NCBI RefSeq assembly: GCF_000018105.1
Contig: NC_009925.1
Coordinates: 5,730,001 to 5,762,000 of the forward strand
Direction of reading: 5' to 3'
Length of the DNA stretch: 32,000 bases
Source of the DNA: Acaryochloris marina MBIC11017
GTDB taxonomy: Bacteria; Cyanobacteriota; Cyanobacteriia; Thermosynechococcales; Thermosynechococcaceae
In this document: positions 1-32,000 of the stretch, in pieces
Layout: the number at the start of each line of letters is the position of its first letter
Numbering within the stretch: the first letter of the stretch is position 1
Program-made: the position numbers and the translations under genes
Notes under the pieces: generated by a model
Database searches by the model: none
What the model was told of the DNA's origin: nothing
What the model saw: only the letters and a program-made list of their open reading frames with translations

Positions 1-108
1 TGGTTCTATCCCTAATCTTGAGCGGCGGTTTGAGATTGGAACCACTGGTTTGAAGGGAATGAAAATACAGCCTTTCTGACCACACCTACATTGAGGAGAA
101 AAATTCCC

Positions 109-2637
109 ATGGCATCCTCAGAGGACAAAAAGGCTTGGTTACAGGAGCATACTGATTTAAATATCTTTCCCGAAAAGATCTTGGATCGGCTGGCGAGAAA
201 GGTAAAAGTACAGACCTTGGAAGCCAATCGGCGGTTGATTCTAGAGGATACGTTGCCGGATGCTGTATATATTTTGCGTCAAGGCCATCTTGAAAGTTAT
301 CACACCAGTTTGGTGGATACGGCCCAGGTCTGTAGCTTGTTACCCGGGGCAGTGCTGCATCTATTCGATATCTTGCTCGAACAGCCGACGCTTCAAACCA
401 TCATTACTTTAACGGATTGCGAATTTTGGGTCATTTCTAAAAAAGACCTGCTCAAGATCGCCGGTGAATATCAAGACGTGACCCGCATCGTGTCGCAAAA
501 GCTATCAAAAGATTTGGCTCATGTTTCACGAGAACTGGAGGCTGAACAGGAGCGACAAGCCATCCTCAGACCCTATTTGGTCCCTAGAGTAAATCGGGGA
601 ATCGTCGGTTCTAGCCGCTATGCCAAGCGGTTGCGAGAACAACTCAAAGAGGCAGCCTGCACCCGCCATTCAGTGATTATCTTTGGTGAACCCGGTCTAG
701 AGAAAGATAATGCTGCTGCTTTGATTCACTTCGGCTCGAACCAGCGGCGCGAGCCGATGGTGAAAATTAACTGCAATACGCTTCAAATTAGCGGGGCCGA
801 TTTGTTTGGTCGAGTGGGGGGTAAGCCTGGGCTGCTAGAAGCGGTGGGTGAGGGGACTGTTCTTCTCAATAATATTCAAGATCTGCCGCCCGTACTATGT
901 CCAAAGCTACGACAGCTGCTAGAAACCCAAACTTATTTACCGGTTCAAAGAGACGGGACTGCTGCTAAGCCCCGAACCAGCAACGCTCGTTTAATCTTTA
1001 CGGCTGAGAAAATTCAGCCGGAACTGGATGGGGAGATTTTCCATCGGATTAAGATGCCGCCGTTGCGGGTCAGTAAGGCGGATGTGGAGGCTCAGGTTGA
1101 GTACTATATCAGTCTGCTTTCTAAAGAACAGGGATTTGCTAAGCGCCAGTTGACCCCTGAAGCCTTACGACGACTGCAAAGCTACAATTATCCGGGCAAT
1201 ATTGTCGAGCTTCATAGCTTGGTGGAGCGTGCGATCGCACAATCGTCTCCCAACGAAGATCTCACCGCAGAAATCTTTTGGGCAGCCCAAGATCGCCAAC
1301 AGCGCTTCCGTCTTAACCTGCTGAATGCCAACCCTTGGTTGCGCCGTTTTCTCCGCAGTCCCTGGTGGCCCACCCGCATTAACTATGGAATAGTCCTACC
1401 CCTGTTTATTTTTGTGGTGATTATTCTATTTGTGGGTCCTCAGCAGCGGAGTCAGAACTTTGCCTTGAACTTGTTTTGGGCTTGGTGGTGGCCGTTGATA
1501 TTAATTGGCTTTCCCTTTGTGGGCCGTCTCTGGTGCTCCGTCTGTCCCTTTATGATTTGTGGTGAACTGCTGCAAAAACTGTCTTTATGGCTGGTGCCTA
1601 GACAACTGCAGCGCTGGCCCCGGCAGCAGGCGGAGCAGTGGGGAGGCTGGTTCTTGTTTGGTCTGTTTGCTCTGATTTTTCTCTGGGAGGAGCTGTGGAA
1701 TCTAGAGGATACGGCTTATCTGTCTAGTTGTCTGCTGTTGTTGATTACGGCGGGGGCAGTGATTTGTTCGCAGATTTTTGAGCGACGATTTTGGTGTCGA
1801 TATCTTTGTCCCATCGGGGGAATGAACGGGTTATTTGCCAAGCTGTCCATGACAGAGCTAAGGGCGCAACAGGGCACCTGTTCTGCTGAGTGCAGTACCT
1901 ACCAATGTTATAAAGGTGGACCTGAAAAAGGGGAAGGACAAGAAACAGATGGTTGCCCTCTCTACTCCCACCCTGCCCAGTTGGAAGATAACCGAGACTG
2001 TGTGCTCTGTATGACCTGCTTGCAGGCCTGCCCTCACCGCTCTGTTGAGTTCAATTTGCGTCCGCCCGGCATTGAATTATGGACGACCCATACCCCTCGG
2101 ATCTATGAGGTTGCACTGCTCCTACTGTTGCTAGGAGGGATATTCCTGCATCGATTACCCGAGCTGCAAGCCTGGTTGGGGTTAGATTTTCACTTACAGC
2201 AGTTTTCAGCTCATTTACTGGTGTCGGTGTTGGTGTTGGGAATCGCTGCCTTGATTCCCTTGCTTACCCATACGATCCTATGTCGCATCAGTACTAAATT
2301 AAAACCTCGACCCTTTATCGAATTGGTCTATGGCTATTTGCCTTTAGTTCTGGGTGGTACCTTAGCCCACTATTTAAGGTTAGGACTCACAGAAGCAGGC
2401 CAAATTCTTCCGGTCACCTGGGTAACGTTTGGTTTCTCTGGCGTAGGTTTACCCATCTGGGTGGCCCATCCTGCGGTAGTTAGTTTCCTTCAGGGTTCTA
2501 CGATATTGACGGCAATTTTTTTGACATGGGTGTTGACTCAAAAAATTGCCCGACAACCCATTACTGTTCTGCTGCCCCAGCATATGACCAGCCTGGGACT
2601 AGGATTCTGTTTATGGTCAGTGATTGTTGGGGTTTAA
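109..2637 (+). CDS. Membrane-anchored multidomain protein: cNMP-binding-like domain, degenerate sigma-54-interaction (NtrC-type AAA+) domain, and polytopic Cys-rich NapH/CcoG-like 4Fe-4S domain
   Basis: The ORF track gives 91-2637 starting at TTG. The first ATG is at 109 and is preceded by GAGGAG (93-98). The central region aligns by eye with NtrC-type activators: IVGSSRYAKRL, GEPGLEKD at the Walker A position, VLLNNI at the Walker B position, FHRIKMPPLR and YNYPGNIVELHSLVERA. The C-terminal half is hydrophobic and carries the cysteine motifs WCSVCPF, WCRYLCPIGG and CVLCMTCLQACPHR. Confidence 0.8.
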   Translation: MASSEDKKAWLQEHTDLNIFPEKILDRLARKVKVQTLEANRRLILEDTLPDAVYILRQGHLESYHTSLVDTAQVCSLLPGAVLHLFDILLEQPTLQTIITLTDCEFWVISKKDLLKIAGEYQDVTRIVSQKLSKDLAHVSRELEAEQERQAILRPYLVPRVNRGIVGSSRYAKRLREQLKEAACTRHSVIIFGEPGLEKDNAAALIHFGSNQRREPMVKINCNTLQISGADLFGRVGGKPGLLEAVGEGTVLLNNIQDLPPVLCPKLRQLLETQTYLPVQRDGTAAKPRTSNARLIFTAEKIQPELDGEIFHRIKMPPLRVSKADVEAQVEYYISLLSKEQGFAKRQLTPEALRRLQSYNYPGNIVELHSLVERAIAQSSPNEDLTAEIFWAAQDRQQRFRLNLLNANPWLRRFLRSPWWPTRINYGIVLPLFIFVVIILFVGPQQRSQNFALNLFWAWWWPLILIGFPFVGRLWCSVCPFMICGELLQKLSLWLVPRQLQRWPRQQAEQWGGWFLFGLFALIFLWEELWNLEDTAYLSSCLLLLITAGAVICSQIFERRFWCRYLCPIGGMNGLFAKLSMTELRAQQGTCSAECSTYQCYKGGPEKGEGQETDGCPLYSHPAQLEDNRDCVLCMTCLQACPHRSVEFNLRPPGIELWTTHTPRIYEVALLLLLLGGIFLHRLPELQAWLGLDFHLQQFSAHLLVSVLVLGIAALIPLLTHTILCRISTKLKPRPFIELVYGYLPLVLGGTLAHYLRLGLTEAGQILPVTWVTFGFSGVGLPIWVAHPAVVSFLQGSTILTAIFLTWVLTQKIARQPITVLLPQHMTSLGLGFCLWSVIVGV
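1231..1238. repeat. HIP1 octamer GCGATCGC
   Basis: Exact match read directly. Confidence 0.95.
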
Positions 2638-2808
2638 TTACTAACGGTAGGTAATCTAGAGACTAACTTGGGCAGTAATTTGAGTCTTGATTCGAAGCAT
2701 TAAGCCTCAATAAAAAATCGATCAGTTTGGGTCGTAGTGGGTGAGCAAGGAAGGCCATACTTGCAGCTGAGTGTTTTGCTGTTGATCCATCGCTTTTACT
2801 CAAAATAG

Positions 2809-2834
2809 CAGGAATTTTGAAGTCAAAATTCCTG
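2809..2834 (+). terminator. Perfect 10-bp stem hairpin (CAGGAATTTT-GAAGTC-AAAATTCCTG) followed by TTTGG; weak intrinsic terminator candidate downstream of the first gene
   Basis: The inverted repeat was read directly. The stem is AT-rich and the T-tract has only 3 T, so terminator function is uncertain. Confidence 0.25.
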
Positions 2835-2947
2835 TTTGGATAGGAAGTTGGGCACGCTATTCTAAATAGATTTTTGAGCTTCCCTTCAGGTATTTGTTGA
2901 TTGAATTTTGTCTGAAAAAGCTCACTCTTCGCTGATGGACCATTTTT

Positions 2948-5452
2948 ATGGCTTTTGCAAACTTGCACCATTACTCTCCCAACGTCGAGGAGCTAATCGA
3001 TTCAGAACCGTTGATGGTGCCGCCTTCTATGCCATTGCGGAATGTCGTTGATTACATGAGCCATGCAGAAGGGAGGAGTTGTGCTCAGCAGTCTCCACCC
3101 CGAGAAACTCCCTTCGAAACCGCACCTCAATCAAGCTGTGCTTTGATTGTCCAGGAGCAACAGCTATTGGGGATTTTTACAGAAAGAGATTTGGTGCGAT
3201 TAACGGCTGGGGGCCAAAGTATCGAGGGTGTATTTATTGCAGATGCCATGAGTGTCCCTCTGGTGACTCTACCTGTACATAAATTCAGAGATGTGTTTAC
3301 AACCTTGGCCCTGATGCGGCAAGAGAAGATTCGCCATTTACCCGTTGAAGATGATCAGGGCCACTTTGTGGGGCTAATTACAACGGAAACCCTCCGTAAA
3401 GCGATTCAACCGATTAACTTGCTGGGGTTATGGTCCGTAGGGCAAGTCATGATTGATGGTGTCATTTGGATGAGACCCAATACACCTCTGATCGATATTG
3501 CTCAAAAAATGTCTGAGCATGCCATTAGCTGCATCGTTATTGCTCAACCTTTAGCTTCGACACAAAACCATCATGCCGTTACGCCATTAGGAATCATCAC
3601 TGAGCGGGATATTGTTCAATATCAGGTTTTAGCCTTAAATCTCCATCGGCTCACAGCCGAGATGGTGATGAGTACTCCCCTATTTTGTGCCCACCCAGAA
3701 GACAACTTATGGGCTGTGCATGAACAGATGGGAAATCGGCGGATTCGGCGTTTGGTGGTTATCTCAGAAACAGTTCATGGACGCGAACTCCAAGGCATCG
3801 TTACTCAAAGTGATTTGTTACGCTCCTTTGATCCGATTGAGCTGTTCTCCCTTACGAAATCATTGCATCAAGATGTCTGTCGGTTAGAAGCAGAGAAGGT
3901 GGATTTATTACAAAAGCAGAATCGTCATCTGGAACAAGAGGTTCAACATCGCACGGCAGAATTAGAACAGTTAAACCAATCCTTAGAAATTCATGTTGAG
4001 CAACGTACGGCTGCTTTAGAAGCGGCGAGGCAAAAAGCCGATCAAGCGAACCGGGCTAAAAGCGAGTTCCTTGCCAGCATGAGCCATGAGTTGCGTACAC
4101 CCCTGAATGCCATTTTGGGATTTAGCCAATTGATGAGTGAGGATCAGGCTATCTCAACCCAGCAGCAGAATACACTCCAAATCATCAATCGAAGTGGTGA
4201 ACATCTGCTTGAGCTGATTAACGATGTTTTGGACATGTCCAAGATTGAAGCTGGTCGAACAACCCTCAATCCAGCAGATTTTAATCTTCATGGTCTACTT
4301 CAGTCTTTGTATGACATGTTCAACTTGAAAGCTCAGTCCAAGGGATTGAAGTTGGCGCTGAAGTTAGATGATCACTTGCCTCAGTTTATTCATGGGGATG
4401 AGAGTAAGCTGCGTCAGGTTCTGATCAACCTGATTGGGAATGCGATTAAGTTTACGGAGGCTGGAGAAGTCTCGATTACGGCTGGTATGGCAGAGCAAAC
4501 TGGTGACGGTGAGCTTTCTCTTACGTTTGCAGTTGAAGATTCAGGGCCAGGCATCGCTCCTGATGAGGTAGAACGAATTTTTGATCCATTCATTCAAGCC
4601 AAGTCCAGCCAAGCTCAGCAGGGAACGGGTTTGGGATTAGCTATCAGTGCTCAATTTGTTCGGCTGATGAAGGGGGATATCTCCGTTTGTAGCAAACTAA
4701 GCCGAGGCAGTATTTTTCGGTTTACGATTGGTTGCCAAACACCCCTGTCGTCGGTTGCTCCAAGGGCAGATTTACCACAGGTGATGGGGTTGGCTCCAGG
4801 TCAACCCACTTACCGAATCCTAGTGGTTGAAGATCATTTGGATAGCCAACTGCTCTTGCAGTCCTGGTTGACCTCCGTGGGATTTGAAGTCAAAACTGCG
4901 AACAATGGCCGAGAAGCTGTGTCGCAGTTTCAGGCTTGGCATTCCCATTTGATTTGGATGGATATGCGGATGCCAGTGATGGACGGAATGCAAGCAACCC
5001 GAGCGATTAGAGCGTTAGTTCAGGAATCTGAGAGCCAAGCTCCCGAGCCTGTGATTTTGGCCTTAACTGCAAGTGTGTTTGAAGAAAATCGGGAAAAGAT
5101 TCTCTCTGCTGGATGTAATAAATTTGTGCGCAAACCCTATAAAATTCAAGAGATTTATCGGTTGATGGCAGATTTTCTAGAGATTGAATATCTCTACCGT
5201 TCTTCAGCGCAAAGCTCGACTGAGCTTCCTGAACCAGAGCTCAGTCGAGACTGTTTTCAACAGCTTCCCTCAACTTGGATTAGTCGTTTGAGAACTGCCG
5301 CAATGCAATTGGATATTCAAGCAATTGAAGCTTCTTTAGAAGAGTTAACATTAGATCACCCCTCCATTAAGACTAAAATTCAAAAATTGGCGAATGATTT
5401 TCGGTTTGATGTCATCTTAGAACTAACTCAAGGACTAGAAGCAACGGTCTGA
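2948..5452 (+). CDS. Hybrid sensor histidine kinase with four N-terminal CBS motifs, coiled coil, HisKA/HATPase core, receiver domain and a helical C-terminal extension
   Basis: CBS-like repeats are present (LLGIFTERDLVRL, FVGLITTETLRKAI, PLGIITERDIVQYQ, LQGIVTQSDLLRSF). The H-box is SHELRTPLNAILG and the N/G boxes are GNAIKFT, DSGPGI and GTGLGL. The receiver domain shows ILVVEDH...WMDMRMPVMDG...KP. Confidence 0.9.
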   Translation: MAFANLHHYSPNVEELIDSEPLMVPPSMPLRNVVDYMSHAEGRSCAQQSPPRETPFETAPQSSCALIVQEQQLLGIFTERDLVRLTAGGQSIEGVFIADAMSVPLVTLPVHKFRDVFTTLALMRQEKIRHLPVEDDQGHFVGLITTETLRKAIQPINLLGLWSVGQVMIDGVIWMRPNTPLIDIAQKMSEHAISCIVIAQPLASTQNHHAVTPLGIITERDIVQYQVLALNLHRLTAEMVMSTPLFCAHPEDNLWAVHEQMGNRRIRRLVVISETVHGRELQGIVTQSDLLRSFDPIELFSLTKSLHQDVCRLEAEKVDLLQKQNRHLEQEVQHRTAELEQLNQSLEIHVEQRTAALEAARQKADQANRAKSEFLASMSHELRTPLNAILGFSQLMSEDQAISTQQQNTLQIINRSGEHLLELINDVLDMSKIEAGRTTLNPADFNLHGLLQSLYDMFNLKAQSKGLKLALKLDDHLPQFIHGDESKLRQVLINLIGNAIKFTEAGEVSITAGMAEQTGDGELSLTFAVEDSGPGIAPDEVERIFDPFIQAKSSQAQQGTGLGLAISAQFVRLMKGDISVCSKLSRGSIFRFTIGCQTPLSSVAPRADLPQVMGLAPGQPTYRILVVEDHLDSQLLLQSWLTSVGFEVKTANNGREAVSQFQAWHSHLIWMDMRMPVMDGMQATRAIRALVQESESQAPEPVILALTASVFEENREKILSAGCNKFVRKPYKIQEIYRLMADFLEIEYLYRSSAQSSTELPEPELSRDCFQQLPSTWISRLRTAAMQLDIQAIEASLEELTLDHPSIKTKIQKLANDFRFDVILELTQGLEATV

Positions 5453-5496
5453 ATATATCCGCTGGAAAAGCTCAATGAATCTATATCTAAGACTGG

Positions 5497-5643
5497 TTAA
5501 ACATCATAAACTCGACAGGCATCGGACCAATCGTTGATGGCACAGTATTGCTCCCAAGTGGCTGTCTTAGCGTCTGCTTGACCTTGCTTGGTGAGTAATT
5601 CAGTTGTGGTGGTGGGGGTTGTTTGTGGTTTGATTTGAGTCAT
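5497..5643 (-). CDS. Small CP12-like protein (48 aa) carrying only the C-terminal Cys-x8-Cys / RVYD-type GAPDH-binding module
   Basis: This ORF is below the ORF-track size cutoff. My hand translation is MTQIKPQTTPTTTTELLTKQGQADAKTATWEQYCAINDWSDACRVYDV. The tail W-E-x-Y-C-x8-C-R-V-Y-D-x matches the conserved CP12 C-terminus (for example ...FEQYCDENPEADECRVYDD). The AWD_VEEL core and the N-terminal Cys pair are absent. Confidence 0.55.
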   Translation of the reverse strand: MTQIKPQTTPTTTTELLTKQGQADAKTATWEQYCAINDWSDACRVYDV

Positions 5644-5885
5644 TGTTATTTACCTGAATTCTACTAGTGCAGTGTCGTAGATTGGAGGCCACAATTCTCA
5701 AACGAGCCATCAGAAAATCGTTTAATACTGAAGCCTTTTTTCTGATGTAGCCCCATCTGCGATGTCTTTAATCTAGGCGATTTCTTGAGATCACCCTGAA
5801 TGGTTTCTGAGAAAACTGAATAACTTTGAAAGGGATCAGTTTCAAAAAAGACACTAAGAATAGTTGGGATTCTTTTGCTGCAAAA

Positions 5886-6008
5886 TTAGCTTTGTTTCTG
5901 AAAGCGATTGGTGCCAGCAAAAGCACCGGAAAGCCACATCATGAAGAACATCATTAGAGTGATGGCTGAAGCGTGGCCCAATATTCTGAGAGTGTCGAGA
6001 AGAACCAT
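5886..6008 (-). CDS. Candidate 40-aa single-pass membrane peptide
   Basis: My hand translation is MVLLDTLRILGHASAITLMMFFMMWLSGAFAGTNRFQKQS. The ATG is preceded by GAGGA with a 7-nt spacer. There is one hydrophobic helix followed by a basic tail. I recognise no family. Confidence 0.3.
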   Translation of the reverse strand: MVLLDTLRILGHASAITLMMFFMMWLSGAFAGTNRFQKQS

Positions 6009-6155
6009 AACATTGTCCTCTGCTAGGTTGATACGGTTTAGTATGCTGGGTCAGCCCATCAACAGCAGTGATCGATTTCAGAGATGGGAGTGATGGTCAT
6101 CACCCAGACAAGAGGTGTCCCTAATCCAGCGTTTTAGGAAGAAGAGAGGGACCGA

Positions 6156-6947
6156 TTAAGGGGTGGATTTAGAGGATTCTCGGTATAGCTCGGTTAGGGT
6201 GACGACTCGATATCCTTTTTGTTTAAGCTGGGGCAAAACCTGGTTGAGGGTTTGGATGGTTCGGATTCCCCAGGCTCCTTCAGGACCATGATCATGGAGG
6301 ACAATAATGCTACCAGGCTGGACATTAGCCAAGATTTGCTGAGCGGCAAACCCTGAAGAAGGCAGGGACGTGTCATAGGGCCAGGGTGCTCCCAGGGCGA
6401 TTTTGTAGCCTTGTTGCTGGGCTATCTGGGCCATATCTAAATTACATCGGCCACTACCTGGACGCATCCATGCTAGAGAGGTTTGACTCTCTGAGGCGGC
6501 GAGGATCTCCTGTTCGGCCATTTGCAAAGCTGCTTTGAATTCTGGCAGGGAAAGGTTAATGCTGGGTTCATCAACGGTGAGATGATTACCTAACTCGTGG
6601 CCTTGGCTGACCATTTGGGCAATTAAGGCTCGGTTTTGCGGGGTAATCTGACTACTGATCAGGAAAAAGGTGGCTTTGGCGTTGTGCTGGGCCAAGGTTT
6701 GCAAGATATTTTGGGTGGTGTTGGCGTCGCCTATTCTCTGGTCATCTGGGCCGTCGTCAATGGTGAGGGCAACAAGCGGTTGATCCATGGGCAGATAGAA
6801 TTTAGCCCCTGGACAAATATAGGATGTCAGACGATCCAGCGCCCATCGGGGCTGCATCCACAGGATGATCAGAACGGCAACGAATAAACCTGTGGCTAGG
6901 ACCGCGATTTGCAGTCGGTATCGAACAAAGAAGCGAAAGTTAGCCAT
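6156..6947 (-). CDS. Polysaccharide deacetylase (NodB homology domain) with N-terminal membrane anchor
   Basis: NodB motifs are present: TIDDGPD, HELGNH, RPGSG and IVLHDH. There is an N-terminal hydrophobic helix (IAVLATGLFVAVLIILW). Confidence 0.85.
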   Translation of the reverse strand: MANFRFFVRYRLQIAVLATGLFVAVLIILWMQPRWALDRLTSYICPGAKFYLPMDQPLVALTIDDGPDDQRIGDANTTQNILQTLAQHNAKATFFLISSQITPQNRALIAQMVSQGHELGNHLTVDEPSINLSLPEFKAALQMAEQEILAASESQTSLAWMRPGSGRCNLDMAQIAQQQGYKIALGAPWPYDTSLPSSGFAAQQILANVQPGSIIVLHDHGPEGAWGIRTIQTLNQVLPQLKQKGYRVVTLTELYRESSKSTP

Positions 6948-7094
6948 TTAAAACAACGGATGGAGGCGGGATGAATCCTATGGTTCAGCAAGACTTCCAG
7001 CGGAATTTAACGCAAGAATCGTGACAGGAATTCCAAAAGCTGGAAAGATAAAGATTACGGAAAGTAAACATATCATTAACAAAATATTCATTCT

Positions 7095-7622
7095 ATGAAG
7101 ATGAAACATCAATATGTGATGGCAGGCATCTGTTTAGGTGCTTTAGCGTTTGCTGCTCCCGCTCAAGCGGCTGGTCGAGTGGCTGGCTATCAATATGCAG
7201 TATTTAAAGATAGTGAAGCCCCCCTCGAAGATAATGTGATTCACTATATCCCTTGCTATCCCCAAAATGACTGCAAGGAGTTGGCCACTAAGCTCACTGC
7301 AGAACTTCGGCAAGCCCAGGTAAACCTGACTCGGGCCCGATTAACCCTAGAAAAGCCGGTTGAAGCTTGGACTTTATTTACTCAACTCGATCAGCAGTTC
7401 TTGCCTCAGATTACGGATAAGAAGGGCTATAAAACGACCACGACGCAAAAGAGAGGCGTTTTTTCCTTTTATTGCCCTACTCAAACTTGCTTGGTCTACT
7501 CTTTCGGGACCGTCCGCGATCGCTTTAATTATTGGGTCACCGTTGCCAAGAGTCGTAAGCGTTGGGACCTAGGGCCTGGAAGAGGCTTTATCGAAGACAA
7601 ACCTGAAAAGCTAGCGGATTAA
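7095..7622 (+). CDS. Secreted hypothetical protein (signal peptide ...APAQA/AG)
   Basis: A 175-aa ORF with a classical N-terminal signal peptide (MKMKHQYVMAGICLGALAFAAPAQAAG). I recognise no family. Confidence 0.6.
   Translation: MKMKHQYVMAGICLGALAFAAPAQAAGRVAGYQYAVFKDSEAPLEDNVIHYIPCYPQNDCKELATKLTAELRQAQVNLTRARLTLEKPVEAWTLFTQLDQQFLPQITDKKGYKTTTTQKRGVFSFYCPTQTCLVYSFGTVRDRFNYWVTVAKSRKRWDLGPGRGFIEDKPEKLAD
7516..7523. repeat. HIP1 octamer GCGATCGC
   Basis: Exact match read directly. Confidence 0.95.
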
Positions 7623-7630
7623 GGATCAAA

Positions 7631-8257
7631 ATGATGAACTATAAATCTTTAGTCCTGGCGGCTGGTTTGGTTGCGATCGCACTTCCAGTACGGGCAGAAT
7701 TACCTGAGCATATTCAAGAATTACTCAATACCCGTCGCTGTATTCGGTGTGATTTGTCTCGCGCCAATTTTGGCGGTATGGATCTGAGCGTGACCAACCT
7801 GCAAGGGGCAAACTTGATTTTCTCTAATTTGGAGAATGTCAACCTCAACGCCTCTAACCTGACGGGGGCCAAGCTGATCCAGGCTCGGATGTCTGACGCG
7901 AATTTGCAAACCACCAACTTAAGCGTCACGGACTTAAGTAAAGCGGATTTGCGAGGCGCTAACTTGGTGGGGGCAGATTTGCGCAGTAGTCGCATGACCT
8001 CTGCCAACCTGAAAGGGGCAAAACTGCAGCAAGCCAAGCTGCAAGGGGTCAACCTAGGGGCCGCCAATCTGAAAGGGGCAAAGCTAAATGGGGCTAATTT
8101 GTTCTCGGCTGATTTACGCGGGGCCAACCTTCAAAATGCGGACCTATCAGGGGCCAACCTCAAGGAAGCTGATTTGAGTGGTGCGAATGTGAAGGGGATT
8201 AAACTCACGGACGCCGACCTAACGGGGGCCACCCTCCCGGATGGCATCCCCCAGTAG
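7631..8257 (+). CDS. Pentapeptide-repeat protein with signal peptide
   Basis: There is a signal peptide, a CIRCDL cap, and then continuous A(D/N)LxG-type pentapeptides (GANLxGAKL...). Confidence 0.9.
   Translation: MMNYKSLVLAAGLVAIALPVRAELPEHIQELLNTRRCIRCDLSRANFGGMDLSVTNLQGANLIFSNLENVNLNASNLTGAKLIQARMSDANLQTTNLSVTDLSKADLRGANLVGADLRSSRMTSANLKGAKLQQAKLQGVNLGAANLKGAKLNGANLFSADLRGANLQNADLSGANLKEADLSGANVKGIKLTDADLTGATLPDGIPQ
7673..7680. repeat. HIP1 octamer GCGATCGC
   Basis: Exact match read directly. Confidence 0.95.
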
Positions 8258-8260
8258 GTC

Positions 8261-9130
8261 TTACTTACAGGTTGCCAAGGCTTGAAGAGAAGCGGGGATA
8301 TCCATCTGACAGAGTTTAGCCCCGCTTAAGTCTGCATTGCTCAAGTTGGCACCGCGCAAGTTGACATCTTTCATGGCAATCTTGCCTAGGTGAGCGCTGC
8401 TGAGGTCGGCTTCACTAAGATTGACGCTTTCTAAAGATGCTTTCCGCAGATCCGCGTTATTCAGCTTGGCCCCATTGAGGTTGGTGTACTTCAGTTGGGC
8501 CTGCTTCAGCTTTGCCCCTTTTAAGTTGGCTTCGCTCAGGTTGGCATTGGATAAATAGACCTGGTTAAGGGTGGCATTCTTAAGATTACTTTTATTGAAA
8601 TTAGCCTCTCTCAAATCGCTGAAGTAGACACGACGAATGCCTTGGGTCGTTTCCACCACTGCAACGCTAAAGTCCGCATCTTCGAGAGTCGCTTCAAATA
8701 AGTTGGCACGACGCAGATCGGCCCCTTTGAGCTTAGTTTTGACTAAGGTTGCCTGGGTGAGATTGGCGTCTTGCAAATTGGTGGCTTGCTTGAGGGTTGT
8801 GGTTAAGCTGGCCCGTCTAAGAGTTGCTTTGCTGAGATTGGCGTACTTTAAATTAGCGCTTTCTAAATTGGCATCGTCCAAATTAACGCCCTGCAAATTA
8901 GCGCCTTGCAGGTTCGCCCCTTGCAAGCTAGCACCCTTTAGATTTTGATCTTGCAAATTGGCTCCCCTGAGGTCGCATCCATCACAACTGTTGGTGGCCT
9001 GTAGCTGCTGGAGATGCTCCGGGTTGGGAGTCTGAGCGCTATTGCTGGCAGCACTCAGGGGCAAAAATGCGATAGAGAAGGAAGCCAGGGCTGTTCCTAT
9101 GACAAGACTGCCTTTATTCAACTGTTTCAT
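8261..9130 (-). CDS. Pentapeptide-repeat protein with signal peptide
   Basis: The ORF track extends to 9160. The likely start is the ATG at 9130 (MKQLNKGSLVIGTALASF...), which gives a signal peptide. A CDGCDL cap is followed by roughly 40 pentapeptide units. Confidence 0.9.
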   Translation of the reverse strand: MKQLNKGSLVIGTALASFSIAFLPLSAASNSAQTPNPEHLQQLQATNSCDGCDLRGANLQDQNLKGASLQGANLQGANLQGVNLDDANLESANLKYANLSKATLRRASLTTTLKQATNLQDANLTQATLVKTKLKGADLRRANLFEATLEDADFSVAVVETTQGIRRVYFSDLREANFNKSNLKNATLNQVYLSNANLSEANLKGAKLKQAQLKYTNLNGAKLNNADLRKASLESVNLSEADLSSAHLGKIAMKDVNLRGANLSNADLSGAKLCQMDIPASLQALATCK

Positions 9131-9259
9131 GTAATCCACCCAAATTAAAACGGTCTGCAATAGGTATTTATTCTCTAATCACTGTACTGTGATCAGGGCA
9201 AGGTTACAAAATGCTAAGGAACCAGAAAACTGCTAAACGCCTGCCTGAAGGGATTTTCG

Positions 9260-9913
9260 TTACAACACGCGCCAAATTAAGGTCCAAAGGGTCAAAAGAC
9301 TGGTGGTGAAAACCGCTTTTTGCGGGGCAAGAGTCTTAACGCCCCAGTACAGTAACCATAAGGACCAAAGGCTACCGACCAAGACAAACCAAAATAGCAC
9401 CTGTATAAAGACCTGACTGCTCAGGGTTTGACTGTATAGGCTCAGCCAAGTCAAATACTGGTTCAGCCAGGGGGCTTCTGGTCTAAACGCCACAAATTGG
9501 CTAAAGGGAATGACTCGTCCGGTAGCAGGCCAAAGTCCTGCTGCTCCCACCAGCAACAATCCTGCCGCGGCCAGGGGCCATTGGCTCCACCCGGCAAGTT
9601 GCCATGCCCGACATTGGCTTCTAGTGGTGAGCTGAATGATCCATCCGTAAATGCCCCAGCTTAATAGGGGCCAACTGATTAAACCAATCAAGATAAGGCT
9701 GATCAAAAAGGTCCCTCCAGGTGTAGTGCTGAGGGATTGCAATATATCTAGGGAAATAATGGATGGCAGGTTTCGAGTCCAGATCCAGTAGGCGGTGTAT
9801 CGTAGCCAGCCGGCACCTAAGACGATTCCCAAGGGCACCCAGAATTTAGGCGGTTGTTCGAAAAGCTGCCGGAAAAATAATTTTGGGTGGGCAATAAGGG
9901 ACCAGAGGTTCAT
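9260..9913 (-). CDS. Polytopic membrane protein, possibly Yip1-like
   Basis: A 217-aa ORF with an ATG start, about five Trp/Leu-rich hydrophobic helices and host-like GC. The family assignment is tentative. Confidence 0.6.
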   Translation of the reverse strand: MNLWSLIAHPKLFFRQLFEQPPKFWVPLGIVLGAGWLRYTAYWIWTRNLPSIISLDILQSLSTTPGGTFLISLILIGLISWPLLSWGIYGWIIQLTTRSQCRAWQLAGWSQWPLAAAGLLLVGAAGLWPATGRVIPFSQFVAFRPEAPWLNQYLTWLSLYSQTLSSQVFIQVLFWFVLVGSLWSLWLLYWGVKTLAPQKAVFTTSLLTLWTLIWRVL

Positions 9914-10533
9914 CTGGAGTCATATTCCCTTTCTTAAAGTACTAAGCTTTACGGATTCTAATCCTTTTGGTGGACTGGATGGCTAGGGAATTCGTATTCC
10001 AAAAATAGACATCAGGGGATAGGGGAACTCAACTCTCTATAGCTTTGAAAATCCACATTTATTTGAGGCATAAACAAAGATTTGGGGTATTAATCGCTGT
10101 TTTCAAGGGTTGGACTAACCACTTCTGACAGATTTTTCTGAAGATGAAGAGTAACATGAAAAATCAAAAAATTTAGGGTTCAAACGCTTTAAATGGTAAG
10201 GATATCAAAAACTCTATTTGCTGATAACCATGGCTTAGGGAAAGGATAAAGTAGAATATTCTTCAAATCTTTAAAGCATGAATCCTAATGGAAGTTCAAA
10301 GCAATTTTTGCCTAGCTATTACTAAAGATAACTCTCTAGTATCATGAGTTTACCATAGAAGCAAAACAAAAGCTTATATTTTTTATATGGGAAATAAATA
10401 AATTTATATTATTTAACTATAAAAACTAAAAAATAATGGTAGCAATAAATAAGTGATATTTTATGGAAAAAATTAACGTTTATCGATATTTTTCAAATTG
10501 CTTGTTCAAGTAACTAATATAAAGACTCAAACT

Positions 10534-11241
10534 ATGCCTTCTACTTTAAAAAAACTAAAAATATACATTCCAGCACTTATTCTACTATTACTAATAGTTA
10601 TTGCCAGACTAAAGACGAATATTCCTATAAATGTTTTTTTAAGTGATCCAGCTGTTATTGCTGGTTCTAATGGGCTTAGCTCCTTAATCCAAGCCACAAC
10701 AAATCCTTTCGTTGGAGTAGCTTCCAATATAGGTATTTTGTGTTGGTGTATTTCTGCATCAGTGTGTTTTTTTAGCTGTTTTTTAATCAGAAAAAAACTC
10801 ATGCCTTATAGTAATGGCTATAAGGAATTATTTAATTTTTTGCTGCTATCAGGACTGATTACCTCAGTGTTATTAATTGATGATTTATTTCTTTTACATG
10901 AGGCTATTATTCCTAAGCTACTTAAAATCCCTCAGTATCTTACTTATTCATTATATATGGTTACAGTATTCTACTGGATTAATAGATTTAGGAAGATAAT
11001 TATCAAAACAGAATGGGATTTACTTGCTTTAGCATTTATATTTTTTACATTCTCTATTTTTACTGATACTGCAATGGATTATTTTGAATTAAGTAATCAT
11101 ATGAATATACTATCAAATAATGAATTACTAGTATTGTTAGAGGATGGTTTTAAGCTATTTGGAATAATAAGTTGGCTTACATATTTAAGTAAAACTTCCT
11201 TGTTGATTATAGAAACCATTATTGAAGGAGAAAGACTATAA
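10534..11241 (+). CDS. Polytopic membrane protein of unknown family (first gene of the AT-rich cassette)
   Basis: The ORF track starts at TTG 10498. The first ATG is at 10534 (MPSTLKKLKIYIPALILLLLIVIA...). There are about six hydrophobic segments and extremely AT-rich codon usage. Confidence 0.6.
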   Translation: MPSTLKKLKIYIPALILLLLIVIARLKTNIPINVFLSDPAVIAGSNGLSSLIQATTNPFVGVASNIGILCWCISASVCFFSCFLIRKKLMPYSNGYKELFNFLLLSGLITSVLLIDDLFLLHEAIIPKLLKIPQYLTYSLYMVTVFYWINRFRKIIIKTEWDLLALAFIFFTFSIFTDTAMDYFELSNHMNILSNNELLVLLEDGFKLFGIISWLTYLSKTSLLIIETIIEGERL

Positions 11242-11281
11242 AATAACGTATGTCATTTTTAAGTCTAAAAAAATAAAATAT

Positions 11282-12418
11282 ATGAAAAATAAATATCATT
11301 CAATTTTAATAATAGATGAATGTGATCAGCCCATTGCTTATTATGTATTGAGATGTTTGAAATCGGGGAATCAGAATTTAAAGATCAGTATAATTATCCC
11401 GTTAAACCAGTCATCTATAGAAAATAATTGGATAACTTTCTATAAATATTCGAGATATATAGATCGTCTAATTATTGCAAGTAATGAGATAGATTCCAAT
11501 GACTTTCTGAATGAAGTAATTCAAGCAATCCAGCAAGAATCGATCGATTATATTTTTCCGGCTTCTGAAAATAGTTTTAAGTTTGTATCCAGACATAGGG
11601 TTCAACTATCATCTTCAAGTAACTTAATAGCCTTACCCAGCCAAAATTCTTTAGATGTGACATTTAATAAGTGGGAATTGAGTCTTTTTCTGAAAAACAG
11701 AAAAATTCCAACTCCTAAAACTATTCTACCAAGTTCAATCACTCAATCGAATCAATTATCTTACCCAATTCTACTAAAACCAGCCTGCGGAAGTGGAGGT
11801 GAAAATATTAAAAAGATCGAAGAAGTATCAGTGCTTAAATCTATAATACATAATCCAATTGCTAAGAATGATTATAAAGATTATATATTGCAAGAATATA
11901 TTGATGGCTATGATATTGATTGTAATGTACTCTGCAAAGATGGAAAGATTCTTACTCATTCTGTGCAAAAACCATTAGGTATAGAAAAAGGATTTTCGCC
12001 AAAGATTGATAAATTACATTTTATTCATGATAACTCTGTATTGAGTATCGTAAAAAAAACAATGTTTGAGCTTCAATGGAGTGGAATTGCCCATCTAGAT
12101 CTTAGGTACTGCCATAAAACAGGTAATCTATACTTAATTGAAATAAACCCTAGATTTTGGCAATCTTTAATGGGCTCACTTTCCATTGGTATTAATTTCC
12201 CATATCTACTATTTCTAGTATCAGCTGGGTTTGATATCGGAGACGTTTATTATGATGATCAATACTATGCAAAGTTTTCTAGATATATAAAAGATATACT
12301 TAGTGGTTCACTAGACTATAGTCTAGATAATACTAACCTAAAATACTTGCTGACAGATTTAAATTCAATTGCTAATTATGGTATAAAACGTTTTTTTGGA
12401 AGCAAGACCATTAGTTAG
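11282..12418 (+). CDS. ATP-grasp family ligase
   Basis: The ORF track starts at TTG 11222. The ATG at 11282 gives MKNKYHSILIIDE.... ATP-grasp hallmarks are present: YPILLKPACGSGGENI, ILQEYIDGYDIDCNVL, LYLIEINPRFWQS and INFPYLLF. An N-terminal pre-ATP-grasp-like region precedes them. Confidence 0.8.
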   Translation: MKNKYHSILIIDECDQPIAYYVLRCLKSGNQNLKISIIIPLNQSSIENNWITFYKYSRYIDRLIIASNEIDSNDFLNEVIQAIQQESIDYIFPASENSFKFVSRHRVQLSSSSNLIALPSQNSLDVTFNKWELSLFLKNRKIPTPKTILPSSITQSNQLSYPILLKPACGSGGENIKKIEEVSVLKSIIHNPIAKNDYKDYILQEYIDGYDIDCNVLCKDGKILTHSVQKPLGIEKGFSPKIDKLHFIHDNSVLSIVKKTMFELQWSGIAHLDLRYCHKTGNLYLIEINPRFWQSLMGSLSIGINFPYLLFLVSAGFDIGDVYYDDQYYAKFSRYIKDILSGSLDYSLDNTNLKYLLTDLNSIANYGIKRFFGSKTIS

Positions 12419-12456
12419 TTTAGCTATTTTATTGATATATCTTATAAAGAGTAAAA

Positions 12457-13551
12457 ATGGACGTAAAGATAATTAATACAGAGAATGATTTGTGGCTAAA
12501 AGTCTTATCGAACTTGCAACATGATATATATCACTTGCCAGGATATATTGCTTTAGAAGCAAAAAGGTATAATGCTATCCCTAAAGCTATTTTAATAACT
12601 GATGAACGGAAAATTTTCTTCCTACCTTATCTCCTTCGTCAATTTAATGACTTATCTCTCCAAGGAAATGAAGTGGGGCCAATACTTGATATCATCTCTC
12701 CCTATGGCTACCCAGGTATATTGCTAAGTAAAGATGCATATTCAAGCCCAGAATTTGTGAATCTAGCGATTGAAAAGCTAAAAATAAGTATATTTGAACA
12801 AGGTGCCTGCTCAGCTTTCTTTCGACTTCATCCCATCCTTAATAACTTTGTAAGTGATTCTCAGCCTGAATCTTTTGTTGAAAATGGAACAACAGTATCT
12901 GTTGACTTAAAACTCTCTGAAGAAGAGATATGGGGCCACACAAGGAAAGGGCATAAAAGTACAATCAATAAATGTAAGCGGTTGGGTATGCAAGCAAGAA
13001 TGGTTCCAGTTCTTGAGTACCTTGAAGTGCTATCTAACATTCAGGAAGAAACTAACGAGCGGGTAGGCGCTTCACAAAGCTACTACGATTTTAATTATGA
13101 TTATTTTTTAAATATGTTCAATGCTTTTGGAGAGAAACTACATATATGTATTGTTGAACTTGATGATCGGATTTTGTGTGCTGGCCTATATTCTGAGTGT
13201 TGTGGAATAGTGCAAAGTATATTTGGTGGTACAAAAAATAATTATATTAATTTATCTCCAAGTACTTTAGAAACGGATTATGCCAGATACTGGGCTAAAA
13301 AACGCGGGAATAGCTATTTGCATTTAGGTGGTGGTGTTGGTGGAAGAAAGGATAGTGTATATACATTTAAGTCAGGCTTCTCAAAGCAAAAACATTCTTT
13401 TGTTACACTACGTTTAATTAGTGATCAACCTGTCTATGATCGTTTAGTTCGGTTGCGTGCCAAATCAATAGGTATAGAAACAGATAAACTACTTAGGCTA
13501 AATTTTTTCCCGGCCTATCGATACTGTTATCAACCAAATCTTAGCTCTTGA
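12457..13551 (+). CDS. FemAB / Acetyltransf_6-type GNAT-fold transferase
   Basis: A 364-aa ORF. The architecture and motifs (HTRKGHKSTINKCKRLGMQ, YSECCGIVQSIFGG, YLHLGGGVGG..DSVYTFKSGFS) resemble Fem-type or BioF2-like acyl/aminoacyl transferases. This is recognised by eye only. Confidence 0.6.
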   Translation: MDVKIINTENDLWLKVLSNLQHDIYHLPGYIALEAKRYNAIPKAILITDERKIFFLPYLLRQFNDLSLQGNEVGPILDIISPYGYPGILLSKDAYSSPEFVNLAIEKLKISIFEQGACSAFFRLHPILNNFVSDSQPESFVENGTTVSVDLKLSEEEIWGHTRKGHKSTINKCKRLGMQARMVPVLEYLEVLSNIQEETNERVGASQSYYDFNYDYFLNMFNAFGEKLHICIVELDDRILCAGLYSECCGIVQSIFGGTKNNYINLSPSTLETDYARYWAKKRGNSYLHLGGGVGGRKDSVYTFKSGFSKQKHSFVTLRLISDQPVYDRLVRLRAKSIGIETDKLLRLNFFPAYRYCYQPNLSS

Positions 13552-13659
13552 TAACGGAATAGTAATTTATCTGATTGAATATATCATGGAGAAGCTGGGG
13601 AAAAGAGACTCAGGTGGAGTGGGGAACTGGTCTATTAACAGGTCATATCCTTTAACCCT

Positions 13660-13944
13660 TTACTTAGTGAAGAGTTCTAATGTGCTCAACGGACGGGAAC
13701 AAAATCTTATTTTCATTGCTGGTGTCGTCTGCTTACTGAGCCCCCAATGGGGTCTAACCCAGTAATGAATAAGTCGTTGTACGTCTAGCACTCGCTGTAA
13801 CCCTGACTGATTCTTTGTGTAGAGATTCTGCTGCCTTCGATAAGCACTACTTCATCTCTTCAAAGCAGCATTGTGAACCTCGTTGTAATTGGCATAGACT
13901 TCAGATGTTGGGGTTATAGCGGTAAAAGGATGCTCTACTTTCAT
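13660..13944 (-). pseudogene. Transposase C-terminal remnant with an in-frame TGA, truncated at its 5' side by the adjacent IS insertion
   Basis: My hand translation is MKVEHPFTAITPTSEVYANYNEVHNAALKR*SSAYRRQQNLYTKNQSGLQRVLDVQRLIHYWVRPHWGLSKQTTPAMKI.... The pattern N-x-x-x-N-x-x-L-(K/R)...YWVRPH...TPAM is typical of transposase C-termini. No N-terminal part is present. Confidence 0.45.
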
Positions 13945-13948
13945 CTAT

Positions 13949-13971
13949 CCCTCTTTTATCACTTTAGACAG
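13949..13971. repeat. Terminal inverted repeat of the IS701-family element (left)
   Basis: Read directly; it is the perfect reverse complement of 15318-15340. Confidence 0.9.
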
Positions 13972-15277
13972 AGAGAAAATCAGGATGCTTGAGCAATTTC
14001 CTCACCAGTGGACAGCAAAATGCCTCCATCTTTGATGTGAGTTGCTCAAACCCCTTTTTCAAAGCACGGCTGGGAAAGACTTCTAACCAGCGCTTTAGAA
14101 GATTCCAACTGATTAACGGTTGAATGATCAAGCGCACATTATTGAGCAGATTCTTCCACCCGTTTTGGTTATCCCACCAAGGATGCTGCGCAAAGTGTTG
14201 ATGTGCCACTGGACAAGAGTCATTGAAGACATCAGCGAACAAACTCACCATCAAGAAAGCGCTCATCACTATCTCCCACCACTTTTCAATTTGTTCGTAG
14301 TGCGTCATGCGAAAATCAGCCCAACCCAAGGTATCTTTAGACTGTTTGAGACCATACTCAATCCAAGTTCTGAAGCCATAGCAATCCCCAATTTCATCCA
14401 GCTTGATCTCGGGTGCCGCTGCCATGACATAAGAGGTTGAGTTCTCTGGTAGCGTTTGGGGGTCCGTGGTTAATAGCCAATAGCGCTTCTGGTGGTGTCG
14501 CTGGCCATAAATGATCTCTTGCCTGTAACGAGTTTCAGTGGTGCCATTGCTGAAGGTTCGTTCAAATGACTGCCACGGTTCGGCAAAGACTGCTTGTTCT
14601 GCGGGTAACCACACCGCATGATTGCTACGAATCGCTAGGATATAGGGCAGCTTTAACTCCTCTAAGACATTCACAAAGTTTGTTTGAGCTTCCCCATACA
14701 AGCTGTCAGCCAGGACGAGCTCAAAGCAAAAGCCCATCCCTTGCAACTGTCGGATCATTCCAGCAGCAATTTGGGGTTTGCTGAGATACTCATCCTCCTC
14801 TTTAAGACGTTCTCGGGGTTTGTACACTTCAAAGGACAAAGGCAAAATCATCCCTTGAAACAGCCCGTAGGCAGTGACTGCGACGATGCCATTCTCTTTC
14901 TTGCCCACATTGCCGATATACTGCCGTTTCACATAGTCGGTACTCTTGCCTTTTTTGCAATCGCCCGTCTCATCGATCAATAGAATTAACCTGCGCCCAT
15001 CCAGTATTTTCAAGATGATGTCCAATCTCTTGTCAGACAAATGTGACGCTACCCAAGGTGATTCACTCAGAAAATGATGCAGGCTTTGATGGTTCTCCAA
15101 GCCCACTGCTCTTGCAATGGCGGGCAATGATTTACGTTTGATATCACTAATCATCCCCAGATGGAGATGCTTGAAGGCTTCATAACTGCGGACTTGGGGA
15201 AATAACTCTGCAAATAGTTGGCAGTACTCATCAACAAAGCCAATGGTTGGTTCTGGACTTCTTGAAGCTGACATCAC
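13964..15277 (-). CDS. IS701-family DDE transposase
   Basis: A 437-aa ORF. It has the motif LLIDETGDCKKGKSTDYVKRQYIGNVGKKENGIV typical of IS701-like transposases. The reading frame is intact. Confidence 0.85.
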   Translation of the reverse strand: MMSASRSPEPTIGFVDEYCQLFAELFPQVRSYEAFKHLHLGMISDIKRKSLPAIARAVGLENHQSLHHFLSESPWVASHLSDKRLDIILKILDGRRLILLIDETGDCKKGKSTDYVKRQYIGNVGKKENGIVAVTAYGLFQGMILPLSFEVYKPRERLKEEDEYLSKPQIAAGMIRQLQGMGFCFELVLADSLYGEAQTNFVNVLEELKLPYILAIRSNHAVWLPAEQAVFAEPWQSFERTFSNGTTETRYRQEIIYGQRHHQKRYWLLTTDPQTLPENSTSYVMAAAPEIKLDEIGDCYGFRTWIEYGLKQSKDTLGWADFRMTHYEQIEKWWEIVMSAFLMVSLFADVFNDSCPVAHQHFAQHPWWDNQNGWKNLLNNVRLIIQPLISWNLLKRWLEVFPSRALKKGFEQLTSKMEAFCCPLVRKLLKHPDFLSV

Positions 15278-15317
15278 TCATTAGAAAAATAGAAACTGAG
15301 AATAGTCTATTTTTTAT

Positions 15318-15340
15318 CTGTCTAAAGTGATAAAAGAGGG
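15318..15340. repeat. Terminal inverted repeat of the IS701-family element (right)
   Basis: Read directly; it is the perfect reverse complement of 13949-13971. Confidence 0.9.
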
Positions 15341-15343
15341 CTA

Positions 15344-16486
15344 TACTCTAGACGGTTAAGAGATTAACTTTCTGGAAAGACTGAAACTTGAGTGAGAGCA
15401 GGCTGGTTAGTTTCGCCTTATGCTCTGTATTGCATTGGTCAATGCACTGTTGAATGGCCCCTTTGAAAGAGTGAAAATCCGAATAATACTTCGAGTAGAG
15501 ACATTCCTTGCGCACAAAGCGCCAAAGCCGCTCAATCAAATTCAAATGGGGTGAATAGGAGGGCAAATAGACTAACTCAATATCGACGATCTCAGCAAAG
15601 TCAGTCACCAGCTGGCATTTTTGATATCGGGCATTGTCTAAAATGACGCTGATGGGTATGACTGGGTCGAGTAGTGCCAGCTTGGCTAGCAACAGACACA
15701 TGCTATGAGAGTTGATGTAGGTGTGGTTGGTGATACTGGTGACTTCTTTGGTGACAGCGTTGAGTGCACCCAGAACATTGAATCGTTGACGGCCAGAAGG
15801 AGAAGGGATGAAGATCCGACGAAGGCACCAGAGAAACCCCAGATAAGCCCGGTGAACAAAATGAGCAGCATCCACAAAAAAGACAAGACGCTCTTGGCGT
15901 TGAGCTTCCTCTAATAAGGGTTCAAGGCGAGTTTGTCGAAACTGCTCTTGCTCCTCAATTTTCTCGGGCAGACTCGACTTTCCCGGCACATACCCCACTT
16001 TTCGAGAGCGACAACCAATGCGTTTGAGGAAGGCTTTGATCTGGGTTGGAGAACGCTTAATACCTGTCAATTGTTCAATGACTGCTTGGGCTTCTGCACT
16101 GGTGCGGGGCGGGTGTTGCTCAAAATAGGCTCTCACACTATCGCTATGAGCGTTGAGTGAACTGGATTGACCTTTGTATTCCAGGGTTTTCAACCCTTCA
16201 ATTCCGCCTTGTTGATACAGACGAAGGGTTTTAGCTAAGGTCGGACGACTAATCTGACAAAGCTGACAAATCTGGGCATGGGGAAGACCCTGACTTTTCA
16301 AGTAGAGCACTTCCATCCGTCGCTGCACCCGTGGGTGAGGGTGATGATAGCGTTCGTAATTGAGGTGTTGGATTTCCTCTGCGGTGAAATCAATTTTAAT
16401 CATGCAAGTAGGGGAGTCGGTTGAGGGATACTCCCAGTCTGCCAAATCTCTCCACTACAATGTTAAGCCGCAAGTCGTACGCAGTA
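15344..16486 (-). mobile_element. IS630-family insertion sequence (ends approximate)
   Basis: TA dinucleotides lie at 15342-15343 and 16487-16488. Both termini begin TACT, but the inverted repeats otherwise match only in blocks (GAC, GG(C)TTAA, GAGATT). The length of about 1.14 kb is typical for IS630. Confidence 0.6.
15348..16403 (-). CDS. IS630-family (Tc1/mariner-like) DDE transposase
   Basis: The ORF track extends to TTG 16445. The ATG at 16403 gives MIKIDFTAEEIQ.... There is an N-terminal HTH region, plus VFFVDAAHF, ILDNARYQK and LPSYSPHLNLIERLW, which fit the DD..E signature of IS630. Confidence 0.85.
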   Translation of the reverse strand: MIKIDFTAEEIQHLNYERYHHPHPRVQRRMEVLYLKSQGLPHAQICQLCQISRPTLAKTLRLYQQGGIEGLKTLEYKGQSSSLNAHSDSVRAYFEQHPPRTSAEAQAVIEQLTGIKRSPTQIKAFLKRIGCRSRKVGYVPGKSSLPEKIEEQEQFRQTRLEPLLEEAQRQERLVFFVDAAHFVHRAYLGFLWCLRRIFIPSPSGRQRFNVLGALNAVTKEVTSITNHTYINSHSMCLLLAKLALLDPVIPISVILDNARYQKCQLVTDFAEIVDIELVYLPSYSPHLNLIERLWRFVRKECLYSKYYSDFHSFKGAIQQCIDQCNTEHKAKLTSLLSLKFQSFQKVNLLTV

Positions 16487-16685
16487 TAATTTGATTTTGA
16501 TCTGACGTTTCCCCTTTATTTCATATCCCTAAGGATTCATGTATAGTCCACGGTGGCCTCAGCTCAATAATCTATAAGATGTCAAACTTGTCCTCTAACT
16601 CCTATTCAGCTTGTTTCAAAGCATTTATCTGCAAAGGCAGCAACTTTAGTGTAAATTCTGGAACTGAACTGATCCCAAATGAATT

Positions 16686-16973
16686 TCAGAGCAAAGCTTT
16701 ACTTGGAGAAGAGGGTTGAATAGAGATTCTAGGAGCGGCGAACAAGTATACACCATTGCCAATCTCTCTAAACTGACCCCTGATGGAATAGGTACTACCT
16801 GCTAGAAAGTCAGTAATCCTTCGAGCAGATTCATAGGGTAATTTTCCTAAGTTAACGAGCAATAGCTGTCCCTTTTTTAAGGCTTGTGCATCTACTTCTG
16901 CTTCAGTAAAGGTATTTGGATAAGATAAGATTATTTCACAAGCAAGACCATGGATTGGCGTCAGATTATTCAT
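16686..16973 (-). CDS. Hypothetical protein (95 aa), AT-rich orphan between IS630 and IS1 copies
   Basis: It has an ATG start. I recognise no family, and the composition is island-like. Confidence 0.35.
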   Translation of the reverse strand: MNNLTPIHGLACEIILSYPNTFTEAEVDAQALKKGQLLLVNLGKLPYESARRITDFLAGSTYSIRGQFREIGNGVYLFAAPRISIQPSSPSKALL

Positions 16974-17227
16974 GATTTAATGGCATACTAATCAGATAAT
17001 TATTTTTTTTCTGTAAGCCTTTTATCCTACTCATATATGAGAAATGTTTGGAATTAAGTAAAATTTCAGATATATTAAGCAAAGGATTTTAAGTCATTAA
17101 ATGAGTTGATTGATAATGAATTTACTTTGAATCTCTTAAAGATAAATCACCAAGCCAAACACTGGTCGTGCATCAAAGAAGTGTGGGTTTGTTAAACCGA
17201 TAGGGAGTCGAGTTGTTTTATTTCCTC

Positions 17228-17605
17228 ATGCAATGTCCTCTATGTGGTCATCCTAAAACCCACAAACATGGCAAGACCAGCAAAGGCAGTCAACGTTACC
17301 GTTGCCCCCACTGTCAACAGACCTTTAGTGAGACCTTTGACACCCTGTGTTATCGCCGTCAGATCTCTCCTGAAACGATCCAGACCATCCTTCAAGCTCA
17401 TGTTGAAGGGAGTAGTCTACGAGGACTCTCTCGCATCACGGGTGTAGCGTATAACACTTGTGTGAGTGTGGTTCGTTCAGCGAGTCATAAATCCCAAATG
17501 ATTCACAATGGGGAAGTTCAGGCCGTTGCGACCGACGTCATTAATGCAGATGAGTTGTGGTCCTTTGTCAAAAAAAGCAAAAGCACTGTGAGCCGAAGGA
17601 GTTGA
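17228..17605 (+). CDS. insA: IS1-family InsA (zinc finger + HTH)
   Basis: The ATG at 17228 gives MQCPLCGHPKTHKHGKTSKGSQRYRCPHCQ.... This is the CxxC...CxxC zinc finger followed by an HTH, as in IS1 InsA. Confidence 0.8.
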   Translation: MQCPLCGHPKTHKHGKTSKGSQRYRCPHCQQTFSETFDTLCYRRQISPETIQTILQAHVEGSSLRGLSRITGVAYNTCVSVVRSASHKSQMIHNGEVQAVATDVINADELWSFVKKSKSTVSRRS

Positions 17606-18057
17606 GGGTAGGCGACTGCTGGATAGCATTGAGTCTTGCGAAAGAGAGTGGTCTCGTGCTCAGTGGCCGTATTGGCAAACATACCGACGAGCTAGCTCAA
17701 GAATTGATTGAAAATACTGAGGGCAAAACCGCCTGTCATCATTGGCAAACGGATGGTTGGGAAGGGTACGCACGACAATTACCCGATGAGGTCGTCCATG
17801 AAGTGAGTAAAGCCCTGACCCAACGCTTAGAGCGGACCAATGGCATCGTGCGTCAGCAGACCGGGCGTTGGCATCGACGACAGAATAAATTTGGCAAAGT
17901 CTGGCAACAGAGTGCGATGACTTTAAGATTGGTGCTGAGCTATTTCAACTGGATTTGGTGCCACTCTCGATTCAAGAACACGGCTGCCCAACGAGCTGGA
18001 TTGACGGAGCGTCCTTGGAGATGGCAAGACTTAGCTTCCTATCCCACACTTTGTTGA
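17557..18057 (+). CDS. insB: IS1-family InsB frame, expected to be expressed as an InsAB' fusion by -1 frameshifting at the A7 run 17570-17576
   Basis: The frame is -1 relative to insA and has no independent ATG. The A7 slippery run lies in the overlap. The fused reading gives ...ADELWSFVKK|KQKHCEPKELRVGDCWIAL..., the pattern expected for IS1 transposases. Confidence 0.8.
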   Translation: MVLCQKKQKHCEPKELRVGDCWIALSLAKESGLVLSGRIGKHTDELAQELIENTEGKTACHHWQTDGWEGYARQLPDEVVHEVSKALTQRLERTNGIVRQQTGRWHRRQNKFGKVWQQSAMTLRLVLSYFNWIWCHSRFKNTAAQRAGLTERPWRWQDLASYPTLC

Positions 18058-18135
18058 TGCACAATCTCTTAATTGAGCTGAAATTCTTCTAGGATTTTGA
18101 GATATTAAAAATTGACTAACTTAGTATTCAGTGAA

Positions 18136-18543
18136 TTAGATGGTTGCCAATGCATATTTTCGACTATTCAGTTCTAGAAATTCGAGCCAAAGCTTTGACA
18201 ATTGGTTGGCTTCGTCCAGCCTACTTGAAGGGATTATCAGCATACGCCTAGGCCTTCCTCTTCCAGGAAAATTTTTCCAATAAGAAGTAATAATACCTTC
18301 ATGCGTCAGGAAGTTTAATGCGTTATATAAAACTGTATCTGATAGACGATATGGTGGATATTCAGTTTCTACATATTGCATTAGAGCAGAGCCATATGAT
18401 TCACCATTATTAATTAAAATAGTGAGGATACAGCAAACTGCGGCTTCTCTATGTAAATAAATGGGAGGTGGGTTCTGAAAGTAACTAAAAATATCCTGAA
18501 AATTCAATATGATCAACCCTTGGTAATTGAGCAAAATATCCAA
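18136..18543 (-). CDS. PadR-like winged-helix transcriptional regulator (no ATG start; TTG at best, possibly decayed)
   Basis: It has a PadR-like pattern: ...NNGESYGSALMQYVE...SDTVLYNALNFLTHEGIITSYW...GRGRPRRMLI. The only in-frame starts upstream of the domain are TTG codons, and a TAA immediately precedes the ORF. Confidence 0.45.
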   Translation of the reverse strand: MDILLNYQGLIILNFQDIFSYFQNPPPIYLHREAAVCCILTILINNGESYGSALMQYVETEYPPYRLSDTVLYNALNFLTHEGIITSYWKNFPGRGRPRRMLIIPSSRLDEANQLSKLWLEFLELNSRKYALATI

Positions 18544-18651
18544 TTAAGCTTACAAAATACCTGATATTTGTAGGCAGTAAACTGGCATGAATTATATGAA
18601 AATAATCATTGAGAAAATGCAGATTTATATCTAGCTACCAAAGAGGACGGT

Positions 18652-19014
18652 TTATTCTGTCCAATGGGTTAGTTTCTCCCATTTTAGCTCCTGACCATTT
18701 TCTAAAAATAACTTTGAATCTCCAGCAAAATCTTGATGTGGTAAACCAAGCTCGTACATGGAATTTTTGGTATTCACATAAATACGACCATTTTTTGAAA
18801 AACAACCCTGGATCGGCGATGTTTTTAGCCTTTTACCTGATGGATGATTTGGGTGATTGTGAATTTGACCAAAGATGATTACCTTTTTATCGACGTCAAC
18901 ACAAAGCCAAGATTCTATGATTGAAGAGCAAAGCGAAGACAATGATATTTTGCTTATTGTAGATTGATAATTCTGTAAATAGTATTCTATGATATCGTCT
19001 GCTACCACTTTCAA
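18652..19014 (-). CDS. Hypothetical protein (120 aa), TTG/GTG start only
   Basis: This is the longest ORF in the interval and it lies upstream of, and co-oriented with, the PadR-like ORF. I recognise no family. An antisense 89-aa ORF also exists, so the coding call is uncertain. Confidence 0.3.
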   Translation of the reverse strand: MKVVADDIIEYYLQNYQSTISKISLSSLCSSIIESWLCVDVDKKVIIFGQIHNHPNHPSGKRLKTSPIQGCFSKNGRIYVNTKNSMYELGLPHQDFAGDSKLFLENGQELKWEKLTHWTE

Positions 19015-19416
19015 TCTCTCAAAAACTAATCAGTATTTATGTTGGTAATATGGTGAGTTGTTTTATATACTCTATGTTCTTCATGGAAGGCAGTATCACC
19101 TACTAAATTAATCAGGAAAAGTAATCGAAATGAAAAGGCTGCTCATAAAATAGTCCAACCTTGATTTGAGATTGATTCAATATAGATTATTTCAGTGAGA
19201 GTCCCAATAAGGTAGATGATTTTATGATATTGAGCCAAGTGATTTTATTTACTTAGTGAATTGCAAGATTGCTCCTCGTTACTAGCTTGTACCTGAATAT
19301 TAAAAAAGTCTGTGTGATATTGTTACTATTTTTCTTATGAGAAGCTATCTAATTGTGTGCTTGATGTTGAGGATTTCATGGTTATAGTCATTACTTTTGA
19401 TTTTAAGAGATACTAT

Positions 19417-19451
19417 TCACACCAATCGGTTCTGTACCTTAGGATTGGTGT
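19417..19451 (+). promoter_or_regulatory. Perfect 10-bp stem hairpin (CACACCAATC - 15 nt loop - GATTGGTGTG) 42 nt upstream of the first AAA_35 ATPase gene
   Basis: Read directly. Its position in the putative 5' leader or operator region of the 19493 gene suggests a regulatory role. Confidence 0.3.
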
Positions 19452-19492
19452 GACGACTTCCTTGATGGATATAGACCTGTGAATCACATCTA

Positions 19493-20830
19493 ATGACAGT
19501 TGATGAAGCACTAGAAATTATTGATGTTGCGCTTGCACCCCAACGTCTTAATGCTCTCCAGGAGTTAATCTTTAAGCAATGCTGGAAGGGACTTACGTAT
19601 CAAGATATTGCGGCGTTAGCTGGATATGACAATGACTATATTCGGCGAGTCGGATCGCAGCTTTGGCTTGAATTAACGGATTTATTTGCAGAAAAAGTCA
19701 CAAAAAGTAACTTTCGTTCCGTCCTCAGGCAACAAAGCCATAATTCTGACACCCAGAATACCCCTGATACAGAATATTGCCAGAAATCTAATCCTATACC
19801 TGATTTCCCCAGCAGTTCAGTTCCCTTGGAATCACCTTTTTACATCAAGAGGAACCTAGCCGAGAAACGGTCCTATGAAACGGTTGTTCGACCTGGATCT
19901 CTCATTCGGATAAAAGCACCAAAAAAGTGGGGGAAAACCTCTTTACTGCTCAGAATAATAGTTTATGCTGAGTCACAAAATTTTAATACGGTTAGATTAA
20001 ATTTTAATCAGGCAGATCAATCTATTCTCATGAGTTTAGATAAGCTGTTGAGGTGGATATGTTTGAACTTGACTAACCAACTCCAAATACAATCGAAAGT
20101 TGATGAATTTTGGGATAGAGACCTAGGCAGCAAAGTAAGTTGTACGAATTATTTCAGAAGATATATCCTAAGCCAACTGAGTGATCCCCTCGTGATTGCA
20201 TTGGATGATTTAGATCGATTGTTTGAGTATTCTCAAACAGCTCAAGATTTTCTGCCCATGCTGAGGTATTGGCATGAAGAAGCAAATAATTTTGAGGTAT
20301 GGAAAAAACTCCGACTCATTGTTGCCCATAGTACGGAAGCCTATATCCCCCTCAATCTCAGTCAGTCCCCTTTTAATGTAGGCCTTCCCATTCAGTTACA
20401 AGCGTTAACTGTCGATCAGGTCCAAGAATTAGCAGATAGATATGCTTGTACTTGGACAAAAGGTAAATCTGGTCGAACAAAAATATCCTGCCTATGTGAC
20501 TTATGTGGAGGTCACCCTTATTTATTGAACCTGGCTTTTTACCACCTTTTTCATAAAGATCTCTCTCTTCAGGAGCTTATTGATGATGCCCCGATACCGA
20601 CTGGACTCTTTAGCAGCCACCTAAGTAACCAGTTGTTTACGCTTCAACAGCATCCTGAGCTAGCTCGTCACTTTAAAGAAATTGTGTCTGTGGAACAGCC
20701 CATATCTATACCATATGTTTCAGCTTATAAGCTCGAAAGCCTTGGCTTGATTCGATTTGAAAAAGATCAAGTGGTACCAATGTGCGAGTTATATAGACGA
20801 TATTTTCGCAATTGCACAAGTCAATTTTAG
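19493..20830 (+). CDS. HTH-like N-terminal module + AAA_35-type ('AAA-like domain') P-loop ATPase
   Basis: The N-terminus (LQELIFKQCWKGLTYQDIAALAGYDNDYIRRVGSQLW...KVTKSNFRSVL) is the conserved module seen at the N-termini of many cyanobacterial STAND/WD40/AAA-like proteins. Other motifs: Walker A APKKWGKTSLL, Walker B LVIALDDLDRLF, SPFNVG and GGHPYL. Confidence 0.8.
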   Translation: MTVDEALEIIDVALAPQRLNALQELIFKQCWKGLTYQDIAALAGYDNDYIRRVGSQLWLELTDLFAEKVTKSNFRSVLRQQSHNSDTQNTPDTEYCQKSNPIPDFPSSSVPLESPFYIKRNLAEKRSYETVVRPGSLIRIKAPKKWGKTSLLLRIIVYAESQNFNTVRLNFNQADQSILMSLDKLLRWICLNLTNQLQIQSKVDEFWDRDLGSKVSCTNYFRRYILSQLSDPLVIALDDLDRLFEYSQTAQDFLPMLRYWHEEANNFEVWKKLRLIVAHSTEAYIPLNLSQSPFNVGLPIQLQALTVDQVQELADRYACTWTKGKSGRTKISCLCDLCGGHPYLLNLAFYHLFHKDLSLQELIDDAPIPTGLFSSHLSNQLFTLQQHPELARHFKEIVSVEQPISIPYVSAYKLESLGLIRFEKDQVVPMCELYRRYFRNCTSQF

Positions 20831-20848
20831 GAAATTTGGTTTAGGTTT

Positions 20849-23824
20849 ATGCTATCCAACAACCACAAGAACTATGAGTACCAAGTCGGGGGTAGCCTCA
20901 GCATTGATTCTCCAAGTTATGTTGAACGTGAAGCAGATTCTTTATTATTTGACGCCCTTGTGAGAGGTGATTTCTGCTACGTCTTTAATTCACGTCAAAT
21001 GGGTAAATCTAGTTTACGAGTGCGTGTTAGACACAGACTTCGACAAGCTGGTTATAATTCGGTATCGATCGATATCACGAGCATTGGTAGCGAAAGGACT
21101 TCACCTGAACAGTGGTATAAAGGAGTCGCCAATGAAATATTTTACGGATTCAATTTACAGGAAACACTTCACTTCAATCATTGGTGGAAACAGCAATATG
21201 GCTTGACTCCTGTTCAAAAGCTGAGTCTTTTTATTGAAAATGTACTGTTGACCCATATTGTAGGTGAGAAGATCTTCATCTTCATCGATGAAATCGATAG
21301 TATCCTTAGCCTCGATTTCCCGATGGATGATTTTTTTGCACTCATCCGGTCATGTTATAACCAACGAGCAGATAATCCTCAATATAATCGCCTGGCCTTT
21401 GCCCTGTTTGGGGTTTCCACACCCTCAGACTTAATCCAAGATCGAAATCGCACCCCCTTTAACACTGGCCAAGCCATTGAATTAAATGGGTTCCATTTAG
21501 AAGAATGCCATTCTCTTGTGCAAGGGATGGTAGATAAGTACGATCGCCCCGGTAGATTTTTGGAAGAAATTCTATTTTGGACAAATGGACAACCTTTCTT
21601 AACTCAAAAGCTCTGTCAAATTGTTGTCCAGCATGTTGAAGTTGAAGAAAAATGCAACTGTCCACCAGCTCTTTTATCTGACTCTCAATATTCTATTAAG
21701 GATTTTATTGAGCATATTGTTCAGTCCCATATCATTCAAAATTGGAAATCTCAAGATAACCCCGAACATCTTCGTACTATTCATACTCGACTGCTAAGAA
21801 ACGAACATAAAGCCACCCGACTATTAGGAATGTATCAGCATATTCTCCAGGATGGAGTTTTAGCTGAAACGAATAGCGATACTCAAGTGGAATTATTACT
21901 TTCAGGCTTAGTTGTTAAGCGAAATGGTTTATTGAAAGTTTCAAACCGCATTTACAAGTTCGTTTTTGATCAGATGTGGGTTCAAGACCAACTGGAAGAA
22001 TTAAGGCCGTACTCGGAAGCATTGACTGCTTGGATGAATTCTGGTGCTCAGGATGAATCTCGGTTGCTTCGAGGTCAGGCATTAGCAGATGCTCAAGCTT
22101 GGTCTTTAGGAAGAAGTTTAACCAATCAAGACTATCAATTCCTTGCCGCGAGCCAAGCCTTAGATAAGCAACTTGTTGAAGAACGTTTAGCCTTAGAAAG
22201 CGCTAAGAACATAGAGCAAAAACGACGAGAAGACGCCTTGCGTTTAATTATGGAAGGTACCGCTGCCAAAATTGGAGATGAATTCTTCTACTCCTGTGTG
22301 CGCTGCCTTGCTGAAATTTTAGATGTTGAGTACGCTCTCATTGCTGTCTTGGATGATAAAAACCACACCCATGCCATGACTTTGGCTTACAGTGGTGATG
22401 ATGAGTTAGGCAATTGCTGGGAGTATGAGATTGCTGGAACTCCCTGTGAGCAGGTTATTCAACGGCTTGAAATCTGCCATTACCCTCACTCTCTCCAAAC
22501 CCTATTCCCTAACGATCCCTATTTAATCCCTTTAAATGCTCATAGCTATCTCGGCATACCTATCTTAGATAGCCAGGGAGACTATTTAGGCCATTTGGCT
22601 GTGATGGATACAAAGCCGTCTAAAGAAAATATTTCAGATGAGATTGTTATTCTAAAAATTTTTGCTGCTCGTGCGGGAGCAGAACTAACGAGGAAGAAAA
22701 CGGAAGCAGCGTTAGCAAAGCATTTAGAGCAAGTATTGCTCTTGGAGCATATTACTCAGAAAATCCGACAGAGTCTTGATACAACACAGATATTGCAAAC
22801 CACGGCAAATCAAATTGGCAAAGTCTTCCAAGCCAATCGTTGTTTAATTTATACTTATTTACCTAATCCAACTGCTCAACTACCATGGGCTGCTGAATAC
22901 TGTGAAACAGGGTTCACCTCTTTGCTGGATTGGAGTCGTTCCATCATTGATATCCCTTTTGTACGAGAGAGTTTAGCAAACGATGAAGCCATTTCTCTTC
23001 CAGATGTACATACAAATTCTCTGATGGAACCTCTGCCAGATGGGGTTAATATTACTGGCTTGAAGTCAATGATTGCCATTCGAACGTCCTGTCACGGCGA
23101 ACCCAATGGATTGATCCTGATCCAACAATGTGATCGATTTAGGCATTGGACTCAAGAAGAAATTGAATTGTCTGAATCTGTAGCATTGAGGGTAGGAATT
23201 GCTCTGGCGCAAGCTAAGCTCATTGAAAAGGGAAAGGAGCAAATGCTCCAATTGGATCGACAGAATCATCAACTCCATCAGGAAATCTCTGAACGTAAAT
23301 GGATTCAAGACTTCGTGGATGGACAGAATAAGGTATTAAACTTGATTGCCAAGGGAGCAGCCCTTTTGGAAACCTTAAATCTTCTGGCTAAGATGATTGA
23401 GGATCTTTCAGATCAGTCTTTATGTTCTATTCTCTTGTTAGATAATTTTACTGGCAAGCTACATCATGGGGCAGCTCCAAGCCTACCTGAAGCTTACAAC
23501 CAAGCCATTGATGGTTTAAAAATTGGACCCATGGTTGGTTCCTGTGGGACGGCTGCCTATTCAAAACAAACCGTTACAATTACGGATATTGCTACTGATC
23601 CTCGTTGTCAATCAGTCAAGGATGTAGTTTTACAGTATGGACTCAGAGCATGTTGGTCTACTCCAATCATCATCAATGATGAAGTTGTAGCCACCTTTGC
23701 TATGTATTATCGAGAACCTAGAGCACCTGGTTCGAGAGATATAGATTTAGTTGCTAAAGCCACCGATCTAGTCAAAGTTGCGATAGAGCGTTACAGAGCT
23801 CTAGAGAATTTAGCTTGTATATAG
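20849..23824 (+). CDS. AAA_35-type P-loop ATPase fused to a coiled coil and three GAF domains, with no recognisable output domain
   Basis: Motifs: Walker A SRQMGKSSL, Walker B IFIFIDEIDSIL, TPFNTG and NGQPFLTQ. Three GAF-like blocks follow. The last carries the common CSILLLD...AAPSLP...GSCGTAAY...ACWSTPI pattern. The ORF ends directly after the third GAF. Confidence 0.8.
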   Translation: MLSNNHKNYEYQVGGSLSIDSPSYVEREADSLLFDALVRGDFCYVFNSRQMGKSSLRVRVRHRLRQAGYNSVSIDITSIGSERTSPEQWYKGVANEIFYGFNLQETLHFNHWWKQQYGLTPVQKLSLFIENVLLTHIVGEKIFIFIDEIDSILSLDFPMDDFFALIRSCYNQRADNPQYNRLAFALFGVSTPSDLIQDRNRTPFNTGQAIELNGFHLEECHSLVQGMVDKYDRPGRFLEEILFWTNGQPFLTQKLCQIVVQHVEVEEKCNCPPALLSDSQYSIKDFIEHIVQSHIIQNWKSQDNPEHLRTIHTRLLRNEHKATRLLGMYQHILQDGVLAETNSDTQVELLLSGLVVKRNGLLKVSNRIYKFVFDQMWVQDQLEELRPYSEALTAWMNSGAQDESRLLRGQALADAQAWSLGRSLTNQDYQFLAASQALDKQLVEERLALESAKNIEQKRREDALRLIMEGTAAKIGDEFFYSCVRCLAEILDVEYALIAVLDDKNHTHAMTLAYSGDDELGNCWEYEIAGTPCEQVIQRLEICHYPHSLQTLFPNDPYLIPLNAHSYLGIPILDSQGDYLGHLAVMDTKPSKENISDEIVILKIFAARAGAELTRKKTEAALAKHLEQVLLLEHITQKIRQSLDTTQILQTTANQIGKVFQANRCLIYTYLPNPTAQLPWAAEYCETGFTSLLDWSRSIIDIPFVRESLANDEAISLPDVHTNSLMEPLPDGVNITGLKSMIAIRTSCHGEPNGLILIQQCDRFRHWTQEEIELSESVALRVGIALAQAKLIEKGKEQMLQLDRQNHQLHQEISERKWIQDFVDGQNKVLNLIAKGAALLETLNLLAKMIEDLSDQSLCSILLLDNFTGKLHHGAAPSLPEAYNQAIDGLKIGPMVGSCGTAAYSKQTVTITDIATDPRCQSVKDVVLQYGLRACWSTPIIINDEVVATFAMYYREPRAPGSRDIDLVAKATDLVKVAIERYRALENLACI

Positions 23825-23933
23825 AGAAAACTCGCAGTTATTTCCTTGGAGGTATTCCGAGATGTTGAGATTCGCTACAACCCCCTCGACTAATAAGCTA
23901 AATTTCTAAATTTTGGTATGAAATCTGGTTTAT

Positions 23934-26414
<2,481 letters not shown>

Positions 26415-26539
26415 AACCGTTGATTCCCTCAGCCGTTTGAACAAAGAGGGATAAAGCTGACGTAATTATGGCATGCTCATTCAAAGACCTGCATTGACCT
26501 TGTTACAGTGTTCACTGATGGATATGGACGTTCCTCTCT

Positions 26540-27352
26540 ATGTGCCGTTTGTTGGGCTATTTAGGCGAACCGGTTTCGTTAGATACCTTTCTCATTGCCC
26601 CCCGCCATTCCCTCGTGGCCCAGAGCTACCAGCCCAAAGAAATGACGGCGGGTTTAATTAACGCCGATGGATTTGGTATGGGTTGGTATAAGCCAGCTTC
26701 CCAACATCCCCCCTATCGGTATCGCAACAGTTTACCCATTTGGAATGATCCCAACTTTGAGGAACTCTGTCGCTATATTTCGTCCGGGAGTTTTCTCGCC
26801 TATATTCGCAGCGCCACCCTGGGACAAAGCCTGCAGCTCAGTAATTGCCAACCCTTTGGCGATCGCCAATTGCTGGGGATTCACAATGGCTTTATTGATC
26901 GGTTTCGTCAAACTCTCTATCGACCGATGCGGGACTGTCTCAGTGACGAACGCTACCAAAGTATTGAAGGAACAACGGACTCAGAACATATTCTGGCTTT
27001 GATTTATGAAACCCTGACCCAAAATCCGACTCAGACCTTGGCCCAGGCTTTGACTCAATCCTTGCACCAGATCCAAGCTTGGGCTAAATCCTATGAGGTG
27101 CGGGTAAGCCTGAATATTGTGCTCAGTGATGGTGAATCTATGACCGTGTCTCGTTACGCCTATCCCGATCCGCCTCCGTCTTTGTACTGGTTAGAAGTGA
27201 CCCATCCGGTGAAAGGGGTACTGGTGGCGTCAGAGCCTTTAGATGCCGATGCAGAGATGCGATCGCAATTTGGGGAGCGTTGGCAATCCATTCCAGCCAA
27301 CTGTTTGTTAACCATCAATCCCAGGAGAGAAGTTGCCACCCATGCCCTCTAA
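26540..27352 (+). CDS. egtC: Class II (Ntn) glutamine amidotransferase, EgtC-like
   Basis: It starts MCRLLGYLG, with the N-terminal nucleophile Cys2. It also has NADGFGMGWY, NCQPFG, HNGFI and GTTDSEH. It overlaps egtB by 11 nt. Confidence 0.7.
   Translation: MCRLLGYLGEPVSLDTFLIAPRHSLVAQSYQPKEMTAGLINADGFGMGWYKPASQHPPYRYRNSLPIWNDPNFEELCRYISSGSFLAYIRSATLGQSLQLSNCQPFGDRQLLGIHNGFIDRFRQTLYRPMRDCLSDERYQSIEGTTDSEHILALIYETLTQNPTQTLAQALTQSLHQIQAWAKSYEVRVSLNIVLSDGESMTVSRYAYPDPPPSLYWLEVTHPVKGVLVASEPLDADAEMRSQFGERWQSIPANCLLTINPRREVATHAL
26859..26866. repeat. HIP1 octamer GCGATCGC
   Basis: Exact match read directly. Confidence 0.95.
27259..27266. repeat. HIP1 octamer GCGATCGC
   Basis: Exact match read directly. 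Confidence 0.95.
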
Positions 27353-28640
27353 GGAACTATTTTCTGGAACAGAACCGCTGCAATTAGAGATTAAGGACAC
27401 CTTGACCCAATCCCGCGCCCGCACCCTCCAGCTTTTTGAAGGCGTTAGTGAGGAGACGTTTCGCCTGCAAGCCAATTCTGACTTTAGCCCGGTGGGGTGG
27501 CATTTGGGACATATTGGCTTTACCGAAGGACTGTGGCTTTTAGAACATGAAGCTGGATATGCCCCCCTGTTTCCAGAGTATCGGCGGTTATTTGCGGCGG
27601 ATGGCTTACCTAAGGCTGAGCGCCAAAACCTGCCCTCCTTTGCGGAAATATGTGCCTATCTAGAGCAAATCCGGAATCAAGTTTGGGACTATTTGCTAGA
27701 AGCCCCTTTAGACACTCGGGCTTGGCTATGGCATTGGTTAGTCCAGCACGAAAGCCAGCATTGCGAGACCATCACCTGGGTGCTCCAACTGCATCGCCGA
27801 CAATCCCAACCCGTTTCGTTTGTGGCCAAGGAAAAGCCATGGCCTGCTGCCCTTGTCAGTACCTCTAAAGAGAAGCCCACCCTGCCAGATCATCAAGACA
27901 TGGTTCCCATTGAAGGGGGGCAGTTTCTCTTAGGCAATGACGGTTTGGAAGCCCTCGATAACGAAAGAAAAGCCCATTGGGTTCAGGTGGATTCATTTTG
28001 GATCGATCGATTTCCCGTGACTCAAGGCCAGTATCAACAGTTCATTGAAGCGGGGGGATATCGTCAGTCCCAATTTTGGTCAGATGAGGGATGGCAATGG
28101 TTACAAGAGAATCCCGTTAACCATCCCACCCATTGGCTTGCCGAGGGGGGAGCTGATCATCCCGTCTGTGGGGTGAGCTGGTATGAAGCAGATGCCTATG
28201 CTCGGTTTGTGGGCAAACGACTACCGACGGAGGCGGAATGGGAGAAGGCAGCCTGTTGGCAGCCTAGACCTCAGGATCCACCCACCAAGCGAATCTATCC
28301 TTGGGGCAACCAGACCCCGGACAACCACCACTGTAATCATGGGGGCTTGCATTGGGGGACGACCCCCGTTCATCAGTATGCAAACGGGCAAAGCGCCTTT
28401 GGTTGTTTCGATTTACTAGGCAATGTTTGGGAATGGACCAATACCTGGTTCCATCCCTTTCCTGATTTCGATCCCTATCCCTACAAAGGCTATTCCATGG
28501 TTTATTTTGATCACCAGCATCGCATCTTAAAAGGGGGGAGTTGGGCGACCCAGGCCCCGGTTCTTAGGGGGGCCTTCCGTAACTGGTATGAGCCTCGGAT
28601 TCGAATTCATTTTGCAGGGTTTCGCTGTGCCTATGGGTGA
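27342..28640 (+). CDS. egtB: Ergothioneine biosynthesis sulfoxide synthase EgtB (DinB-like + FGE-sulfatase domains)
   Basis: The ATG at 27342 lies within the ORF-track ORF 27333-28640. The DinB-type His ligands are in GWHLGHI and QHESQHCETI. The C-terminal FGE-type domain shows PVCGVSWYEADAYARF, GNVWEW and LKGGSW. Confidence 0.85.
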   Translation: MPSKELFSGTEPLQLEIKDTLTQSRARTLQLFEGVSEETFRLQANSDFSPVGWHLGHIGFTEGLWLLEHEAGYAPLFPEYRRLFAADGLPKAERQNLPSFAEICAYLEQIRNQVWDYLLEAPLDTRAWLWHWLVQHESQHCETITWVLQLHRRQSQPVSFVAKEKPWPAALVSTSKEKPTLPDHQDMVPIEGGQFLLGNDGLEALDNERKAHWVQVDSFWIDRFPVTQGQYQQFIEAGGYRQSQFWSDEGWQWLQENPVNHPTHWLAEGGADHPVCGVSWYEADAYARFVGKRLPTEAEWEKAACWQPRPQDPPTKRIYPWGNQTPDNHHCNHGGLHWGTTPVHQYANGQSAFGCFDLLGNVWEWTNTWFHPFPDFDPYPYKGYSMVYFDHQHRILKGGSWATQAPVLRGAFRNWYEPRIRIHFAGFRCAYG

Positions 28641-28726
28641 TTGTGCGGGTTTGTTGGGGATGGTTTACAGTGGTTGGGAACCTAAGGCGACCCCTGTGTT
28701 GCCTCCCTGTTGGAGACCTCTCACCC

Positions 28727-29845
28727 ATGCTTGAGTCTGTGCATACAGAAACTCAATCCCTGTCGGCACCATCCCCCACTGACCTTCAATCTCGTTTACA
28801 GATTACCCAATTTGCCTCGGATCCGTCTTCGACCGCTAGCCAGCCCGGATTAGATGTGATTCAAGGGCTGTCGAAAACCCCAAAAACGCTCCCAGCCAAA
28901 TATTTTTACGACGATCAAGGCTCCCAACTCTTTGAACAAATCTGTGAGCTGCCGGAATATTACCCGACCCGGACCGAGACCGCTATTCTGCAGGCCTATG
29001 CAGCCGAAATCGCCACCATCACTGGCCCGAGTGAGTTAGTGGAATTGGGCAGTGGCAGCTCTACAAAAACACGGTTGCTGTTAGATGCCTATGTTGATAT
29101 GGGGCTGGCCTCCTGGTACTGCCCTATTGATGTCAGTGGCGGCATCCTCAAACAAAGCGCCATCCATTTGCTAAAGGACTATCCCACCCTCAATATTCAT
29201 GGCTATGTTGGCACCTATGAGGCTGCCCTCGCTGCGTTATCCCCCTCTCAACTGCCAACCCGAATGATTTGCTTTCTGGGCAGTACCCTAGGAAATCTCA
29301 ATCCGCAAGAATGTGAACACTTCTTTGCTGAGTTAACCCAAGCCCTGCAGCCCGGTGAGTATTTACTGTTAGGGGTAGATTTGCAAAAATCGGTTCAGCA
29401 ATTGGAAGCAGCCTATAACGATAGCCAAGGGGTTACAGCTGCGTTTAACTTGAATATGCTGCATCATCTCAATCAGCTATTTCAAGGGGATTTCCAGGTG
29501 AACCATTTCCACCATCAATCCTTTTACAACCTGGATAAACATCAGATCGAAATGCATCTTGTGAGCCAAACGGCTCAGAAGGTGAACCTAGCCGCTCTGG
29601 ATTTGACGGTTGAGTTTGAACCGGCAGAAACCATCCGTACGGAAATCTCTCGTAAATTTGATTTAGAGACCTTAAAGCAACAGTTGCGCTCCGTCTCACA
29701 GACTGGGGCTCAGGCTTCGGGAGGCGGGGAAATTGCGGCACACAAGGAATTAACCCCTTTGCGAACTTGGACGGATGCCAACCAATGGTTTGGGCTGGTG
29801 CTGTGCCAATGCCAGGAAAAGGCTCAGGTGGTCCAGGAGGATTGA
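28727..29845 (+). CDS. egtD: L-histidine N-alpha-methyltransferase EgtD
   Basis: The ORF-track ORF starts at GTG 28637, overlapping the egtB stop. The ATG at 28727 is preceded by GGAGA. Signature motifs: LPAKYFYDDQGSQLFEQICELPEYYPTRTE, ELGSGSSTKTRLLL and TEISRKF. Confidence 0.85.
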   Translation: MLESVHTETQSLSAPSPTDLQSRLQITQFASDPSSTASQPGLDVIQGLSKTPKTLPAKYFYDDQGSQLFEQICELPEYYPTRTETAILQAYAAEIATITGPSELVELGSGSSTKTRLLLDAYVDMGLASWYCPIDVSGGILKQSAIHLLKDYPTLNIHGYVGTYEAALAALSPSQLPTRMICFLGSTLGNLNPQECEHFFAELTQALQPGEYLLLGVDLQKSVQQLEAAYNDSQGVTAAFNLNMLHHLNQLFQGDFQVNHFHHQSFYNLDKHQIEMHLVSQTAQKVNLAALDLTVEFEPAETIRTEISRKFDLETLKQQLRSVSQTGAQASGGGEIAAHKELTPLRTWTDANQWFGLVLCQCQEKAQVVQED

Positions 29846-30003
29846 TGGCTGCCCCGGAGAGAAGACGGCTGAGGTATTCTGTAGACTTAAGGAGAGGCGT
29901 AGAACCGATGGGTGGTTAACATCAGGGAGGTTGCTCCTCAGTCGGGGCGACTCTTAAAGATGTTTATGATCAGCTGAAGCATTCGTTCTTTGGGAGAGAC
30001 CCT

Positions 30004-30039
30004 TCTTAAGCATGGAACAGATCTTAAGCACAGAACAGA
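30004..30039. repeat. Tandem 18-bp direct repeat (TCTTAAGCATGGAACAGA / TCTTAAGCACAGAACAGA) upstream of dnaK
   Basis: Read directly. 16 of 18 positions are identical, and the repeat lies 83-118 nt upstream of the dnaK ATG. Confidence 0.7.
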
Positions 30040-30121
30040 ATCCGTTTAGCAGGATAAAATATTAAATTCAACGGTTCACGATACAGATCGCACCAGGCTG
30101 GCGATAGGAGAAATAGAGTTC

Positions 30122-32000
30122 ATGGGCAGAATTGTCGGCATTGACCTAGGTACTACTAATTCAGTGGTGGCAGTGATGGAAGGGGGCAAGCCAGTGGTGA
30201 TTGCCAATACCGAAGGTAGCCGTACAACTCCTTCTGTGGTGGCGTTTGGCAAAGAAGGTGAACGGCTGATAGGTCAGCTGGCCCGCAGACAAACCGTCCT
30301 CAATCCCCAGAATACCTTCTATGCCTTTAAGCGATTCCTGGGGCGTCGGTATAGTGAACTATCGGCTTTTTCCAAACGGGTGCCCTATACAATTCGGCGC
30401 GACCAGGCGGACAATGTCAAAATTAAATGCCCAGCTTTGGAGCGAGAATTCGCCCCGGAAGAAGTATCGGCCATGATTCTGCGGAAACTGGCGGATGAGG
30501 CGAGCCGTTTTCTGGGAGAACCCATTACTGGGGCAGTGATTACGGTGCCTGCCTACTTTAATGATGCTCAGCGACAGGCCACGCGGGATGCGGGGCGAAT
30601 TGCGGGGTTAGAGGTCAAGCGGATTATCAATGAGCCGACGGCGGCAGCCCTGGCCTATGGACTGGACAATCAGTACAACCAGACGGTGATGGTGGTTGAT
30701 TTAGGCGGCGGGACCTTTGATGTCTCGATCCTAGATGTGGGAGATTCGGTCTTTGAAGTGCGAGCGACGGCTGGAGACACGCAATTAGGCGGCACGGACT
30801 TTGACCGGGTGATCGTCGATTGGCTGGCGGAACAGTTTCTAGAGAAAGAAAATATTGATTTGCGCCGGGAACCCCAGTCTTTACAGCGCCTGACGGAAGC
30901 GGCGGAAAAGGCCAAAGTTGAACTATCGGGCTTGCCGGAGACCAATGTGAGCCTGCCCTTTATCACGGCGACAGAAGAAGGCCCCAAACATATGGATGTG
31001 GTGTTGAGCCGGGGGCAGTTTGAGAATTTATGTGCCGATCTAGCAGAGCGACTACAGGCTCCGGTGGAGAGGGCTTTGCGGGATAGTAATCTTCGCTCCA
31101 TCGATATTGATGAAGTGGTGTTAGTGGGCGGCTCCACCCGCATCCCCATGGTCCAGACCTTGATCGGTCAGATGATCAATAAGCGTCCCAATCAGAATGT
31201 TAACCCGGATGAAGTGGTGGCTGTGGGAGCAGCGATCCAGGCTGGGATTACGGCAGGGGATTTGCAAGATATTTTCTTGTTGGATGTGACCCCCCTGTCC
31301 TTTGGCCTAGAAACCATTGGTGGGGTGATGAAGACCCTAATTCCCCGCAATACGACGATTCCCGTGCGGCGGTCTGATGTCTTTTCAACGGCCCAGGACA
31401 ATCAAAACCAGGTGGAAGTCCATGTGCTCCAAGGAGAGCGACAGCTAGCCAATAATAATAAATCCTTGGGACGATTTCAGCTGCGGGGTATTCCCCCCGC
31501 CCCCCGAGGGGTGCCCCAGGTCCAGGTGTCTTTTGATATCGATGCCAATGGCATTCTGCAAGTGACGGCGATGGATAAATATACGGGCCGAGAACAAACC
31601 ATTACGGTCCAAGGGGCGGCCAATCTGTCGGATTCTGAAGTCAACCGCATGCTCCAAGAAGCGGAGCAGTTTGCTGATAAGGATCGCCTGCGTCGGGAGC
31701 GCATTGATAAGCGGAACCGGGGGCAAGATCTGATTAGCCAATGCGATCGCAAGTTAAGAGAAATCACCCTAGATTTTGGTCCCCAGTTTGCCAGCAACCT
31801 CAGAAGGCGGGTCGAAACCCTCTCCCGAGATTTGCAAGACAGCATTAACCAGGATCAGGATCGTCAAATTGATTTGGACTATGCCAATCTCCAGGACGCC
31901 CTATACGAACTTAATCAAGAGGTGGCTCGCGTCAATCAAGAGTACTACGATGATGAAGAAGAGCTGTTCCCCTTGCCTTCCATGTCTTCCATTAGTGAGG
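30122..32000 (+). CDS. dnaK: Hsp70 chaperone DnaK paralog (3' end beyond the window)
   Basis: It is absent from the ORF track because there is no stop in the window. The ATG at 30122 is preceded by AGGAGA. The translation begins MGRIVGIDLGTTNSVVAVMEGGKPVVIAN... and includes DLGGGTFDVS and VLVGGSTRIP. The frame stays open to position 32000. Confidence 0.95.
   Translation, partial: MGRIVGIDLGTTNSVVAVMEGGKPVVIANTEGSRTTPSVVAFGKEGERLIGQLARRQTVLNPQNTFYAFKRFLGRRYSELSAFSKRVPYTIRRDQADNVKIKCPALEREFAPEEVSAMILRKLADEASRFLGEPITGAVITVPAYFNDAQRQATRDAGRIAGLEVKRIINEPTAAALAYGLDNQYNQTVMVVDLGGGTFDVSILDVGDSVFEVRATAGDTQLGGTDFDRVIVDWLAEQFLEKENIDLRREPQSLQRLTEAAEKAKVELSGLPETNVSLPFITATEEGPKHMDVVLSRGQFENLCADLAERLQAPVERALRDSNLRSIDIDEVVLVGGSTRIPMVQTLIGQMINKRPNQNVNPDEVVAVGAAIQAGITAGDLQDIFLLDVTPLSFGLETIGGVMKTLIPRNTTIPVRRSDVFSTAQDNQNQVEVHVLQGERQLANNNKSLGRFQLRGIPPAPRGVPQVQVSFDIDANGILQVTAMDKYTGREQTITVQGAANLSDSEVNRMLQEAEQFADKDRLRRERIDKRNRGQDLISQCDRKLREITLDFGPQFASNLRRRVETLSRDLQDSINQDQDRQIDLDYANLQDALYELNQEVARVNQEYYDDEEELFPLPSMSSISE
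31743..31750. repeat. HIP1 octamer GCGATCGC
   Basis: Exact match read directly. Confidence 0.95.

What the first reader, a model, noticed from the sequence alone, without database searches (positions are those of the whole stretch)
10534..13551. Very AT-rich three-gene cassette (unknown polytopic membrane protein + ATP-grasp ligase + Fem/GNAT-fold transferase): candidate undescribed amino-acid-ligating module
Three co-oriented genes are separated by only about 40 nt, which suggests an operon. Their sampled GC is 25-40%, against about 50% in the host flanks, and transposase debris follows immediately. This points to recent acquisition from a much lower-GC donor. ATP-grasp enzymes make amide or ester bonds through acyl-phosphates. 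Fem-type GNAT-fold enzymes transfer aminoacyl or acyl groups, often from aminoacyl-tRNA, to peptidoglycan stems, lipids or small molecules. Pairing both chemistries with a dedicated membrane protein of no recognisable family suggests a self-contained module. It might aminoacylate or peptide-decorate an envelope component, or make and export a small peptide-like product. I do not recognise the trio as any described pathway. It is not microviridin/graspetide (no precursor ORF found), and it does not have the architecture of MAA or cyanophycin loci.
Basis: partly seen in the sequence, partly recalled or inferred. Interest (0 to 1): 0.72.

Follow-up and report, generated by a model that had tools for sequence, protein, structure and literature searches.

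The report
Mobile amide-ligase cassette for envelope decoration
A foreign-looking three-gene cassette in the cyanobacterium Acaryochloris marina encodes two different amide-bond-forming enzymes and a membrane protein of a large unstudied family. It most likely attaches amino-acid-type groups to a cell-surface sugar polymer, but nobody has characterised this system.

Summary
Three co-oriented genes (10534-11241, 11282-12418, 12457-13551) are separated by 40 and 38 nt. Their GC is 29-36% and GC3 21-26%, against GC3 of about 52% in host genes. The window is Acaryochloris marina MBIC11017, and the first gene is AM1_5676.

- Gene 2 is an ATP-grasp ligase of an uncharacterised PRK12767/2pn1-like subgroup.
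- Gene 3 is a FemX-type double-GNAT transferase that keeps the catalytic Lys305 and Phe304.
- Gene 1 is a 6-TM protein from a family of about 4,300 clusters with no Pfam model and no PDB relative.

The trio recurs as a unit in three other cyanobacterial contigs. Its sub-pairs (membrane+ATP-grasp, Fem+ATP-grasp) sit beside amino-sugar aminotransferase, Wzc, small PGT and Wzx/Wzy genes. Divergent versions of all three families co-occur in glycan loci of Chloroflexota and Actinomycetota.

The transposases are later, strain-specific IS insertions, not the vehicle. The island is fixed in all sampled A. marina strains and is under purifying selection.

Best reading (about 0.5): a mobile accessory cassette that N-acylates or aminoacylates an envelope glycan precursor. 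No substrate is shown, and the membrane protein's role is unknown. It is a new variant of a known kind and of moderate interest.

The parts
10001..10533 (.). AT-rich leader at the left edge of the compositional island (GC about 0.29-0.30)
   Evidence: Composition profile and GC of 9914-10533 = 0.303. No Rfam match. No convincing small ORF. The promoter scan is not above the shuffled expectation.
10534..11241 (+). Gene M: 235-aa, 6-TM membrane protein (AM1_5676) from a large unannotated family
   Evidence: 100% identical to ABW30623.1/AM1_5676. No Pfam or NCBIfam hit, also for 42 family members. AF2 model pLDDT 89.2, pTM 0.87, all-helical. No PDB fold or sequence relative. Invariant D38, S64, D116, D117, H122, E123, D178, K207 and W214. 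The positive-inside rule places these on the periplasmic face (inference). 4,269 clusters at 50% identity with E<=1e-3.
11282..12418 (+). Gene G: 378-aa ATP-grasp carboxylate-amine ligase, PRK12767/2pn1-like subgroup
   Evidence: PF02655 at E=3e-13. The best NCBIfam match is PRK12767.1-5 at E=7e-26, far below its cut-off. The closest PDB entry is the uncharacterised 2pn1 (E=6e-19 with the family profile). Invariant K166, D273, E287, N289 and R291 in 31 orthologs. dN/dS is 0.25 against the 97%-identical strain.
12457..13551 (+). Gene F: 364-aa FemX-type double-GNAT aminoacyl-tRNA-dependent transferase homolog
   Evidence: PF02388 at E=9e-11, above the cut-off. The family profile hits FemX_Wv at E=6.6e-7, and FemX F304-K305 align with the family's F304 (at least 90% conserved) and invariant K305. 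AF2 pLDDT 85.8. The top 11 Foldseek hits are all aa-tRNA Fem-type enzymes, with FemX at TM 0.65-0.73 and E=1.7e-14. 2,537 homologs, with the top hits all cyanobacterial at 52-62% identity.
13948..16486 (-). Context only: two strain-specific IS insertions. One is an IS with a DDE_5 transposase and 35-nt terminal inverted repeats (13946-15343). The other is IS630-like with a DDE_3 transposase (15348-16445).
   Evidence: Pfam and inverted repeats I1. Absent from L170, which is collinear with window 11257-13947 and 16487-17163.
17164..18066 (+). Context only: strain-specific IS1-like insertion (InsA-like 17213-17605 and DDE_Tnp_IS1 17557-18057, overlapping ORFs)
   Evidence: Pfam. Absent from L170.

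Best explanation
AM1_5676-5678 is a horizontally acquired accessory cassette that is now fixed in A. marina. It most likely puts amide-linked acyl or amino-acyl groups onto an amine-bearing precursor of a cell-envelope glycan (O-antigen, EPS or a similar Wzx/Wzy-type polymer).

Proposed steps:
1. In the cytoplasm, the FemX-type enzyme transfers an amino acid from aminoacyl-tRNA to a free amine of a nucleotide-linked or undecaprenyl-PP-linked sugar. The best candidate is a 4-amino-4,6-dideoxy-HexNAc (bacillosamine-type) sugar.
2. The ATP-grasp enzyme activates a carboxylate as an acyl-phosphate and ligates it to an amine. That amine is either the same sugar amine or the new alpha-amine left by the Fem step.
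3. The 6-TM protein is functionally coupled to the ligase. It may handle the modified lipid-linked intermediate, or it may carry out a further step at the periplasmic face, where its invariant Asp/His/Glu cluster is predicted to lie.

Shown here: the enzyme folds and retained catalytic residues, synteny of the trio and of its sub-pairs, their glycan-locus contexts, foreign composition, the history of the island, and purifying selection.

Inferred: the acceptor, the donors, the order of steps, and everything about the membrane protein's activity.
For: Enzyme identity. The roles of catalytic Lys305 and Phe304 come from PMC9723616 and PMC12945691.

Context of close homologs:
- Nostoc punctiforme has small PGT - unknown - PhyH - Fem - ATP-grasp - LegC/PseC-like aminotransferase - Wzc, with Wzx, Wzy, GT4s and a PglF-like dehydratase upstream and no PglD-type acetyltransferase.
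- L004/L090 has the whole trio between the aminotransferase/Wzc genes and a PGT-PhyH-Fem block.
- L087 and L088 have aminotransferase-Wzc-ispH-M-G.
- L092, L093 and L094 have G next to the aminotransferase.

Divergent M+G+F sets occur in glycan loci of Anaerolineae (L049: UGDH, Fem, sulfotransferase, G, M, GT4, Fem) and Acidimicrobiaceae (L068: M, Fem, G, Wzx).

Precedents for each chemistry on amino sugars or glycans:
- Neisseria PglB2, an ATP-grasp+PGT that makes glyceramido-bacillosamine (PMC11130364).
- Orf11/Sbb17/Sba18, Fem-like enzymes that aminoacylate an amino sugar with Gly-tRNA (PMC12945691). These are among the best fold matches.
- Cj1438C, an ATP-grasp that amidates GlcA in a capsule (PMC11800379).

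The genes are maintained. They are intact and identical in MBIC10699, and dN/dS is 0.25-0.34 against a 97%-identical strain.
Against: - In this window, and in L091 and L177, the trio is not in a glycan locus, so the acceptor pathway is unseen here.
- No substrate can be read from sequence. The nearest solved ATP-grasp (2pn1) is uncharacterised.
- Fem-type enzymes classically act on peptidoglycan precursors, and some sources label the ATP-grasp orthologs 'D-aspartate ligase', which is a peptidoglycan enzyme.
- About 65 of 80 members of the membrane family have neither partner within 4 kb.
- The periplasmic placement of its conserved residues rests only on the positive-inside rule.
- No experiment exists for any member.
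Confidence: 0.5

Rival explanations
1. Peptidoglycan or membrane-lipid aminoacylation. The Fem enzyme and the ATP-grasp add amino acids to the stem peptide of UDP-MurNAc-pentapeptide or lipid II (FemX-like and D-aspartate-ligase-like), or to a lipid head group (split-MprF logic). The membrane protein translocates or positions the modified lipid.
For: The best fold matches are peptidoglycan Fem enzymes, and MprF synthase domains follow at TM 0.5-0.6. JGI labels several ATP-grasp orthologs 'D-aspartate ligase'. The trio occurs detached from glycan loci in three genomes, which would suit a universally available acceptor such as lipid II or a phospholipid.
Against: The recurrent neighbours of F and G are sugar aminotransferase, Wzc, PGT, Wzx/Wzy and glycosyltransferases, not mur, ddl or pbp genes. 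The membrane protein shows no Pfam or fold similarity to the MprF flippase, although MprF structures are in the library searched. The 'D-aspartate ligase' label is an automatic annotation. No NCBIfam equivalog reaches its cut-off.
Confidence: 0.17
2. Synthesis and export of a small peptide-like metabolite. The ATP-grasp acts as an L-amino-acid-ligase-type enzyme, the Fem enzyme adds a further residue from aminoacyl-tRNA (as in dehydrophos or pacidamycin), and the membrane protein exports the product or gives self-protection.
For: The ATP-grasp profile weakly matches the L-amino-acid ligases BL00235 and RizA (E of about 1e-4). Fem-like enzymes do extend peptides in natural-product pathways. The cassette is compact, mobile and often stand-alone. 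In Desulfuromonadales the membrane family sits with an ATP-grasp, a 2-hydroxyacid dehydrogenase and a PEP mutase carrying the EDKxxxxxNS motif, which is a phosphonate-type cluster.
Against: No other tailoring, precursor or regulatory genes travel with the trio. No conserved small ORF was found. The contexts of most close homologs are glycan assembly genes. The membrane protein has no similarity to any known transporter family or fold.
Confidence: 0.12
3. A functionally inert passenger. The low-GC island is a decaying fragment of a foreign glycan locus that no longer has a substrate in A. marina.
For: The cassette is separated from any glycan genes in the window and keeps a strongly foreign composition. 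The region is an IS hot spot.
Against: All three ORFs are intact and identical in a second complete genome, and they are present in every related contig reaching the site. dN/dS is 0.25-0.34. The ISs inserted beside the genes, not into them. The same stand-alone arrangement recurs in L091 and L177.
Confidence: 0.06

Closest known systems
FemX of Weissella viridescens (FemABX family, UDP-MurNAc-pentapeptide:L-Ala transferase)
   Same: Same double-GNAT fold (TM 0.65-0.73) and similar size, without the coiled-coil insertion of FemA/B. The catalytic Lys305 and the tRNA-contacting Phe304 are conserved.
   Different: Only 14-16% identity. The profile alignment covers only the C-terminal GNAT domain. 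The genomic context is glycan assembly, not peptidoglycan. Acceptor and amino acid are unknown.
Orf11/Sbb17/Sba18 of streptothricin-type pathways (Fem-like, Gly-tRNA-dependent aminoacylation of the amino sugar streptothrisamine)
   Same: Among the best fold matches (TMt 0.72-0.76). They show that Fem-type enzymes can acylate a sugar amine.
   Different: Those are actinomycete antibiotic enzymes of about 285 aa in secondary-metabolite clusters. Here the protein is 364 aa and sits in cyanobacterial envelope-glycan contexts.
Neisseria PglB2 (ATP-grasp domain fused to a phosphoglycosyltransferase; makes glyceramido-acetamido-trideoxyhexose)
   Same: An ATP-grasp replaces the PglD-type acetyltransferase in a bacillosamine-type pathway, next to a small PGT and a sugar aminotransferase. 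The Nostoc-type loci have the same logic and no PglD.
   Different: Here the ATP-grasp is a separate protein, not fused to a PGT. Sequence relatedness to PglB2 could not be tested. It is paired with a Fem enzyme and/or a novel membrane protein.
Campylobacter jejuni Cj1438 C-terminal domain (TupA-like ATP-grasp amidating the GlcA carboxylate of the capsule)
   Same: An ATP-grasp that forms an amide on a surface polysaccharide. UDP-glucose dehydrogenase genes occur in some related loci (L004, L049, L101).
   Different: A different ATP-grasp subfamily: there is no TupA-type Pfam hit. Cj1438 is fused to a GT2 polymerising glycosyltransferase.
MprF (aminoacyl-phosphatidylglycerol synthase plus flippase)
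   Same: The logic is similar: a cytoplasmic Fem-like aa-tRNA transferase working with a polytopic membrane partner. The MprF synthase domain is a significant but weaker fold match (TM 0.5-0.6).
   Different: The membrane protein is unrelated in sequence and fold to the MprF flippase. The genes are separate. F and M are rarely adjacent without G.

Membership tests
FemABX aminoacyl-tRNA-dependent transferases (PF02388) | Match to the family HMM above the curated cut-off | tested here: met
   41.6 bits against a cut-off of 24, E=9.4e-11. The family profile hits FemX_Wv at E=6.6e-7.
FemABX aminoacyl-tRNA-dependent transferases (PF02388) | Tandem GNAT fold superimposable on FemX/FemA | tested here: met
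   AF2 pLDDT 85.8. Foldseek top 11 are all Fem-type, with FemX at TM 0.65-0.73 and E=1.7e-14.
FemABX aminoacyl-tRNA-dependent transferases (PF02388) | Catalytic Lys (FemX K305) preceded by the conserved Phe (F304) that contacts the tRNA 3' end | tested here: met
   FemX 'YVFKHVF' aligns with the family's 'LYxFKAGF'. K305 is invariant and F304 is at least 90% conserved in 30 sequences. The roles of these residues are from PMC9723616 and PMC12945691.
FemABX aminoacyl-tRNA-dependent transferases (PF02388) | Uses aminoacyl-tRNA as donor and a peptidoglycan precursor as acceptor | not testable with these tools
   Needs enzymology. The genomic context argues for a glycan rather than a peptidoglycan acceptor.
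ATP-grasp superfamily | ATP-grasp domain HMM above the cut-off, with conserved Lys and Asp/Glu-x-Asn nucleotide/Mg residues | tested here: met
   PF02655 at 50.5 bits against 23.2. Invariant K166, D273, E287, N289 and R291, in the 'IEINPRFW' motif, across 31 orthologs. Mapping these to catalytic roles is by analogy.
PRK12767 'carbamoyl phosphate synthase-like' equivalogs (NCBIfam) | Score above the equivalog cut-off | tested here: not met
   The best score is 91 bits against a cut-off of 271. The protein is related to this subgroup (2pn1 at E=6e-19) but is not a member of any curated equivalog.
PglB2-type ATP-grasp/phosphoglycosyltransferase | ATP-grasp fused to a Bac_transf PGT domain | tested here: not met
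   The 378-aa protein has ATP-grasp domains only. In related loci the small PGT is a separate gene.
TupA-like glycan amidoligases (Cj1438C type) | TupA-type ATP-grasp domain | tested here: not met
   No TupA-type family among the 11 Pfam ATP-grasp hits at E<=1.
Graspetide/microviridin systems | Adjacent precursor peptide gene and a RimK-like macrocyclase ATP-grasp | tested here: not met
   No plausible or conserved small ORF in the leader or spacers. RimK-type hits are weak: PF08443 at E=0.074 and rimK_fam at 40.7 bits against a cut-off of 143.
MprF-type aminoacyl-lipid synthase/flippase | Membrane component homologous to the MprF flippase domain | tested here: not met
   No Pfam hit. No MprF chain among the 50 best-ranked Foldseek matches listed for the membrane model (E 0.7-6.0; 100 matches at E<=10 in all), although MprF structures are in the library.
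Wzx/Wzy-dependent polysaccharide locus (accessory modification genes) | Located within a cluster with PGT, glycosyltransferases, Wzx, Wzy and Wzc | tested here: inconclusive
   Not met in this window, L091 or L177. Met for the homologs in Nostoc, Stanieria, L004/L090, L094, L049 and L068, and partly in L087, L088, L092 and L093.
Known anti-phage defence systems (PADLOC) | Match to any defence-system protein model | tested here: not met
   No hits for the three proteins.

The most novel reading that the evidence does not exclude
The 6-TM protein founds a new class of periplasm-facing membrane enzyme or translocase that partners with cytoplasmic amide-forming ligases (ATP-grasp or Fem-type) across at least four phyla. 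Together they would make a previously unrecognised route for installing amino-acyl, acyl or phosphonate-bearing decorations on envelope glycans or lipids. The logic would resemble split MprF or Arn/Dlt systems, but with unrelated parts.
Probability: 0.22. Interest if true: 0.75.

Novelty: new variant of a known kind. Interest (0 to 1): 0.5.

Why it matters
Non-acetyl N-acyl and amino-acyl substituents on surface sugars shape phage and grazer recognition, charge, desiccation tolerance and metal binding. The genes that install them are mostly unknown outside a few pathogens, and unknown in cyanobacteria.

This cassette gives a compact and testable candidate. It combines two orthogonal amide-forming chemistries, one tRNA-dependent and one ATP-dependent, and it moves between genomes as a unit.

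It also gives the first functional handle, by guilt by association, on a membrane-protein family of about 4,300 sequence clusters that has no Pfam model and no structural relative.

If the Fem enzyme really uses aminoacyl-tRNA on a sugar, it would carry tRNA-dependent aminoacylation from peptidoglycan, lipids and antibiotics into envelope polysaccharides.

Tried and rejected
- **Structured RNA and tRNA:** an Rfam scan of 9500-14000 at E<=1 found nothing, so there is no riboswitch or T-box to hint at a substrate. There is no tRNA or tmRNA gene in the window, so no tRNA integration site.
- **Promoters and terminators:** the scan was not above the shuffled expectation. The only '+' hairpin lies inside gene M.
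- **Island borders:** no direct repeats flank the island. Only the IS inverted repeats are significant.
- **Precursor peptide:** small ORFs in the leader and downstream spacer are not credible.
- **Defence systems:** PADLOC gave no hits.
- **Membrane protein identity:** Pfam on 42 members gave only scattered chance hits, and the 'DUF998' label that UniRef gives one member was not reproduced. Neither PDB Foldseek nor a profile search of the PDB found a relative.
- **Lipocone superfamily paper:** read as a lead for the membrane protein. It does not describe this family, and membership was not tested.
- **Microviridin/graspetide, MAA and cyanophycin:** rejected on architecture and HMM scores.
- **ISs as evidence of recent transfer:** rejected after comparison with L170 and L171.
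- **Empty site:** a search of related strains found none.
- **Literature:** searches for the locus tags and for Fem-family genes in cyanobacteria found no functional study.


Full report
**Observation**

The spacers are 40 and 38 nt and contain no terminator-like hairpin.

Composition is strongly atypical. GC is 0.285, 0.303 and 0.356, and GC3 is 0.21-0.26. Neighbouring genes have GC3 of 0.44-0.53, and the adjacent 500-nt windows are about 0.50 GC. The low-GC block begins near 10000, so it includes a 530-nt leader.

Exact matches identify the window as Acaryochloris marina MBIC11017. The first gene is AM1_5676.

**The two enzymes**

Gene 2 (G) is an ATP-grasp. PF02655 scores E=3e-13, above its cut-off. 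The best NCBIfam models are the 'carbamoyl-phosphate-synthase-like' PRK12767 set, but at 91 bits it is far below their cut-offs. A profile of 31 orthologs finds the uncharacterised structural-genomics protein 2pn1 as the nearest solved structure (E=6e-19). Characterised ligases are only distant matches: Ddl/VanA, LysX/RimK, cyanophycin synthetase and L-amino-acid ligases. The nucleotide/Mg-type residues (K166, D273, E287, N289, R291) are invariant.

Gene 3 (F) is Fem-type. PF02388 scores E=9e-11, above its cut-off. A profile of 30 homologs hits Weissella FemX at E=6.6e-7. FemX F304-K305 align with the family's F304 (at least 90% conserved) and invariant K305. Lys305 is the catalytic residue, and Phe304 is conserved in all Fem transferases and contacts the tRNA 3' end (PMC9723616 and PMC12945691).

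The AF2 model of F (pLDDT 85.8) has aminoacyl-tRNA-dependent Fem-type enzymes as its top 11 PDB matches. These are FemX (TM 0.65-0.73), FemA, and Sbb17/Sba18 bound to the amino sugar streptothrisamine. MprF synthase domains follow.

**The membrane protein**

Gene 1 (M) has no Pfam or NCBIfam hit, and neither do 41 relatives beyond scattered chance matches. Its AF2 model is confident (pLDDT 89.2, pTM 0.87) and shows six long helices. Foldseek finds nothing significant in the PDB (best E=0.7, TM no higher than 0.35), and a profile search of PDB sequences finds nothing either.

The family is large:
- A full-library profile search gives 4,269 clusters at 50% identity with E<=1e-3, some of them tandem duplications.
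- A genome scan finds 208 species-level genomes across Cyanobacteriota, Proteobacteria, Bacteroidota, Acidobacteriota, Chloroflexota and others.

Nine positions are invariant: D38, S64, D116, D117, H122, E123, D178, K207 and W214. Averaged over 42 sequences, K+R counts are 10.2 on the N-terminus, loops 2 and 4, and the C-terminus, against 3.8 on loops 1, 3 and 5. By the positive-inside rule this puts both termini in the cytoplasm and the invariant polar cluster at the periplasmic face. This is an inference. It makes the protein look more like an enzyme or a specific binding site than a passive anchor.

**Synteny**

The trio recurs:
- M-G-F in the same order in L004/L090 (57, 60 and 62% identity) and in L177 (54, 59 and 58%).
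- F-M-G in L091.

It is built from separable sub-modules:
- M-G without F in L087, L088 and L089.
- F-G without M in Nostoc punctiforme, L093 and L094.
- G alone in L092.
- F alone in Stanieria.

G is the hub. Counting ten distinct loci with G at 48% identity or above (the nine retrieved loci plus the window itself), six have M adjacent and six have F adjacent.

The M family at large is mostly unlinked. Among 80 species-level loci, none has an ortholog of this F. Eleven have a PRK12767-like ATP-grasp within 4 kb (the representative, L005, scores E=1.4e-15). Four have a Fem-like gene. That is far more than chance for such rare gene families. This is my estimate and was not computed formally.

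Two of those loci carry divergent versions of all three families:
- L049 (Anaerolineae): UGDH, beta-helix protein, Fem, sulfotransferase, G overlapping M by 4 nt, GT4, then a second Fem.
- L068 (Acidimicrobiaceae): M, UPF0489, Fem overlapping G, and later Wzx.

**Context**

Where close homologs have informative neighbours, these are glycan-assembly genes. In Nostoc punctiforme the order is Wzx, Wzy, two GT4s, an unknown gene, a small PglC-type PGT, an unknown gene, PhyH, F, G, a LegC/PseC-like sugar 4-aminotransferase, then Wzc. A PglF-like dehydratase lies upstream, and there is no PglD-type acetyltransferase.

L004/L090 places the trio between aminotransferase/Wzc genes and a PGT-PhyH-Fem-paralog block that also has an epimerase, UGDH and GT4. 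L087 and L088 have aminotransferase, Wzc, ispH, M, G.

This is the layout of a bacillosamine-type pathway in which the usual N-acetyltransferase is replaced by other amine-acylating enzymes. Neisseria PglB2 is an ATP-grasp+PGT that makes a glyceramido sugar. Orf11/Sbb17/Sba18 are Fem-like enzymes that aminoacylate an amino sugar from Gly-tRNA. These show that each chemistry is feasible on such substrates. Cj1438C shows the alternative in which an ATP-grasp amidates a uronic acid.

In this window, in L091 and in L177, however, the trio sits among unrelated genes:
- Window: Yip1-domain and pentapeptide-repeat genes upstream, SepF-like, PadR and AAA_35 downstream.
- L177: UvrD.
- L091: NACHT, an FGE-like gene and FtsJ.

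So the cassette can travel and persist as a unit, with its acceptor presumably encoded elsewhere.

**Island history**

A strain about 97% identical (L170) has G and F at the same site and then runs straight into the SepF-like and PadR genes. Its contig begins inside G, so M and the left border are not seen there. Window 13948-16486 (two ISs) and 17164-18066 (an IS1-like element) are insertions specific to MBIC11017. The first IS has 35-nt terminal inverted repeats.

The complete MBIC10699 chromosome carries an identical trio (0 mismatches) with a different IS complement. Every related contig that reaches past the Yip1 gene has the island, and no empty site was found.

dN/dS against L170 is 0.25 for G (53 differences) and 0.34 for F (only 9 differences).

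Homologs live in cyanobacteria of 34-42% GC, where they are only slightly AT-richer than their surroundings. The island was therefore acquired from a low-GC cyanobacterium before the sampled A. marina strains diverged. It is maintained by selection. The ISs are incidental.

**Interpretation**

The best-supported model (about 0.5) is a mobile accessory cassette that N-acylates or aminoacylates an amine-bearing precursor of an envelope glycan in the cytoplasm. M is coupled to the ligase for a step at or across the membrane.

Rivals:
- Peptidoglycan or lipid aminoacylation (0.17).
- A small exported peptide-like metabolite (0.12).
- An inert relic (0.06).

Neither the acceptor, the donors nor M's activity can be decided by computation.

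**Novelty**

No paper in the searchable library mentions the locus tags or a cyanobacterial Fem-family function. The chemistry proposed has precedents. The combination, its mobility and the new membrane family do not. I rate it a new variant of a known kind, with interest 0.5.

Noticed in passing
window 26540-29845 (+): Three consecutive genes: GATase_4, DinB_2+FGE-sulfatase, and Methyltransf_33 (E=4e-114). This is the egtC-egtB-egtD architecture of an ergothioneine biosynthesis operon.
   Followed up: no
window 13946-15343, 15344-16486, 17164-18066: Three apparently intact ISs: DDE_5 with 35-nt inverted repeats, IS630-like, and IS1-like with two overlapping ORFs. All are absent from a 97%-identical strain. 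MBIC10699 has a different IS set at the same spot, so this is a local IS hot spot.
   Followed up: yes
window 19493-23824 (+): An AAA_35 protein (445 aa) followed by an AAA_35 + triple-GAF protein (991 aa). GC is 40-41% and GC3 35%, making a second compositionally atypical block. The first protein also carries an HTH_VMAP-M9 hit in L170. There is no PADLOC match.
   Followed up: partly
window 91-2637 (+): An unusual fusion of a cNMP-binding domain, a sigma-54-type AAA+ domain and a Fer4_5 membrane/4Fe-4S region.
   Followed up: no
window 7631-8257 (+) and 8261-9160 (-): Two convergent pentapeptide-repeat proteins with hydrophobic N-termini, next to a Yip1-domain membrane protein.
   Followed up: no
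L005 4817-9629; also L007, L016, L060, L081: In Desulfuromonadales-type genomes the same membrane family sits in a conserved block: ATP-grasp (408 aa), 2-hydroxyacid dehydrogenase, PEP mutase, M, and an unknown 289-aa protein. The PEP mutase sequence contains EDKLFPKNNS, the EDKxxxxxNS motif I know as diagnostic of true PepM. This suggests a phosphonate-decoration pathway that uses the same membrane partner.
   Followed up: partly
proteins P0312-P0315: Some members of the membrane family are 415-535 aa and match the profile twice, that is, they are tandem duplications of the 6-TM unit.
   Followed up: no
window 11282-13551 vs L170 26-2295: Divergence inside the island is uneven. The ATP-grasp differs at 53 of 1137 nt but the Fem gene at only 9 of 1095 nt, which may reflect recombination within the cassette.
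   Followed up: no
L002 7884-8996 and 9074-9964; L003 7149-8222; L004 12410-14416: A 357-370-aa protein with no Pfam or NCBIfam match and a PhyH-family dioxygenase are conserved between the small PGT and the Fem gene in Nostoc, Stanieria and L004. These are further uncharacterised parts of the cyanobacterial glycan-modification block.
   Followed up: partly

Follow-up and report, generated by a model that had tools for sequence, protein, structure and literature searches.

Do the two adjacent P-loop NTPase genes AM1_5686 and AM1_5687 on the chromosome of Acaryochloris marina MBIC11017 encode a functional unit, and if so, of what kind? The genes (here A and B) lie on the same strand, 18 nt apart, in the window (the 32,000-nucleotide stretch of DNA that was analysed; all positions refer to it). 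An earlier note on this DNA had described this arrangement correctly and had suggested a conflict or defence module. The reading preferred here, which has about an even chance of being correct, is that the pair is a split, two-subunit STAND-type (NOD-like) NTP-dependent signalling switch. The features of the two genes are as follows.

19493-20830, + strand: gene A (AM1_5686, 445 aa), a short gene encoding an HTH and an A-type AAA_35 NTPase (Pfam, UniRef; AF2 pLDDT 88.1)
19493-19750, + strand: HTH_VMAP-M9 (PF26355), A residues 1-86 (precomputed Pfam)
19805-20809, + strand: AAA_35 NOD-like module (NBD, helical lid, winged helix), A residues 105-439 (Pfam)
19931-19939, + strand: Walker A of A, GKT 147-149 (invariant columns)
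20204-20209, + strand: Walker B of A, DD 238-239 (invariant columns)
Within the AAA_35 module of A, + strand: lid G340-H341-P342 (invariant columns, AF2 secondary structure)
20849-23824, + strand: gene B (AM1_5687, 991 aa), encoding a B-type AAA_35 NTPase, a helical linker and three GAF domains (Pfam, UniRef)
20858-22222, + strand: conserved B-type module, B residues 4-458 (home-made B-type HMM, 711 bits), which also includes the lid G247-Q248-P249, a winged helix and a conserved 'LLRGQALxDAQxW' arm
21002-21010, + strand: Walker A of B, GKS 52-54 (invariant columns)
21287-21292, + strand: Walker B of B, DE 147-148 (invariant columns)
B residues 426-469: long helix that begins inside the B-type module (AF2 model)
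22280-22687, + strand: GAF domain 1, B residues 478-613 (40.9 bits, cut-off 22.4)
22778-23206, + strand: GAF domain 2, B residues 644-786 (51.8 bits)
23363-23788, + strand: GAF domain 3 (GAF/GAF_2), B residues 839-980 (48.9 and 51.3 bits)

Both proteins belong to AAA_35, as had been proposed. A residues 105-439 match this Pfam family with 476 bits (cut-off 27) and B residues 15-266 with 105.9 bits; B also matches GAF, and all three of its GAF domains individually exceed the gathering score. The N-terminal module of A, which the earlier note had linked to vWA-MoxR-associated proteins, is HTH_VMAP-M9 in Pfam, and the UniRef name of A is in agreement ('vWA-MoxR associated protein N-terminal HTH domain-containing protein'). 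The motifs GKTSLL and LDDLD of A and GKSSL and IDEID of B are present at invariant columns of the family alignments (A-type: G147, K148 and D238; B-type: G52, K53, D147, E148 and D150). The two NTPases are genuine but ancient paralogues (20% identity over 246 aa, E-value: 2e-7), so the pair is not a recent duplication. Their AAA_35 modules belong to old, distinct subfamilies, here called A-type and B-type. The N-termini of WD40, kinase and other proteins are 50-60% identical to the B-type module of AM1_5687.

The AF2 models of A and of the B module (pLDDT 87.7) are both confident and predict an NBD-lid-winged-helix fold that is nearest to NB-ARC/Avs/ORC-type NTPases. In the models, the GxP motif (A 340-342, B 247-249) caps the lid helix N-terminally and is followed by a winged helix of three helices and a beta-hairpin; both proteins are thus predicted to have STAND hallmarks. 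The best Foldseek matches for A are the NB-ARC domains of NRC4 (E-value: 7.5e-8), NRC1 and Roq1, followed by ORC, Avs3 and CED-4, with NRC3 likewise among the top structural matches. B is most similar to the archaeal ATPases 2qen/2fna, archaeal Orc/Cdc6, RPP1 and Avs4 (archaeal Orc1/Cdc6 and PF01637-type ATPases, E-values: 1.6e-8 to 1e-6). DnaA and TnsC are also among the structural matches of the pair.

AM1_5686/AM1_5687 is one case of a recurrent cyanobacterial operon in which a short HTH-A gene is followed by a long B-X gene. In the homologues compared, the short gene always encodes an HTH-like head at the N-terminus and lacks a sensor, and the long gene lacks an HTH and encodes variable sensor or signalling domains at the C-terminus, which fits the division of labour suggested in the earlier note. 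X can be WD40 (the most frequent B C-terminus, 11/25), nothing, a Ser/Thr kinase (STK-TPR), a histidine kinase (PAS/GAF-HK), CHASE2, PBP, 7TMR-HD, REC or, as in AM1_5687, GAFx3. Among 57 informative metagenome loci (HTH-A loci whose downstream sequence spans at least 1.5 kb), B lies immediately downstream on the same strand in 15 and within 8 kb in 24. Plasmid loci are paired in five of nine cases, including Nostoc PCC 7120 pCC7120alpha, and four of six B-type genes with unrelated C-termini have a same-strand upstream A-type gene (three immediate, one 4.5 kb away). Gene order is asymmetric, with B immediately downstream at 20 loci and immediately upstream at 1. Pairing follows clades, and the A of the window groups with three loci (L001, L038 and L040) that are all paired. 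The earlier note would have been refuted by chance-level adjacency of the two gene types, but they adjoin far above chance and their phylogenies mirror each other; the correlation of the partner distance matrices (r = 0.879 for 31 pairs, reached by 0 of 5000 permutations; r = 0.755 for deep pairs only) reflects co-inheritance, which linkage alone gives, and does not thereby prove functional coupling. Selection on both genes is uniformly purifying, GAF domains included (dN/dS against the orthologues in L119: A, 0.107; B, 0.113; GAFs, 0.112; approximately 0.11 in every domain). A literature search found nothing on the family.

It is improbable that A and B are independent STAND-like regulators, each homo-oligomeric, that were brought together by local duplication and joint mobility. 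Solo genes of both types are common (within 8 kb, B is missing for approximately 58% of HTH-A genes, and certain B genes likewise lack an A in the vicinity), so the partnership is not obligatory in cis. Of 34 loci with an A-type gene that lacks a matching HTH head, 32 are solo, and the concatenations among 357 family members are homotypic only (AA, BB, BBB, BBBB), with no A-B fusion protein. However, the low identity of A and B argues against a recent duplication, the order is fixed, the strand is shared and start/stop overlaps are frequent. Adjacency also survives approximately 50% sequence divergence and exchange of the C-terminal domain of B, the mirror-tree correlation is high (r = 0.88), and the domain content is complementary, such that neither protein alone holds both input and output.

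The sequences before and between the genes bear on their expression:

19416-19445, + strand: promoter-like element TTCACA-18 nt-TAGGAT, upstream of gene A (consensus scan)
19417-19453, + strand: perfect inverted repeat TCACACCAATC/GATTGGTGTGA, unique in the window, with 11-bp arms (19417-19427 and 19443-19453) and a 15-nt loop
20831-20848, + strand: 18-nt spacer gaaatttggtttaggttt between A and B (terminator scan)

Co-transcription of A and B is probable, as previously suggested, given the operon-like layout. The gap contains no terminator-like site; in 20 homologous pairs it ranges from -17 to +136 nt (9 nt or less in 11 of the 20), and overlaps of 1-17 nt are frequent. TTCAC and TAGGATT are conserved blocks in an alignment with two orthologous leaders (L119 and L118), and the element that contains them may act as a promoter. 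The earlier note had described a perfect 10-bp hairpin in this leader. The repeat is indeed perfect, but its arms are 11 bp long, and its standing as a hairpin is weakened by a folding z of only -1.69 (RNA fold: -23.8 kcal/mol), by a stem only partly kept in the orthologues (9 of 11 pairs in L119, with one compensatory pair, and poorer in L118) and by overlap with the promoter-like -35/-10 pair. An Rfam search with the repeat matched no family. It is possibly an operator or a 5' hairpin.

Two genes lie upstream of the leader, and the synteny of both with the pair is confined to Acaryochloris-like relatives:

18136-18543, - strand: PadR-family regulator, divergent from A-B
18652-19014, - strand: 120-aa ORF without a known domain

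The pair had been placed inside a mobile island, which is only partly right, and directly downstream of IS elements, which it is not. The DNA is low in GC (approximately 0.40 across the pair vs 0.50 in the flanks) and free of HIP1 sites (none between 7681 and 24038; 8 observed in the window vs 0.18 expected). However, the PadR gene and the 120-aa ORF intervene between the IS elements and the pair, and the SepF-PadR-hypothetical-A-B block is syntenic, with no IS elements there, in a relative of approximately 40% GC (L119). The IS1 element is an insertion into an older syntenic block. Most family loci are chromosomal, amid ordinary genes.

This setting bears on the highly improbable explanation that A and B are accessory AAA+ proteins of a mobile element or replicon, either IstB/MuB/TnsC-like or Orc/Cdc6-DnaA-type initiators for the island or plasmids. 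IstB, MuB and TnsC are target-selection ATPases with an N-terminal HTH, and A shares the HTH + AAA+ layout; the Orc/Cdc6, DnaA and TnsC matches, the nearby IS elements and the plasmid-borne copies point the same way. Transposase or replication genes are not consistently linked to the family, though, and the IS-free block in L119, the insertion of IS1 into that block and the mostly chromosomal loci all speak against this explanation. The GxP motif and the sensor fusions (WD40, GAF, kinases) fit STAND proteins, of which they are typical; to our knowledge they are not seen in transposition ATPases.

Judging from its Pfam name and its relatives, HTH_VMAP-M9, the head of A, is probably a divergent LuxR/sigma70-region-4-like helix-turn-helix, with predicted helices in A at 3-14, 21-31, 36-43, 47-65 and 74-86 (AF2). 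One family member (P0341) exceeds the gathering score of GerE (27.2 vs 23.5), and Sigma70_r4 matches on other members are below threshold. The window copy matches only HTH_28 (E-value: 0.1-0.16), with no significant match to GerE or sigma-r4. Some pairs have other HTH-like heads in place of HTH_VMAP-M9 (sub-threshold GerE and Cro/C1 matches), and cyanobacterial sigma70 factors are also found fused to AAA_35 (PMC11119718). These alternative heads and fusions point to an output in DNA binding or transcription.

The earlier note preferred to see the genes as an NLR-like pair acting in conflict or against phage (abortive infection), in which B would be a pattern- or alarm-sensing STAND receptor and A its helper, with HTH_VMAP-M9 either acting as effector or, as a homotypic adaptor, recruiting other VMAP-type conflict proteins. 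This is rather unlikely, although several observations are in its favour. The STAND folds are nearest to plant NLRs and Avs proteins, the head is shared with proteins of vWA-MoxR (VMAP) conflict systems according to its Pfam and UniRef names, and HTH domains are listed among the effector modules of such systems (PMC7159879). WD40 leads among the B C-termini, 48 cyanobacterial plasmids carry copies, and the copy in the window sits in low-GC DNA that is devoid of HIP1 sites and includes three IS elements. Some loci adjoin toxin-antitoxin, integrase, transposase, AIPR, NB-ARC, NACHT or CyanoTRADDas_TM genes, but these neighbours are anecdotal. Against a conflict pair, neither protein matches a PADLOC family (the sole match is at noise level, E-value: 0.0097), and no homologues were found in 50,697 phage records. 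A, B and the conserved block encode no toxic effector (nuclease, protease, TIR or pore domain), and a Pfam scan of 22 window ORFs revealed no vWA, MoxR or VMAP-C gene. B-type modules are often N-terminal in classical signal transduction proteins (HK, STK, REC, CHASE2, PBP, 7TMR-HD, GAF, PAS), an outcome that the earlier note had itself listed as counting against its reading, and purifying selection on the GAF sensor is as strong as elsewhere in the two genes. A defence role for the pair is thus not supported.

The proposed model for the split signalling switch is as follows. B would be the sensor subunit, whose three GAF domains would bind a small-molecule ligand. Binding would lift the autoinhibition of its N-terminal NBD-lid-winged-helix module, which would then exchange nucleotide and oligomerise. 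A would be the output subunit, a paralogous NOD module that lacks a sensor and carries the putative LuxR/sigma-r4-like HTH. Through physical contact, activated B would recruit or nucleate A, making the HTH multimeric and active in DNA binding, and the end result would be transcriptional regulation of target genes. The direction from sensor to A is deduced from B, which has no recognisable output domain of its own. The architectures, intact NTPase motifs, operon layout, fixed-order adjacency, co-inheritance and purifying selection are direct observations, and the STAND/ORC-like folds are predicted. The recurrence of such pairs across cyanobacteria suggests that split signalling modules of this kind are widespread and unstudied; a defence role for them is not demonstrated.

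Several known systems resemble the pair in part. B shares a predicted AAA+ core, lid and winged helix with archaeal Orc1/Cdc6 and PF01637-type ATPases (2qen, 2fna, 1w5s, 2qby), and Orc1/Cdc6 paralogues form heterodimers on DNA (2qby). B has no relationship to them at the sequence level, however, and the pair differs in its C-terminal sensor domains, GxP motif and cyanobacterial expansion, with no link to replication origins. According to Pfam/UniRef naming, the HTH_VMAP-M9 domain family of A also occurs in the vWA-MoxR-VMAP ternary conflict systems (Kaur et al. 2020, PMC7159879), but the NTPase of A and B is AAA_35 rather than MoxR, and their other components are missing from the scanned ORFs. 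The antiviral STAND proteins (Avs1-7, bNACHT) have a NOD fold like that predicted here (Avs3 and Avs4 are among the structural matches) and, like the B family, repeat or sensor domains that vary at the C-terminus. An Avs protein is one polypeptide whose N-terminal effector is a nuclease, protease or TIR domain; A and B lack such effectors, as they lack a PADLOC match. In a 2026 STAND survey there is no mention of the name AAA_35 or of a pair of this kind (PMC13581612).

Paired or networked NLRs (NAIP-NLRC4 in animals; in plants, sensor/helper pairs such as RGA5/RGA4 and the NRC network) combine two STAND paralogues, a ligand-binding sensor and an output partner, as is proposed for A and B, and are often genetically linked, as are A and B; NRC4, NRC1 and NRC3 of the plant NRC network are top structural matches for A. 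This is an analogy only, as the NOD family differs, the arrangement is an operon rather than head-to-head, and the output is a putative DNA-binding HTH rather than a cell-death domain.

In MalT and other LAL-type activators (E. coli MalT, AfsR, GutR), signal-dependent oligomerisation activates DNA binding. The A. marina pair resembles these activators in sequence motifs and predicted folds. The pair differs in NOD family (AAA_35), in its sensor (GAFx3 rather than a SUPR/TPR domain) and in the position of the HTH, which is N-terminal in A and C-terminal in the activators. In the proposed model, both nevertheless combine an NTP-dependent NOD switch (NBD, GxP lid, winged helix), a ligand sensor and a LuxR/sigma-r4-type HTH output, which in A. 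marina are divided such that sensor and HTH lie on two separate paralogous NOD proteins.

Genes A (AM1_5686) and B (AM1_5687) lie 18 nt apart on the same strand of the Acaryochloris marina MBIC11017 chromosome, and no terminator-like site was found in the gap between them.

The two genes and the GAF domains of the B protein
19493-20830, + strand: gene A, AM1_5686, 445 aa (ABW30633.1, WP_012165848.1)
20849-23824, + strand: gene B, AM1_5687, 991 aa (ABW30634.1, WP_012165849.1)
B residues 478-613: first GAF domain, 40.9 bits
B residues 644-786: second GAF domain, 51.8 bits
B residues 839-980: third GAF domain, 48.9 bits

Protein A has the conserved domain AAA_35 (PF14516) at residues 105-439 (476 bits; profile positions 1-330 of 331), and B has the same domain at residues 15-266 (105.9 bits; profile positions 4-251 of 331). 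Both score above the Pfam gathering cut-off of 27 bits (whole-protein score) and so can be classified as AAA_35 proteins. The GAF domains (PF01590) each exceed their cut-off of 22.4 individually. The N-terminal ~86 residues of A are assigned to PF26355 (HTH_VMAP-M9) in precomputed annotation, and the UniRef name of A is 'vWA-MoxR associated protein N-terminal HTH domain-containing protein'. The domains and motifs that the earlier note had called are borne out by these assignments. Copies of A and B with >90% identity are found in other strains of the A. marina clade.

A and B share 20% identity across 246 residues (E-value: 2e-7), and profiles built from their respective relatives form two clearly separate types of AAA_35 module, A-type and B-type. 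The conserved B-type module is ~455 residues long and is 50-60% identical to the N-termini of very many cyanobacterial proteins. Among the Walker A and B residues, G147, K148 and D238 are invariant in the A family (41 sequences), as are G52, K53, D147, E148 and D150 in the B family (36 sequences); both proteins have the STAND core of Walker A GK[ST] and Walker B hhhhD[DE]. A GxP motif, reportedly a feature of the STAND class, is invariant in both families (A: G340-H341-P342; B: G247-Q248-P249). In the AlphaFold2 models (pLDDT: A 88.1, B 87.7), this motif is placed at a helix N-cap right after the NTPase core of each module. Both models have an alpha/beta NTPase core, a helical lid starting from the GxP and then a predicted winged helix of three helices and a beta-hairpin (A 374-429, B 307-364).

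The top Foldseek matches of A in the PDB are NB-ARC domains of plant NLRs (NRC4, E-value: 7.5e-8; NRC1; Roq1, TM = 0.47; Sr35; RPP1), with Avs3, CED-4, the Drosophila apoptosome and ORC subunits also among them. Those of B are the archaeal ATPases 2qen and 2fna and archaeal Orc/Cdc6, then RPP1 and Avs4. PDB sequence searches with A, the A-family profile and the HTH profile gave only P-loop noise to concatenated RecA or E-values > 0.2, and found no solved structure of a sequence-level relative. Judged by motif and predicted fold, A and B belong to the STAND class in the broad sense, as STAND-like NOD modules (NBD, lid and winged helix) for which the STAND and ORC clades are not separable, because Orc/Cdc6 structural scores are similar to those of NB-ARC and Avs. 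Neither protein has the tripartite effector-NOD-sensor chain of STAND proteins in one polypeptide: A is a head and NOD without a sensor, B is a NOD and sensor without a head, and the set is complete only across both genes. Homotypic AAA_35 concatenations occur in single polypeptides of the family (A-A, B-B, B-B-B and B with 2-4 repeats of its C-terminal half; P0004-P0013, P0123, P0124 and P0130-P0139). The AA and BB-to-BBBB forms hint at a nucleotide-dependent switch with oligomerization, although they are only suggestive.

The HTH_VMAP-M9 head of A is predicted to form a five-helix bundle, followed by a disordered linker (residues 87-98). Its profile matches many stand-alone small proteins, and a protein search with it returned short or fragmentary proteins only. 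One of these matches, P0341, passes the gathering score of GerE (LuxR) (27.2 versus 23.5); others are labelled sigma-24-like by their sources, and the Sigma70_r4 matches of several head-family members are sub-threshold. The head of A itself shows no significant similarity to GerE or sigma70 region 4: the Pfam scan gave HTH_28 only (E-value: 0.1), and hhalign of the HTH profile against sequences of GerE (E-value: 0.029, in the expected register) and sigma70 region 4 (E-value: 0.13) was not significant. Two pairs reached from the B side have an A-type partner with a different N-terminal head, for which GerE and Cro/C1 HTH matches are sub-threshold. In a published survey, AAA_35 is among the accessory domains fused to cyanobacterial sigma70 factors (PMC11119718). 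Because of the HTH matches in the head family, the alternative heads and the sigma70-AAA_35 fusions together, a putative DNA-binding or transcriptional role is the most economical reading of the A head.

Upstream of gene A, the perfect 10-bp hairpin described in the earlier note is present as an inverted repeat, but its arms are 11 bp long (19417-19427 and 19443-19453). This repeat overlaps a promoter-like TTCACA-18 nt-TAGGAT. The orthologous leaders conserve the blocks TTCAC and TAGGATT rather than the stem, which retains 9 of 11 pairs with one compensatory pair in the related locus L119 and is worse in a second relative, L118. The leader folds marginally better than its shuffles (z = -1.69), no Rfam family was found in it, and the half-site does not recur elsewhere in the window. 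The inverted repeat may conceivably be an operator over the predicted promoter, from which transcription would start near 19452-19455.

The pair lies at the end of a region of low GC content (0.28-0.45 over about 9.9-23.9 kb, versus about 0.50 in the flanks). HIP1 occurs at 8 sites in the window (0.18 expected), with none between 7681 and 24038. The order within this region is an ATP-grasp/FemAB-like cassette, an insertion sequence with 35-bp repeats, an IS630-type element, a SepF ORF, IS1, padR, a 120-aa ORF, A and B.

Features of the low-GC region to the left of the pair
10498-13551, + strand: AT-rich cassette of three ORFs (27-33% GC) encoding a 247-aa protein without assignment, an ATP-grasp_3 protein (398 aa) and a FemAB/GNAT-like protein (364 aa)
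13946-18057: the three IS elements together
13946-13980 and 15309-15343: 35-bp terminal inverted repeats of a complete IS with a DDE_5 transposase
15348-16445, - strand: IS630-type transposase
16686-16973, - strand: small SepF-domain ORF (64.7 bits), with a counterpart in L119 at 6080-6352
17213-18057: IS1, whose InsA-like and DDE_Tnp_IS1 parts occupy two frames that overlap, an arrangement expected under programmed frameshifting

The three ORFs at the left end of the region resemble a cassette of foreign origin for peptide or amino-acid ligases. Contrary to the earlier placement of the pair directly downstream of the IS elements, the divergent padR gene and the 120-aa ORF stand between. The block SepF-PadR-hypothetical-A-B is syntenic in L119 without any IS, and PadR-hypothetical-A-B is syntenic in L118. 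It follows that IS1 entered a pre-existing block and that the pair is not IS cargo. With ~40% GC along its whole length and no HIP1, the L119 contig suggests acquisition of the 40% GC block of the window from a lower-GC relative or lineage. A role of the AAA+ modules in transposition or replication is very improbable and was rejected, as they lack a consistent link to any transposase or replication gene.

Several other features of this DNA were recorded. The DNA examined for both relatives ends within about 110 bp past the B stop codon (L118, 6540 bp; L119, source contig of 12621 bp); the L118 contig stops there, the L119 contig runs on for no more than about 290 bp, and a strain-variable junction or repeat may lie just downstream of B. 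The 18-nt motif GAGTTGTTTTATTTCCTC at the left end of IS1 (17210-17227) recurs with 89% identity between A and padR (19055-19072) and with 83% identity at the IS630-type end (16362-16379); these recurrences could be chance or IS-end remnants. Positions 91-2637 encode an 848-aa protein with cNMP-binding, sigma-54-interaction AAA+ with lid and 4Fe-4S (Fer4_5) motifs, an odd architecture because use of sigma-54 is not known from cyanobacteria. In core, HIP1-bearing DNA at 26540-29845, GATase_4, FGE-sulfatase + DinB_2 and Methyltransf_33 proteins are encoded in a row, which is an EgtC/EgtB/EgtD-like layout of ergothioneine biosynthesis.

The A-B two-gene AAA_35 module is defined in this analysis as a short gene for a head and an A-type NTPase, followed directly on the same strand by a co-inherited B-type gene. 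The window pair is such a module, and L118 and L119 each have an orthologous pair. When metagenome contigs were scanned with an alignment of HTH-A (A-type proteins with the HTH head), 80 loci were obtained, 57 of them with at least 1.5 kb of downstream DNA. A B-type gene is immediately downstream on the same strand in 15 of these 57, within 8 kb in another arrangement in 9 further loci (four of the five convergent cases are near-identical) and absent nearby in 33. Across all 80 loci, B is immediately downstream in 20 and immediately upstream in 1, so the gene order is strongly asymmetric. The gaps between A and B range from -17 to +136 nt (<=9 nt in 11 of 20).

An independent, annotated plasmid sample had paired genes at 5 of 9 loci, including the following.

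Family loci on plasmids
Nostoc sp. PCC 7120 pCC7120alpha: A-B pair (WP_010999744, WP_010999745) with a 4-nt overlap
Acaryochloris sp. 'Moss Beach' plasmid: A-B pair
Planktothrix plasmid: pair in which B carries CHASE2
Gloeothece plasmid: locus with the B gene interrupted by IS1

B-type proteins whose C-termini are unrelated were also taken as a starting point: an A-type gene was found upstream on the same strand for the Ser/Thr kinase-TPR, PBP and 7TMR-HD forms, and 4.5 kb upstream on the same strand for a PAS/GAF histidine kinase form; none was found beside a tandem B-WD40 locus and one 710-aa B. B-type genes are otherwise rare in the DNA sampled around the loci, and by rough estimate the chance expectation for an immediate same-strand B neighbour is well below 1%. 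Adjacency of the two gene types above chance, which the earlier note had made its key test, is thus seen at metagenome, plasmid and B-side loci. A genome-contig scan with a single protein yielded mainly a clade that served as a contrast group only: its A-type proteins (Crocosphaera, Cyanothece and diatom endosymbionts) have an N-terminal ~120 aa without an HTH match and are solo in 32 of 34 loci. The padR gene and the 120-aa ORF were considered as third and fourth components and set aside as lineage-specific neighbours because they are kept only in Acaryochloris-like orthologous blocks (0 other loci). When the genes around solo HTH-A loci were clustered in search of another partner that recurs, only small synteny clusters emerged. 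One solo clade on Nostoc plasmids (L132 and L134) is syntenic with genes for a 'TOMM precursor leader peptide-binding protein', an amidohydrolase and a sensor kinase, and may be a RiPP cluster regulator.

In a neighbour-joining tree of A proteins, paired or solo status clusters by clade, and the window A groups with three proteins (L001, L038 and L040) that are all paired with B-WD40. The A-A and B-B distance matrices are correlated (r = 0.879, 31 pairs; 0 of 5,000 permutations reaching r), and r is 0.755 for deep comparisons only. Over long times, then, inheritance or duplication has kept each pair together as a unit, while the C-terminal domain of B was swapped. Among 25 B partners, WD40 is present in 11 and ~10 are B-only (450-540 aa); a few giant partners carry the B module at their own C-terminus. 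Only Acaryochloris-like relatives (P0121, P0122) have the GAFx3 form, in which a sensor specific to this lineage was swapped onto a standard chassis. In comparison with the 85%-identical orthologous block L119, A has a dN/dS of 0.107 and B one of 0.113; the values are alike across the HTH, both NODs and the GAFs, with relaxation only in the A linker. By these values, neither gene is decaying, and signs of diversifying selection on the sensor are absent in the L119 comparison. That A and B are functionally independent neighbours is quite improbable.

The proposed model for the pair is a split STAND switch, with B sensing and the HTH heads of A as the DNA-binding output, and it is considered about equally likely to be right or wrong. 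Its base is the architectures, motifs, folds, operon structure, recurrent fixed-order adjacency, co-inheritance and purifying selection. The GAF domains of B would sense a ligand, and ligand binding would license nucleotide exchange and oligomerization of the B NOD. The oligomerized B NOD would recruit or nucleate the paralogous A NOD, and the clustered HTH heads of A would then bind DNA. From this base we infer the contact between A and B, the direction of signalling, DNA binding, a ligand and targets. Against the split switch, no A-B (Rosetta-stone) fusion was found among 357 family proteins, although AA, BB, BBB and BBBB forms occur, and more than half of HTH-A genes are solo in cis.

The earlier note had favoured a conflict or defence pair. 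The NLR-like predicted fold of the NOD modules could fit such a function, as do a head common to VMAP proteins, the prevalence of WD40 among B partners, the copies on plasmids and anecdotal toxin-antitoxin or defence neighbours at some loci. However, a search of PADLOC-DB v2 (Avs, bNACHT and others) gave no match for A and only mREase_IV for B, at noise level (E-value: 0.0097; 12.9 bits), so neither has a significant match and the pair falls outside Avs and bNACHT. A toxic effector is absent, no homologue is present in the phage collection searched, there is no sign of arms-race evolution, and the kinase, HK, CHASE2 and PBP partners of B fit uneasily with defence. This function is therefore possible but rather unlikely. 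Among the loci themselves, an A-B(PBP) pair in L125 of Tolypothrix campylonemoides has a CyanoTRADDas_TM gene (3865-4170) upstream of it in divergent orientation; this component takes its name from TRADD-N conflict systems. At other family loci (L122, L137), NACHT-HEAT, PIN, MNT, AIPR and NB-ARC genes are found nearby; like the L125 neighbour, they hint at defence islands only anecdotally.

Cyanobacteria encode thousands of AAA_35 proteins, with >4,000 matches to A and at least 8,000 to B among the candidates scored. A literature search on AAA_35, PF14516, VMAP-M9, AM1_5686/5687 and STAND gene pairs found only the sigma-factor accessory-domain mention, and no paper describing AAA_35 function or the A-B pairing. 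The window locus is one ordinary member of a family-level module that is widespread, conserved, uncharacterized and directly testable. A conserved, co-inherited operon of a short HTH gene and a long sensor gene gives two 'AAA-like domain-containing protein' annotations a testable model, namely a split NOD switch in which modular inputs lead to a transcriptional output, which would be a bacterial parallel to paired or helper NLRs. The pCC7120alpha pair of Nostoc sp. PCC 7120 is a tractable test case. GAF domains bind small molecules, and the Acaryochloris GAFx3 variant is therefore attractive for ligand discovery.

A broader proposal, which is speculative and somewhat doubtful, is that ancient AAA_35 paralogues form a large cyanobacterial split-STAND class. 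Here B would be a sensor with swappable inputs (WD40, GAF, kinases, CHASE2 and PBP) and A a helper with an HTH transcriptional output, B would nucleate hetero-oligomers of A as in NAIP-NLRC4 or plant sensor/helper NLRs, and solo genes would form an NRC-like trans network. If true, this class would add a third major logic of bacterial signal transduction to the one- and two-component systems, and paired NLRs would have a prokaryotic precedent.

Among known systems, the vWA-MoxR-VMAP ternary system has linked vWA, MoxR AAA+ and VMAP-C genes; A-B is not a member, and Pfam scans of 22 window ORFs found no vWA, MoxR or VMAP domain. Structurally, the closest systems by predicted fold are NB-ARC/Avs and the Orc/Cdc6/PF01637 ATPases, and organizationally they are paired NLRs (NAIP-NLRC4 and plant sensor/helper pairs). 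The closest functionally are the MalT/LAL STAND regulators, although the Pfam output for A and B has no sequence match to MalT-type families. In MalT/LAL proteins the NOD, sensor and C-terminal LuxR HTH are in a single polypeptide, whereas A has an N-terminal HTH and the sensor belongs to the second protein, B; by analogy, A-B may work like MalT without being a member of its family.
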